Source of the DNA: Balanoglossus misakiensis | Taxonomy: Eukaryota > Animalia > Hemichordata | Direction of reading: 5' to 3' | DNA: 64,000 bases | NCBI GenBank assembly: GCA_040954595.2 | Contig: CM082580.2 | Location: forward strand, 982,783 to 1,046,782 | Shown here: piece by piece, positions 1 to 64,000 of the stretch | Numbering within the stretch: the stretch's first letter is position 1 | Layout: each line of letters starts with the position of its first letter | Program-made: the position numbers and the translations under genes | The notes under the pieces: model-generated | The model's database searches: none | Told to the model about the DNA's origin: nothing | What the model saw: the letters and a program-made list of their open reading frames with translations, nothing else

Positions 1-918
1 TTCGTCGATTTTGAAAAAAATCATGGGTTCTTGCAAAATCTCAAAATTTCGTCGATTTTGAAAAAAATCATGGGTTCGTTGAATTTTGAAAAAAAAAACA
101 TGGATGAAAATCATCAAAAAATGACAAATTTTCGACTTTGCAAAATCTCAAAATTTCGTCGATTTTGGAAAAAAATCATGGGTTCGTCGATTTTTGCAAA
201 AAATCATGGGTGAAAATCATCAAAAAATGACAAATTTTCGACTTTGCAAAATCTCAAAATTTCGTCGAATTTGAAAAAAATCATGGGTTCTTGCAAAATC
301 TCAAAATTTCGTCGATTTTGAAAACAATCATGGGTTCGTTGAATTGTGAAAAAAAACATGGATGAAAATCATCAAAAAATGACAAATTTTCGACTTTGCA
401 AAATCTCAAAATTTCGTCGATTTTGAAAAAAAATTATGGGTTCGTCGATTTTTGAAAAAAAAAAATGGGTGAAAATCATCAAAATGACCAATGTTCGACT
501 TTGCAAATCTCAAAATTTCGTCGATTTTTGAAATAAAAAATCATGGGCTATAGCTCATGAAAATCATCAACAAATGTCAAATTTTCAACTTTGCGAAATC
601 TCAAAATATCGTCGATTTTTGAAAAAAAAACATGGGTTCGTCGATTTTGAAAAAAAAATCATGGGCTATAGCTCATGAAAATCATCAACAAATGTCAAAT
701 TTTCAACTTTGCGAAATCTCAAAATTTCGTCGATTTTGAAAAAAATTATGGGTTCGTCGATTTTTGAAAAAAATCATGGGTGAAAATCATCAAAAAATGA
801 CAAATTTTCGACTGCAAAATCTCAAAATTTCGTCGATTTCGAAAAAAATCATGGGTTCGTCGATTTTTGAAAAAAAAAACATGGGTGAAAATCATCAAAA
901 AATTACAAATTTTCGACT
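1..918. repeat. A-tract-rich satellite, segment 1 (irregular ~80-115 bp units)
   Basis: Tandem shuffled modules TTCGTCGATTTTTGAAAAAAA(T)CATGGG and TGAAAATCATCAAAAAATGACAAATTTTCGACTTTGCAAAATCTCAAAAT. ORFs here are repeat artefacts. Confidence 0.95.
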
Positions 919-3900
919 TAGTGTGGTATGATGTGTATTCCCGTAGGATTTTTGTGCTAAAATTGATTTTTTTGCTGTTTTGGCTTCTACGGGGACCCAA
1001 CTACCCGAAAATGATGGGGTGCAATTTTAAGGGCCCCTCCATCATATTTTTCTGGGGGGGGTACTTCCGTTTTGTGGTATGATGTGTATTCCCGTAGGAT
1101 TTTTCTGCTAAAATTGATTTTTTTTGCTGTTTGGCTTCAATGGGGACCCAACTACCCAAAAATCATGGGGTGCAATTTTTAGGGCCCCTCCATCAATTTT
1201 TTTCGGGGGGTCTCTTCTGTTTTGGTCACTCGAGGATATTTGTTCACCTATTTACTCTATCATCATGGGAATTTGGGCTACAATTAATTTGTTTTTGTTG
1301 TGTTTGCTTTGGAGGAGACCAACCTGGCCAAAAATAATCGGGTGCAAATTATAGGGCCCCTCCATCATTTTTTATTTGGGGGGGGGCACTTCCATTTTGG
1401 CCACTCCGAAGTTGTTTGTTGGCCTATTTACTCCCTTCTCATAGAATATTTTGCTAAAAATATTATTTTTCTTTGATGTTTTGGTTTCAATGGGGCTCCA
1501 CCAGAACTAAAATGATGGGGTTCAAATTTTTGGAACCTTCCATCATGTCTTGGGGGGGGGGAGGGTAATCATTTCTGTTTTGGCCACCCTGAAGATACTT
1601 ATTCACCTATTTACTATACGGTTAGTATTGTCGTGGTATTTCTTGCAATTTGGTTTGCTCCTTTGGCTTGAATGCAGACTGACTGCCGAAAAGTGATGGT
1701 GTGCAAAATGTTGGACCCCTTTACCACATTTTTTGGTGGGGGGGGGGGTTCTCTATATTTGTTTTCGCCAACCCGTTGTAACAGTAGTTTTTTTTTATCT
1801 TAGATTTTTTCGTTTATTCTAAATTTAGTATACTAAGGTAAATTAAAACTCCTTTATATATAATAAAGTACATAATGTGTATTTTAGTTTATTTTCCGAG
1901 CTACAGTCCCATCTCATAAAATGGACCCTTGAGGCACCCTCCCTACCACGGACGGTGCAATAAACAACCCAAGAAGCATAACGATTCTTTTCTGATATCT
2001 TGGTATTCTCAATCATCATTTTCACGAAACCCAGTTCTGTTTGATCTACTCATCGCCAGTGTCGTTATCTTCAAGAACATTTCCCCCTGGTTTTCAGTCT
2101 CCACCATAGCATTTGCAGAGGGGAGTACATAGTAAATCATTCTTTGAGCAACTGCAACGTCCCCTACAACCTGCTTTGCAGCCACATTTGATAAGCTCTA
2201 GTACTGCCTTTGGTGCAGGGAGAGCAAGACATTTTACTGGATAAAACACGCCATTCTCCGATTTCCACCCATTCTTTTTGATTGGGGGAAGTTCAGGACA
2301 ATTTGTTGCGTATGATTTATCTCTCATTGTGATGAAGGGGTGGCACCCTTTTCACAGATCACGCAAATCTTATTTTTATCTACATATTAATTCTGTAGTT
2401 TATTGCAAAATGTCCTAATAGCTATCGAACTGGAACGTAAAACGCTGCTTACGGTGCTAAGAAAATAGCCAATATGTATTTAGTAATAAAACTGAGATGT
2501 AGTTCACAGACTTGTTTTATTTTCAGTAGTATTGAGCTACAAAATGAGCCAAATTTGATATTGTTAATGTTTACCAAAACAAGTTTTAGAAGTAAGACAT
2601 AGTTCAAGGGCTTTTTACAGCACTATTTTGCTATTGGCATGAAAATTTTGAAAATACTACTTTAAAATAGACAATACTTCAACTGATATGGCTTTATTTA
2701 CGACAGTATTTAACTTTGAAATGAGTTCAACTGAATATCGTTTTAATACCCCAAAAAACAAGTGTTGATTAAAACGTACTTCAGAGTTTATGCACAGACT
2801 TATATCGATGAGAATTTTAGTACAATGGTAAATATCTCAGACATTGATTGTGCTACGAAAGAATAAACAACTCTTAACGAAAAAGTTACCAGAATCATAT
2901 GCATATGATTCTGGTAACTCACGGCCCCTCGGGTGTAATAAACGGCTGCTATGGCCCTCATGGCCAGGCAATAGGTGTTCACTATTTGGTATAGCCTAGT
3001 ATACTATATTTTTGTAAACCATAGAAAACATGAGTGTGGTGATGAGTTGGGTGGCGGTCCAAGGTGAGGGGAGGTATATTATGCTAAGTCCAAACCAGAG
3101 AGATATTTGTGGTTGATTTGTTAGTGTCAAAATTCAACTAAGTATATTTATAAAAATAAGATAGCGCTGTAGTATATATGACAACTGATACAAATGTAGG
3201 TAACTGATATGTTTACCCATAAACCGTCTAATATTTAAGATTCCCAATATGTGGAGAGGCCCTAAAATTTGACCTCATTTTTGAGCAGTTAGGTCCCCAT
3301 AGAAGTTAAAAAAAAAGAAATTGGAAGAAATCCTTTACAAATACACATGTCACACTATGAACAAATATCTCCAGGGCTGCTAAAACTAAAGTGACCCCCC
3401 CCCCCTGCAAGAAAATGTGATGGAGGGGTCCAACAAATTGATTTCCATCATTTTGGGGATGTTTATTCATCATTGAAACCAAAACAGCAAACAAAACAAA
3501 TAACTATTAGCAAAAACTCCTACGAGAATACACGGTATAGGTGAACAAATACCGTTAAGATTGTCGGAATGTAAGTGCCCCCCCCCCACAAATGTAATAG
3601 AGGGGCCCTAAAATTTGCATGTGATCTTTTGTGACCAGGTGTCAAAACAGCAAAAAAAAAATTCTTTAGCAGAAAATTCTACGAAAATGGAGTAGATAGG
3701 TGAATAAATATCTTCGGGGAGGCCAAAACAGGAGTGACGACCCCCCCCCCCCGAAAAAATATGATGGAGGGGCCCTAAAAATTGCACCCCATCATTTTCG
3801 GGTAGTTGGGTCCCCATAGAAGCCAAAACAGCAAAAAAATCAATTTTAGCACAAAAATCCTACGGGAATACACATCATACCACAAAACGGAAGTACCCCC

Positions 3901-4054
3901 CCCCCCCGAGAAAAATATGATGGAGGGGCCCTTAAAATTTCACCCCATCATTTTCGGGTAGTTGGGTCCCAATAGAAGCCAAAACAGCAAAAAAATCAAT
4001 TTTAGCACAACAATCCTACGGGAGCTGTTTTTCATGACATACCATACCGCACTA
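919..4054. mobile_element. Non-autonomous Academ (AcademX-type) foldback DNA transposon inserted in the satellite
   Basis: Termini TAGTGTGGTATG / CATACCGCACTA. 3-bp TSD ACT at 916-918 and 4055-4057; removing the element restores the satellite motif TTTCGACTGCAAAA. ~800-bp inverted arms built of ~150-180 bp tandem units. Internal Cys-rich remnant. Confidence 0.8.
2062..2327 (-). pseudogene. C-terminal Cys-rich (CXC/Cys8 zinc finger) fragment of an Academ transposase
   Basis: GW..ENG..YP....LPAPKAVLELIKCGCKAGCRGRCSCSKNDLLCTPLCKC, then a small lesion and an acidic tail. The rest of the gene is deleted. Confidence 0.75.
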
Positions 4055-6727
4055 ACTGCAAAATCTCAAAATTTGGTCGATTTTTGAAAAAAATCATGGT
4101 GAAAATCATCAAAAAATGACAAATTTTTGATTTTGCAAAATCTCAAAATTTCGTCGATTTTGAAAAAAATTATGGGTTCGTCGATTTTTGAAAAAAAACA
4201 TGGGTGAATTTTCGACTTTGCAAAATCTCAAAATTTCATCGATTTTGAAAAAAATCATGGGTTCGTTGATTTTTTAAAAAAACATGGGTGAATTTTCGAC
4301 TTTGCAAAATCTCAAAATTTCGTCGATTTGGAAAAAAAATCATGGGTTCGTTGATTTTTAAAAAAAAACATGGGTGAAAATCATCAAAAAATGACAAATT
4401 TTCGATTTTCCAAATCTCAAAAGTTCGCCGATTTTGAAAAAAAATCATGGGTTCGTCGATTGTTTAAAAAAAACATGGGTGAAAATCAACAAAATGACAA
4501 ATTTTCGACTGCAAAATCTCAAAATTTCGTCGATTTTTGAAAAAAAAATCATTGGCTGTAGCTCATGAAAATCATCAACAAATGTCAAATTTTCAACTTT
4601 GCGAAATCTCAAAATATCGTCGATTTTTGAAAAAAAAACCATGGGTTCGTCGATTTTTGAAAAAAAACATGGGTGAAAATCAACAAAATGACAAATTTTC
4701 GACTTTGCAAAATGTCAAAATTTCGTAGATTTTGAAAAAAATTATGGGTTCGTCGATTTTTGAAAAAAATCATGGGTGAAAATCTTCAAAAAATGACAAA
4801 TTTTCGACTGCAAAATCTCAAAATTTCGTCGATTTTCGAAAAAAAATAATGGGTGAAAATCATCAAAAAAATGACAAATTTTTGATTTTGCAAAATCTCA
4901 AAATTTCGTCGATTTTGAAAAAAAATCACGGGTTCGTCGATTTTTTAAAAAAACATGAGTGAAAACCATCAAAAAATGACAAATTTAAGACTGCAAAATC
5001 TTAAAATTTCGTCGACTTTTGAAAAAAAGCATGGGTTCGTTGATTTTTTAAAAAAACATGGGTGAAAATCATCAAAAATTTACAAATTTTCGACTGCAAA
5101 ATCTCAAAATTTCGTCGATTTTTGAAAAAAAAATCATGGGTGAAAATCCTCAAAAAAACGACAAATTTTTGATTTTGCAAAATTTCAAAATTTCGTCGAT
5201 TTTGAAAAAAAATCATGGGTTCGTTGATTTTTTAAAAAAACATGGGTGAAAATCATCAAAAAATGAAAAATTTTCGACTTTGCAAAATCTCAAAATTTCG
5301 TCGATTTTGAAAAAAATTATGGGTTCGTCGATTTTTGAAAAAAAATCATGGGTGAAAATCATCAAAAAATGACAAATTTTCGATTTTGCAAAATCTCAAA
5401 AGTTCGTCGATTTTGAAAAAAAATCATGGGTTCGTCGATTGTTTAAAAAAAACATGGGTGAAAATCAACAAAATGACAAATTTTCGACTGCAAAATCTCA
5501 AAATTTCGTCGATTTTTGAAAAAAAAATCATAGGCTATAGCTCATGAAAATCATCAACAAATGTCAAATTTTCAACTTTGCGAAATCTCAAAATATCGTC
5601 GATTTTTGAAAAAAAAAACGGGTGAAAATCATCAAAAAATGACAAATTTTCGACTTTGCAAAATCTCAAAATTTCGTCGATTTTGAAAAAAAATATGGGT
5701 TCGTCGATTTTTGAAAAAAATCATGGGTGAAAATCATCAAAAAATGACAAATTTTCGACTGCAAATCTCAAAATTTCGTCGATTTTTGAAAAAAAATTAT
5801 GGGTGAAAATCATCAAAAAAATGACAAATTTTTGATTTTGCAAAATCTCAAAAATCACGGGTTCGTCGATTTTGAAAAAAATCACGGGTTCGTCGATTTT
5901 TTAAAAAAACATGGGTGAAAACCATCAAAAAATGACAAATTTTCGACTGCAAAATCTCAAAATTTCGTCGATTTTTGAAAAAAAACATGCGTTCGTCGAT
6001 TTCTGAAAAAAAAAATTTTTGATTTTGCAAAATCTCAAAAATCACGGGTTCGTCGATTTTGAAAAAAATCACGGGTTCGTCGATTTTTTAAAAAAACATG
6101 GGTGAAAACCATCAAAAAATGACAAATTTTCGACTGCAAAATCTCAAAATTTCGTCGATTTTTGAAAAAAAACATGCGTTCGTCGATTTCTGAAAAAAAA
6201 AACATGGGTGAAAATCATCAAAAAATGACAAATTTTTGATTTTGCAAAATCTCAAAATTTCGTCGATTTTGAAAAAAAATCACGGGTTCGTCGATTTTTT
6301 AAAAAAACATGGGTGAAAACCATCAAAAAATGACAAATTTAAGACTGCAAAATCTCAAAATTTCGTCGACTTTTGAAAAAAAACATGGGTTCGTCGATTT
6401 TTGAAAAAAAAACATGGGTGAAAATCATCAAAAAATGAAACATTTTAGACTGCAAAATCTCAAAATTTCGTCGATTTTGAAAAAAATTATGGGTTCGTCG
6501 ATTTTTAAAAAAAAATCATGGGTGAAAATCATAAAAAAATGACAAATTTTCGAGTTTGCAAAATCTCAAAATTTCGTAGATTTTTGAAAAAAATCATGGG
6601 TGAAAATCATCAAAAAATGAAAAATTTTCGACTTTGCATAATCTCAAAATTTCGTCGATTTTGAAAAAAATCATTGGTTCGTCGATTTTTGAAAAAAAAA
6701 ACATCGGTGAAAATCACCAAAAAAAAA
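4055..6727. repeat. A-tract-rich satellite, segment 2
   Basis: Same modules as 1-918. Confidence 0.95.
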
Positions 6728-9700
6728 TAGGTATTTGACTCAGAGTAAACAAGATTGTGTAATTGATACATGTCAGAACGAGATAGAGATATCACGCGCT
6801 AAGTTCATGTTTAAGAAATATTAAGATGACGTGTTCCTTTTATGACATAATACTTGACTAACGTATTAATAAGAGGTGGTGAAATTTGATATCACATTAT
6901 TATCACCGGAGATCCGTGACGGGAGTCAACGAGCATGGATAGAGTCGTGTAATTCTTACGTGTGACCAGTAATAAACCACAACTATTTGTGTTACTCGGA
7001 AAACTTGTTGAAAGTCTCGTTATGCCTCTCGTTAAGTTTACGATATGCCGGGTACCTCTCTCTGACTCTATGAATATGTTGGGTGGAGAAGGAGAGGGAG
7101 AGAATTTACACTCTCACCCTTCGGACGTGGCTGATTCCCCAAAGAAGCCCCGATGAGGTAAACGTCCGAAGGATGGCGGGCGTAACAAAACTACAGTGTT
7201 CGCAACATGACCTCAGGTCCGCCGCAGGTTTTGCATGTTACAGCAGAAAACGTCTCCGTCAGACCACTAAAAGTAATACCTTTAGGACATAAATTATTTA
7301 TCTTGAAAGATATTGCTGTATGCAAATTTCATCTCCGGATTGCTATCGGCGAAACATACCGAGGCTGTCGTCGCTATAGTTGGGACCGACAGTCGAGACC
7401 CACATTGTATTGTAAGGAAAGTTTTAGACGCAACTTAATCAAAGCAGGTATAGTTAGCAGAGCAGATTAAGTTAGCAGAGGAGTGTCGGTATCGTCCACC
7501 GTAAACAGGTGTATTCCTATCGGATTTCAAGCGACAGTCAATTCCACTGGTCATCGATGTTTTTCTCCAAGGTGTTTGAAATACGTCTGTTCGATAGAGT
7601 CGTTGTTCCAAAATATGCACGGATGCACGGAATGCGACCACATCTGGTTGTTGACAACAAACTAAGGTAGATTATGACTATAATCCCAACTGTCTCCTGT
7701 GTGACACACTCCTGTTGTGATTATTGCTGGAATAGGCAATGTTTAAAACATGGGTGAAAATCAACAAAATGACAAATTTTCGACTGCAAAATCTCAAAAT
7801 TTCGTCGATTTTTGAAAAAAAAATCATTGGCTGTAGCTCATGAAAATCATCAACAAATGTCAAATTTTCAACTTTGCGAAATCTCAAAATATCGTCGATT
7901 TTTGAAAAAAAAACCATGGGTTCGTCGATTTTTGAAAAAAAACATGGGTGAAAATCATCAAAAAATGACAAATTTTCGACTTTGCAAAATGTCAAAATTT
8001 CGTAGATTTTGAAAAAAATTATGGGTTCGTCGATTTTTGAAAAAAATCATGGGTGAAAATCTTCAAAAAATGACAAATTTTCGACTGCAAAATCTCAAAA
8101 TTTCGTCGATTTTCGAAAAAAAATAATGGGTGAAAATCATCAAAAAAATGACAAATTTTTGATTTTGCAAAATCTCAAAATTTCGTCGATTTTGAAAAAA
8201 AATCACGGGTTCGTCGATTTTTTAAAAAAACATGAGTGAAAACCATCAAAAAATGACAAATTTAAGACTGCAAAATCTTAAAATTTCGTCGACTTTTGAA
8301 AAAAAGCATGGGTTCGTTGATTTTTTAAAAAAACATGGGTGAAAATCATCAAAAATTTACAAATTTTCGACTGCAAAATCTCAAAATTTCGTCGATTTTT
8401 GAAAAAAAAATCATGGGTGAAAATCCTCAAAAAAACGACAAATTTTTGATTTTGCAAAATTTCAAAATTTCGTCGATTTTGAAAAAAAATCATGGGTTCG
8501 TTGATTTTTTAAAAAAACATGGGTGAAAATCATCAAAAAATGAAAAATTTTCGACTTTGCAAAATCTCAAAATTTCGTCGATTTTGAAAAAAATTATGGG
8601 TTCGTCGATTTTTGAAAAAAAATCATGGGTGAAAATCATCAAAAAATGACAAATTTTCGATTTTGCAAAATCTCAAAAGTTCGTCGATTTTGAAAAAAAA
8701 TCATGGGTTCGTCGATTGTTTAAAAAAAACATGGGTGAAAATCAACAAAATGACAAATTTTCGACTGCAAAATCTCAAAATTTCGTCGATTTTTGAAAAA
8801 AAAATCATAGGCTATAGCTCATGAAAATCATCAACAAATGTCAAATTTTCAACTTTGCGAAATCTCAAAATATCGTCGATTTTTGAAAAAAAAAACGGGT
8901 GAAAATCATCAAAAAATGACAAATTTTCGACTTTGCAAAATCTCAAAATTTCGTCGATTTTGAAAAAAAATATGGGTTCGTCGATTTTTGAAAAAAATCA
9001 TGGGTGAAAATCATCAAAAAATGACAAATTTTCGACTGCAAATCTCAAAATTTCGTCGATTTTTGAAAAAAAATCATGGGTGAAAATCATCAAAAAAATG
9101 ACAAATTTTTGATTTTGCAAAATCTCAAAAATCACGGGTTCGTCGATTTTGAAAAAAATCACGGGTTCGTCGATTTTTTAAAAAAACATGGGTGAAAACC
9201 ATCAAAAAATGACAAATTTTCGACTGCAAAATCTCAAAATTTCGTCGATTTTTGAAAAAAAACATGCGTTCGTCGATTTCTGAAAAAAAAAATTTTTGAT
9301 TTTGCAAAATCTCAAAAATCACGGGTTCGTCGATTTTGAAAAAAATCACGGGTTCGTCGATTTTTTAAAAAAACATGGGTGAAAACCATCAAAAAATGAC
9401 AAATTTTCGACTGCAAAATCTCAAAATTTCGTCGATTTTTGAAAAAAAACATGCGTTCGTCGATTTCTGAAAAAAAAAACATGGGTGAAAATCATCAAAA
9501 AATGACAAATTTTTGATTTTGCAAAATCTCAAAATTTCGTCGATTTTGAAAAAAAATCACGGGTTCGTCGATTTTTTAAAAAAACATGGGTGAAAACCAT
9601 CAAAAAATGACAAATTTAAGACTGCAAAATCTCAAAATTTCGTCGACTTTTGAAAAAAAACATGGGTTCGTCGATTTTTGAAAAAAAAACATGGGTGAAA

Positions 9701-11022
9701 ATCATCAAAAAATGAAACATTTTAGACTGCAAAATCTCAAAATTTCGTCGATTTTGAAAAAAATTATGGGTTCGTCGATTTTTAAAAAAAAATCATGGGT
9801 GAAAATCATAAAAAAATGACAAATTTTCGAGTTTGCAAAATCTCAAAATTTCGTAGATTTTTGAAAAAAAATCATGGGTGAAAATCATCAAAAAATGAAA
9901 AATTTTCGACTTTGCATAATCTCAAAATTTCGTCGATTTTGAAAAAAATCATTGGTTCGTCGATTTTTGAAAAAAAAAACATCGGTGAAAATCACCAAAA
10001 AAAAATAGGTATTTGACTCAGAGTAAACAAGATTGTGTAATTGATACATGTCAGAACGAGATAGAGATATCACGCGCTAAGTTCATGTTTAAGAAATATT
10101 AAGATGACGTGTTCCTTTTATGACATAATACTTGACTAACGTATTAATAAGAGGTGGTGAAATTTGATATCACATTATTATCACCGGAGATCCGTGACGG
10201 GAGTCAACGAGCATGGATAGAGTCGTGTAATTCTTACGTGTGACCAGTAATAAACCACAACTATTTGTGTTACTCGGAAAACTTGTTGAAAGTCTCGTTA
10301 TGCCTCTCGTTAAGTTTACGATATGCCGGGTACCTCTCTCTGACTCTATGAATATGTTGGGTGGAGAAGGAGAGGGAGAGAATTTACACTCTCACCCTTC
10401 GGACGTGGCTGATTCCCCAAAGAAGCCCCGATGAGGTAAACGTCCGAAGGATGGCGGGCGTAACAAAACTACAGTGTTCGCAACATGACCTCAGGTCCGC
10501 CGCAGGTTTTGCATGTTACAGCAGAAAACGTCTCCGTCAGACCACTAAAAGTAATACCTTTAGGACATAAATTATTTATCTTGAAAGATATTGCTGTATG
10601 CAAATTTCATCTCCGGATTGCTATCGGCGAAACATACCGAGGCTGTCGTCGCTATAGTTGGGACCGACAGTCGAGACCCACATTGTATTGTAAGGAAAGT
10701 TTTAGACGCAACTTAATCAAAGCAGGTATAGTTAGCAGAGCAGATTAAGTTAGCAGAGGAGTGTCGGTATCGTCCACCGTAAACAGGTGTATTCCTATCG
10801 GATTTCAAGCGACAGTCAATTCCACTGGTCATCGATGTTTTTCTCCAAGGTGTTTGAAATACGTCTGTTCGATAGAGTCGTTGTTCCAAAATATGCACGG
10901 ATGCACGGAATGCGACCACATCTGGTTGTTGACAACAAACTAAGGTAGATTATGACTATAATCCCAACTGTCTCCTGTGTGACACACTCCTGTTGTGATT
11001 ATTGCTGGAATAGGCAATGTTT
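4466..11022 (+). repeat. Near-identical tandem duplication, period ~3277 bp (~2.26 kb satellite + ~1.0 kb non-satellite)
   Basis: Identical ORF translations offset by 3277-3278 (5001/8278, 6962/10240, 7483/10761). Junction near 7740-7748 with TGTTT microhomology. Confidence 0.9.
7745..10005. repeat. A-tract-rich satellite, segment 3 (duplicated copy)
   Basis: Copy of ~4470-6727. Confidence 0.95.
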
Positions 11023-12957
11023 TAATCTGCCTGCAAAGACTCGTGTGACAAAGATTGTCGGCCAGTCAACATCACCAACGATATTAACAATATAAAATAA
11101 ATAAAATTTCAACGATTCAACTTCTTTTCTAGCTTCCTATCTGGATAGTTTGTTTTTTTTACTCTAAAGATCGCCTTTCTTCCAGGCCACGTGGCAAGAG
11201 ACGTTATCAACTTCTACTATGATCGATGCGAGAGTACTATAGTATTCTCATATACACAGACAAAGGCCACCAAAATAAGAGAATCATTTGGTCAAATGGT
11301 AGAGGGCGCAAAAACAGATATTTCAAATGACAAAATTTTCCGATAAACGTGTTTAATCAAATCAAACTGTGCTCAATGGTATGCTTGCAAAAATTGAATA
11401 CAAATGAAACAAAACACAGCAACTGCCATGAACAAGAAGTTTATTCATGTCAAAATTCAATTTTTTTGAATCATTGATTTCAATTATCAGCTGAAAACTA
11501 AAATTAGATTGTCATCTTGAACAGTATAAAATCAGCGAGCCATTAGACATTAAGTACCCAGCATACTAAAATAAAACCATGTAAACATGCACAATTAGAT
11601 AATCAAATAATTTTTATTTATTCACCATGATGTTTTTAATGTATGTCAAGTCAAAGTACTTGAAGTTATGGACGATCAATTAAAATAGAAAACTGTAATT
11701 TTAATGGCTGGGTAATGTATCCAATTTCTGCCCAATATATGAAATTTCCGAGTTAGCAACTGAAGAATTCGTGGGGAAAATAGTTACGTGATGTGTAACA
11801 GAATTCACTTGGAAGTAAGGAGTTTTTGTAAAATCAACATGCATATTACAATTTATTTGTAAAAACTTGATTGGCAATGGAAAATTGGCGTTTAAATATA
11901 TAGTACTTCAAGATGAACAGATAAAATATAAGTTATTACAGATGTCATTTTACGACAACAAGGAATGGTAAATCGTTCTTTAATATCTTTAAAGATGCCA
12001 GGTCAAAGGTCACCTTTGCAAATTCAACCACTGGTACCATAGCCATTTCAAATGTAGCCAAAAGTGCGCCACCACTTTCTTCAAACATACTGAAACCATC
12101 TACAGGTTACCGTAGTCATATATCTCTTGGCATCCATGGCAGTTTAGCTAGTCATGAGCTGGCAAGGGGTGACCTGTAAGCTTTAAACTCTGGCTTCGGT
12201 AATGTCGACTCTGGCTCTGGCATATACTTGCAGGTCCATATGACCTTGGGGTGAACATGGTCATGAAGAAATAAATAGAATCTGTTTGGTGCATTGTCAA
12301 CTTCATTTTATAGTTTCAAAAAATTACAATATGATGAGTAATATTGTTGTTGTTTTCAAAGAGACTCACCACACACTTTAGTAAATCAATGACTTGAAAA
12401 AGTTTTGAGGACTATCATTTGTCAGAATCTCGGACCGCGAGGCACATACTACCTTAAATAGTTTCACTCGCAGCTTCTTGTGGGCAGTTTCTCCTTGCGT
12501 ACCTGTACAGACACACCAGGAGGCCGTTCCCGATGAACAACTCAACCCACATGAAAACATTCAAGCGTCTGGTCACACCCATTTCCGTCAAACAAGAACA
12601 TGAATGAAACTGCGGAGGAAGAGAACGGGAGAGTGCCCATTAACCCTGTAATGACCAATCATTTACTGGAACAAGGTTCAGGATGTACGATCACTGGAGT
12701 TGAAAATAAGGTCATGGATTTGAAAATTATTTTGAGTTATGAAATTGAAAATACATATTTTTCATTGTGGATTCTCCGACATAAATATTATCAAAAACAA
12801 TAAGGGTTGTCTTTTTAATTTATGACATATAACGCCATGAATCTAGCCCATTAATACAAAGGCAATACTAAAACACATTTCGGGTTAGCGTTATGACAAC
12901 TTGAAGAAAGTATGAATACAAACTTTCTAAAGTAATATTTTAAAGGTTGGCGTATTG
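10990..12957 (+). repeat. ~2-kb segmental duplication, copy 1 (copy 2 at 27786-29754)
   Basis: Collinear from CTGTTGTGATTATTGCTGGAATAGG to AAGGTTGGCGTATTG with scattered substitutions. Confidence 0.92.
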
Positions 12958-13070
12958 ATTACAGCTTGTTTGTTCTGCTATTAATGGAAATTCGGTTAGA
13001 GCCGTTTGAGGCAACTCTTATTCTGTCAAAGTTATGGCGTTAACTTATTCTGATAAAGTTATGTTAACGC

Positions 13071-13181
13071 TAATCTGATTAAAATCAGATGTAGGGAACG
13101 GCGACGTGTTTTTTATGCTGTCGCAGCATCAAAAAACTACGTCGCCATTCCCTAGGCCTACATCTGATTTCAAACAGATTG
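13071..13181. mobile_element. ~110-bp hairpin MITE (TAATCTG...CAGATTG), possibly AcademH-type
   Basis: Whole-length imperfect palindrome. Flanks TGTTAACGC / TGTTAACAT look like a degenerate 9-bp TSD. Related copy at 13441-13545. Confidence 0.55.
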
Positions 13182-13216
13182 TGTTAACATCAGGAACACT
13201 TTACATACATAAACTA

Positions 13217-13423
13217 CTGTAAAACACTTTATTTTAGCGAGTTGAAATTTTCACGATATCGAGAGAGGCTACTGTTTCGCGAGTATTAATTTTCGCGTTC
13301 TCTTATTTCATTCACTGCATCGTTATCTTCAAAAATAATTATGCGACCTCTTATTTTCATACCATTTTGGCTCTCACGTATCTCGCGAAAATGTATTGCT
13401 CGCGAAAATAACTTGTTTCACAG
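13217..13423. mobile_element. Tc1/mariner-type MITE
   Basis: TA|CTGTAAAACA...TGTTTCACAG|TA, ~25-bp imperfect TIR, internal TTTTCGCG / CGCGAAAA repeats. Confidence 0.7.
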
Positions 13424-13440
13424 TATATGCAAATATGCAG

Positions 13441-13545
13441 TAATCTGAATAAAATCAGATGTATGGTACGACGACGTCTTTTACTTATGTGGTACAGTAT
13501 TATTAGTATGCTGTCGTCATACCAACTGCGATTTTAGTCAGATTG
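13441..13545. mobile_element. Second hairpin MITE of the TAATCTG...CAGATTG family
   Basis: Starts TAATCTGAATAAAATCAGATGTA like 13071 and is palindromic. TSD unclear. Confidence 0.5.
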
Positions 13546-13856
13546 TATGTACGTCAACACTGATTGTTGTGGCTGCCTTAAATAGGTTTTCACTTTGCGC
13601 TACCTCTATACGTAACGCGTTCACTCAGTAGACCAAAATACACGGATGTCCAGCAGACAAGAGTTCCTGTTTATACCATGAGGCTAGAAGACTGTATTGT
13701 GTTATTATACAGTGGTGCAGTCTAGATTTTAGTGAGGGATTGAAGCGAATCCAATTGCTTGCTTGAAACTCGCCCATCGTGATTGTGCATTGATAAAATA
13801 CAATAATCATACCACAGAAACATAAATTCCAGCTGCGCCTATCAGCGAGATTGTCA

Positions 13857-14784
13857 TAGCCTGGAGACCAGGGCGTCGGGGAAAAGAAACGCCCGGGGAC
13901 AGTCTCTATTTACGAACAGAATTCTGTTCGTAGAACGACACGTGTGGTAAATCTTGCGTGTAAGCTAATTGGTCACTCAATGTTAACCACATGACATCGT
14001 CGCCTTCTAAATAAGGAAATAGAGGTGGAGTCATGTGTGAAATTCCCGCGATGGGATGTGGGAGTGGTTTTGAAAGTGTATGAATATTCATAACCAAGCT
14101 TTGTTAAAGGCACGTAAGGTGTAACTTTTGGGATAATTTTCATAATTTTTGTTTCAAACTGCACTACCATTAGTCCATGCAGATGGAGGTAGTGAACAAT
14201 ACACAAGCATTATAAACCCTAAGTATGAGTGCATATGCAAGTTTTAACCAGATAAATAATAAAGCTTTGCCGCAAGCGATTATGGCCGCCACCGTGGGAA
14301 AATGCAAGAAACAATGAAAATGTTGCATTTCCGGTTGTGAAACTTCATAAACAAAACATGATCTCATCCACTTGAGCTCATGGAAGTAAATGTACACCAC
14401 TGAGACATCAGATTTTCATTTTTCATTGCAATATTGCGCTTTTTTTAAAATTGCAGGAATTTTCGTTTTTCTTTAATTTTTGGCCATTTTGTCATAAATA
14501 AGTGTTGAGCTTGATATATTATCATGAAATAGCATTTAATAGACATAATTAAAAGCATATATGAGATTATTTAAAACTTTAATTTTTTATCCAGTTACAG
14601 CTTACGTGCCTTTAATTATATCATCCAACCACTGGCGCCCGTCAACATTTGATAGATCACTCGTTATCCATTTGTTACTAAGCGACCTCGATCGTTGCCA
14701 AGACTACTATCTTTCAGCTCAGCAGGACTTGCTCGACTGTCCCCGAGCGTTGTATTTTAGATCGACGCCCTGGTCTCCCGGCTA
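13857..14784. mobile_element. Non-autonomous AcademH-type element
   Basis: TIR TAGCCTGGAGACCAGGGCGTCG / CGACGCCCTGGTCTCCCGGCTA (~50 bp imperfect). Perfect 9-bp TSD AGATTGTCA at 13848-13856 and 14785-14793. TAG...CTA termini. Confidence 0.85.
14108..14611. mobile_element. Kolobok-type MITE (504 bp) nested in the AcademH-type element
   Basis: TTAA|AGGCACGTAAGGTGTAACT ... AGTTACAGCTTACGTGCCT|TTAA. TTAA TSD with purine-purine start. Confidence 0.8.
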
Positions 14785-15278
14785 AGATTGTCAATATATA
14801 CGCCGCATGTTGCCAGCCAGGGCCCCGACTGACATTCCCTCTGAATATACACACCCCTCTATTGAAAATGGAACATTCCTGCAAGCAAAGCATGTTGTAC
14901 TTGCTTACATCAGCTGTAGTGACTTGTGTAGACCCCCAGCGCGCGGCCTCTACTGTCTGTATATGGTCTGTCACAGTCCCCGGGAGTAACTGTCATGACA
15001 GAAATCGGTTTGTCAACGGCAAAACGGAGATAAGGTGTTTTTTCCGAATATAGAATATTCAATTCTGTTTGATTCGGTCATGCCCAAAGTGTGCGTAGCT
15101 GTCGTCCTCTGACAACGCTCGCTCATATTTCATGCGGAGAACTTAAGTAGGTTCAAGCCAAGTTTTAATAGTTGGGCTAAGGTCTTCCCTGATAAGTGTT
15201 GAAATGTTTGGGGTGTTACTGTCCGGGCTGTAACGACTTGGGTCGTGGAAAATGGGGGCTGAAACGACTGGGGCCGAA

Positions 15279-15334
15279 AGGGTCAGAGTGCCGGAACGAC
15301 CTGTTTAAACATGTCGTTCCAGCACTATGACCCT
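15279..15334. repeat. 56-bp imperfect palindrome after short GGGCYGAAACGAC-like repeats (MITE-end remnant)
   Basis: AGGGTCAGAGTGCCGGAACGACCTGTTT/AAACATGTCGTTCCAGCACTATGACCCT. Confidence 0.55.
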
Positions 15335-16323
15335 AAAGTGTTACCTAAGATAGTGTCCAGCGTCTAGCCGTTATTGAAATTATAGACCCTGCAGCGAGAC
15401 TGAGCATGATTTGTTGTTGTCATGAAACTCATCTCGTACTCCAGTCACTTTCATACAAAACGGCTATGAGTGTCCAATGGTCTTTGTTGAGACTGTTTGA
15501 CATTGAATGGCATTGACCTCGCGGGAGGATATCCTTCATGAATACAATGCAGGATATAATTTACATTGGCAAAGGGCTTTGAGGTGCACCAAATTAGTAA
15601 TTTAGACACACCTTAATTATTACATGCCACCCCAAACTTTTTTAAAGCAAGAAACAAAATTGCAGTGCTTTTCCAATGACGCTTTTTAAAATGTAGAATC
15701 AGATTGTTTTCTTGTCGCTCAGGTGTCCAAAATAAATATAGCTGTGATCAATTCCTACTTAAAGCAAACAAAAGTAAATTGAGTTGAATGGGCACGTCCG
15801 GCCCATATTTGACCCATTTCACATTTTTTCTTTCTTAGGCTGCATTCACAAACACCTCTGGAGGGGGGGGGGAATTCATCTTTTACCGCTAATTTTCACA
15901 TGCCCCCCCCCCCTTTCACAACCCGAAATATTTTGAAATCCCCCTTCCGAACTGCCAAAATTTTGAAATCCCCCCATTTTCTTTCACAGAGCAAAACTCA
16001 TAACTCTGCTCAAGCGCTCCCATGAAAAGAATTTGAAACTGATGTTTCCCCTCATCAGTGGGTATTAAAACTGAACATTGTTTTTATTTTTTAAGTATTT
16101 TGTATGATTATAATTAAAAAATATACAACTTAGCTAAAATGCTCAGATGAGTTAATCAGATTTTCAAAGTCCACCTAAAAGATCATTTAATCTTTCCAGG
16201 GTGCGGTTTATGTTGGAGATAGTATCAGTTAGGCTATTTCTCAGAAAATCAATGAACAATCTGCGGACACCCCGAATAATATGTTACCACAACGCTAGCC
16301 AGGAAGCACATGGGACATTTCAC

Positions 16324-16590
16324 AATGAGGCAGTGAACACTGGGGGGACCAGACTGACACGTTAACCAATCAGGGAGCTGTATGGTGAATAAATACATAT
16401 TAATAAGACCTAACCTACAAGGTCCTGCATAATGAGGCAGTGAACACTGGAGGACCAGACCTACACATTAACCAATCAGGGAGCTGTAAAGTGAATAATG
16501 CATTGTAATAAGACCTAACCTACAAGGTCTGGTGAATAATACATAGTAATAAGACCTAACACATAAGGTCCCTCCAATCAGCGAGCCGCA
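16324..16590 (+). repeat. ~107-bp tandem repeat (two units plus partial)
   Basis: AATGAGGCAGTGAACACTGG...AACCAATCAGGGAGCTGTA...TAATAAGACCTAACCTACAAGGTC repeated. Confidence 0.75.
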
Positions 16591-16675
16591 AGTGGACCTT
16601 AGAGAAGTGGATAAACCAATCAGAACATGTAATACGTGTGCATAGGACCTGTAATGTAGGTCATTTTGAAACAGG

Positions 16676-18689
16676 ACTAGTTCACCATGACCAACCACAT
16701 GACCCAGGAAATCGATCTGCTCATAACCCACATAACACTTAGTTGGTCTCGCTGTTAACTTTGCCTTTCGTAGTCTGCTCATCAAATCTGTAATTGTCTT
16801 GATATGTTCTTCCCATGATGCAGTGTGGATCAGTATGTGATCGATATAGTTGTCTACGTTCTTCATATCTCTTAACAATCTTCTCATAATTCTGCTAAAA
16901 GTCGCAGCACTATTTACAAGTCCGAAAGGCATTTTGATAAATTGGTATAGCCCATCATGCGTGATAAATGCCGTCAATTGTTTAGAATTATCAGTCAACG
17001 GGACTTGCCAATATTCTTTGCTGAGATCTACTTTAGTGAAATAGTGATCCTTGGATAACTTAGCAAAAAGCAAAAAGCTCACTCAGGTCTGGTGTAGGCT
17101 CTGCATCAAACACTGTTATGCGATTGAGCTTTCTCATGTCAACACAACAACGATTGGACCCATCAGATTTCTTCACCATTACCAGTGGAACAGCATATGG
17201 ACTCTCTGAAGGTTCAGCTACTCCCATCTTAATCATCGTTTTGACTTCATCTTTCACTGCTTCACGGAGTGCATGAGGGATGGGGTATGGCCTACTGCAT
17301 ACTGGTGTTGGATCCATCAACTTGATGTCATGGAAACCCAGGTTGGTGTTACCACGAATATCAGTTAACATATCTTTGTAATTGATCAGCAACCTCCTCA
17401 CCACTTGCTTCTGTATGTCTGACAAGTTGTCACATACATTCACATCTGCAGCAAATTCTTTCTGCTTGAATGCAGGAACCCGCAGTAAGTCATCGTTTAC
17501 TTTAACCCCTGTGTTCTCTTGTACTTCTGAAGATTCATAACTCTGCTCATCTATCACAGATACACACACAATCTCAAGAAGTCCAGCTGATACTTCATCT
17601 AGCTGATCAGTTCTTCGATAGTACCTCTTCAACAGGTTGGCATGGAATGTTTTCACCCTATGACCAAAGTCAATCTTGTAATCCATATTGCTCGCTTTCT
17701 CCACCACTGGAAAAGGACCCTTCCAGTGCATAAGTAGTTTATTATGGTCAGTAGGTAGTAGCAATAACACCTCGTCACCTTTGTTGAACTTCCTCCATTT
17801 GGCCTTTCTATTGTAGTAGGACTTGTATTTGCCTTGTGATATCTTCAGTTCTTGTCTTGCTAAATCGCATGCCTTCTTTAATTTCTTTTGAAGATCAAGG
17901 ATGTATTGATAAGTCGTTTTGGTTTCTGGTTCACTGATCTCTCCAGTCCATAGTTCTTTCAAGATAGCCATTGGACCACGCACACTCCTCCCATAAAGTA
18001 ACTCAAACGGAGAGAATCCTGTGCTCGATTGAGGCGTTTCTCTGTAGGCAAATAGTAAAGCATTCAGATAACGATCCCAATATGTTGGACGTTCCTCACA
18101 CATCTTCCTGAGCATGAGTTTCAATGTACCATTGAACCGTTCCACTAGACCATTGAATGCTGGGTGGTATGGGGTGGTAGTCATCTGCTTTATAGACAAA
18201 AGCCGGCTGACCTCACGCATCACATCTGATGTAAATTGAGTTCCTTGATCTGTCAGAATTTCACGTGGACACCCCACTCTTGAGTAGATGTCCAGGAGCG
18301 CCTCTGCAACAGTCTTGGTATCAATGTTAGTCAATGCAACAGCCTCCGGATAGCGTGTTGCATAATCAACAACAGTAAGTATGTACCTATTCTTGCGTTC
18401 AGTGCATGGATGAATAGGGCCAACCAGGTCTACTGCAATACGTAGGAAAGGGATATCTATTAGTGGCATACTTCCAAGTGGTACCTTGGTCACCCGTCCC
18501 TTTGGTTGTGTCCGTTGACATGAATCACAGGACTGACAGTAACGGGAAACATCTGATGTTAGCCCAGGCCAAACGAAGTTGCTGAGGATCTTGTCTGTGG
18601 TCTTGTGAGTTCCGTGGTGACCACCCAGCACTGATTCATGGGCTAGTCTCATCACCTGGTTACGATACACTCTGGGAACCACCACCTGT
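16676..18689 (-). pseudogene. pol: Gmr1-like pol, integrase + reverse transcriptase part
   Basis: Zinc-binding AHES..GHHG..CQSCDSC, core DLVGP / TDQG / VERFNGTLK, WKGPF, then RT DLSKEYWQ / MPFGL. YIDD is mutated to YIDH. A 7-bp tandem duplication at ~17063-17078 causes a frameshift. Ends after FLGHVVG. Confidence 0.92.
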
Positions 18690-19538
18690 CACTACAGCTT
18701 GAACGACGCCACCTATGGGCAGTATTTCCGTGGCAGCCTATGAAGCTCATGAATATTTAATTAGACACAGTAATGGCGTTCGCGATCGAACACAGCTGTC
18801 GATGCACAGCATAATTCGGTGAGTAATATTGCTTTATTCCAAGTTTTGTTTAGTAAAATTAGCAAGATGTCAGAGACAATATGAAATAAAGTTGCGATTC
18901 TGCTGTGTTATTTATGTGTATCAGCCAAATAACTTGAACATTTTGATCACCCGCTGACAGTCCCTGGCCGTTGCTATAGCAGAAGCCGTCCTAAGCAACC
19001 ATAAACAAACACTAAAAATTACAACGATTCAGCTTCACAGAATTGTTTTTTTCAATTTGAAAACCATACGAATTTAGTCTTTTATACGTAAACATAGGAT
19101 TCCATGTTTAAAATGCTGCTACAAGCAATATGACGAAATCATACCAAGCGAAAATATACGACCCTGTGTGTTCCTTGGCAGCAGCACGGGTTACATTGAT
19201 TGTAATGGCGGCGCTTCGAATTTTCGGCGACATGGTGATATTGTTCATAGAATTGACAGAAAATAAGACCGTAACTGAAAAATCAGAAACCAATAGTTTG
19301 TGCTAAAATATATTCTTGATATAATTCGCTGGAAATTCGAGGGTGAAAACGAAATAAGAAAAAAATGAATGGGCGAGATTGTTATGGTAAGGTTACCCAC
19401 ATTCTTTCTATGTCACCTTTGACCTCAATTTCTGGAGGAAGTATAATGAGCAGGTGTTTTGTTTTTGCTTCCCTCGGATAGATAATTATTGTAAAGATAT
19501 TTCTCTTGTTCACCCTTTTCAGGTATAGATTTAGAGCC

Positions 19539-22500
19539 ATGTGGGGCAAACTATTCAACAGGAGTAGCGCACTTCTTAAAAGTTTGTCTATTGTTATGCC
19601 GAATAGAAAAGGGAAAAGTTACTTCAACATAGGCCAGTGGGCAAAGGACCAAAAGATAGCGAGACAGGTAGCTGAAGAGAAGTGTTTACAACAACTATAT
19701 CAGGAGAAATTGAAGACTAGATCTTTGTCTGGGAGCGTGGCCAACAACCTATTGGTAGTTAGAACAAAGAGAGGACAGACTAAACACAGGTTTAACTTAG
19801 GAGAGTGGTGTAGACAGAGAAAGAGAAAGAGAGATGAGGAAGAAAGCATAATTCAGGATAAGTTGAATAAGTTGAGTGCAGCTAGGAGACTAGTAAAAAG
19901 ATCCTCAACCCAGCTAGCTAGACTAGAGAAGAAGAACAGTAAGATTTGTGAGATCTTAGCTACAAAGAATAATAAGAGAAAGGTAAGCTAGATCAGATAA
20001 ATAGACTTAGTCATAATTTTAAAAATCTCAGATTTGTATAAATCCTCTTCAAATTTTAGCCCAAATTCGCTTTTTGAACTTCATGTCACATGATCCTGTG
20101 TAAACAATGATAACAAAATGGGTTCAGCTTTGATGCAAAACATCTAGGTTTTCCAACAAACTATGTATATTTTTTAGGATTTTTATTGCAGAAGTTGTCA
20201 GAAAAATACAGGCTACACGTGTGTATTTCTTATCAAGGACATTTAAATTAATGATTAACTTGTAAGAAGATTTTATTTTATATATAATGATTATATTCTA
20301 ATTAGTATATATTTATCACACACTTAATCTTTCAGATTCCTGTTGATGTTGTTAATGTGAAACGCTCTAAATGGGTCCACAAGAACACTGAAGTATGTGC
20401 AGATAATAGTGAATCTTTGAAGCTGTCGCGACGTCAACAGTATGAACGTAGGTGTGAAACCTTATCAGCAGCCATAAATATTCATGTAGCAACTACAGAT
20501 GTAAGCCCAGCCAAAGGTATAAATAAACCGAATGTACTACATCCACCAAAAGCAGCACTTGATGGTTTGTGGTATACTCTTGTTAATTCTGCCACTCCTG
20601 ACCAAATGAAAACATTCTTCAGAACCTCTCCCCAAATCAGTAAAAAAGTAATGCCATCAGTATTTGATAAATACATCAGTAAATTTGAGAAAAGTGAGAA
20701 CAATTTGGTGAGGAGTGTCAGAACTATGTATGAGGGCGGAGTACTATCCAAACGAAAATATAACTGTCTGAGGCAGAGTGAACTTCAGATGTTCTCCAAC
20801 TTGAAACATCCTAGGAAAGCAGTAGAAATTCATTCTGGCTGTAGAATACCAAGACTGCTCCCATACACAAAAGTTGTACAGTATGTAAGTAACCTTGACA
20901 TTGGAAATCTTGAGCCAATTATATCATCTGAAGGCAAACAAGTCGGCTTAAAAAGAAACCCTGAGGAGTTGCTTATTAAGATTGCCAGTTTATATTTAAA
21001 TATGGGGGAAACACAGCCTGATATTCTTAACTGGTTCGGTAAACAGGAGGGCTCATTTCAAATCAGTATAGGTGCTGACGGGGCTCCGTTTGGCAAACAT
21101 GGACAGGCCACTGCATGGCTAGTTAGTTTCTTGAATGTGACCCACCGTGTTGCTAGCCCAGACCACAATTTTCTCCTATTAGGGGCAAACATAAAAGAGG
21201 ATGACCCCATAATGATTGAATTTGCAATTGCATTGTCAAAAGACCTTGAGTGTATTGAGAAACGTAAATATAAAGTTGGCAGTCTTGATGTAACTTTTCA
21301 GGTGTCACTTTTACCCTTTGATCAGAAGGGATTGGCCAGTGTGTCTGGAGAACTAAGCAATGCAGCAAAGTATTTCAGCTCATTTGCTAACGTTCCAAAA
21401 ATGATATTGATTGTATTGGAGCAGAAATTGGCCCAGGTCAGAAGTGGGATGAATGGAAATATCAGAAAAGAATTAAAGATGCAGAAGCTGTTGAAAAGTT
21501 GAAGTCAACTAAGAAAATTAAAACTGGAAAGCCCAAAACAGTGCGACCCAAAATCACACAATTTATAGCCAGTCTGAGGTCAAGACAGGAATTTGTACCA
21601 CCGTTGGGTAGATTTATTGATTGTGCCAAGGCTGAGCCATTGCATTTAAAGAACAATGCATGGCAATACTACTTCCAACGATTACTGATTGACGCAGTTG
21701 CCCACACTTCAGAAAAGGGTCGTGAAAATGGAGTTAAAATTGAGAATCTACCTAACGAGTCATATCTGTACAAATTCCTGTCTGCCCTAAAATATCAAGT
21801 AAAAGCTGGAAAGTTGTATAATAAGATTGTAAAATACTTCAATGAAAATAGTGTCAAGTCAAATGCCAACATTAATGTGGTTTATCGCTTCACTGGTGAG
21901 GAGTCTCGCAAACTTGCTTGGCATTTCATAGGATTGGTATTAGCATTGAGAAGCGATACAGACAGACCAAAGCGTCGGGCTCAATTAGCTCTCTACACAT
22001 ATACTGGTATCTTGCTTAGAGATATCACTTTGTTATTCTCACGATTCAACATAAATGAGGGAGATTTGCTTGTACTTAGGCATAAGTGTCGGTGGTACTT
22101 TAATCTACATTCCCTGTTTCTGAATGTCAATAATACTGTGTGGCACATTGGTTATGTAGTCCCAAAACACACCACTAGTATCTATAAGCAATTCAGTCTG
22201 GGATTAGGCCTAAACACAATGGAAGGCAGAGAGGCAAAGCATCTACGCCTGCTAGAATTCAGTGAAAATTCTACACCTCAAAATAGGTGGGCCCTCATAT
22301 TTCGACACGAATATGTGATGCTTTTTTGGCTGAGGAACAAAAGTCCAAAAGCTGACAACTATAGAAATGCAAATGTAGGTCAATTTGAGCTTAAAGAAAA
22401 AGAAAAATACATTCCCAGTCGATATTATGAGAATGCAGGCTACTGTATGTGTGGCAATTTAAAAAAATGAAACAATGACTGCCTGTGAAATATGTGTTGA

Positions 22501-22576
22501 CCCAATTATGGATGACATAAAAAAAGCAGCTGTCACTGGTAAAATATCAAATAAACTCAAGAAACTTATGCTGTGA
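19539..22576 (+). pseudogene. RAG1/Transib-like DDE transposase, two coding exons (19539-19982, 20336-22576), two 1-bp frameshifts
   Basis: Phase-0 GT-AG intron 19983-20335 joins the ORFs in frame. Motifs LKLSRRQQYERR, LSKRKY, IGADG (D, 21077), IKEDD, PFDQK (D, 21320), EPLH, RFTGEESRKL, GLNTMEGREAKH (E, 22231). Frameshifts near 21394 and in the A-run near 22465. C-terminal CxC...CxxC; stop at 22574-22576. Confidence 0.8.
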
Positions 22577-23428
22577 ACAATGATTGAATTTGAAACAGTG
22601 GATTGTGTCACTGTGTGCTACTTTAGAATTAAAGGATAACTATAGTATTAATTACATTACAGAATTATAAAGACTCATCTGTAGTTGAGAGCTGCATTTA
22701 ATAAAAATGGAGATCACAAATCACATGAATTCACACTTTTTGAACTGGAGATGATATGTTTCTTATGGGATTTTGTATATGTGTGCATGTATGGGGACAG
22801 GGAAATTGAAACTTATCTTACCACTATTAAGTATTGTGAATAAACCCTTAATCGTATAGTGATTGCAGTGCTTTGCAAAATTAAAATGTATGACATACAT
22901 AAGCTTGATAGAAAAGTTTTACATTTTTCTTGAGGAGTTGTTTATTCTGCACCTGCACGAAATTTTAATGAATTTGTGAAAAAATAAAGAATTAAGTCTC
23001 ATCAAATTCTTGATATTTATAAATTTTGTCATGGAATTAATTGTAAATATTAATTAAATTTAGACCAGAAATCCTGGTTAACTGTTAGATGAGCAGTTTT
23101 GATTGACTTATCAATGTTGATTGTAGGTAACATACATTTTTTTCTGAAACTAATGAAAAATCTATGTTACAATAATGATGGAAAAAAAGAATTTTACAGT
23201 TTAGGAAATTTTGTAAACATTATCTGTTCATTTGTATTGAATGTAGATAAATAAAGACAAGTGATGAATTTTTGAGTCTTCTAATTTTCCTTTTTTTATT
23301 TGAATATATGTCAATTGTGAGAGGACTGTCTTGACAGACTGATACATCTACACTGAACAACATGTGCCACAGATCAGGAAAAAAATGTTCCTCAGATGGG
23401 TTGAATCAGTGTGAAAAATCAATAGGGT

Positions 23429-24079
23429 TCAGTTCTCTGGATGTAATGGAATTCCATGTTTGTTCCAGGCACCAAAGCTGAATCTAACAGCAACAGTCTC
23501 CCTGTTGATAAAATATTTCACAACACAGGGCTTCTCAGGTGTGAATATAACAGCTACCCTCTTTCCACGGACTTTCTTCTCTAGGATATTCTCTGTATGC
23601 TGACCGATAGCGCCCTCGTAGCAATAACCTTTCCGTATCACATACAATAGCTTCAAGGAACTTGTGAAGGTCAAGGTTATGATAGCCCTGGAGGTCTTCT
23701 CGTCGATACCAAAACCGGTCCGAGTAGCAAACTGATGAAAAACATCAAATACTTCCCTCGGCATTTGTCGTGTAAAGCTGCTTTGCCATGGTGACCTTAA
23801 CGACGGGGATGTTGACAGCCGAGCGTAGAAGGTCTTCTGCCAGTAGGTCATATCACGCTGAAACATGGGAAATACGGCGACGTCACGCCAACGAATCTTG
23901 TCCTTTGACAGCTTGTCGTTTCGAAATATGGCCCTTGTTGTCACATCCTCAAGTTCATCAAAGAGTGGGTGTATATACAGATTGTCCGACACGCATTTTT
24001 TACGTTTAAGCACAGATTTTGCCTCTCGCAATTTGCGTTTTATAACTTTCTCGGCATCGATCAACACGGGCGCCGCCAT
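23429..24079 (-). CDS. Intact 216-aa protein of unknown function carried by the transposon, convergent with the transposase
   Basis: Single ORF with strong start context CAAGATGGCGGCG, 84 bp inside the right end. Protein-like composition. AT-rich spacer (22577-23428) separates the two convergent genes. Confidence 0.7.
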   Translation of the reverse strand: MAAPVLIDAEKVIKRKLREAKSVLKRKKCVSDNLYIHPLFDELEDVTTRAIFRNDKLSKDKIRWRDVAVFPMFQRDMTYWQKTFYARLSTSPSLRSPWQSSFTRQMPREVFDVFHQFATRTGFGIDEKTSRAIITLTFTSSLKLLYVIRKGYCYEGAIGQHTENILEKKVRGKRVAVIFTPEKPCVVKYFINRETVAVRFSFGAWNKHGIPLHPEN

Positions 24080-24163
24080 CTTGGCAATGCGTTGCTATGG
24101 TGAACATGGGAGCTCGCGCTTCGCGGAATACTGCCCAACATAGCTCTAGTATTTCCCGCAGTG

Positions 24164-25977
24164 TGTAACAGCTTTTCACCAAATTGGACCATTGGCGAAT
24201 TGAACTCTCTGTACAGGATCCCATCTTTCATGATGAACTTCAACCTACCTCCATTCCTAGTCACTTTCTCGTCACCCAAAATTGCCTTCTCACGTAGTTT
24301 GTCAAGAGTGGAGTCTTCTTCTTGAGCTTGTTGAAGCTTCCCTGGCATCACCACTTCACCAACAGCTTTAGGTACTTTAAGCTCTCTGATTGGTTTTTGG
24401 TTGGCTATCTTCTGGGCTCTGGTCTCCACAGCATTTGCTAAACCTGGTACCTGTCCAACAGTTGTACACAGTCTACATGTCGGCAATGGTTCCTGCCATG
24501 TAGTATCAGGATTCGAAGGGTCAGATACACCATCAATGTTGCCCAGTATTAAATCATACACATGGTTCATCATGCACAGTGCAGTAACATCACCAACAAA
24601 GTAAGGGGTATCAACTTTTATAGAGGCTACAGGTACTCTTCTAATAGTCCCATCTATCAGAACACACGTCCTGTACTCACCAGTCAGCTGATTACTTGAC
24701 ACCAGACTTCTTCGAACTACCACGCTACTACACCCACTATCACGCAAAACGCTAACCAGCTTACCATCGAGCAATCCCTTCATTACCGGCATCTTCTTCA
24801 CTCCATGGGCACTACAAGCAGCACTCATCACTGGGAGCTTATGACCACATGGTAACACGAACTCCTTATTCAGTGTTGCATCTGTTTTATCTATTTCCAT
24901 TGCTACCACCATACATGCATAACCAGTGTCTAGTCCCCTGGGCTGTTGACGGTTGCCCCAATGTGTACATTCTTGTTTAGGTGGATAGTTTCTATCTTCT
25001 TCAGTTAACAATACCGCCGTCTTATGCATCTTTGGCTTACTTCTACAATCTTTGGCCATATGACCACCTTTACCACATACGAAGCACGTACCTTTAAAAA
25101 CATGGGAACCATTGGTTTTGTTATTAAACTTATTTACTTGATTTGGATATACAGCAGGCTTGGTATTTGCTGTCGGCTGGCTCCTTGGATTATTCTTGGC
25201 ATTACTTGGCAGTTTCCACCACCCTCGGGCATCTAAGTATTTTGAGGCAGTAGATACCATCTCTTGGACATTCTCTGGCCGTCGCTCTCTAATGAACATT
25301 GCCATGTCTCTGGAACATACTCCAATAAACTGCTCTCGAAGTAACAGATCTGTAAGCCCATTGTACGTCTTTGGAGTACCAGCCAGTTCTACCCATCTGC
25401 CCAAATAGTCACCAATACGGTCCATAAACTTTTGAGCACTTTCATCATAATGTGGCATACACGAACGGAACTTGTCATGAAAACTCTCCTCACTTAACTG
25501 GTAAGCCCTCAATAACTCTGGTTTCAATTCATCATAATTATTTGCAGACGCTGCAGGCATTTGGTTGTATGTGGATACATCCTTACCTTGTAACAATATG
25601 CACTGAGATTCACCCCCAGTCATCTTTTTCCCACTTCTGAGCAGTGGCGTAGCGCTGAAAACGTTGAAGGTACGCATCCATATCATCAACATCCTCACGA
25701 AAACCCTGTAGTCTCGGAGCACGCGCTTTGGCCAAATTATTTTCAGTAACCTGCTGTTCTGTATTTTCCCCTTTCAATTTTAATTCTTGTAAGTGAATTT
25801 GCATTTTCAGTATCTCTCTCTCATGTTCCTCGCGCCGCCTATTATCTTCTCTCTGCTCCTCTCTCTCAGTAGCCCTAAGATCCCTCTGTCTAATTTGTTC
25901 CTCTCTAACATAATCTTTTAAAGCAGTCCCTTCCAACCCAAATTTTCTCCCTATCTTAGATATTCTTTCTGCATATA
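24164..25977 (-). pseudogene. gag: Gmr1-like gag-protease
   Basis: GRKFGLEGTALKDYVRE coiled coil, MDAYLQRFQRYA, SCAN-like EQFI...FIRERRP, CFVCGKGGHMAKDC, LRDSGCS. Frameshifts near 25595-25615; start codon apparently mutated. Confidence 0.88.
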
Positions 25978-26255
25978 TGCTTTGCTGTATCGCGATTTAC
26001 AACCCCCAGTTTGACAACCCCTAGCAGTACAGGGCATTCAGCACAAGTCAACACAGCCAAACGCACGACGCAAACCAACACGGCCCATATTATATAGCAG
26101 GAAACCACAAGCGCACATACAGTAACAGTACCAGCCTACAGACCCAGCACCGTCTTCACAATTTGCAGAATCTCTACCTAGCAAAACCATGGTCTCCACT
26201 ATATGGCAACAATTTATGATAGTATACAAACAAATGCACAACAAAACGATAAAAC

Positions 26256-26272
26256 TCCCGGACGAGCCCCCA
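26256..26272 (-). promoter_or_regulatory. Primer-binding site, tRNA-Pro type
   Basis: TGGGGGCTCGTCCGGGA on the minus strand, 2 nt after the LTR-terminal CA. Confidence 0.9.
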
Positions 26273-26274
26273 AA

Positions 26275-27571
26275 TGTCAGAGGTGGAGGGCACCCCTCTG
26301 ATTCCAGGATAAATATTGAGCAGCTCTCAGTGCCAAGGAGTAAACATCCGTGGATAAGGTATGGGGAGAAACTACACAAACCAGTGCGGATACAATAATA
26401 CAGTTGATTTAATTTAAATCAATTAAATAATATAAAGATAATACTAGGAATATAATTTTTGTGCACAATATGCACAATATCAAATGTCTCTGTCCTAACC
26501 AATTTAGCAGGTACAGGTATGCTGATACAATTGGTCATACAATACAATGGGTTACTTAATATATTACATAAATGAATATATTCACAATATCACTATAGTT
26601 TATTGTCTATTGCATATTGTCTAAACAATGGTAAGTGTCACTTAGCTGTATATAACATTCATAGTAAACAATCATGATTCAACCACAATATGGGATGGAG
26701 TCCTGTATAGATGAACGATGTAGCGACGATCCACATTACACATACAATCTGTGATACACCATGTTTTCTACCACTTGTAGTCCTCCAGTAGTCAAGTAAA
26801 CACACTGAAGACTGACTTGTTAGATGCAAGTCTTGGGTTAAATGGCTGAATGAAAAATCAACAAACATTGACTGAAATGTCCACCTTAGCAACTGTTCAC
26901 AAATGAATACTGACGTTTCTCAATAATAATTATCAGAAATTTGGACTAGTTAAAGCGTCATGATTACATGTGATATCATGGAAAATTATGCTTTAACTAT
27001 GACCGTCCTATTACTTACAAATTGTCGAATTTGACATAAATATCCATAAAATATAAATTTAAGTTATAGTAAATAAATAAACAAATACATTACTTACACG
27101 AGAATTCTTCACCACACTTCATGCTCAGCAATACCGGGTCTATAGGATGGTTCCACAGAACTCTGCTTGGAGCAATTTCCAGCCACACCACATACGACCA
27201 TGCCAGCCACGCCAATCGCCCGACCACACCGGTTTGCACTGAATAAGCACAATTCTGCTTTCTAGAAGTACTGAATTTACTTCCACTCGAATTGCAGAAA
27301 CAGTGGTCCTGAGAGCACTAATGCGCGCTACAGCATTACATGGACACAGCAAGGTATGGTGCAATATTTCCCCTAGTATTTCTACTCACTGAGCAGGGAG
27401 ACCCGACTTGTTGCTCCCTTCAAGACCTAAATTGAAGTGTGCTCTCTTACTACACGAAACTTAGCTAACGAAGCCCTATTCATTAACATGACAATACACG
27501 GTGTCACTACACCTGAAATTATGCGGGCACCTGGGTTTCCACTGACTCCAGTACTACCTAATTATATGACA
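26275..27571 (-). repeat. 5' LTR of the Gmr1-like element (~1.3 kb)
   Basis: TGTCA...TGACA ends, adjacent to the PBS. The outer boundary is inferred because there is no second LTR to compare. Confidence 0.65.
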
Positions 27572-27785
27572 AGTTGGGACCGACAGTCGAGACCCATACA
27601 GCATTACAATCAACAAATAGTAAAAAAAATAAAAAAGTAAACAAAAAACAGGAAAACATTTTAAAAATACAAATAAAATTATGAAACTACTAAAAAAACA
27701 AAACAAAAACAAAAACAACACAAAAACACAAAACAACAAGCGAGGTCAATAAAGATTAACGCTTACAAAGATAGAAAAAGTAAGA

Positions 27786-29754
27786 CTGTTGTGATTATTG
27801 CTGGAATAGGCAATGTTTTAATCTACCTGCAAATACTGGTGTGACAAAGATTGTCGGCCAGTCAACATCACCAACGATATTAACAATATAAAAATAAATA
27901 AAATTTCAACGATTCAACTTCTTTTCTAGCTTCCTATCTGGATAGTTTGTTTTATTTTACTCTAAAGATCACCTTTCTTCTAGGCCACGTGGCAAGAGAC
28001 GTTTTCAACTTCTACTATCATCGATGCGAGAGTACTATAGTATTCTCATATACACAGACAAAGGCCACCAAAATAAGAGAATCATTTGGTCAAATGGTAG
28101 AGGGCGCAAAAACAGATATTTCAAATGACAAAATTTTCCGATAAACGTGTTTAATCAAATCAAACTGTGCTCAATGGTATTCTTGCAAAAATTGAATACA
28201 CATGAAACAAAATACAGCAACTGCCATGAACAACAAGTTTATTCATGACAAAATTCAATTTTTTTAATCAGTGATTTCCATTATCAGCTGAAAACTAAAA
28301 TTAGATTGTCATCTTGAACAGTATAAAATCAGCGAGCAATTAGACATTAAGTACCCAGCATACTAAAATAAAACCATGTAAACATGCACAATTAGATAAT
28401 CAAAGATTTTTTATTTATTCACCATGATGTTTTTAATTTATGTCAAATCAAAGTACTTGAAGTTATGGAAGATCAATTAAAATAGAAAACTGTAATTTTA
28501 ATGGCTCGGTAATGTATCCAATTTCTGCCCAATATATGAAATTTCCGAGTCAGCAACTGAAGAATTCGTGGGGAAAATATTTACGTGATGTGTAACAGAA
28601 TTCACTTGGAAGTAAGGAGTTTTTGTAAAATCAACATGCATATTACAATTTATTTGTAAAAACTTGATTGGCAATGGAAAATTGGCGTTTAAATATATAG
28701 TACTTCAAGATGAACAGATAAAATATAAGTTATTACAGATGTCATTTTACGACAACAAGGAATGTTCAATCGTTCTTTAATATCTTTAATGATACCAGGT
28801 CAAAGGTCACCTTTGCAAATTCAACCACTGGTACCATAGCCATTTCAAATGTAGCCAAAAGTGCGCCACCACTTTCTTCAAACATACTGAAACCATCTAC
28901 AGGTTACTGTAGTCCTATATCTCTTGGCATCCATGGCAGTTTAGCTAGACATGAGCTGGCAAGGGGTGACCTGCAAGCTTTGAACTCTGGCTTCGGTAAT
29001 GTCGACTCTGGCTCTGGCATATACTTGCAGGTCCATATGACCTTGGGGTGAACATGGTCATGAAGAAATAAATAGAATCTGTTTGGTACATTGTCAACTT
29101 CATTTTAAACTTTCAAAAAAATAACAATATGGTGAGTAATGTTTTTGTTGTTTTCAAAGAGACTCACCATACACTTTAGTAAATCAAAGACTTGAAAAAG
29201 TTTTGAGGACTATCATTTGTCTGAATCTCGGACCGCGAGGCACATACTACCTTAAATAGTTTCACTCGCAGCTTCTTGTGGGCAGTTTCTCCTTGCGTAC
29301 CTGTACAGACACACCAGGAGACCGATCCCGATGAACAACGACACCCACATGAAAACATTCAAGCGTCTGGTCACACCCATTTCCGTCAAACAAGAACATG
29401 AATGAAACTGCGGAGGAAGAGAACGGGAGAGTGCCCATTAACCCTGTAATGGCCAATCATTTACTGGCACAAGGTTCAGGATGTACGATCACTGGAGTTG
29501 AAAATAAGGTCATGGATTTGAAAATCATTTTGAGTTATGAAATTGAAATACATATTTTTCATTGTGGATTCTCCGACATAAATATTATCAAAATCAATAA
29601 GGGTTGGCTTTTTAATTTATGACATATAACGCCATGAATCTAGCCCATTAATACAAAGGCAATACTTAAACACATTTCGGGGTAGCGTTATGACAACTTG
29701 AAGAAAGTATGAATACAAACTTTCTAAAGTAATATTTTAAAGGTTGGCGTATTG
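27786..29754 (+). repeat. ~2-kb segmental duplication, copy 2
   Basis: Matches 10990-12957. Confidence 0.92.
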
Positions 29755-30287
29755 CTTAGCATAATCATTTTTCCGTTTGCTGTGACATTTGTCTCCCTGT
29801 GAGAGTTTAAGTAAATGTAGAGTCACGCAAATTAGGCAACATCAATATCCCATACGTAATTCAGTGTGTTTTGTTCGCATTTTTGGTTTTCATTTTGAAA
29901 ATGAACAAAGGACTTTCCTATCATTGACCAACACTCGTATGAATACATCCAAATTACCCAACTTTAATTTTCCTTAAAGAATTGGTCAGCTCTGCGAATA
30001 TATTTCACCTGACCACTTCCTTTGCTAAGGAAGAGTGTTGTTTATGTAATAATATTTTTATAATATTTATAACTTATGTAGCACATTAAATCTCAACGTG
30101 CTTTAAGTTGTCCCATGGTCATTTGAGCTAGGATGTTGGACCTAAATATTCCATTCAACTCCCTGGGGAGCAAACAACATCTCACCATCATTAGAAATGC
30201 CAAATTACAGTGCTTTTGGCCACGTATTAACCTGGGGATTTACAGTTAACTTTAAATACACACGCATATGCATTTAATCCCCATGTG

Positions 30288-30629
30288 AGGGACAAAGTCT
30301 CTCTCTCGCTGCCCTTTTCCCATATTATATTTGATAAGAGACACCGTTTGTTATTCTACATGTGGATATATAGCGAATGAACGTTCAACCACACACAACT
30401 TCCATCCCTCTTATAGACAGGAGAGTGAAAAACTCGCCAAAATGAATAATCGTTCTTTACCATTTATTCATTTTGGGCGAGTTTTTACTCTCATATCGTA
30501 CAAACGAGACGGAAGTTGTGTGTGGTCGAATGTTGATTCACCATATATCCACATGTAGAATAACATCAATGGCGTCTTGTATCATACATAATTAATTGAA
30601 AAAAGGCAGCGATGAGAGACTTTGCCCCT
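30288..30629. mobile_element. Kolobok MITE made of two long TIRs; left TTAA lost
   Basis: AGGGACAAAGTCTCTCTC...GAGAGACTTTGCCCCT|TTAA. Homologous to the Kolobok end at 52550-52717. Confidence 0.85.
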
Positions 30630-30704
30630 TTAAACAATTGGTCAGCTCTGCGAATATAGTTCACCTGACCACTTCCTTTGCTAAGTAAGAGTGTTGTTTA
30701 TGTA

Positions 30705-31057
30705 ATAATATCAATATAATATTTATTACTTATATAGCACATTATGCAATAAATCTCAATGTGCTGCTTTGAAGTGTTTCCCATGGTAATTTGACCTAGG
30801 TCGTTGGACCTAAAATATTCCATTCCACTCCATGGGGAGCAAACAACAGCTCACATGTGCAGCTTTTATATCAGCAAAGCAGACCTATACATACACATTA
30901 CAATATCCGATCCACCAAATTACCCTTTTCTTATAGGCGGGGAGAGGCAAGGAGATGTAAATTGCCTTGCCAGAGGACACAACACCACAACCATGCCAGG
31001 GATCAAACTCTTGATTCTTTGATTATGGGTCTGATGCTCTAACCACTGGACTATGAC
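30705..31057 (-). mobile_element. tRNA-derived SINE with conserved central domain and L2-like tail
   Basis: Minus strand: A box TAGTCCAGTGG, B box GAGTTTGATCC, GTGTTGTGTCCTCTGGCAAGGCA, TGCTCCCCATGGAGTGGA, tail GTGCTATATAAGTAATAAATATTA. Confidence 0.75.
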
Positions 31058-31832
31058 ATTAATTTGAGGCCATCGCTTTCGTCAATTTCCCTGCGCTCCC
31101 CCTGGTAGTTTACGTCCAGTCCCTTACTTGTAATTGTCTTTGTTTGGCAACTGCAGGCCAAAAAGTTTTACTACCATGAATAAATCTACCCTAATCGATT
31201 ATTCATAAAAGTACAACGTTTTTTTTTTGGAACTACTGTCGACATTGTAAAAACCCCAGGTAGTAACTTGGGGGTGAAACAAGGCAACTCTCAGTAGCTC
31301 CTGGGAACAGTTCAATTTCATGGTCATATCATTAAATGTGCTGGTCCAGTGAAAAAAAATGGGTCTCATGAACGTTCCCCAATTCATGACTCATCGCCAA
31401 GGTCCTTGGAATGAAGCACATTTTAAAACAGGCAACTGGTCTGGTCTTTTGCTTTGTCAACTTTCGACAAGCTTTAGCCGTGCATGCCCTGTAAGTCACA
31501 ATGCACATTAGACATCAACATTACTTTAGAACATGGTGAATTTCACACAGTGTGTAGGTTATATTATTGACTGCTACAATATTTTCAGTGTTTGGGTGTA
31601 AAATGAACCCAGGTAGCTGGCAGTTGAAACACTACTGAACAAACAGTTTCATGTCAATGTAATCCAGACATTATCACTGAAGAGGTGTGAACGAGCGAAG
31701 ACATTCAGGAGGCTCCTCTGTGCAAACACTGCCCTTGGCTACCAGCTGTGAAGTGATATGATAGAATTGTACCACATCAACTAGCAAGGCCCTGCACTGT
31801 AAGATGTTAAGTGTTATTTTTTGTGTGTTTTA

Positions 31833-32400
31833 TTTGGTCCCATTTGTATAGGTATATACAGTGGGACCTTATGGATTTGGTTGCGTCTGTATGTATGTAT
31901 GGACATATGGACGGATAGATGGATGTATGTCCGTACACATCAAAAACTTGAAAACCGTTGCGCCAATAACCTCGATATTTGGTGTGTAGATGCATGCTAG
32001 GCTGTAGATGGGAGTTTGTTCAAACGAAGTTGTCATTGCCAAAAATATATACAAATTAGCTGGGAAAACCTTAATTTGGTCAAAACTCAGAAACACGACA
32101 AGTCCTGGTCATGTTGATTTGAAAAAATGGTATGATAGTACCTTATATTAGCCTCACACATTTCTGTATGTTTTAAGCTAATAGTGTGAATTTTCTACTT
32201 GTTATGCATTTTTTTGTCTTTTTCCACATTTTTGGTAAAAAATCTACTTTTCTGGAATTGATCAGCCGACTTCTGTGAAATTTACTATGGAGCTTCATAT
32301 AGGTGATCTGAGTTACATGATGGATACCAACGTAAAACCACATATTGCCACCAGTCAAATATGTTGAAAACAGTGTCATATTTGCTACCGAAACAGATCC
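31833..32400 (+). mobile_element. Possible Helentron-associated (DINE-1/HINE-like) non-autonomous element
   Basis: T-rich start, short inverted repeat GGTCCCA...TGGGACC, then degenerate GTAT/GGAT microsatellite. 3' end is approximate. Confidence 0.5.
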
Positions 32401-32521
32401 TACTGTATCCTTTAACACCCCATTAGGGAACATGTATTCAAAGCATAGTAAGTTTCCACAGTGGGAAAAATACATGCAGTAAATGTCACAGTGCATTGTT
32501 AACAATGCATAAATTAGATAA

Positions 32522-34380
32522 TTAAGTCAAAGGCTGACATTTCTCACTGTGTGTGACCAGGGTATCATTTTAAACACAGACTGGACTTTGAGTATTGTGT
32601 CCAATGGAAAAAATACATCAGCATCTACGTCTGCAAAAATGGTGTCAGAACTGACATATCTTATCATGTATGCCATCGAACTCAAATGATAAAATCTTCC
32701 TTTCATGTGACCTGTCTGGTTAAAGTTTACTGCCAACATTTCACCATGCTTTACCCACCCAAGACACAGTGTGTCAAATCCAATATTTGGTTCAATGAAT
32801 GAACCATGAAAGTTTCCGAATTGGTACTACCCGAAAACGTCACATCAAGCTAAATTTGGAATTTTGATGGGGTGGGGAGGTAAAGCTTATCTAACATATA
32901 GTCGTTTAGATTTAACACTATGCCTGTGAGTTACATGTTAATATTTTCTGCATGTCTGTCGCGTACAATGCGTCGGTGCGCAAAAATGATCACAGGTACT
33001 ATTCAGAAGAATTCCGCTGATTCATGATGACTATGTGCATGGAAAAACCCTGATTATGATCTAACTGATAAACAATAGCATGATATTAATAAAATATACA
33101 CATTAACCAATGAATGAACCATCATGAAGATTGTGCCCTAACACTTATTTAAGCTTTTATCACTATTATACCTTTGTCATTACTAAAGATATGAACAGCC
33201 CTGTACACCAAAGCTATCACCACATTTGTTAACCTTTATTACACCATTCATATGAAACCATTCACCATCATCAACCTCTATTATATTCATTGTTTTGCCC
33301 ATTATAATCTGTGTACCCTCAATTTTACCACAAACCATCACCACATCAGTTAACTGTTTATTAAACACTTCCACATGTGTTGCCCATTATTATACCATTG
33401 AAATTTGTAAATCGATCATTATACCTATCATACAAGCAATTGCTGATTGCTGTTAACCCTTGTGTACCACAAGCCATTATCATGAAATAGGCAACATGAA
33501 TTTCACATAACACAGTTTGTCAGCTCTGAAAATGAAGTTATCATGATCATTATCTATGCTAATTAAAAGTGTACGTGGGAAATTGACCTTAGCAGGCGCT
33601 GCCTTATTAAGCTCAAAGTCAGAGTATAAATAAATGTACAGGCGTATAAATTAGACAACATCAATATAACGCAGATAACACAGTTTGTCAACTCTGAGAA
33701 TATTGTTCTCAGGACCATTTCCCATGCTTAATTAAAGTGTTGTGTATGTGGTACAGTTTGGATTCCTTGTCAGATTTCCTATAACACAGGTCGTGAGCCC
33801 CGAAAAGTACCATAACACAATTCTCATGAACATTTTCCATGATCAATAAAAGTGTTGTGTGTAGCATAGTCATTTTTCCGTTTGCTGTGACATTTGTCTC
33901 CCTGTGAGAGTTTAAGTAAATGTGGAAACACGCAAATTAGGCAACACCAATATCCCGTACATAATTCAGTGTGTTTTGTTCGCATTTTTGGTTGCCATTT
34001 TGAAAATGAACAAAGGACTTTCCATTGACCAACACCCGTATGAATACGTCCAAATTACCCAACTTTAATATTCCTTAAATAATTGGTCAGCTCTGCAAAT
34101 ATTTTTCACCTGACCACTTCCTTAGCTAGGTAAGAGTGTTGTTTATGTAATAATATTAATATAATATTTATAACTTATGTAGCACATTAAATCTCAACAT
34201 GCTTTAAAGTTGTTCCATGGTCATTTGACCTAGGTCGTTGGACCTAAACATTCCATTCAACTCCCTGGGGAGTACAGCTCACCATCATTAGCAATGTCAA
34301 ATTACAGTGCTTTTGGCCACATATCAACCTGGGGATTTACAGACAACTTAAAATCCCCCTCAGCATGCATTTAATCCCCA
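32522..34380 (+). repeat. Segmental duplication, copy 1 (copy 2 at 52718-~54415)
   Basis: Collinear from TTAAGTCAAAGGCTGA; copy 2 lacks one ~170-bp subrepeat. Confidence 0.9.
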
Positions 34381-34922
34381 TGTCAAAGTGCAGAGCTTGC
34401 ATCACCATCTACCCCTTACAGTACTTATGGCCATGTATTAACCTAGGGATTTACAGTCAACATTAAATACCCATGCATATATTAACCTGGGAATTTACAT
34501 TCAACATTAAATACCCATGCATATATTAACCTGGGAATTTACATTCAACATTAAATACCTATGCACATGCATTAAATACGTATGCCAAAGCGCAGAGCTT
34601 GGATCACCATCTACACTGATGCATCATTAGGCTTGCTACGCCATTTCCCCTAATGCAAAGAATCACATTCAATGTCACCATTGTATTAGCTATGTCAAAT
34701 TTCAGTGCTTTTGGACTTGTATTAACCCAGGGATTTTCAGTCAACTTTTAATCCCCACATGCATTTAATACCCATGTCAAAGTGAAGTGTTTGCATCACT
34801 ATCTACCGGGATGCATCATCAAGCTTGCATCGCCATTTACCCTGATGCAAAGAATCAGATTCAGTGTCACCATTTCATTAGCAATGTAAAATAAAATTGC
34901 TTTTTGCCAAGTATTAACCAGG
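34290..34922 (+). repeat. Short array (~3 units) of the ~193-bp satellite
   Basis: ATGCAAAGAATCA...GCAATGTCAAATTACAGTGCTTTTGGCC units as at 56950-64000. Confidence 0.85.
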
Positions 34923-35318
34923 GGTACCAATTCTCTGCCCTAGCAAGGGCCAGGGGTACTTATTCTCTGCCCTAGTAAAGTTTACAATCCCATAAATCAC
35001 TATTGCAATAACATGAACTATGACATGTTCAATGCACAGCAAAACAGCAGCAACCAATCCAATTGAATGTTAAAACATGTCTCAATATTTATTATCAAAT
35101 ATTAATTTTTAAGATTACCCTAAGAAGTCTCTATAGTATCACACATTTTAACATCTAGGCTAGCTGATGATAAGTAATACTTACCAGAAACTTGTCCATA
35201 TCTGATGCTTTTTGACAACAATACCAAAAGTGGTTCACAATGTGGGTCACCCATTTCAGCAGTGGTTTGCACTCTTTGTTTTGTGCAGCCTTAAAAAAAC
35301 ACAGAATACACTCATGAT

Positions 35319-35472
35319 TGTGATGTCCGGGGAGGGGTTATTGACAGTCGACAACGACGGAGTTCCACAGAAGTGATGTTTATTGAATGACAACCACGCG
35401 GGAACTAACAGTTACAGGAAATCTTGTATACAGACCATGTGACAATCACGTGATCATGACAATACTATCACA
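35319..35472 (-). repeat. 3' LTR (154 bp)
   Basis: TGTGAT...ATCACA. By eye it differs from the 5' LTR only at one dinucleotide (TT vs AC). Confidence 0.95.
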
Positions 35473-35723
35473 TCTCCTCAACTTTAGAAGAAAACTTGTA
35501 CTTTAAGTTTACAACTCGCTTTGGAAAGTATGAAATTTGCCAACACTGTCAAATTGTAATGCTTTGTGAATGATCATGTTCTAACAAACGAAAACAAACA
35601 GAACCTTAACCTTAACAAGAACTTGAGAACTTCATAACTAGGAAAATACAAATCTCCAAGAGAAAATTTGCTCTACAGAAACTCATTCCATAATGTTTGT
35701 GGACAGTCTTATGTCAATATAAT

Positions 35724-38530
35724 CTATCCTTCTGGCATGCAATAGTCTTTGTGCCAAGGAGGTTTAGATTTTATTCTTGTTGAGCGTCTCACATCAGTAC
35801 TATTGGGGTTTACATTTGTCTTAGGTGATATTGTCACTGGCATTGTTGGAGGAACATTTACAATCGTTTCCAACGATGCTGTACCAGTAGGTGAAACAGG
35901 ACTAGGACATGCTGGTCCAGTTGATTTCTGACTAGAACAGACGGGTTATACTGGCAAGTTATCCAGGTTGTTATGTGTAGACAAATCATGGATATGGGGG
36001 TTACAGGATGGAACACCATTTTGAACCCTTTGAGGTTGTTCATATGTCAAATGTTTGGAGTTCCATTCAGTGCCCTGGAAGGAAAATTCTGGATATTCCT
36101 CAACATATTTCTTTACATGTCCAGTGGACCTTCTTTTTACACCTTTGGAGTTTTCCAATACTAACGCACCTCCATCTTTCTGGATGACTTTGTATGGTTC
36201 TGTCTCGAAATTGGGAGTGAGTTTGTTTTGCCTAAATGCTTGCTGGAGCAAAACAGTATCACCTTCCCTGATATCTGAGGAAGTGGCATGTCTCCTGTTG
36301 TCGGCATAGAACTTTTGTTTCATTTTCATTCTGTTGTTTCTTTCTCTCATTTTGATTTGCCAATCAGACTCATTGATTGTTTGGGATGGAATTCTCAGTC
36401 TAGGAATTTTGTCCCTAAACTCTCTTCCCATCAGAGCCATAGCAGGAGATATGCCTGTCACAGTATGGGGTGTATTTCTATATTCAAATAGAAAATGTGT
36501 CAAATCTTTGTACCAACTTTTCTTTTGCAATTTAGCAATTCGTACAGACTTCAAAATTATTTCATTCAGCCTCTCAACACTTCCATTGCTCTGAGGCCAG
36601 TATGGAATGGAATATTCATGATCAATACCTAAGTAATCAAGGAAACCTTCAAACTCGGCTGAGGTAAAAGGTGGACCATTGTCTGATTTGACACAGTAAG
36701 GCAACCCATGTGTAAGAAACATAGCTTCCATGGCTTTTATGACATGGGCAGCATCTGTTTTCTTTAACAAAACTACTTCAGGCCATCTAGAGTATAAATC
36801 AGTTACCACTAGTAATTTCTCACCATCACATACATCCAAAAGATCAACTGCTAAATCGAACCATGGTCCTTCAGGTAACTGTGTGGGTAATAATGGCTCT
36901 GGGTTTGGCCTGGCACTGACCAATTGACATGGATGACAGGATCGTATCAGTTTTTCTACATCCCTGTCCATTCCTGGCCACCAAACTCTGTCACGTAAAC
37001 GAGCCTTTGTCCTCACAATTCCCTGATGACCCTGGTGTGCAATTTTCAAGATTTTTCTTTGCAAAACTTGAGGAACAACCAATCTGTTACCACGCATGAT
37101 CAATCTGCCATACAACCATAATTCGTCTTTCACATGCCAATAGGGTGAAGACTTCAATTTTGACCAATTTGCAGAGGTAATACACTTTTCAACCAATTGC
37201 AAGCTCTGGTCTTTTGCAGATTCTCTCTCAATATCACGTGGGGTGATAGCAGATGGCATAGCCTCTAAAACAACACTACATGCAAAATCTTCAGTCTCTC
37301 TACAATAGTTGTCAGATGGTTCGTCCACGGGCAATCTACTCAACATGTCCGCATAATTATTCTTTCCCTTGATATGGGTGATATGATAATCAAATTGTTG
37401 CATATATAACAGCCATCTCTCAATTCTAGCTGAAGGGGGCCTGGAGTTAGGGCTGAATACTTTCAATAAAGGCTTATGGTCAGTTCTGACCTCAAAATGA
37501 CTGCCTAGCAGAAACTGCTGAAGTTTCTCACATGCCCATTTAACTCCAAGCGCCTCTCGCTCAAACTGAGAGTACCTCGACTCAACATGTGTAAGCTTTC
37601 TGCTAACATAGTACACTGGTTGATATGAACCATTACTTTGCATTTGTTCAAGGATTGCTCCAACACCAACGGGCGATGCATCAGAAGTGACTCGAGTTTT
37701 AGCACCCTGCTTGAAATAAGCCATGAATGGACTTGTGGTCAATTTATGTTTGATGAGATTGAATACTTTCTCATGCTTGGGAAGCCATTTCCACTTTGCA
37801 TCTTTGCGAGTCAAATCCCACAGTGGGCTTGTCACTGTTGCAAATTTATCGACATATTTTGAGCAAAATTGAGCCAGCCCAAAGAAACTTCTCAATTCTG
37901 ATTTGTCAGTTGGCGTTCGAGCTTTTACAATAGCTTTGACCTTCTCATCAGTGAGTTTCATACCCTGGGCCGTCATCAAGTGACCCATGAATATCATACT
38001 GTCTCCTAGCTTACATTTTGTAAAGTTCAGCGTTAAACCATGCTCACTAAAACGCTTGATCACTTTCCCAACTCTGGCATGCAGCTGCTCATAATTTTCA
38101 GCTACTACTCTAATATCATCATGCATGTTGTGGGCACCCTCACAGCCCTTCAAAACCTGGCTAATTAGATTTTGAAACTTTTCAGTCGCCATGTTCACAC
38201 CAAAAACTAAACGCTTGTAGCGATACAAAGAGTTGGGCCCTGAAAAGGTTGTAATATCCCTGCTCTTTTCATCGAGCTCAATTTGATGGAAAGCCATATT
38301 CATATCAAGCTTGCAAAATACCTTGGCCCCTGAAATTTCCTCTAGCGTTTCATCCATGGTGGGAACAGGGTGTCTTTCCCTAACAATGGCTTGATTTGCT
38401 TTTCTCATGTCCAGACATAGTCTGATATCCCCATCAGGCTTTTGTACTGTTACAAGGGGGTTGACCCAAGAGGTCGGACCCGAAACCTTCTCTATTACTC
38501 CCAGCTTTTGAAGCTCGTTGAGTTTTTTCA
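35724..38530 (-). pseudogene. pol: pol RT-RNase H-integrase, downstream copy
   Basis: RLCLDMR, LDMNMAFHQ, MHDD, DASPVG, TDHKPL, AHQGHQG..CHPC, SDNGPPF, GSVER. In-frame TAA at 35946-35948 precedes the C-terminal RRSTRIKSKPPWHKDY tail. Confidence 0.92.
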
Positions 38531-40059
38531 ACAACTTTAGCACGGCGGTTGAAAGGAATTCGCCGGTACTGGGCTATGGGTTTGACACTCTCATCAATAT
38601 GCAAATGGAGCTTGTAGCCCTTTAACTTACCCAACCCATTAAATACCTCAGAATATTTCCTCCGCAATTCTGCAAGAATTGGCGAAGAATTATCAGCAGA
38701 TATTGAATTTATCGTGTACAGATTCACATTTCCAACTCTCAACATATCTAAATTCTCAGAAGTACTCCGACTCAACAAAATCGGTTGATCAGCCTTGATC
38801 ACTATAAAATCAGCAATACATTTCTTTTTAGTAGGCGCTTCAACATGTAAGGCACATTTACCCAATATATCTAAAGGTTTACTAGAACCATAGGTAAACA
38901 CTTTATTGTTACAATTTCGAACTTTCACACCACGCTTTTCAGCAAGTCTGCGAAATTGTCTTTCACCAATGAGATTACATGTAGCACCACTGTCGATGAT
39001 AACCGGCACGTGTTGATTCTCGATCTGAATACCTGTATCAGTGAGGTCCTTCCCACTGGAAGCACGGAAAGCAGCATTGAAAGCATAGTACACTTTCTCC
39101 TCGTCAGTCTCGACGTCTGCATGGCCACCATCGGCGTTTGCATCAGTAGTCGTCTGAGCTACCTTGTGTGTACCGCGACCATCACCACGCGTACGGCCAC
39201 GTCCACGTGCGCTGCGGTTACCACCACTGCCTCGACTGTTGCCATTTTCACTGTCTTTAGACGGACAGTCTTCCCACTTAGCACGACAGTCTGCAGCTCT
39301 GTGTCCCGGTTTTTGACATCGGAAACACCGGTCGGACTTTTGTTCGGCATTGCGAGAACTACCACTTGTACTGGCGCGACATTCACGTTGCATGTGACCT
39401 TTCCTTCCACAACGGAAACAGGCTAAGTCCGCCATTTTGTTTTTGGCGCGCGTACGTTTACCGCCAATATTGACTGCATTTGCACTCACAGCTTGAGTAC
39501 CAGACACCAAAACTAGTGCATCTTTGTCGTGATACGACCGTATGATTTGTAGTAGTTTGGTAGTGTCCAAATTCTTTTCACGATACAGCTTGCTTTTTAG
39601 CACCTTGTCGCTGATGTAGAGCAAGACACGATCTCTTATCTGGTTGTCTTTTTCCGTCTCGGGAAAATCACAGTCTTTCAGTAGGTTCTTGAGACGTATT
39701 ACGTAGCTGTCGACCGTCTCCCCGGACGTGGGAGTTGCGCTGTAAAACTTCTGTCTCGCCATAGGAACGTTTTTCTGCAGTTGAAAGTGTTTATCCAAAC
39801 ATGCTATCAACGTTGCGCAGTTTGTGACGTCACCAGTTTCATCTTCAGATTTAGTGCTAACAATGTCTCTGATGCCCGCTCCAGCCATGTGCAAAAGTAA
39901 GGCACGCTTCTGCGCATTATTTGAAACACCAGAAGCTGCTACGAACAGTTCAAATTCCTGAAGCCAACGCTCCCACCTTTGCTGAAGAGCCTCCGGTTCG
40001 CCTTCACAGTCGAATCCCGCCACTCCTGGCAGTCCGGACAGCGTTACGGGTGTAGACAT
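38434..40059 (-). CDS. gag: gag-protease, downstream copy (two CCHC knuckles)
   Basis: W..W...FELF, CFRCGRKGHMQREC, CFRCQKPGHRAADC, IIDSGA. Separated from pol by one extra A near 38525. Confidence 0.9.
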   Translation of the reverse strand: MSTPVTLSGLPGVAGFDCEGEPEALQQRWERWLQEFELFVAASGVSNNAQKRALLLHMAGAGIRDIVSTKSEDETGDVTNCATLIACLDKHFQLQKNVPMARQKFYSATPTSGETVDSYVIRLKNLLKDCDFPETEKDNQIRDRVLLYISDKVLKSKLYREKNLDTTKLLQIIRSYHDKDALVLVSGTQAVSANAVNIGGKRTRAKNKMADLACFRCGRKGHMQRECRASTSGSSRNAEQKSDRCFRCQKPGHRAADCRAKWEDCPSKDSENGNSRGSGGNRSARGRGRTRGDGRGTHKVAQTTTDANADGGHADVETDEEKVYYAFNAAFRASSGKDLTDTGIQIENQHVPVIIDSGATCNLIGERQFRRLAEKRGVKVRNCNNKVFTYGSSKPLDILGKCALHVEAPTKKKCIADFIVIKADQPILLSRSTSENLDMLRVGNVNLYTINSISADNSSPILAELRRKYSEVFNGLGKLKGYKLHLHIDESVKPIAQYRRIPFNRRAKVVEKTQRASKAGSNREGFGSDLLGQPPCNSTKA

Positions 40060-40314
40060 TTCATCTCCTCAACTGTAGAAGAAAACTTGTACTTTAAGTT
40101 TACAACTCGCTTTGGAAAGTATGAAATTTGCCAACACTGTCAAATTGTAATGCTTTGTGAATGATCATGTTCTAACAAACGAAAACAAACAGAACCTTAA
40201 CCTTAACAAGAACTTGAGAACTTCATAACTAGGAAAATACAAATCTCCAAGAGAAAATTTGCTCTACAGAAACTCATTCCATAATGTTTGTGGACAGTCT
40301 TATGTCAATATAAT

Positions 40315-43121
40315 CTATCCTTCTGGCATGCAATAGTCTTTGTGCCAAGGAGGTTTAGATTTTATTCTTGTTGAGCGTCTCACATCAGTACTATTGGGGT
40401 TTACATTTGTCTTAGGTGATATTGTCACTGGCATTGTTGGAGGAACATTTACAATCGTTTCCAACGATGCTGTACCAGTAGGTGAAACAGGACTAGGACA
40501 TGCTGGTCCAGTTGATTTCTGACTAGAACAGACGGGTTATACTGGCAAGTTATCCAGGTTGTTATGTGTAGACAAATCATGGATATGGGGGTTACAGGAT
40601 GGAACACCATTTTGAACCCTTTGAGGTTGTTCATATGTCAAATGTTTGGAGTTCCATTCAGTGCCCTGGAAGGAAAATTCTGGATATTCCTCAACATATT
40701 TCTTTACATGTCCAGTGGACCTTCTTTTTACACCTTTGGAGTTTTCCAATACTAACGCACCTCCATCTTTCTGGATGACTTTGTATGGTTCTGTCTCGAA
40801 ATTGGGAGTGAGTTTGTTTTGCCTAAATGCTTGCTGGAGCAAAACAGTATCACCTTCCCTGATATCTGAGGAAGTGGCATGTCTCCTGTTGTCGGCATAG
40901 AACTTTTGTTTCATTTTCATTCTGTTGTTTCTTTCTCTCATTTTGATTTGCCAATCAGACTCATTGATTGTTTGGGATGGAATTCTCAGTCTAGGAATTT
41001 TGTCCCTAAACTCTCTTCCCATCAGAGCCATAGCAGGAGATATGCCTGTCACAGTATGGGGTGTATTTCTATATTCAAATAGAAAATGTGTCAAATCTTT
41101 GTACCAACTTTTCTTTTGCAATTTAGCAATTCGTACAGACTTCAAAATTATTTCATTCAGCCTCTCAACACTTCCATTGCTCTGAGGCCAGTATGGAATG
41201 GAATATTCATGATCAATACCTAAGTAATCAAGGAAACCTTCAAACTCGGCTGAGGTAAAAGGTGGACCATTGTCTGATTTGACACAGTAAGGCAACCCAT
41301 GTGTAAGAAACATAGCTTCCATGGCTTTTATGACATGGGCAGCATCTGTTTTCTTTAACAAAACTACTTCAGGCCATCTAGAGTATAAATCAGTTACCAC
41401 TAGTAATTTCTCACCATCACATACATCCAAAAGATCAACTGCTAAATCGAACCATGGTCCTTCAGGTAACTGTGTGGGTAATAATGGCTCTGGGTTTGGC
41501 CTGGCACTGACCAATTGACATGGATGACAGGATCGTATCAGTTTTTCTACATCCCTGTCCATTCCTGGCCACCAAACTCTGTCACGTAAACGAGCCTTTG
41601 TCCTCACAATTCCCTGATGACCCTGGTGTGCAATTTTCAAGATTTTTCTTTGCAAAACTTGAGGAACAACCAATCTGTTACCACGCATGATCAATCTGCC
41701 ATACAACCATAATTCGTCTTTCACATGCCAATAGGGTGAAGACTTCAATTTTGACCAATTTGCAGAGGTAATACACTTTTCAACCAATTGCAAGCTCTGG
41801 TCTTTTGCAGATTCTCTCTCAATATCACGTGGGGTGATAGCAGATGGCATAGCCTCTAAAACAACACTACATGCAAAATCTTCAGTCTCTCTACAATAGT
41901 TGTCAGATGGTTCGTCCACGGGCAATCTACTCAACATGTCCGCATAATTATTCTTTCCCTTGATATGGGTGATATGATAATCAAATTGTTGCATATATAA
42001 CAGCCATCTCTCAATTCTAGCTGAAGGGGGCCTGGAGTTAGGGCTGAATACTTTCAATAAAGGCTTATGGTCAGTTCTGACCTCAAAATGACTGCCTAGC
42101 AGAAACTGCTGAAGTTTCTCACATGCCCATTTAACTCCAAGCGCCTCTCGCTCAAACTGAGAGTACCTCGACTCAACATGTGTAAGCTTTCTGCTAACAT
42201 AGTACACTGGTTGATATGAACCATTACTTTGCATTTGTTCAAGGATTGCTCCAACACCAACGGGCGATGCATCAGAAGTGACTCGAGTTTTAGCACCCTG
42301 CTTGAAATAAGCCATGAATGGACTTGTGGTCAATTTATGTTTGATGAGATTGAATACTTTCTCATGCTTGGGAAGCCATTTCCACTTTGCATCTTTGCGA
42401 GTCAAATCCCACAGTGGGCTTGTCACTGTTGCAAATTTATCGACATATTTTGAGCAAAATTGAGCCAGCCCAAAGAAACTTCTCAATTCTGATTTGTCAG
42501 TTGGCGTTCGAGCTTTTACAATAGCTTTGACCTTCTCATCAGTGAGTTTCATACCCTGGGCCGTCATCAAGTGACCCATGAATATCATACTGTCTCCTAG
42601 CTTACATTTTGTAAAGTTCAGCGTTAAACCATGCTCACTAAAACGCTTGATCACTTTCCCAACTCTGGCATGCAGCTGCTCATAATTTTCAGCTACTACT
42701 CTAATATCATCATGCATGTTGTGGGCACCCTCACAGCCCTTCAAAACCTGGCTAATTAGATTTTGAAACTTTTCAGTCGCCATGTTCACACCAAAAACTA
42801 AACGCTTGTAGCGATACAAAGAGTTGGGCCCTGAAAAGGTTGTAATATCCCTGCTCTTTTCATCGAGCTCAATTTGATGGAAAGCCATATTCATATCAAG
42901 CTTGCAAAATACCTTGGCCCCTGAAATTTCCTCTAGCGTTTCATCCATGGTGGGAACAGGGTGTCTTTCCCTAACAATGGCTTGATTTGCTTTTCTCATG
43001 TCCAGACATAGTCTGATATCCCCATCAGGCTTTTGTACTGTTACAAGGGGGTTGACCCAAGAGGTCGGACCCGAAACCTTCTCTATTACTCCCAGCTTTT
43101 GAAGCTCGTTGAGTTTTTTCA
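40315..43121 (-). pseudogene. pol: pol RT-RNase H-integrase, upstream copy
   Basis: Translation identical to the downstream copy, including the premature stop (40537-40539). Confidence 0.92.
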
Positions 43122-44656
43122 ACAACTTTAGCACGGCGGTTGAAAGGAATTCGCCGGTACTGGGCTATGGGTTTGACACTCTCATCAATATGCAAATGGA
43201 GCTTGTAGCCCTTTAACTTACCCAACCCATTAAATACCTCAGAATATTTCCTCCGCAATTCTGCAAGAATTGGCGAAGAATTATCAGCAGATATTGAATT
43301 TATCGTGTACAGATTCACATTTCCAACTCTCAACATATCTAAATTCTCAGAAGTACTCCGACTCAACAAAATCGGTTGATCAGCCTTGATCACTATAAAA
43401 TCAGCAATACATTTCTTTTTAGTAGGCGCTTCAACATGTAAGGCACATTTACCCAATATATCTAAAGGTTTACTAGAACCATAGGTAAACACTTTATTGT
43501 TACAATTTCGAACTTTCACACCACGCTTTTCAGCAAGTCTGCGAAATTGTCTTTCACCAATGAGATTACATGTAGCACCACTGTCGATGATAACCGGCAC
43601 GTGTTGATTCTCGATCTGAATACCTGTATCAGTGAGGTCCTTCCCACTGGAAGCACGGAAAGCAGCATTGAAAGCATAGTACACTTTCTCCTCGTCAGTC
43701 TCGACGTCTGCATGGCCACCATCGGCGTTTGCATCAGTAGTCGTCTGAGCTACCTTGTGTGTACCGCGACCATCACCACGCGTACGGCCACGTCCACGTG
43801 CGCTGCGGTTACCACCACTGCCTCGACTGTTGCCATTTTCACTGTCTTTAGACGGACAGTCTTCCCACTTAGCACGACAGTCTGCAGCTCTGTGTCCCGG
43901 TTTTTGACATCGGAAACACCGGTCGGACTTTTGTTCGGCATTGCGAGAACTACCACTTGTACTGGCGCGACATTCACGTTGCATGTGACCTTTCCTTCCA
44001 CAACGGAAACAGGCTAAGTCCGCCATTTTGTTTTTGGCGCGCGTACGTTTACCGCCAATATTGACTGCATTTGCACTCACAGCTTGAGTACCAGACACCA
44101 AAACTAGTGCATCTTTGTCGTGATACGACCGTATGATTTGTAGTAGTTTGGTAGTGTCCAAATTCTTTTCACGATACAGCTTGCTTTTTAGCACCTTGTC
44201 GCTGATGTAGAGCAAGACACGATCTCTTATCTGGTTGTCTTTTTCCGTCTCGGGAAAATCACAGTCTTTCAGTAGGTTCTTGAGACGTATTACGTAGCTG
44301 TCGACCGTCTCCCCGGACGTGGGAGTTGCGCTGTAAAACTTCTGTCTCGCCATAGGAACGTTTTTCTGCAGTTGAAAGTGTTTATCCAAACATGCTATCA
44401 ACGTTGCGCAGTTTGTGACGTCACCAGTTTCATCTTCAGATTTAGTGCTAACAATGTCTCTGATGCCCGCTCCAGCCATGTGCAAAAGTAAGGCACGCTT
44501 CTGCGCATTATTTGAAACACCAGAAGCTGCTACGAACAGTTCAAATTCCTGAAGCCAACGCTCCCACCTTTGCTGAAGAGCCTCCGGTTCGCCTTCACAG
44601 TCGAATCCCGCCACTCCTGGCAGTCCGGACAGCGTTACGGGTGTAGACATTTTCAT
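43025..44656 (-). CDS. gag: gag-protease, upstream copy
   Basis: Identical to the downstream copy plus N-terminal MK. Confidence 0.9.
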   Translation of the reverse strand: MKMSTPVTLSGLPGVAGFDCEGEPEALQQRWERWLQEFELFVAASGVSNNAQKRALLLHMAGAGIRDIVSTKSEDETGDVTNCATLIACLDKHFQLQKNVPMARQKFYSATPTSGETVDSYVIRLKNLLKDCDFPETEKDNQIRDRVLLYISDKVLKSKLYREKNLDTTKLLQIIRSYHDKDALVLVSGTQAVSANAVNIGGKRTRAKNKMADLACFRCGRKGHMQRECRASTSGSSRNAEQKSDRCFRCQKPGHRAADCRAKWEDCPSKDSENGNSRGSGGNRSARGRGRTRGDGRGTHKVAQTTTDANADGGHADVETDEEKVYYAFNAAFRASSGKDLTDTGIQIENQHVPVIIDSGATCNLIGERQFRRLAEKRGVKVRNCNNKVFTYGSSKPLDILGKCALHVEAPTKKKCIADFIVIKADQPILLSRSTSENLDMLRVGNVNLYTINSISADNSSPILAELRRKYSEVFNGLGKLKGYKLHLHIDESVKPIAQYRRIPFNRRAKVVEKTQRASKAGSNREGFGSDLLGQPPCNSTKA

Positions 44657-44739
44657 GCACTCAAATCACGGCTAAAAAGTCACCAAATCTCGTAAAGGTT
44701 GCTTGCGTATGTTCTTCGATAGTTAATTTAGACAACTAA

Positions 44740-44752
44740 ATCCTCGTCGCCA
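44740..44752 (-). promoter_or_regulatory. Primer-binding site, tRNA-Ser(GCT) type
   Basis: TGGCGACGAGGAT, 4 nt after the 5' LTR. Confidence 0.8.
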
Positions 44753-44756
44753 TTTA

Positions 44757-44910
44757 TGTGATGTCCGGGGAGGGGTTATTGACAGTCGACAACGACGGAG
44801 TTCCACAGAAGTGATGTTTATTGAATGACAACCACGCGGGAACTAACAGTTACAGGAAATCACGTATACAGACCATGTGACAATCACGTGATCATGACAA
44901 TACTATCACA
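44757..44910 (-). repeat. 5' LTR (154 bp)
   Basis: Direct repeat of 35319-35472, adjacent to the PBS. Confidence 0.95.
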
Positions 44911-45396
44911 ATGATCTGATATAAACTGATGGTTCATAACTATTCACCATAGACCTGAACTTGTTTGTGACATTTACTGATGCAAATAACAACTGCACAA
45001 TTTGAATATTGCCATAACTATTTTCAAAGGTAGTTTGACACCCACCCCACCCAAAATGATAGAAGGATCAGTTAGTAACATTCTATACCCTTACATTTTT
45101 ATGTGTCAGTGTCACACATATTTAGAAGATAAATGAAAACTGAATACAAGAATAAAAGTTTGTCTAACCTTTATGATCTTCTTTGACAAGTTCTTGGCAG
45201 CATGCCAAATGTCATGAGAATGTTTTATGTCTGGGTGATCGTCTCCTATAAGAGTGGGTAAATGTGATTACAAATGGAGCTTCAAAATGACAGTGTTATG
45301 ATTGCCAAATACATTATCTCAGAAAAACAAAATCAACATTGACCTGTATAACAGCTTTGCTTTTGGCATTTCAAAGCAACATATAACCCAAGTTAA

Positions 45397-46191
45397 GATG
45401 GGTCCCTAGGATCTTTTTGCTCGTTGCTATGGGCCTTTATAGGACACTACGCTCAATTTTGATCGAAACCGTTATGAACGTCCGACAAGGGGCTTGTAAC
45501 TAGTTAAAAATACGCACGATTGTGTGCACACCCCCTGTCCGAGTATGGTTACGGCAGCTACCGCCCGGCCATAGGCCGCCACGCTAATATGGCAAAGCAG
45601 CAGTCACCGATAGCGTGCGCGTCCTGTAACCACAGTAACTAGATCGAACGCTAAATATCCAATGTTTTGTACACAGAGATTTTGTACCGTTCACGAAAAT
45701 CCCTAAGGCTTTTTTCATAGGCGACGTAGGCCAGCCAAATTTGACCTGCTTGTTGAGAACGCACTTCCGCATAGTGTGACGGATCGTTTTTTCGGTTTTC
45801 GTCGTGCTAAGAAGCGATACCGGTGGAAGAGTGCGTCCAAAAACACCCAAAATCGATGACTTTTTCAGGTGTGGTACGGGTATGCTGAAATCGTAGGATA
45901 CAACGATAATATTCGAAAACAAAATCCGTCACGATCTTCCCTGGTTCAAGCAACTAATGAATACGTATCAAGTTCGTTTTTGAGGTCACGGAATAAAAAG
46001 CCTGAGGCTTTTGAAATTTGACCTAGCTAATTTGCATATCAATGGCGTCAGGGGGCGCGCGCTCACAATCGTGCAGATTTTCAACTAGTTACCAGCCCCT
46101 TGTTAGACTCTGAAAACGGCTTAGTCCAAATCGGGGTGCAATGTCCTATAAAGGCCCATAGCAACGGGCAAAAAGATCCTAGGGACCCATC
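45397..46191. mobile_element. Kolobok-type MITE (795 bp) in a Kolobok intron
   Basis: TTAA|GATGGGTCCCTAGGATCTTTTTGC ... GCAAAAAGATCCTAGGGACCCATC|TTAA, ~140-bp imperfect TIR. Confidence 0.88.
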
Positions 46192-47393
46192 TTAAAATCA
46201 TAAAATTACACTTACTCATCAGAGCTGTAATCTGCATGTGGGCATCTGTTACGACTTCTTTGACATTTACACCTTTCTCCTGAAGCTGGTTTAGACTTTT
46301 AACAAGGCAGGCCTTTTCCATGTTTGTTGACTTCTTCTCTGTTTCTCTTTTGTCCATGGTTATTATCGACAGAATTTTCTTGGTGGTTTCCTCCATCACA
46401 GTATAGGTGCAATATTGCGCACAAAAACCCGGGGAATCCATTCGCCCATCACCTGAGACATAATCAAGTAAATATGTCAGTCAAATTATACATAAGTATG
46501 CATAAGTGAGAACATTTCCAATTCAATGATTTTACAATGAGTATGAAATGATGCAAATGAGGAAGTAAATGCCACCAAATAATAACTATTGTATTCTTTT
46601 CTAAATCAGCAGAATAGAGTGTGTAAGTATAAACTTTTAGACATAAATTACAAGTGCATTGGCCGACATGTGATGGATAATCAGTGGGGTGAGCCAATCA
46701 GATTAGGTGCGTGTCATTAACAATGAAGCTAAAAACTTACCCAGTAAAACAAGTTCTTGGCCATCAAATGAATCAATGATGTCTTGTTGTTGTCGTATCC
46801 AAAATTCATCAAGACATGGTATTAGATAAGCTTTCTGAATTCTATTGTAAGTATTCTGGGAGCAAATTCTGAGTGACAGAATGCTTGCCAAAAAATTAAT
46901 TTTGGCATAATTATTACCAGACAATAGAATGGCAGCTGCTGTGAAGAGATCACCACTATGAAGTCTCCTGTTCAAAATTGGTTGTGAACACCATTCGTAC
47001 TCAAGGTGACCAGCTGAGCATTCCTGAAAAAAAAAAGTTTAAAGATTCATGCTTATTTGATCATTTCATGTTGATTTCTCCAAGACACGATAAAACAGAT
47101 GTTAATACCGATAACTTTGTAATTTCAGTTGACTATTGTTTTTTATTATAAACCTAAAGGAACAATGTGCACCCACATAGGATTATAACTAGAGTTTCCT
47201 GTTCATCTAAATAATACTGGCATAGTGATTGTCCATACAATGCACACTACAGTTGGTATAGTTTAACAATAATTGTCAAGAATATACCATATTTAGTTCA
47301 CACTCACCCACTTTAGATATAAAGCTGAGCCAACAAACTTTGAAGTAGAGGATATCAATCCACTGCAAGACTTCAATGCACAGACTTGCCTAA

Positions 47394-48893
47394 CACTTTC
47401 ACTGCGTAGTTAATATATGCTAATGTATTCCTGTGCGTAGTTTCCTATGGTAAATTTAACTAATAAACAATGTTTTACTTTACCATCTCTCTCTCTTGTA
47501 ATATGAAAGTATATGCAATGATATTTCCAGCAAGTATATTTTATAAGACAACCAACATAATAAAACTGAAAAATGGTCACATGACCATTAATTGGTCATG
47601 TGACACTGGCGGCCATAATGGATTTCTGTCGAAATATGGTAAAAACAACAGATATTGTAATATAAGTGACTGAAATACTGTATTTAATTCATTGTATCAC
47701 AGCTGACAGACAAAAATAGTCAAAAACAACTTCCCCCTGTATAAAAGGGAATAACAAGTGACTTTTGAGCAAGAAATTTGATCAAATTTATTAATGGACC
47801 ATAAAAAGAATTATCAAATCATGCCCACCATTTACATGTATACATGTTTAAAATCTGAGAAAGAAATAGAGTTTATTAGTGAAAAGGTGAATGATTGAAT
47901 TTGTAAATAAATAATAATAATAAAATAAATTCATTAAGTAATTTATTAAATACTCTACGTTTTAATGAATTGCAAGTTGAAGAAATCAAGATTGGTAAAT
48001 ATGAATATACACACATTTAAAAAAAAAATTCATTAGCATAGTACTGTTTTGGCAATTCATTTCAAATGGATATAATACTCTGACAACATAGACTTCTGGC
48101 AAAGTCCCATCATGATTTGCAAAGAAACCTACGCCTTCATTTAATTCAGTGAAGTAGGCATCTAGCGAAATCTTGACCGGAAGGGCAACTCATCAATTGC
48201 AGGGTTGTCAAAAAATTGTGCGGTGTACATATCAGTTTGCTCTGACAATGACATCAACTCAAACACATCAGCACGAAAGAACAGCTGAAAAAAGTCAACG
48301 GGTGCAAAGTCATCAGTGTCAACTAATAAACCTTAGCGATGATCGTATACAGATAACCAGTCCGGTGTGTAATTGTCATTTACGTCATACAAAACCCACC
48401 GCGTGTCACCATCAACGTTACGACGTCCGAGAACATGGCAAAAACCCTCCCTCTCTCTCTGTCTCTACTCTGTTTTCTCCGTGTCTGGCTTCTATTTCTG
48501 GTTCTATGATGTTGTTGTCCGTAATTTGGCTTCCGCTATCGCTATGATCGCTGTCACTATCCTGAAAGACTTGTTCAAGAACTTCGTCGGCATGAAACTT
48601 TGCCCGTGTCGCCATTTTTAAATACCAAGTGAATGAAAAAATATGATCGGGGTGACCTAAAATCAGCTGTATAAGGAAACCCTTTGATGACAAAATCGAC
48701 TTGATTGTTTACAATACATATGCGCATGCTCAATTAGGGTTGACCCCTGTCCTATATAAAGTCATACAAAATGAGTAAATAAGCAACGAACATAAAATAG
48801 AACAGACCAAGTAACGGACGCGATCTTGGCGCATTTATGCGCCTCCCGCATTCTGACTGCCGGCGCAGAAAACGCCCTCCCGCAGCGAAAGTG
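47394..48893 (-). mobile_element. Internally deleted piggyBac element (1500 bp) with CTAA TSD
   Basis: TIR CACTTTCACTGCG / CGCAGCGAAAGTG. CTAA at 47390-47393 and 48894-48897. Removal restores the Kolobok exon in frame (LALGKKSI-R-QVCALKSC). Confidence 0.85.
48175..48615 (-). pseudogene. piggyBac transposase N-terminal fragment
   Basis: MATRAKFHADEVLEQVFQDSDSD followed by APVDFFQLFFRADVFELM..QTDMYTAQ (P.DFF.LFF...TN.YA-like), with stops. Confidence 0.7.
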
Positions 48894-49014
48894 CTAATAG
48901 ATTTTTTGCCAAGGGCCAGAAGCTGGTTAAAAAAAACAGACATGTTGTAGAGTCACCAAGGAGGCTTTCCCCATCTTCTTCTGTGACAACTCTCTGCAGA
49001 CCCGGTGATGGTGT

Positions 49015-49051
<37 letters not shown>

Positions 49052-50221
49052 CCACCGTCACTTTCAATATCGTCGTCACCAATGGCAGGAACCACCTGCA
49101 CGCCATTAGTTCTGAGAAATGGACAAAAAATCCTAACAATGCTCATGACTTGTCCATCAGAGTTTGTCAGTCAGCTGTTAGTACAAATGTTGTAAGTTGA
49201 TGTTTCATTCATAAAAGAAAATTTATCATATATATGAATTTTAGCGTCCAACACTTAGGCTTTTTTTAACCATGAGGATATTTTGCTTTCCATTTGTTGT
49301 GTACCCATCCAATAAGGAACTTTGATGATAGTGATAAATGCGCACTTACATTATAGAAATATCAAAGCTGGGCTCATAGTCATAATCATCATCGTCACAT
49401 AGGTTCATGTCTTCCTCTTTGTCTTCCTCAGAAATATCAATGCTCAACCTGGTAGTAATAAAACCAAGGAATTAATCTGAATAGTGGGACAATGCTGCTC
49501 ACTAAAAATACATATAGTCACTCATAAGCACAAAAAAGAAAGAAAACATTTCCCATGAATTTAAGTACAAGCAAATGTTCTGACACACGTGATGCATGTC
49601 ATGAAACTGATTTTCCCAACAAATTTAAATTTAGTGTAACAGGAGAAAAGAAGCAATCGAAAAGGCTTGCTCAAGCAAGGGAAACATGCATGCCGTATAT
49701 GACAATAGAATAAGGAAAACTTACTCAAATGGATTGATGAAAGACTCAGACAAATTTCTTGGAAATCTTACACGGCCGCTGGAGAAAAAAATGACAAAAT
49801 AGGCACACATGAGACGGCAATATGTACTGAACTAATTTACAGCTGTGAACTAAATATAACACACATGAAAATTGAACTCTGAAACAAAGTGACAGGGGCA
49901 CACAGGGACAGCAGCATCACTGCTTATTTTTACAGGTTCCTCTCTATCTTGGTTTCACACAAGTAAATTTAGGGTGCTTGGTAAACATTTGCCATTTTGC
50001 TTTCTAAGAAATATTTTCATGTTGATAGCTACACAGAATAACTTATTCACACAAGCATAAGCAAGGGAGTTAGAAATTAGTACATTTACATGTATGTAAA
50101 GCAGTCGCTCCTGCTTTTGTCCTAAAGCAGGAGATTAATGTTTATCACAAAAGGTACAAAAGAGGGGGGAAAGCCACATTTCACTATAAAAGTTTACCTA
50201 ACTACAGTTTATCTTCAGATT

Positions 50222-50642
50222 AATAGAATCTCACACTCCCAAGGACCTGGGATCACATTTCTCACAAGAGTTGGGGATTTTCTGTCCCACACGAGCCGCA
50301 GGCTCGTGTGGGACAGAATATCCCCGACGAGTGTGAGAAATATGATCCCAGGTCCTTGGTGTGTGAGATTCTTTTTCTCACACGGTCACAAATTAGCCAA
50401 GTTCGTTAAAAACATTGAATAAATGACTCTGGAATTGTTGTCTGGGGGCACGTTGTAGTCTCTGTGCCTGTAATACACATCGCGCCATTGGATAACATTT
50501 AGTGCGCGTAGCGACAGAACACTTTGTTAACCAATCAGCACTCACGTCATATACAGCTTTCTATTCAGTGAGATTGTGAGAACAATTTGTTCCCACACTC
50601 TGTTCTCACACTCCCAGCGTACGGGGAGTGTAAGAAAAGATA
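50222..50642. mobile_element. Non-coding element with ~150-bp terminal palindrome and asymmetric inverted repeat
   Basis: Palindrome 50225-50372 centred on GAGCC-GCA-GGCTC. TTTTCTCACAC (50373-50383) recurs inverted as GTGTAAGAAAA (50628-50638). Confidence 0.6.
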
Positions 50643-53600
50643 GTGTCATACCTTTCACTTTGTACTGGCTGTGATGGGCCTTCTGTAGATTCCATAGGTT
50701 TCTCTTGTGATGATTCTCCTATCTCCTGAACATCTATCTCTGCAATTCCAGAGATGGAAGAAACCCTGTACAAAGAAAAAAAAGACTAAAATTTGATACA
50801 TGACAAACTAGGTCTGCACAAACGTTGTAGGTTCCAGTTCCCCCTAATCCCCCAACCAGTAAGCAGTGAAAAACCTATGTTTGCTGGATTAAAACCATAG
50901 ACGTGAATGTCTTGGTCAACACACTGAATAAATTGTATAGGATGATTTTGGTTGTTTATTGGAGGGCAAATGTCAGGTATACTTCGCCATTGTTATGTTG
51001 ATTATTGTCACCTGAGAGTTTGAGCAGAGGCTTTTCCTCATACTACAGATTGTGGCTAGAAGCATTGAAATTATCATGTAATGTAAAAAAACAGTGCTTA
51101 AACACCTACCTGACTGATGATATTTCTGATGCAACTAATTCTTCTAAATTTTTTTCGATATCACAAAGATGGCCATTTCCTGGCGTTGATGTCATAGGAA
51201 AAGTTTGGGTGGCTTGTCCTTGATCATCACGTTGCCTATAAATTTTAAGAAACAAATATATACTTTTAGGTATTCCCATCTATCACACAGATAACTATGT
51301 GGAATGCAACATTTCATTGTTTCATTTCTATAAATTATATTACGGACACAATTACTTTTCATGAGCCATAAAAACATGTCACCTCTTTAAAACAATATAC
51401 ATCATGTATACTGCAAGAGCCCCATCAAATATGAAAATCTATTGTGTACTATACAAAGCTCAAAGTATCATGATCAAAATTTATTTGGTACCTAGTTTCC
51501 ATAGACGGTGCAAATACTTGCAGTGTTTCTTGGCCACTTGGAGATGATGCAGGCCTGGTAAATTCTGCATCTGTTGTTGCTGTAACTTGATGTTCATAAT
51601 ACCTGTCCACACAAATAATAAGACACAATGAACCTTTTTTGCCTTTACAATGGCTTGTTTACGTAGCCAATTTCTGTCTTTAGAAGGGATTACACACAGC
51701 CATAATTTGCCTCAGAGGACAGGTTACAGACACGTAAGGTGAGAATAAGATAACTACGAGAAAATAGCCAAATTTTTCTTCAGTTCATATACAGCTCAAG
51801 AAATGTACACAACTGGCTATAACAAAACGGAAGTTGTAGCAGAACAAAGAACAACCAAATTCCGCTAAAAGCATATTGTCTCGTATGTTCGATAACAGTA
51901 ATACATGTAGATTGTCCGGAGGAAAAAAAAGAAAAAAAAAAAAAATTGCAGTACCGTACAATTTATCTCGCATAGTCATACATTGATACAAACGGTCCAG
52001 CGTACTACATACAACTGCTGGTCGAGGGCGAGGTATGCGCTGGGCAAAATCACTAAGTGAAATACGACTTGAAACAGCACATTTAGAATTACATTGAGAT
52101 GATGCTCGCAGTGATTCTGTGAGACACAGATTCTAAATTCATGTACACAATTCATGCCGTATCTTTGGCTATGGAGTACGTACACAGTGAATGCACGAAT
52201 ATGTACTTACCGGTCGATCAGTACCTTTGCGACCTGGCGGTTCGTTTCCAATACCAAGGAGCGTTTGATTTCATTCCAACGATGAATTTCCGAGAAAATG
52301 TTTATCTGACCTACTTGTTTCAGCAATTGTTTACGTTTTTTTGCCGAAGCAGTGGTTTGTGGGCGGCCACGAGCACGTTTACGTTTACCACTGCTACTGG
52401 GAACAGACGCCAAAGCATCCGCCATGACTGTCGCTACAGCTATAATTATATGTATGACGTTTCATTTTGTGTATATACCCTTGCACATGCGCACATTGGT
52501 AATGATCGGAGCCCGGCCCGCGTCCGCGCTCGAATAAATGGTAAAGAACGATTATTCATTTTGGTGATTTTTTTACTCTCGTGTCTACAAGCGGGATGGA
52601 ACTTGTGTGTGGTCGAACGTTGATTCACTATATATCAACATTTAAAATAACATACACAGTGTCTTGAATGAATCAAAAGTAATGGAAAAAAGGCAAAAAG
52701 AGAGAGACTTTGTCCCTTTAAGTCAAAGGCTGATATTTCTCACTGTGTGTGACCAGGGTATCATTTTAAACACAGACTGGACTTTGACTACTGTGTCCAA
52801 TGGAAAAAATACATCAGCATCTATGTCTGCAAAAAGGTGTCAAAACTGACATATCTTATCATGTATGTCATCAAACTCAAAGGATAATATCTTCATTTCA
52901 TGTGACCTGCCTGGTTAAAGTTTACCGCCAACATTTCACCATGCTTTACCCACCCATGGCACAGTGTGTCAAATCCAATATTTGTTCGATGAATGAACCA
53001 TGAAAGTTTCCGAATTGGTACTACCCGAAAACTGCATGGCAAGCTAAATTTGGAATTTGGATGGGGTGGGGAGGTAAAGCTAACCTAACGTACAGTCGTT
53101 TAGATTTAACATTATGCCTGTGAGTTACATGTTAATATTTTCTGCATGTCTGTCGCGTACAATGCGTCAGTGCGGAAAAATGATCACAGGTACTATTCAG
53201 AAGAATTCCGCTGAATCATGGTGACGATGTGCATGGAAAAATCCTGATTATGATCTAACTGATAAACAATAGCATGATATTAATAAAATATACACATTAA
53301 CCAATGAATGAACCATCGTGAAGATTGTGCCCCAACACTTATTTAAGCTTTTATCATTATTATACCTTTGTCATTACTAAATATATCAACAGCCCTGTAC
53401 ACCAAAGCTATCACCACATTTGTTAACCTTTATTACACCATTCATATGAAACCCTTCACCATCATCAACCTCTATTATATTCATTGTTTTGGCCCATTAT
53501 AATCTGTGTACCCTCAATTTTACCACAAACCATCACCACATTAGTTAACTGTTTATTAAACACTTCCACATGTGTTGCCCATTATTATACCATTGAAATT

Positions 53601-54476
53601 TATAAATCGATCATCATACCTATCATACAAGCAATTGCTGATTGCTGTTAACCCTTGTGTACCACAAGCCATTATCATGAAATAGGCAACATGAATTTCA
53701 CATAACACAGTTTGTCAGCTCTGAGAATATTGTTCTCAGGACCATGTCCCACGCTTAATAAAAGTGTTGTGTATGTGGTACAGTTTAGATTCCTTGTCAG
53801 ATTTCCCATAACACAGTTCGTGAGCCCCGAAAAGTACCATAACACAATTCTCATGAACATTTCCCATGATCAATAAAAGTGTTGTGTGTAGCATAGTCAT
53901 TTTTCCGTTTGCTGTGACATTTGTCTCCGTGTGAGAGTTTAAGTAAATGTGGAAACACGCAAATTAGGCAACATCAATATCCCGTACAGAATTCAGTGTG
54001 TTTTGTTCGCATTTTTGGTTGCCATTTTGAAAATGAACAAAGGACTTTCCATTGACCAACACCCGTATGAATACGTCCAAATTACCCAACTTTAATATTC
54101 CTTAAATAATTGGTCAGCTGTGCAAATATTTTTCACCTGACCACTTCCTTTGCTAAGCAAGAGTGTTTTTTATGTAATAATATTAATATAATATTTATAA
54201 CGTATGTAGCACATTAAATCTCAATGTGCTTTAAAGTTGTCCCATGGTCATTTGATTTAGGTCGTTGGACATAAATATTCCATTCAACTCCCTGGGGAGC
54301 AAACAACATCTCACCATCTTTAGAAATGTCAAATTACAGTGCTTTTGGCCACGTATTAACCTGGGGATTTACAGTTAACTTTAAATACACATGCATATGC
54401 ATTTAATCCCCATGTGACTATAAAACAGTTTGTAAATGTGAATATGTCCACATTACACAACTTGAATTTTACTTAA

Positions 54477-54807
54477 AGGGACAAAGTGTCTCTCTCGCTG
54501 CCCTTTTTACCATTAATTATGTTTGATACAAGACATCGTTTATGTTGGCTGTATAGTGAATCAATGTTCGACCAAACACAACTTCCACCCCACTTGTACA
54601 CACAAGAATGAAAAAACTCGCCAAAATGAATAATCGGTGTTTACCATTTATTCATTTTTGCGAGATTTTTACTCTCAGATTCTACAAACGGGATGAAAGT
54701 TGTTGGTTGAATGTTGATTCACTATATAGCCACATGTAGAATAACATAAATGGGTTCATGTATCAAACTTAATTGAACAATGGTGGCGAAAGAGAGACTT
54801 TGCCCCT
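54477..54807. mobile_element. Kolobok MITE (331 bp) with both TTAA TSD copies
   Basis: TTAA|AGGGACAAAGTGTCTCTCTCGC...GAGAGACTTTGCCCCT|TTAA. Confidence 0.88.
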
Positions 54808-54884
54808 TTAAACAATTGGTCAGCTCTGCGAATATAGTTCACCTGACCACTTCCTTTGCTAAGTAAGAGTGTTGTTTATGTAAT

Positions 54885-55221
54885 GATATCAATATAATAT
54901 TTATTACTTATATAGCACATTACACAATAAATCACAATGTGCTGCTTCAAAGTGTTTCCCATGGTAATTTGACCTAGGTCGGTGGACCTAAAATATTCCA
55001 TCCCACTCCATGGGGAGCAAACAACAGCTCACATGTGCAGCTTTTATATCAGCACAGCAGACCTAAACATACTCATTACAATATCGGATCCACCAAATTA
55101 CCTTTTCTTATGGGCGGGGAGAGGCAAGGAGATGTAAACACCACAACACCACAACCATGCCAGGGATCAAACCCTTGATTCTTTGATTATGGGTCTGATG
55201 CTCTAACGACTGGACTATGAC
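54885..55221 (-). mobile_element. tRNA-derived SINE, paralog of 30705-31057
   Basis: Same A/B boxes and tail, with a small internal deletion. Confidence 0.7.
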
Positions 55222-56182
55222 TTTATGTGGCACAATGACCTTTCCATTTAGTGCCTTGTTCAGCTCTCAGTCAGGGTTTAAGCAAATATGGAAACATGCA
55301 TATTAGGCTCTTTGAATTTCCAAAAATTCAGTGTGTCAGCTCCCATTTCCCAAGACCAGTTCCCGTGCTAAATAAAAGTGCTGTGTGTGGCATAATCATT
55401 TTTCCGTCTGCTGTGACATTTGTCTCCCTGTGAGAGTTTAAGTAAATGTGGAGACACGCAAATTAGGCAATCCCATATATCCCATACATAATTCAGTGTG
55501 TTTTGTTCACATTTTTGGTTTTTATTTTGAAAATGAACAAAGGAGTTTCCTATCATTGAGCAACTCACTCCATTAACAGTTGCTCGATATGCAGGCTAAC
55601 TTGCTAGATCACTAAAGACTTAAAGCATGTTGAGGTTGGTGCCCCAAACCCTCTTGAAGACAACTGGTTGCTAACGATTGCCAATTAGGCAATTTGGATA
55701 TTCTACACATAACACAGTTTGTCAACTTTGAGAATACTGTTCTCAATACTATTTCCCATGCTTAATAGAAGTGTTGAGTAACAGTATGTGGTAGAATGGC
55801 ATTCCTATACGTTGCCTTCTTTTGCTCATTATCACGGTTTCAGTAAATTTAGAGACACGCAAGTTTAGCAGCTTGAATTTCTCATAACACAGTTTTGAGC
55901 TCCGAGAACACAGTTCTCATGAACATTTCCCATGCTCCATAAAAGTGTTGTGTATGTCTTACAATGATCTTTCCATACGCTGCCTTGTATAGCTGCTGTT
56001 AATAATTCAACTTAATGTGGAGACGTATTAGGCAACATCAACGTCCCATACATAACACAGTTTGTAGGTATGAATACATCCAAAATACCCAACTTTAATT
56101 TTCCTTAAAGAATTGGTCAGCTCTGCAAATATATTTCACCTGACCACTTCCTTAGCTAAGTAAGAGTGTTGTTTATGTAATA

Positions 56183-56819
56183 TTATCATACATGCAACGC
56201 CTGTATTTAACACTTTCTATTGTTCTCGCCCCGAAGATATTTTACGGTATTTCACAATGTGAAAATATCGCGTCCACGTCTCGGCGTGACAGTTCACTGC
56301 GCGCGCGAGCGACACACGGGGCATAGTGGAGAGGGGTGTTGTAAAATTCGGTTATTAGAAGCTGTAATAAAGTTTTCAAAGCTGGCGGTTTTGTCATGTT
56401 GAATGCATCATTTTTAGTTCTTCGAAATTCTCAATGCAAAATAATTGTTAACATGATATTTTGAAAGAGAACGTAGACAATTTTATTTAGAATGTGGATG
56501 TGCCCATCGTAATGAAAGCTGCCAACCCCCTTAAAATGATACTACGGCCCACACGTCATACGTCACAACATGGCTACTGCCGTGATCCCAGCGCCCGGTT
56601 CAAATTTGAAATTATTTTTCTCGGCGCATTTCTGCAAATCGTACTGTTTTATAGGTAGGCATGTATGATAAAGAGGTTATTACACGAATTTTGGTCGATA
56701 ACGCGACGCATTCTCGTGATGTCTGTATTTTGACTCGTTGCGAAGCGCAACTCATCAAAATACGGACATCACTCGAATACGACGCGTTATCGACCAAAAT
56801 TCGTGTAATAACCCCTAAA
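56183..56819. mobile_element. Non-coding insertion with 13-bp asymmetric IR and ~145-bp terminal palindrome
   Basis: Absent from paralogs (e.g. 34141-34170). TTATCATACATGC (56183-56195) recurs inverted at 56659-56671. Palindrome 56672-56817 with central GCGAAGC. Confidence 0.75.
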
Positions 56820-56949
56820 TATTAATATAATATTTATAACTTATGTAGCACATTAAATCTCAACATGCTTTAAAGTTGTCCCATGGTAATTTGACCTAGG
56901 TCGTTGGACCTTACTATTCCATTCAACTCCCTGGGGAGCAAACAACATC

Positions 56950-59900
56950 TCACCATCATTAGAAATGTCAAATTACAGTGCTTTTGGCCACGTATTAACC
57001 TGGGGATTTACAATCAACTTTAAATCCACATATGCACCATATTCCAATGTCAATGTGAAGGGCTTGAAATACCATCTACCCTGATGCATCATCAAGTTTG
57101 TTTCGACAACTTTAAATCCCCTTCAGCAAGCATTTTATACCCATGTCAAAGTGCAGAGCTTGCATCACCATCTATCCTGATGCATCATCAAGCTGCTTCG
57201 CCATTTGCCCTGATGCAAAGAATCAGATATAGTGTCACCATTGCATTAGCAATGTCAAATTACAGTGCTTTTGGCCAGGTATTAACCTGGGGATTTACAA
57301 TCAACTTTAAATCCCCATATGCACTATATTCCAATGTCAATGTGAAGGGCTTGAAATACCATCTACCCTGATGCATCATCAAGTTTGTTTCGACAACTTT
57401 AAATCCCCCTCAGCAAGCATTTTATACCCATGTCAAAGTGCAGAGCTTGCATCACCATCTATCCTGATGCATCATCAAGCTGCTTCGCCATTTGCCCTGA
57501 TGCAAAGAATCAGATATAGTGTCACCATTGCATTAGCAATGTCAAATTACACTGCTTTTGGCCATGTATTAACATCGGGATTTATAATCAACTTGAAATC
57601 CCCATATGCTTTTTATACCCATGTCAAAGCGAAGTGTTTGCATCACTATCTACAGTAATGCATCGTCAAGCATGCTTCGCCATTTGCCGTAATGCAAAGA
57701 ATCAGATTCAATGTCACCATTGCATTCGCAATGTCAAATTACTGTGCTTTTGGCCACATATTAACCTGGCGATTTACAGTCAACTTTAAACATCAGTGCA
57801 TATGCATTAAATACACATGTCAAAGTGCAGTGTCTCCATCACCATTGATCCTGATGCATCATCAAGCATGCTTCGTTATATGCCCTGGTGCAAAGAATCA
57901 GATTTAGTATCACAGTAGCATTAGCCATGTCAAATTACAGTGCTTTTGGCTATGTATTAACCTAGGGATTTACACTCAACTTTAAATCCCCATATGCATT
58001 ATATGCCAATGTCAATGTGAAGGGCTTGAAATACCATCTACCCTGATGCATCATCAAGTTTGTTTCGCCATTAACCCTGATGCAAATAATCAGTGTCACC
58101 ATAGCATTAGCAATGTCAATTTACTGAGCGTTTGGCCATGTATTAACTTGGGGGTTTACAATCAACTTTAAATCCCCATATGCATTATATTGCAATGTTA
58201 ACTTGAACGGCTTGAAACACCATCTATACTGATGCATCATCAAGCTTTCTTTACAATTTACCCTGATGCAAAGAATCAGATTTAGTGTCGCCATAGCATT
58301 AGCAATGGCAAATAAAAGTGTTTTCGGCCACATATTAACCCAGGGATTTATAATCAACTTGAAATCCCCATATGAATTTTATACCTATGTCAAAGCGAAG
58401 TGCTTGCATCAATATCTACCGTGATGCATCATCAAGCTTGCTTCGCCATTTGCCCTAATGCAAAGAATCAGATTCAATGTCACTGTAGCATTAGCAATGT
58501 CAAATTACAGTTCGTTTGGCCGTTTACTAACCTGGGGATTTACAATCAACTTTAAATCCCCATATGCATTATATTCTAATGTCAATGTGAAGGGCTTGAA
58601 ACACCATCTATCCTGATGCATCATCAAGCTTGCTTCATCATTTTCCCTGATGCAAAGAATCAGATTAAGTATCACGGTAGCATTAGCAATGTCAAATTAC
58701 AGTGCCTATGGCCACGTATTAACCTCGGGATGTACGGACAACTTTAAATACCCTTGCATATACATTTAATACCTATGTCAAAATGCAGAGCTTGCATCAC
58801 CATCTACTCTGATGCACCATTAGGCTTGCTACGCCATTTCCCCTAATGCAAAGAATCACATTCAATGTCACCATTACTTTTGGCCATGTATTAACCTGGG
58901 GATTTATAATCAACTTTAAATCCCCGTATGCGTTATATTCCAATGTCAATGTGAAGGGCTTGAAACCTGGGGATTTACAGTCAACTTTTAATCCCCCTGT
59001 ATACATTTTAAACCCCGGTGTCAAAGTTTAGTGATTGCATCATCATTGACCCTGGTGCATCATCAAGCATTCTTCAGAATTTGCCCTGATGCAAAGAATC
59101 AGATTCAATATCACCCTTGCATTAGCAATTTTAAATTACAGTGCTTTTGGACATGTATTAACCTGGGGATTTACAGTCAACATTAAATACCCATGCATAG
59201 GCATTAAATACCTATGTCACAATGCATAGCTTGCATCACCATCTACTCTGATGCACCATTATGCTCGCTACGCCATTTCCCCTAATGCAAAGAATGACAT
59301 TCAATGTCACCATTGCATTTGCAATTGTAAATTACAGTGCTTTTGACCATGTATTAACCTAGGGATTTTCAATCAACTTTAAATCCCCATATGCGTTATA
59401 TTCCATTGTCAATGTGAAGGGCTTGAAACACCATCTGTCCTGATGCATCATCAAGCTTGCTTCACAATTTACCCCGATGGAAAGAATCAGATTTAATGTC
59501 ACGGTAGCATTAGCAATGTCAAACTACAGTGCTTATGGCCACGTATCAACCTGGGGATTTACAATCAACTTTAAATCCCCATATGCGTTATATTCCAATG
59601 TCAATGTGAAGGGCTTGAAATACCATCTACCCTGATGCATCATCAAGTTTGTTTTGACAACTTTAAATCCCCCTCAGCATGCATTTAATCCCCATGTCAA
59701 AGTGCAGAGCTTGCATCACCATCTATCCTGATGCATCATCAAGCTGCTTCGCCATTTGCCCTGATGCAAAGAATCAGATATAGTGTCACCATTGCATAAG
59801 CAATGTCAAATTACAGTGCTTTTGGACACGTATTAACACAGGGATTTATAATCTATTTGAAATCCCTATATGCTTTTTATACCCATGTCTAAGCGAAGTG

Positions 59901-62900
59901 TTTGCATCACTATCTACTGTGATGCATCGTCAAGCATGCTTCGCCATTTGCCTTAATGCAAAGAATCAGATTAAATGTCACTGTTGCATTCGCAATGTCA
60001 AATTACTGTGCTTTTGGCCACGTATTAACCTGGCGATTTACAGTCAACTTTAAACATCTGTGCATATGCATTAAATACGCATGTCAAAGTGCAGTGTCTC
60101 CATCACCATTGATCCTGATGCATCACCAAGCATGCTTCGCTATATGCCCTGATGCAAAGAATCAGATTTAGTATCACAGTAGCATTAGCCATGTCAAATT
60201 ACAGTGCTTTTGGCTATGTATTAACCTGGGGATTTACAATCAACTTTAAATCCCCATATGCATTATATTCCAATGTCAATGTGAAGGGCTTGAAATACCA
60301 TCTACCCTGATGCATCATCAAGTTTGTTTCGCCATTAACCCTGATGCAAATAATCAGTGTCACCATAGCATCAGCTATGTCAAATTACTGAGCATTTGGC
60401 CATGTATTAACTTGCGGGTTTACAATCAACTTCAAATCCCCATATGCATTATATTGCAATGTTAACTTGAACGGCTTGAAACACCATCTATACTGATGCA
60501 TCATCAAGCTTTCTTCACAATTTACCCTGATGCAAAGAATCAGATTTAGTGTCGCCATAGCATTAGCAATGGCAAATAAAAGTGCTTTCGGCCACATATT
60601 AACCCAGGGATTTATAATCAACTTGAAATCCCTATATGAATTTTATACCTATGTCAAAGCGAAGTGCTTGCATCAATATCTACCGTGATGCATCATCAAG
60701 CTTGCTTCGCCATTTGCCCTAATGCAAAGAATCAGATTCAATGTCACTGTTGCATTAGCAATGTCAAATTATAGTGCGTTTGGCCGTATACTAACCTGGG
60801 GATTTACAATCAACTTTAAATCCCCATATGCATTATATTCTGATATCAATGTGAAGGGCTTGAAACACCATCTATCATGATGCATCATCAAGCTTGCTTC
60901 ACCATTTTCCCTGATGCAAAAAATCAGATTTAGTGTCATGGTAGCATTAGCAAATCCCCATATGCATTTGATACCCATGTCAAAGTGAAGTGTTTGCATC
61001 ACTATCTACCGTGATGCATCATCAAGCTTGCATCGCCATTCACCCTTATGCAAAGAATCAGATTCAATGTCACCGTTGCATTAGCAATGTCAAATTACAG
61101 TGCTTATGGCCACGTATTAACCTGAGGATTTACAGTCAACATTAAATACCCATGCATATCCATTAAATACCTATGTCAAAGTGCAGAGCTTGCATCACCA
61201 TTTACTCTGATGCACCATTAGGCTTGCTACGCCATTTCCCCTAATGCAAAGAATCACATTCAATGTCACCATTGCATTAGAAATTTTAAATTACAGTGTT
61301 TTTGGCCATGTATTAACCTATGGATTTGCAATTAACTTTAAATCCCCATATGCGTTATATTCCAATGTCAAGTGAAGGGCTTGAAACACCATCTATCCTG
61401 ATGCATCATCAAGCTTGCTTCACAATTTACCCTGATGCAAAAAATCACATTCAGCGTCACCATTTCATTAGCAATGTCAAATTACAGTGCTTATTGCCAC
61501 GTATTAACCTGGGAATTTACAGACAACTTTAAATACCCATGCATATACATTAAATACCTATGTCAAAGTGCAGAGCTTGCATCACCATTTACTCTGATGC
61601 ACCATTAGGCTTGCTACGCCATTTCCCCTAATGCAAAGAATCACATTCAATGTCACCATTGCATTAGCAATTTTAAATTACAGTGTTTTTGGCCATGTAT
61701 TAACCTATGGATTTGCAATTAACTTTAAATCCCCATATGCGTTATATTCCAATGTCAAGTGAAGGGCTTGAAACACCATCTATCCTGATGCATCATCAAG
61801 CTTGCTTCACAATTTACCCTGATGCAAAAAATCACATTCAGCGTCACCATTTCATTAGCAATGTCAAATTACAGTGCTTATTGTCACGTATTAACCTGGG
61901 AATTTACAGACAACTTTAAATACCCATGCATATACATTAAATACCTATGTCAAAGTGCAGAGCTTGCATCACCATCTACTCTGATGCATCATTAGGTTTG
62001 CATCGCCATTCCCCCTAATGCAAAGAATCAGATTCAATGTCACCCTTGCATTAGCAATTTTAAATTACAGTGCTTTTGGACATGTATTAACCTAGGGATT
62101 TTCAATCAACTTTAAATCCCCATATGCGTTATATTCCATTGTCAATGTGAAGGGCTTGAAACACCATCTGTCCTGATGCATCATCAAGCTTGCTTCACAA
62201 TTTACCCCGATGGAAAGAATCAGATTTAATGTCACGGTAGCATTAGCAATGTCAAACTACAGTGCTTATGGCCACGTATCAACCTGGGGATTTACAATCA
62301 ACTTTAAATCCCCATATGCGTTATATTCCAATGTCAATGTGAAGGGCTTGAAATACCATCTACCCTGATCCATCATCAAGCTGCTTCCCCATTTGCCCTG
62401 ATGCAAAGAATCAGATATAGTGTCAACATTGCATTAGCAATGTCAAATTACAGTGCTTTTGGACACGTATTAACACAGGGATTTATAATCTACTTGAAAT
62501 CCCTATATGCTTTTTATACCCATGTCTAAGCGAAGTGTTTGCATCACTATCTACTGTGATGCATCATCAAGCATGCTTCGCCATTTACGCTGATGCAAAG
62601 AATCAGATTCAATGTCACCATTGCATTAGCAATGTCAAATTACTGTGCTTTTGGCCATGTATAAACATCGGGATTTATAATCAACTTGAAATCCCCATAT
62701 GCTTTTTATACCCATGTCAAAGCGAAGTGTTTGCATCACTATCTACAGTAATGCATCGTCAAGCATGCTTCGCCATTTGCCCTAATGCAAAGAATCACAT
62801 TAAATGTCACTGTTGCATTCGCAATGTCAAATTACTGTGCTTTTGGCCACGTATTAACCTGGCGATTTACAGTCAACTTTAAATCCCCATATGCATTATA

Positions 62901-64000
62901 TTCCAATGTCAATGTGAAGGGCTTGAAAAACCATCTACCCTGATGCATCATCAAGTTTGTTTCGCCATTAACCCTGATGCAAATAATCAGTGTCACCATA
63001 GCATTAGCAATGGCAAATAAAAGTGCTTTCGGCCACATATTAACCCAGGGATTTATAATCAACTTGAAATCCCCATATGAATTTTATACCTATGTCAAAG
63101 CGAAGTGCTTGCATCAATATCTACCGTGATGCATCATCAAGCTTGCTTCGCCATTTGCCCTAATGCAAAGAATCAGATTCAATGTCACCCTTGCATTAGC
63201 AATGTCAAATTACAGTTCGTTTGGCCGTATACTAACCTGGGGATTTACAATCAACTTTAAATCCCCATATGCATTATATTCTAATGTCAATGTGAAGGGC
63301 TTGAAACACCATCTATCCTGATGCATCATCAAGCTTGCTTCACCATTTTCCCTGATGCAAAGAATCAGATTTAGTATCACGGTAGCATTAGCAATGTCAA
63401 ATTACAGTGCCTATGGCCACGTATTAACCTCGGGATGTACGGACAACTTTAAATACCCTTGCATATACATTTAATACCTATGTCAAAATGCAGAGCTTGC
63501 ATCACCATATACTCCAATGCATTATTAAGCTTGCTTCGCCATTTTCCCTGATGCAAAGAATCAGATTAAATGTCACCGTTGTATTAGCAATGTCAAATTA
63601 AAGTGCTTTTGGACTTGTATTAACCCAGGGATTTACAGTCAACTTTTAATCCCCCTGTATACATTTTAAACCCCGGTGTCAAAGTTTAGTGATTGCATCA
63701 CCATTGACCCTGGTGCATCATCAAGCATTCTTCAGAATTTGCCCTGATGCAAAGAATCAGATTCAATGTCACCCTTGCATTAGCAATTTTAAATTACAGT
63801 GCTTTTGGACATGTATTAACCTAGGGATTTACAGTCAACATTAAATACCCATGCACATGCATTAAATACCTATGTCAAAATGCATAGCTTGCATCACCAT
63901 CTACTCCAATGCATCATTAAGCTTGCTTAGCCATTTCCCCTAATGCAAAGAATTACATTCAATGTCACCATTTCATTAGCAATGTCAAATTACAGTGCTT
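56950..64000 (+). repeat. ~193-bp satellite with higher-order structure, runs off the window end
   Basis: ATGCAAAGAATCAGA recurs about every 186-196 bp. Closer matches at periods 287, 387 and 2264 bp (ORF pairs 57084/57371, 61320/61707, 57692/59956, 58121/60385). Confidence 0.95.

What the first reader, a model, noticed from the sequence alone, without database searches (positions are those of the whole stretch)
18690..24163. Two-gene RAG1/Transib-like transposon with ProtoRAG-like layout but a 3-bp TSD
Seen: exact boundaries, because removing the element plus one TGT restores the Gypsy pol frame; CACT...AGTG ends; a spliced transposase on + and a convergent ORF on -. Compared by eye with RAG1 core, the motifs run in the same order: LKLSRRQQYER ~ LSLTRRAQKHR, LSKRKY ~ LSCSQY, IGADG ~ ESCDG (D600), IKEDD ~ ADESD, PFDQK ~ GYDEK (D708), EPLH ~ DALH, RFTGEESRKL ~ RMNGNFARKL, GLNTMEGREAKH ~ GAWASEGNESGN (E962). 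Established: Transib and ProtoRAG make 5-bp TSDs, Chapaev 4 bp, Chapaev3 and CACTA about 3 bp; ProtoRAG has convergent RAG1L/RAG2L genes. Inference: a RAG1-fold lineage with a 3-bp stagger and a non-RAG2 partner, which I cannot assign to a named family.
Basis: partly seen in the sequence, partly recalled or inferred. Interest (0 to 1): 0.9.

Follow-up and report, generated by a model that had tools for sequence, protein, structure and literature searches.

The report
Zinc-less RAG1-fold two-gene marine transposon
This is a real jumping gene from an apparently unnamed family of marine invertebrates: its cutting enzyme is predicted to fold like the antibody-gene enzyme RAG1 but lacks RAG1's zinc-binding cysteines, it duplicates three bases on insertion, and it almost always carries a second, unrelated gene that likely helps it move.

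Summary
Confirmed. 18690-24163 is a 5.5-kb DNA transposon with CAC..GTG ends and a TGT duplication, nested in a Gypsy element. It belongs to a widespread family: 76 homologs in corals, anemone, acorn worm, nemertean and annelid, lancelet too, and 81 loci. A homolog's model matches RAG1 (Z 22.6), HzTransib (20.1) and BbRAG1L (19.9) at only 9-13% identity. The 3-bp TSD recurs in 5 of 11 complete relatives, one with 29 empty-site repeats; none has 4-5 bp. The convergent gene is present in 31 of 33 loci with enough flank, its tree tracks the transposase tree, and it is not RAG2. New here: the C(2)C zinc motif, said to be shared by all CMCT transposases, is absent in 0 of 67 and 0 of 60 members. 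Verdict: a distinct CMCT lineage, not a member of RAGL, Transib or Chapaev3 by tested features. Repbase was not searchable.

The parts
18687..18689 (.). Left target-site duplication TGT
18690..18729 (+). Left end: CACTACAG, 18-bp spacer, TGGGCAGTATT (bipartite imperfect TIR)
19596..19982 (+). Transposase exon 1 (predicted): 129 aa, two [RY]F.[IL]G.W repeats and a basic helical stretch; no Cys-rich Chapa/RING region
   Evidence: motif in 5 of 59 long homologs; start codon inferred from homologs, no RNA evidence
19983..20335 (+). Predicted phase-0 intron, GTAAGC..TTTCAG
20336..22576 (+). Transposase exon 2: RAG1/Transib-fold core with D-E-D-E (IGADG, IKEDD, PFDQK, EGREAKH), no C(2)C, C-terminal CxC..CxxC; frameshifts near 21392 and 22461-22467
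   Evidence: (74-75% identical to P0001)
23429..24079 (-). Convergent ORF2, 216 aa, basic (pI 10.0), predicted long N-terminal helices plus an alpha/beta C-terminal domain ending in [YF]G.WN..G.P.H
24124..24163 (-). Right end: CACTGCGG, 18-bp spacer, TGGGCAGTATT; also a local inverted pair 24119-24132/24148-24161
24164..24166 (.). Right target-site duplication TGT
10990..29758 (-). Host Gypsy LTR retrotransposon (LTRs 10990-12961 and 27786-29758, 97% alike), interrupted just before its integrase domain

Best explanation
It is one young, frameshifted copy of a cut-and-paste DNA transposon family of marine invertebrates with CAC..GTG ends, a 3-bp target duplication and two convergent co-inherited genes, whose transposase is predicted to have the RAG1/Transib fold and likely forms its own lineage of the CACTA-Mirage-Chapaev-Transib (CMCT) clade. 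Shown: ends, 3-bp TSD with an empty site, conserved D-E-D-E, absence of C(2)C, coupling of ORF2 to the transposase. Predicted: the fold. Inferred by analogy with RAG/Transib: the enzyme binds the CAC end plus a subterminal motif, nicks and leaves hairpins on the flanks, and inserts with a 3-bp stagger; hydrophobic residues replace the zinc site; the C-terminal CxC..CxxC module is a zinc-held DNA clamp in the place of the RAG1L CCGHC tail. ORF2 is most likely a non-catalytic, basic nucleic-acid-binding accessory of transposition, filling the role that RAG2L or CACTA TnpA fill elsewhere (about 60% for this step).
For: Fold: AF2 model of P0001 pLDDT 91.6; Foldseek RAG1 E 1.5e-11, HzTransib 2.3e-7; VIA Z 22.6 (rmsd 3.7, 462 aligned) RAG1, 20.1 HzTransib, 19.9 BbRAG1L, against 11.1 for P element. 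Register with mouse RAG1 as printed in a supplement of PMC7204232: K at +2, G at +9, Y/F at +17 from the second Asp, EG.E at the last Glu; the two Cys at +19/+22 are mostly S and A/G here. CxxC in that stretch 0/67 and 0/60; H(3-4)H 24/67 and 13/60; C-terminal CxC..CxxC 62/67 and 52/60 (98). TSD 3 bp in L003, L006, L075, L076, L081 = 5 of 11 elements with both outer ends, 0 of 11 with 4 bp or more; chance about 1e-6; L081 sits in a 294-bp tandem repeat whose 29 other listed units show the site once. ORF2 convergent in 35 of 81 loci, 31 of 33 with >=1.5 kb downstream; start codon 77-106 bp from the right end in 11 of 11 measured; trees of 18 pairs congruent, Spearman 0.61, 0 of 2000 permutations as high; pI >=8.9 in 27 of 35.
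Against: 6 of 11 complete loci show no 3-bp match (L002, L010, L012, L048, L052, L073); shared flanks (L073/L075, L048/L052, L011/L012) suggest collapsed short-read assemblies, but this was not shown for L002 or L010. No tree with named RAG1L, Transib, Chapaev or EnSpm sequences could be built, so 'own lineage' rests on failed profile hits, motif loss and model similarity. 7 of 42 loci with >=1 kb downstream lack ORF2, one (L037) with 6 kb. 8 of 35 ORF2 homologs are not basic. Residue-level equivalences come from motif register, not from a structural superposition. The model is of a 75%-identical homolog, not of the broken window copy.
Confidence: 0.8

Rival explanations
1. A highly derived branch inside Chapaev/Chapaev3 that lost the Chapa domain and the zinc cysteines and gained a second gene.
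For: CAC..GTG ends and 3-4-bp TSDs are Chapaev hallmarks (PMC4079192); invariant LH motif; the nearest outside cluster by language-model features (0.97) carries DUF1280 in 16% of members, and DUF1280 is the Chapaev transposase family (PMC3985635).
Against: Chapaev3 TSDs are TWA; the six seen here are TGT, GAT, ATT, TAG, ATT, ATA, none TWA. No DUF1280 hit in 67 members at E<=0.1 or 24 at E<=0.01. C(2)C absent; N-termini are not Cys-rich (median 2 Cys in the first 150 aa of 59 long homologs).
Confidence: 0.1
2. A divergent Transib/RAGL relative, sister to or inside the RAG lineage, that replaced RAG2L by another partner.
For: Best PDB and best Atlas structural hit outside the family is RAG1; RAG1 clusters score 0.92-0.95 by features; EG.E motif shared with RAG1/RAG1L; bipartite TIR; 3-bp TSDs exist in Transibs.
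Against: 9-13% identity against a 26% average across RAG1L plus Transib (PMC9435367); EnSpm and Plavaka models score almost the same; no GRP motif in 59 long homologs, CCGHC tail 0 of 220; zinc ligands lost.
Confidence: 0.08
3. ORF2 is cargo or a counter-silencing/regulatory gene that does not touch the transposase or the ends.
For: Weak Atlas lead to Argonaute N/L1/PAZ clusters (0.93, low recognition) and weak Foldseek rows for SPARTA/APAZ chains (E 0.03-0.1).
Against: These leads are below the tools' own bars and did not reappear among the top VIA rows; fixed position next to the right end and co-divergence with the transposase fit a core function at least as well.
Confidence: 0.3

Closest known systems
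ProtoRAG / RAGL transposons (PMC7204232, PMC10629977, PMC9435367)
   Same: Predicted core fold, DEDE tetrad, CAC ends, bipartite TIR, two convergent genes, marine invertebrate hosts.
   Different: 3-bp not 5-bp TSD; partner is a ~210-aa helical plus alpha/beta protein, not a kelch-PHD RAG2L; no ZnC2 cysteines, GRP motif or CCGHC tail; Arg, not Met, at the inferred R848 position; 9-13% identity.
Transib, including 3-bp-TSD Hayabusa and Transib-6 (bioRxiv 10.64898/2026.08.26.747230)
   Same: Fold (Z 20.1 to HzTransib), DDE; 3-bp TSD known in some members.
   Different: Transibs are single-gene (PMC1131882 passage) and keep C(2)C (PMC12730594 passage); the 3-bp Transibs have ends starting with G; no sequence-profile link.
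Chapaev3 (PMC4079192)
   Same: CAC..GTG, 3-bp TSD, LH motif.
   Different: No TWA target rule, no C(2)C, no Chapa-like N-terminus, second gene present.
EnSpm/CACTA, Plavaka, ESTA, Lanisha (CMCT clade, PMC12730594)
   Same: CA..TG ends (CACTA at the window's left end), 2-5-bp TSD range, similar predicted fold (TM 0.59-0.62); CACTA elements also carry a second gene.
   Different: No Transposase_21 or Plavaka Pfam hit; C(2)C, described as shared by all, is missing; Lanisha could not be compared.

Membership tests
CMCT clade | RAG1-like DDE core | tested here: met
CMCT clade | CA..TG ends and 2-5-bp TSD | tested here: met
CMCT clade | C(2)C motif between second D and last E | tested here: not met
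   0 of 67 and 0 of 60 in the stretch after the second Asp; register
CMCT clade | H(3-4)H motif | tested here: inconclusive
   24 of 67 and 13 of 60; one His kept in 65 of 67; the window copy has no H(3-4)H spacing
RAGL/ProtoRAG | RAG2L kelch partner | tested here: not met
   ORF2 is 205-260 aa; model of long helices plus one alpha/beta domain, pLDDT 81; no kelch Pfam hit in 26 members
RAGL/ProtoRAG | 5-bp TSD | tested here: not met
   0 of 11 relatives and not the window
RAGL/ProtoRAG | CX2CX3GHX4C tail | tested here: not met
   0 of 220 proteins, many of them partial
RAGL/ProtoRAG | Convergent two-gene layout inside TIRs | tested here: met
Transib | Sequence similarity to Transib/RAG1 core (about 26% or more) | tested here: not met
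   9-13% in structural alignments; no profile hit to PDB chains at E<=10; no RAG1 Pfam hit
Transib | Phylogenetic placement with named Transibs | not testable with these tools
   no reference sequences held as session proteins
Chapaev3 | CAC..GTG and 3-bp TSD | tested here: met
Chapaev3 | TWA target | tested here: not met
   0 of 6 TSDs
Chapaev/Chapaev3 | Cys-rich Chapa N-terminal domain | tested here: not met
   window exon 1 has 3 Cys; median 2, max 7 in first 150 aa of 59 long homologs, some gene models may lack exon 1
EnSpm/CACTA, Plavaka | Transposase_21 / Plavaka profile match | tested here: not met
Any Repbase/Dfam family (including Lanisha) | Full-length match to a curated consensus | not testable with these tools
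   libraries not held

The most novel reading that the evidence does not exclude
An undescribed, superfamily-level branch of RAG1-fold transposons, spread over at least five animal phyla, that works without the zinc site thought essential to the fold, jumps with an invariant arginine where RAG1's R848 blocks transposition, cuts targets with a 3-bp stagger, and has independently recruited a partner subunit of new fold in the ProtoRAG position.
Probability: 0.4. Interest if true: 0.8.

Novelty: new variant of a known kind. Interest (0 to 1): 0.62.

Why it matters
RAG evolution is read from three enzymes (RAG, ProtoRAG, Transib). A living outgroup with the same predicted fold, intact coral copies and a different partner would make three open points testable: whether the ZnB zinc is needed for the fold, what sets the 5-bp versus 3-bp stagger (the loop holding RAG1 R848 differs here), and whether recruiting a second convergent gene is a repeated solution rather than a one-off. 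It would also annotate hundreds of 'uncharacterized' coral proteins as transposases and break a motif used to define the CMCT clade.

Tried and rejected
No whole genome is held, so copies in this genome could not be counted. Pfam and PDB sequence searches of both ORFs and their alignments gave nothing meaningful. Single-sequence search with ORF2 found nothing; the profile found 19 proteins, 18 with PF26709, a family whose name is not held here and that no paper in the library mentions. ORF2 fold searches: no Foldseek match at E<=0.001 in PDB or BFVD; VIA best Z 7.0 and 5.4, both for the N-terminal helices only; the C-terminal domain was not folded alone, so a known fold is not excluded. The Argonaute/APAZ lead was not confirmed. 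No relative in viral contigs; the one hit in prokaryote genomes (L081) lies in a gene-free tandem array with an AT-rich insert, so I read it as animal DNA in a MAG, not transfer. No RNA holder listed. A read lay over the Gypsy and its flanks was not obtained, so an empty site for the window copy itself is untested. L049 was dropped from the TSD count: its outer left end is damaged and its TTA/TTA match is to an internal end-like motif. Literature searches found no description of this family; three key papers were not held.
Full report
Observation. The element runs from CACT at 18690 to AGTG at 24163 with TGT on both sides. The two TGT copies have the same codon phase in the flanking Gypsy pol frames; Pfam places an integrase zinc domain right after the left junction and gag/protease domains before the right one. 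The ends are an imperfect bipartite TIR: 22 of 40 bases match in register, including an 11-base run at positions 27-37, reached by 2 of 100,000 random pairs. The host LTRs are 97% alike, so the insertion is likely young. The + strand holds a spliced transposase of about 873 aa with two frameshifts, the - strand a convergent 216-aa ORF. In public runs of one sample, contigs cross both junctions, and one contig has the in-frame form at the first frameshift; these runs may be the source and are not independent.

The family. The C-terminal half found 76 proteins of 630 aa or more: Ptychodera flava at 75%, and Acropora, Actinia, Porites, Desmophyllum, Lineus and Owenia at 34-40% among the named ones; divergent members with SAP domains are from Branchiostoma. 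A profile found 722 representatives at E<=1e-30. All names seen are 'uncharacterized' or 'hypothetical'. 212 stretches of metagenome contigs encode relatives, of which 80 were returned, plus one in a MAG.

Fold. The model of P0001 on 67 sequences has pLDDT 91.6. All 49 Foldseek matches at E<=0.001 that were listed are RAG1, BbRAG1L or HzTransib; VIA gives Z 22.6, 20.1 and 19.9 for RAG1, HzTransib and BbRAG1L, then 11.1 for P element, at 9-13% identity. No other CMCT enzyme appeared among the PDB rows, so this shows clade, not lineage. Among predicted models, RAG1 (TM 0.63), cnidarian EnSpm (0.62), arthropod EnSpm (0.61), Plavaka (0.59) and a DUF1280 cluster (0.58) are nearly tied; by features the DUF1280 cluster (0.97) and RAG1-domain clusters (0.92-0.95) follow the family itself. 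Profiles of 67 and 60 members do not reach RAG1 or Transib chains at E<=10.

Motifs. D181, E221 and E566 are invariant and D262 is in 59 of 60, fitting the DEDE tetrad named in PMC10629977 (passages and section 10). With mouse RAG1 as printed in a supplement of PMC7204232, the stretch after the second Asp keeps its register (K +2, G +9, Y/F +17), but the two zinc cysteines are mostly S and A/G. No member has CxxC there (0 of 67, 0 of 60) and the H(3-4)H motif is in 24 of 67 and 13 of 60. PMC12730594 (passages) says all CMCT lineages share both motifs. A C-terminal CxC..CxxC is in 62 of 67, while the RAG1L CCGHC tail is in 0 of 220. R451 of the RFTG motif is invariant in 60 of 60; ungapped against RMNGN it sits at RAG1 R848, which almost abolishes transposition and is hydrophobic in invertebrate RAG1L. 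That equivalence is inferred from motif register only.

Ends and TSD. Relatives begin CACGC[CT][GT]G. Of 11 loci with both outer ends, five have a 3-bp duplication (L003 GAT, L006 ATT, L075 TAG, L076 ATT, L081 ATA), none 4 bp or more, and six have no 3-bp match; chance of five is about 1e-6. Several non-matching loci share one flank with another contig, as collapsed assemblies would. L081 is decisive: the element lies in a 294-bp tandem repeat and 29 other units show the site with one copy of the triplet. A 3-bp TSD is not unique: Chapaev3 makes TWA (PMC4079192, passages) and two Transibs make 3-bp TSDs (bioRxiv 10.64898/2026.08.26.747230, abstract and sections 14 and 20).

Second gene. ORF2 homologs lie convergent to the transposase in 35 of 81 loci, 31 of 33 with at least 1.5 kb downstream and 22 of 23 with 2 kb. 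They are 14-31% identical to the window protein yet keep open frames and a C-terminal motif; the start codon is 77-106 bp from the right end in 11 of 11 measured. Trees of 18 representative pairs share four clades, with distance correlation 0.61 and 0 of 2000 permutations as high; this shows co-inheritance, not binding. The model (pLDDT 81) is long helices plus an alpha/beta domain, not a propeller. No fold match was found. Database homologs carry PF26709, so Pfam curators have at least noticed the protein family.

Mechanism. Shown: ends, 3-bp stagger, catalytic residues, gene pairing. Inferred from RAG/Transib biology (partly recalled): dimeric enzyme, nick-hairpin excision, end recognition through CAC and a subterminal box, C-terminal zinc module as a clamp. 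ORF2 is basic in 27 of 35 homologs with no conserved acidic catalytic set apart from one Glu, so I favour a non-catalytic accessory that binds ends or transposase; counter-silencing cargo is the rival. The window copy is probably inactive at least through its second frameshift, which cuts off half of the C-terminal cysteine module; loci such as L003 and L081 have long open frames.

Novelty. Nine searches of the paper library found no description; I read PMC9435367 in full and passages of PMC1131882, PMC4411706, PMC7204232, PMC3985635 and bioRxiv 10.1101/2021.09.26.461848. Repbase, Dfam and Repbase Reports (Lanisha) could not be seen, the CMCT tree file in the supplement of PMC12730594 was cut when read, and the preprint's supplement is closed, so a curated entry under an EnSpm, Transib or Chapaev name remains possible. 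It works like a RAG1/Transib-type cut-and-paste element; it fails tested defining features of RAGL, Transib and Chapaev3. I rate it a new variant, possibly superfamily-level, of a known kind.

Noticed in passing
window 10990-29758 (-): The host Gypsy has a SCAN domain and the order gag-protease-integrase-RT, with integrase before RT; this recalls the Gmr1 clade (name recalled, not tested).
   Followed up: no
L002, L010-L012, L047-L052, L057, L063, L068, L073-L075, L081, upstream of the transposase: Fragments of ORF2 sit in inverted orientation in the left part of many relatives, forming 77-339-bp internal inverted repeats; a recurrent right-end-to-left-end copying that could make hairpin RNA. 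The window copy has none.
   Followed up: partly
L048-L052, about 845 bp inside the left end: A second end-like motif (CACGCCGGG) lies inside the left end and matches the right TIR better than the outer end does.
   Followed up: partly
L081 (G001:C35): An 86-kb contig of a bacterial MAG is a 294-bp tandem array holding an animal-type transposon: probable host contamination.
   Followed up: partly
window 35471-44652 and 4470-11025: Head-to-tail duplications of 4591 bp (99.98%) and about 3280 bp (99.8%), either very recent or assembly artefacts; tandem arrays at about 4050-10000 and 57100-64000.
   Followed up: no
P0174, P0188, P0197, P0214: A divergent branch (two named from Branchiostoma) adds C2H2 and SAP domains at the C-terminus and also lacks C(2)C; whether it has ORF2 is unknown.
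   Followed up: partly
L003 7530-9835: A Harbinger-like pair (Myb/SANT-type ORF and a DDE nuclease fragment, by eye) lies beside the element.
   Followed up: no

Follow-up and report, generated by a model that had tools for sequence, protein, structure and literature searches.

Transposons related to the RAG recombinase have so far been studied in two forms, namely Transib, with one gene and mostly 23/23-like ends, and RAGL, with a RAG2 partner, and the origin of the two-subunit design of RAG and of its spacer-length rules is an open question. As described in PMC1131882, most Transib families carry the same heptamer-23-nonamer arrangement at both ends. Duplications of 3 bp have been reported for some Transib elements, and the length of the target site duplication (TSD) is described as labile (10.64898/2026.08.26.747230). 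In the sources on the RAGL/RAG system (PMC8289069, PMC7204232, PMC10462144), RAG, ProtoRAG and HzTransib are stated to cut DNA by nick and hairpin (PMC10462144), and the spacer of ProtoRAG is stated to set a distance (PMC8289069). For the CMCT clade, all seven lineages are said to share a C(2)C and an H(3-4)H motif (PMC12730594). CAC...GTG termini with a 3-bp duplication are given there as the ground for filing an element as EnSpm (PMC12730594), and elsewhere as a hallmark of Chapaev, with TWA as the target of Chapaev3 (PMC4079192).

Here we describe a DNA transposon lying in the window, the whole 64-kb stretch of DNA that was analysed. The element has defined boundaries, a target duplication and two convergent genes; the D-D-E residues of its transposase are invariant among relatives, and a second block stands at a fixed distance from the tip, symmetrically at both ends. 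We assign a probability of about 0.65 to the reading that we are dealing with a young DNA transposon of the cut-and-paste type, which makes a 3-bp duplication and has ends in two parts, and that its transposase, predicted to resemble the RAG1/Transib core, likely grips each end twice.

The insertion and its transposase

The element covers 18690..24163 on the forward strand (5,474 bp) and has CAC...GTG termini. Contigs of run X1 span both junctions with zero differences; X1 is possibly the source of the window. The element is bordered on both sides by TGT (18687..18689 and 24164..24166), a duplication that was absent from the earlier note on this DNA and is added here. When lengths of 2-6 bp were scanned at the flanks, a match was found at 3 bp only, which rules out a 5-bp duplication. 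The insertion splits a Gypsy LTR retrotransposon that lies on the reverse strand at 10990..29758. The insertion point falls between its gag-protease and integrase frames (gag-pro, 24061-25773; integrase, 17060-18688; RT, 16468-17082; all on the reverse strand), and 3 bp is one of the duplication lengths that leave both flanking Gypsy frames in register. Because the element is nested in a Gypsy whose LTR-like direct repeats (10990-12961 and 27786-29758; 1.97 kb) are 97.0% identical, it is young; the repeat identity limits how old the insertion can be, provided that no copying of the composite in trans took place. No second copy of the element was found within the 64-kb window.

Relatives were drawn from metagenomes as the best 80 of 170 confirmed loci, grouped into 47 families. 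Both ends were available for 13 loci, and the flanks could be tested in 12. A 3-bp duplication was found in five of the 12 (5 of 9 families), and none of 4-9 bp was found; six of the remaining loci are without a duplication and one has a 2-bp match. The loci without a duplication are probably collapsed assemblies. Together, the duplications of the window element and its relatives read TGT, TAG, ATT, AGC, ATT and ATA, whereas both Transib and RAGL are characterised by 5-bp duplications. The ATA duplication belongs to a complete 8.5-kb element (L081, 4241-12782) situated inside a 294-bp satellite. This was the one relative found in prokaryote genomes; its contig is assigned to a bacterial MAG but is probably animal host DNA in the bin, and no relative was found among viral contigs.

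The transposase gene is predicted to be split into two exons on the forward strand. Exon 1 (19539..19982, with a start at 19539 or 19596) would encode an F-x-I/L-G-x-W motif and a coiled coil, and it matches the N-terminus of a spliced relative from Pocillopora (P0277; E 0.005). The F-x-I/L-G-x-W motif occurs twice within 19596-19982 and once in relatives. Following a predicted intron (19983-20335), exon 2 (20336..22576) carries NBD-like helices, a DDE core (D at 21077-79, D at 21320-22 and E at 22231-33) and a C-terminal four-Cys motif. The reading frame breaks at two A runs (21397-21401 and 22461-22467), in the run contigs as well as in the window. In one related contig of run X1 the alignment breaks off at 21850, where a sequence like a splice donor suggests an extra intron.

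The closest relative of this transposase is an uncharacterized protein of Ptychodera flava, 71-74% identical to it, which is also its sister with support 1.0 in a FastTree tree of 63 rows (rows with fewer than 350 aligned residues were excluded; the tree has no known outgroup and its deep nodes are weak). Corals, amphioxus and the nemertean Lineus are the sources of the other named relatives, and all named members are called 'uncharacterized' or 'hypothetical'. With E limited to 0.001, a profile search with the transposase collected 3,121 clusters, and recognition of the lineage gives a likely function for 'uncharacterized' proteins that number in the thousands in the genomes of corals, nemerteans, acorn worms and amphioxus. 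Four proteins (P0125, P0126, P0137 and P0163; one from amphioxus) form a divergent subgroup that has SAP and C2H2 domains at the C-terminus together with a long insertion.

Sequence searches did not connect these proteins to a known family. No Pfam transposase family matched any of 34 + 37 proteins, the window transposase had neither a Pfam match nor a PDB sequence match, and at E up to 10 profiles A2 and A6 retrieved no RAG1 or HzTransib chain from PDB sequences. The AlphaFold model available for the Ptychodera flava relative (P0001; pLDDT 89.8) found its best structural match in the RAGL/RAG1 system (PDB 5zdz, 6b40), with a Foldseek E of 3e-12 and a Z of 22.6 against the RAG1 core (rmsd 3.7 A, 465 aligned, 9% identity). 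The model scored lower against BbRAG1L (Z 19.9), HzTransib (PDB 6pqx; Z 19.7, rmsd 4.1, 423 aligned), the P element (12.5) and Hermes (6.4). Identity to RAGL/RAG1 proteins is 9-12%, with no sequence match, and the window transposase is predicted, from the model of this close relative, to fold like the RAG1 core. No structure of a Chapaev or EnSpm transposase is known to have been solved, so a fold search cannot place the family among the CMCT lineages. Since a RAG1-like fold is probably common to all CMCT enzymes, these Z scores do not tell whether RAG1 is closer than Chapaev or EnSpm.

Spaced about 81-85 and 283-306 aa apart, three acidic residues (D, D and E), for which the fold suggests a catalytic role, are invariant in 60 of 60 sequences. 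The C(2)C zinc motif was sought as a CxxC anywhere from the second D to the E and was found in 0 of the 60, a difference from Transib as well. An H(3-4)H before the E is present in 17/60, and its second His is invariant. At the C-terminus, CxC...CxxC is found in 46/60, and the CTT1 motif of RAGL (Cx2Cx3GHx4C) in 0/60. Residues of the P0001 model from 4-6 on align to RAG1 from 400-406 (6oem/6oen); the two alignments that reach the NBD-like region have an rmsd of 6.4-7.2 A, and the model is without the first part of this region. GGRPR, described as the motif reading the nonamer in RAG1 (PMC12711392), precedes the basic helix in 1 of 21 aligned sequences, representing one family (L057). A profile of the transposase N-terminus found no PDB sequence match at E up to 10.

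In comparison with the CMCT clade, the lineage shows the CA..TG termini, a duplication within the 2-5-bp range and a DDE domain with a long insertion that separates the second D from the E, but it retains H(3-4)H only in part and has no C(2)C after the second D. It shares CAC...GTG termini and a 3-bp duplication with Chapaev3, whose TWA target is matched by 0 of the 6 duplications. Judged by their descriptions, Chapaev3 and EnSpm/CACTA are further set apart from it by its conserved convergent second gene (ORF2) and by the absence of a Pfam match. It is apparently an unnamed CMCT lineage in which the C(2)C zinc motif has been lost, and it likely represents a side branch of the RAG/Transib group not described before. 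No description of it was found in the literature searched.

Repbase or Dfam may already list this lineage as EnSpm, Chapaev3 or Transib, which would make the window copy simply a further member, though we hold this doubtful. Its termini and duplication would fit a filing as EnSpm (PMC12730594) or Chapaev (PMC4079192), the family is large and occurs in well-studied coral, amphioxus and acorn-worm genomes, and homologues of ORF2 already carry a Pfam number, PF26709. Against such a listing stand the failure of any Pfam transposase family to match, the 'uncharacterized' and 'hypothetical' names of its members, the absence from all 60 sequences of a motif said to be common to every CMCT lineage, the lack of TWA among the duplications and the silence of the literature searched.

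The second gene and a possible mechanism

ORF2 (23429..24079, reverse strand) is intact, encodes 216 aa, is convergent with the transposase and starts 84 bp from the right end. Homologues were found in the same place and orientation in 9 of 9 delimited relatives tested. With a profile seeded by these nine relatives and the window, ORF2 was detected in 26 of the 32 loci whose downstream sequence reaches 1.5 kb or more, representing 13 of 18 families, two of the 26 being weak fragments. The homologues share a conserved segment, W...basic...P-W, and those aligned all terminate at one common motif. Searching with the ORF2 sequence alone gave no match. A profile search returned 29 proteins, 28 of which carry PF26709, a recent Pfam number for which no mention was found in the literature searched; the 21 aligned homologues all fall under local Pfam thresholds. 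An hhalign probability of 0.1 rules out that ORF2 is a piece of the transposase.

The model of ORF2 is an alpha/beta fold of six helices and one sheet (pLDDT 75.5, pTM 0.66) and not a propeller. None of the fold searches gave a significant match: Foldseek against the PDB had a best E of 0.015, the best hit in a viral library (E 0.002) covered part of the chain, and the wide VIA comparison reached a best Z of 4.2, its weak TBP-like rows (RNase H3 N-domain, Z 3.5) being discounted. The absence of a fold match is no evidence of a new fold. The arrangement of a transposase and a convergent second gene between terminal inverted repeats (TIRs) is shared with RAGL (PMC7204232), in contrast to the one-gene Transib. 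However, the second gene of RAGL encodes a RAG2-like six-bladed kelch propeller with a PHD, and that of the present lineage encodes this small alpha/beta protein. The closeness to ProtoRAG suggested in the earlier note is not supported, in view of this second gene, which is not RAG2-like, and of the 3-bp duplication. ORF2 might be a helper required for transposition, either as a partner subunit or as a DNA-binding accessory.

On the preferred reading, the catalytic core would engage the CAC tip while the N-terminal helical domain would bind the second block, about 22-37 bp inside, and the spacer would likely act only as a ruler that sets the distance. By analogy with RAG1 and Transib, cleavage at CAC would proceed through a nick and a hairpin, and strand transfer would take place with a 3-nt stagger. 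Reading of the distal block by the NBD-like basic helical region, also proposed by analogy, is the weakest step of this scheme.

The distal block could instead be read by ORF2, in the manner of the accessory proteins of two-gene transposons. CACTA elements possess an accessory DNA-binding protein of this kind, TnpA. The Myb/SANT protein of Harbinger is another (PMC12730594). ORF2 is basic (pI 9.97; homologue median 9.44, n=21), possesses the conserved W...basic...P-W segment and accompanies the transposase in most of the families scored, all of which would suit such a role. We nevertheless regard it as rather unlikely, since ORF2 has no convincing match to a known DNA-binding fold and the transposase has a basic helical N-terminal region of its own, placed like the NBD of RAG1. 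Binding of the distal block by the transposase is kept as the preferred scheme.

Two-part ends in the window and in relatives

The earlier note had proposed that the ends consist of two separate parts, and all of the strings and coordinates that it gave, from the left end at 18690 to the right end at 24163, were reproduced. On the left (forward strand), a putatively cleavage-proximal tip (offsets 1-9, 18690..18698) is succeeded by a spacer (offsets 10-26, 18699..18715) and by the distal block TGGGCAGTATT (offsets 27-37, 18716..18726). On the right (reverse strand), the tip (24155..24163), the spacer (24138..24154) and the same 11-mer (24127..24137) take up identical offsets. An ungapped comparison of left with right gave identities of 6/8 at offsets 1-8, 4/18 at 9-26, 11/11 at 27-37 and 3/13 at 38-50, confirming the modest tip similarity, the unrelated spacers and the identical 11-mers that had been claimed. 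In the 64-kb window, the 11-mer occurs at these two sites alone.

A palindrome had also been pointed out at the right end, and part of the distal block is indeed repeated there in inverted orientation as AGTATTTCC, at 24148..24156 (forward strand); a 9-nt inverted match of this kind arose in 3 of 4,000 shuffles. However, folding of the right end showed no significant excess over shuffles (z -1.6), and inverted matches in relatives are 6 nt or shorter, so that a functional hairpin is not supported. Within AGTATTTCC, GGAAAT at offsets 8-13 recurs in relatives L017 and L044.

Ends of relatives were called on nt 1-10 alone, which yielded 68 raw and 45 distinct candidate ends from 24 of the 47 families. 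A wrong-orientation control produced 9 full-length matches, so about 9 of the 68 raw candidates are expected to be false, and because the families are related the ends are not independent. A second conserved block was found at 22-33 on both ends, at positions outside those used for selection. GGC at 29-31 is present in 13/45 distinct ends, compared with a mean of 0.69 at other positions, and was seen in just 8/24 families; both window ends have it. When one end per family was used, the best 11-nt window started at 21-23 with an information of 3.92, compared with 1.43 +/- 0.21 and a maximum of 2.12 in shifted controls (n=300). Among 19 strict ends (those whose tip pattern is perfect, from 12 families, with left and right taken as separate ends), AA occupies 24-25 in 14 and 35-36 in none, the latter figure being 2/45 for relaxed ends. 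Both window ends are missing the AA at 24-25 and have T at 35-36, and on the 22-33 matrix of the relatives the left end scored poorly, with 0.1 (rank 4 of 49 offsets), and the right end reached 4.2 (rank 2).

Left-right identity in 10 relatives was 0.99 over nt 1-10, 0.55 over 17-22, 0.76 over 27-33 and 0.25 over 38-60, and the best left-right shift of nt 22-38 was 0 in 10 of 12 pairs, the exceptions being L081 (+1 nt) and L021 (+10). A fixed and symmetric distance from tip to block with a variable spacer, as earlier proposed, thus holds across relatives and also in a sister element described below. Alignment of related families, the check suggested for this claim, placed the block at a fixed position but did not find the spacer to be always variable, as TIRs of 31-34 bp are near-continuous in L049 (31/31), L079, L030 and L017. 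Nor is the 11-mer itself a conserved signal: relatives match it at no more than 8/11 bases (1/45 ends) and at five or fewer in 35/45, indicating that it is family-specific and that the GGC core alone recurs. Since the 11-mer is family-specific, near-continuous relatives exist and most Transib families are alike at both ends (PMC1131882), the contention that such ends stand instead of ordinary TIRs was overstated, and symmetric spacing is no departure from known elements. The left arms of L003, L011, L030 and L049 contain a portion of the right arm in inverted orientation, with some of ORF2 in it.

The ends resemble those of Transib in having a CAC tip and two conserved blocks that flank a variable spacer and are as a rule alike at the two ends (PMC1131882, PMC9435367). 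They differ in that Transib has CACAATG, a 23-nt spacer and an A-rich nonamer with A at 35-36, whereas the present lineage has a CACG(C/G)YGG-like tip, its block at 22-33 and GGC at 29-31, with the position 35-36 almost devoid of AA. CAC at both tips and a distal block are likewise shared with RAGL/ProtoRAG, and the relatives' AA at 24-25 falls at the place of the two essential nonamer A's of the 12-spacer RSS (PMC1131882), but the present ends are symmetric. Judging from sequence features, the ends would work like those of Transib and RAG, while membership in RAGL or canonical Transib fails on several features. Taken alone, two-part symmetric ends are ordinary, being a variant of the known Transib design.

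A sister element was recognised on a different contig of the same sample (X1 record 8; 80% likeness). It aligns to 24025-24138 and the C-terminus of ORF2, with 20 differences and 2 gaps over 114 nt, and then continues for 25 nt to a GTG end, giving a spacer of equal length and a register identical to that of the window. Comparison by hand with the right end of the window gave 8/9 in the tip and 5/16 at offsets 10-25; in this contig the 11-mer is not directly readable, and another GTG occurs 9 nt beyond the point where the alignment stops. X1 records 3, 4 and 8 point to at least 2 or 3 further related families in the same sample.

These data bear on whether the ends are an ordinary continuous TIR of 35-40 bp that has decayed in the window copy, an outcome that the earlier note had itself named as contrary to its proposal. 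The near-continuous TIRs of the four relatives lend this idea some substance, and a continuous repeat may be an ancestral or alternative state of the lineage. For the window copy it fits poorly: the host LTR-like repeats are only 3% different and yet the spacers agree at 4/18, which is no more than background identity, ORF2 is intact and the duplication perfect, and permutation under uniform decay matched the window ends in 428 of 200,000 trials (P about 0.002). In addition, L002 shares the shape of the window ends (0/10 at 12-21 and 14/17 at 22-38), and the sister element has another spacer in the same register. Given the age bound, the uniform-decay test and the sister element, we consider decay of a continuous TIR very improbable, and ends built in two parts are retained as our reading. 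The idea that the two 11-mers face each other by chance and that the ends do not belong together, as the 6/8 terminal match and the single copy in the window might suggest, is already refuted by the shuffles (an exact in-register run of at least 11 within nt 9-50 arose in 3 of 200,000), the exact 3-bp duplication, the clean interruption of the Gypsy frame and the repetition of the end pattern and gene pair in many relatives.

The lineage and the surroundings of the element

The interest of the locus lies in its lineage, which combines a predicted RAG1-like fold without the zinc motif, a 3-bp duplication, relatives' ends that are symmetric and in a 12 register, and a conserved second gene that is not RAG2. 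Next to Transib and RAGL, it may serve as a third natural experiment: most strict ends of relatives place the A pair as a 12-spacer signal would, the partner gene is a different one, a C2H2 zinc site is lacking and the stagger is 3 bp. As intact copies exist (for example L017, L049 and L081), rules of end spacing, dependence on the partner and the geometry of the target stagger are directly testable. A more far-reaching version would see here an undescribed, widespread sister of RAG1/Transib in marine invertebrates that arrived independently at the RAG layout, with a zinc-site-free transposase, an obligate non-kelch partner in the role of RAG2, symmetric '12/12' ends and a 3-bp TSD; we give this version little credence at present.

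Several further repeats surround the element in the window. A second Gypsy internal region at 35471-44652 (gag, 38434-40068; pol, 35946-38573) contains a head-to-tail unit of 4,591 bp at 99.98% identity, which is either a recent duplication or an assembly artefact. At 4470-11025, a 3.28-kb unit is doubled at 99.8% within an AT-rich satellite having periods of 28, 78 and 105 bp. A 192-bp satellite array of at least 7 kb occupies 56950-64000, with a short copy at 34279-34924. The word depth of 18400-24500, flanks included, is near 1,500 in X1, compared with 110-260 for contigs of related elements (runs X1 and X2), and possible sources of this high depth are an amplified region or an enriched library.

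Follow-up and report, generated by a model that had tools for sequence, protein, structure and literature searches.

The locus and its two genes

The window, i.e. the complete 64,000-nucleotide stretch of DNA analysed here, carries a two-gene DNA transposon of 5,474 bp (18690..24163, + strand) which is inserted into an LTR retroelement of Gypsy type running along the - strand, a Pfam scan of the element's flanks revealing an integrase-like domain on one side and a gag-like domain on the other. The element starts with CACT and ends with AGTG, giving it CAC..GTG ends, and is bordered by two copies of the 3-bp target site duplication (TSD) TGT (18687..18689 and 24164..24166). Alignment of the ends identified a bipartite, imperfect terminal repeat, whereby the left end (18690..18726, + strand) consists of CACT and, further in, of TGGGCAGTATT, which takes up positions 27-37 as counted from the terminus (18716-18726), and the right end (24127..24163, - strand) of CACTGCGGG, again followed by TGGGCAGTATT at positions 27-37 (24137-24127).

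Next to the right end lies an intact, single-exon gene of 216 aa (23429..24079, - strand), referred to here as the partner gene, whose uninterrupted ORF had been described in an earlier sequence-only reading of this DNA and was found exactly as described, with its ATG placed 84 nt inside the right end (24163) and pointing toward the transposase on the + strand. When the stretch 22576-24163 was shuffled 1000 times (first-order), no ORF reached 216 aa (maximum 205). An AATAAA hexamer at 23295..23300 (- strand), about 130 nt past the stop and one of four such hexamers on this strand, may serve as poly(A) signal of the partner gene. The two genes are convergent, i.e. arranged tail to tail. The main transposase exon (20336..22576, + strand) was located by tblastn with a Ptychodera flava protein and opens with a phase-0 acceptor; its catalytic codons are D at 21077-9, D at 21320-2 and E at 22231-3, and two frameshifts, one near 21395 and one near 22463, interrupt the reading frame. 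A first coding exon is predicted at 19539..19982 (+ strand), starting with an ATG at 19539 or 19596 and ending at a GT donor (19983), and with removal of the corresponding phase-0 intron (19983-20335) the protein would gain a basic N-terminus. An F-x-I/V-G/N motif of this putative exon was also identified upstream in six of eight sister loci checked, and within the window's first exon the motif F-N-x-G-x-W occurs twice (YFNIGQW and RFNLGEW, 19596-19820). The left end mirrors the right one, a short ORF starting there with ATGGCG at a distance of about 84 nt from the terminus (18771-18826), and a GT donor-like site near 18819 may mark a non-coding first exon of the transposase transcript.

Contigs from two sequencing runs of one sample, which is possibly the window's source and does not lend independent support, span the element at an identity of at least 95%. 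Within this material one contig of run X2 possesses an extra base at the first frameshift (window 21392) and one contig differs by eight letters immediately beyond the right end (window 24165), which weakly hints at another allele or copy, or at read error, all within the same sample. The host Gypsy-type element (16468-18686 and 24167-25773) has its integrase immediately after the gag/protease region, a reverse-transcriptase piece downstream of the integrase and a SCAN-like gag domain. Elsewhere in the window a second LTR retroelement with a PNMA-like gag and an 875-codon pol frame is present as two tandem copies, 4,591 bp apart (35471-44665), and complex satellite-like arrays occupy 1-9976 and 56800-64000 with units of about 105/183 bp and 192 bp, a long inverted-repeat structure being located at 922-4023.

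The transposase

The protein search with the window's transposase returned 179 proteins, of which 120 were listed; identity to the Ptychodera flava protein amounts to 75% over the 340 aa searched and to 34-43% for the other 119 matches listed, the named ones among these being cnidarian. Alignment of 116 transposase sequences identified D210, D293 and E591 as invariant, i.e. as a DDE triad. Columns 288-322 of this alignment, which follow the second D, contain no Cys pair of the kind expected for a C(2)C motif. Instead F311-x-x-F314 stands 18 and 21 residues after D293, which by RAG1 spacing we take to be the position equivalent to C(2)C. As to an H(3-4)H motif preceding the E, constancy is confined to the second His, H570 occurring in 99% and H565 in 59% of the 116 sequences, and the window's own transposase possesses a Tyr at the first His position. 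The motifs DGAPFG, PFDQK, EPLH, RFTG and EGREAKH are assumed to resemble those of RAG1 and Transib, their order appearing RAG1-like. A profile of 30 transposases gave no match at E<=10 among PDB sequences, those of RAG1 and Transib included, and single chance matches only were obtained with 30 transposases against Pfam. Given this assumed likeness in motif order and the nature of the ends, the transposase is likely a distant relative of RAG1 and Transib. A survey of viral contigs revealed relatives neither of the transposase nor of the partner subfamily.

The partner protein family and its predicted fold

The partner protein had been considered an orphan by the sequence-only reading, a view overturned by a full HMMER search, which identified 81 homologous proteins at E<=0.001, 12 of them at 1e-10. 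Most are 200-250 aa long and 20-39% identical, and a word-indexed search started from the single partner protein passed none of 84 candidates. Of the 81 homologues 73 entered the alignment, seven short fragments and one fusion being left out. Residues W80, R87, P97-W98 and P107-x-E-x-F111 are family motifs, as is a C-terminal Y/F-G-x-W-N-x-x-G-x-P-x-H, the homologues sharing the ending Y-G-x-W-N-x-x-G-x-P-Q-H, and a conserved basic patch covers positions 61-98 (median net charge +6); pI exceeds 8.5 in 51 of 61 full-length members. The protein of the window gave no Pfam match at E<=1, and searches of the family against Pfam, NCBIfam and PDB sequences yielded single-member chance matches only. 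PF26709.1, a domain newer than the Pfam release searched, was found precomputed on all five profile hits of the partner (5/5), and the family is already catalogued as Pfam domain PF26709, for which a literature search found no paper. The clusters to which partner homologues belong are often multi-copy, with some truncated members and up to 232 members per cluster, and the few named proteins are hypothetical proteins of Actinostola, Pocillopora and Tubulanus. In Tubulanus polymorphus three annotated isoforms (P0186, P0254 and P0255) possess the partner domain at the C-terminus of a tau/MAP-repeat protein, a fusion which is either an exonised transposon gene or a gene-model artefact.

Structure prediction for the partner with AlphaFold2, using 74 sequences, resulted in a model with a pLDDT of 92 and a pTM of 0.83, the fold obtained from the single sequence (pLDDT 37) having been discarded. 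Within its 216 aa the model predicts four N-terminal helices followed by seven strands and two helices, arranged as a helical hairpin (3-53), a helix carrying the conserved Trp and Arg-Arg (69-87) and a subsequent alpha/beta domain. The beta-like C-terminus proposed from the sequence is thereby borne out by a model that is beta-rich in this part. The basic N-terminal helix proposed along with it holds for the window's protein, in which KRKLREAKSVLKRKK falls into predicted helix 3-27, but does not extend to the family, as the median net charge of residues 1-30 is -2 across 53 homologues. A Foldseek search of the model against PDB and viral structures returned no match at E<=0.001, and a wide VIA structure search was taken up by matches to the helical hairpin, the best of which reached Z 7.6 across 59 residues. 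For the alpha/beta part similarities to AcrID1 (Z 5.2, rmsd 4.6, 79 aligned residues) and to the repeated domain of RnlA (Z 4.6, rmsd 4.2, 73 aligned residues) were obtained, all of these values lying within the range of common arrangements. The missing structural match is not proof of a new fold.

That the partner is neither a kelch nor a PHD protein, and as such not RAG2-like, had been concluded from the sequence and agrees with the searches described above. A kelch propeller is ruled out by the predicted model of helical hairpin plus alpha/beta domain, kelch families moreover being matched by none of the 74 members. A PHD finger is likewise ruled out, the window's protein possessing three Cys and none of the 89 aligned sequences sharing a conserved Cys column. 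Descent of the partner from its own transposase was rejected with a profile-profile probability of 0.3%.

Linkage of partner and transposase

When metagenomes were scanned with the alignment of transposases, 213 stretches were confirmed, and the best 80 loci were used; these were chosen by the transposase alone, so that stand-alone partners lie outside this selection. With the partner profile a convergent downstream homologue was identified in 35 of the best 80 loci, a count to be read against the length of downstream DNA available, as the partner is present in 35 of 43 loci with at least 1 kb, in 31 of 33 with at least 1.5 kb and in 13 of 14 with 3 kb. After clustering at 85% nucleotide identity it is found in 13 of 15 locus families with at least 1.5 kb downstream, and it is missing in L022 (1.8 kb downstream) and in L040 (6.1 kb downstream, partial transposase). 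Viewed from the partner, eight of the 81 homologues are at least 50% identical to a linked partner, three of these at least 80%. Intact transposase-partner pairs include those of L003, L010, L014, L046, L056, L072 and L076, the two genes of L072 being located at 3770-5872 (+ strand) and 6603-7217 (- strand). The gene was proposed to occupy the position that RAG2L holds in ProtoRAG, and this placement is supported by the element-borne, convergent homologues of the 31 loci just mentioned. Co-occurrence with the transposase, suggested as a check together with a homologue search, was observed, and the idea that the homologues are unlinked host genes failed on their linkage to sister transposases.

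A further pair was found in L081, a locus from another collection, where the element is complete (6241-14782), its terminal repeats match perfectly over 15 bp, its TSD is ATA and it is inserted into a 294-bp satellite. This is the sole match from a prokaryotic collection; its contig is filed in an Anaerolineae bin, and the satellite is devoid of long ORFs. Most likely the contig is mis-binned host animal DNA and does not document gene transfer, and contigs of this kind could lead to the transposases being credited with bacterial relatives. In some elements incomplete copies of the partner gene, on the + strand, occur immediately inside the left end (L081:6826-7167, L072:1168-1263, L073:3228-3323 and L074:804-899), as if the right arm had been duplicated onto the left.

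Element ends and target sites

Among representative elements the right end mostly reads CACGCYGGG, and in 13 of 15 it is separated from the ATG of the partner by 71-107 nt (84 nt in the window's copy), 12 of these 13 sharing the start context ATGGCG. The short, conserved distance fits a promoter located in or over the terminal repeat, which might permit the autoregulation proposed by the sequence-only reading, and the window's right end (24127..24163) likely overlaps the putative core promoter of the partner gene. Ten elements with both ends were considered for the TSD, nine of which were testable: an exact 3-bp TSD is present in five of them (GAT, TTA, TAG, ATA and TGT), none of which extends to 4 or 5 bp, and for L081 the satellite unit represents the empty site, confirming ATA. 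A matching TSD is absent in the other four (L002, L013, L015 and L072), which may result from collapsed short-read assemblies.

Selection and co-descent

Selection was assessed with 23 partner ORFs forming 14 pairs of more than 50% identity. Eight pairs from three families gave dN/dS values of 0.22-0.33 and one near-identical pair 0.07, while four further pairs were synonymously saturated (pS 0.77-0.85, pN 0.26-0.30). One pair yielded 1.39 on six changes, its transposase giving 1.0, as expected for decaying copies. The substitution pattern indicates that the partner gene is under purifying selection. The comparison of dN/dS across copies had been proposed as a check, and the refuting possibility of an ORF not conserved in sister elements is not borne out by these values.

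Pairwise distances of partner and transposase correlate (Mantel rho 0.53, p 2e-4, 13 elements), although deep pairs stand beside shallow ones in this test and the overlap between some segments of the transposase is limited to 62 columns. Partners show a median identity of 21% and transposases one of 37%, and position and orientation of the partner are constant across elements whose partners are 14-54% identical. In a tree of 86 partner sequences, matches shorter than 140 aa being left out, transposase-linked members occur in three of the four clades with a support of at least 0.9, the fourth clade holding 13 members, with P0122-P0126 as closest matches, and no member with known context. A conserved, selected and co-descending second gene is located inside the ends of these mobile elements.

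Comparison with known transposons

ProtoRAG and the RAGL elements resemble the present family in that CAC..GTG ends enclose a convergent pair of genes, that the end motifs are bipartite (as in the window's copy), that the DDE transposase possesses a C-terminal Cys cluster and that they occur in cnidarians and a hemichordate (PMC7204232, PMC9435367). They differ in producing a TSD of 5 bp instead of 3 bp, in their partner, which here is an alpha/beta protein of about 210 aa encoded by a single exon and lacks kelch propeller and PHD, and in their transposase, which here is without C(2)C and did not match any solved RAG1 or Transib chain by HMM. Membership in ProtoRAG/RAGL is ruled out by the 3-bp TSD, the missing C(2)C and the absence of a kelch-PHD partner.

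The CMCT clade is characterised by Kojima 2025 (PMC12730594) by CA..TG ends, TSDs of 2-5 bp and the motifs C(2)C and H(3-4)H; the present element shares the CA..TG ends, a TSD within this range and the DDE triad, but its transposase lacks C(2)C. The same study gives 5'-CAC..GTG-3' ends and a 3-bp TSD as consistent with EnSpm (PMC12730594), and the present family also shares with En/Spm (CACTA) a second protein beside the transposase. Unlike in En/Spm, however, 30 transposases remained without Pfam match beyond single chance ones, C(2)C is lacking, and the partner gene is convergent, its product being no TnpA with tandem HTH domains. As judged from ends and DDE layout, Chapaev3 and Transib belong to the same clade; both are described as single-gene elements. 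Chapaev3 makes 3-bp TSDs and Transib one of 5 bp. The Chapa zinc finger N-terminus (PMC4411706) was not seen in the aligned proteins. This two-gene family was not encountered in a search of the literature outside subscription journals; it may nevertheless bear a name deposited in Repbase or Dfam.

Possible function of the partner

These data are best read as those of a helper subunit inherited together with its transposase, the two genes constituting a lineage within the CMCT clade of transposons that is apparently undescribed. More precisely, it is suggested, with moderate confidence, that in this family of two-gene cut-and-paste transposons of marine invertebrates the partner joins the element's own DDE transposase in the transposition complex and assists it there. 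Its role would be like that of RAG2, albeit with an unrelated predicted fold; RAG2 helps RAG1 in binding and cleavage (PMC7204232). This suggestion follows from the lineage-locked inheritance of the two genes, from the RAG2 precedent and from the missing TnpA-type domain. Anti-silencing TET/JBP genes shift between superfamilies, as reported by Kojima 2025 (PMC12730594), and since the partner does not behave in this way but is locked to its lineage, a specific partner interaction fits better than a swappable cargo. The helper subunit would function as follows. Both genes would be transcribed inward from promoters in or beside their own terminal repeats, and the partner would bind the transposase, or end or target DNA, via the conserved Arg-Arg/Trp patch and the C-terminal YGxWNxxGxPQH motif. 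The complex formed may then excise the element and reinsert it with a 3-nt stagger. As its partner gene is intact and its transposase twice frameshifted, the window's copy would need a sister copy to move.

A more far-reaching version of the helper-subunit reading, put forward tentatively and with less confidence than the reading itself, assumes a distinct, undescribed branch of transposases related to RAG1 and Transib, in which the zinc site was lost and a partner of new fold, obligatory for the transposase, was acquired independently in the convergent position also held by RAG2.

A different and less likely role, although one matching several of the observations, is that of a sequence-specific regulator or anti-silencing factor which, like TnpA of En/Spm, does not join the transposase. 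It would bind the terminal motifs and either switch the two inward-facing promoters on and off or keep them unmethylated. The partner protein is basic, and its co-inheritance and basic surface equally suit a DNA-binding regulator; a start codon no more than about 110 nt from the end makes an overlap of promoter and terminal motifs likely, the ATGGCG about 84 nt inside the window's left end would provide the mirrored counterpart, and TnpA constitutes a precedent in the same clade. TnpA-like proteins are, however, transposase-derived tandem helix-turn-helix proteins of flowering plants only according to the report documenting this precedent (bioRxiv 10.64898/2026.08.24.746577), whereas the partner is modelled as a helical hairpin with a beta-rich domain and reaches the above-mentioned 0.3% in profile comparison with its own transposase.

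Origin of the partner from the Argonaute N-terminal (N-L1) module, which would make it an RNA-binding suppressor of piRNA/RNAi defence, is considered improbable. The idea stems from an Atlas feature search with the window's protein, whose top matches were ArgoN/ArgoL1/PAZ clusters (score 0.93), and from the predicted beta-alpha-beta-beta-alpha start of the domain. Yet the Atlas recognition of 1361 and the 140 shared features are both under the tool's thresholds, a second family member gave no usable match in the same search, ArgoN and PAZ are absent among the families matched by the 74 members, and the fold rows listed hold no eukaryotic Argonaute, prokaryotic Ago rows reaching a TM of 0.16. 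That the partner represents a host gene captured by the element, or a passenger that is neutral and has no role for it, for which the nemertean protein P0186 with its partner domain fused behind tau/MAP repeats and the known context of merely a minority of the 81 homologues could be cited, is highly improbable and largely refuted by linkage and selection, i.e. by the same place and orientation across elements with partners 14-54% identical and a dN/dS of about 0.3, in addition to clusters that comprise many copies, some of them truncated, and reach 232 members, and to named members that are merely hypothetical proteins.

How RAG1 became dependent on RAG2 has yet to be answered for the origin of adaptive immunity, and a probably related lineage with a different conserved partner in the same place provides a second case for comparison. 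If the recruitment of a new-fold partner by a zinc-site-less branch holds true, this would be a second, parallel two-subunit transposase and as such a natural experiment that could reveal for what reason RAG-type enzymes gain a cofactor, and in which way. Intact paired copies exist in coral-associated and other marine DNA, rendering the partner's role directly testable, and a protein family without clear fold match gains a genomic context.
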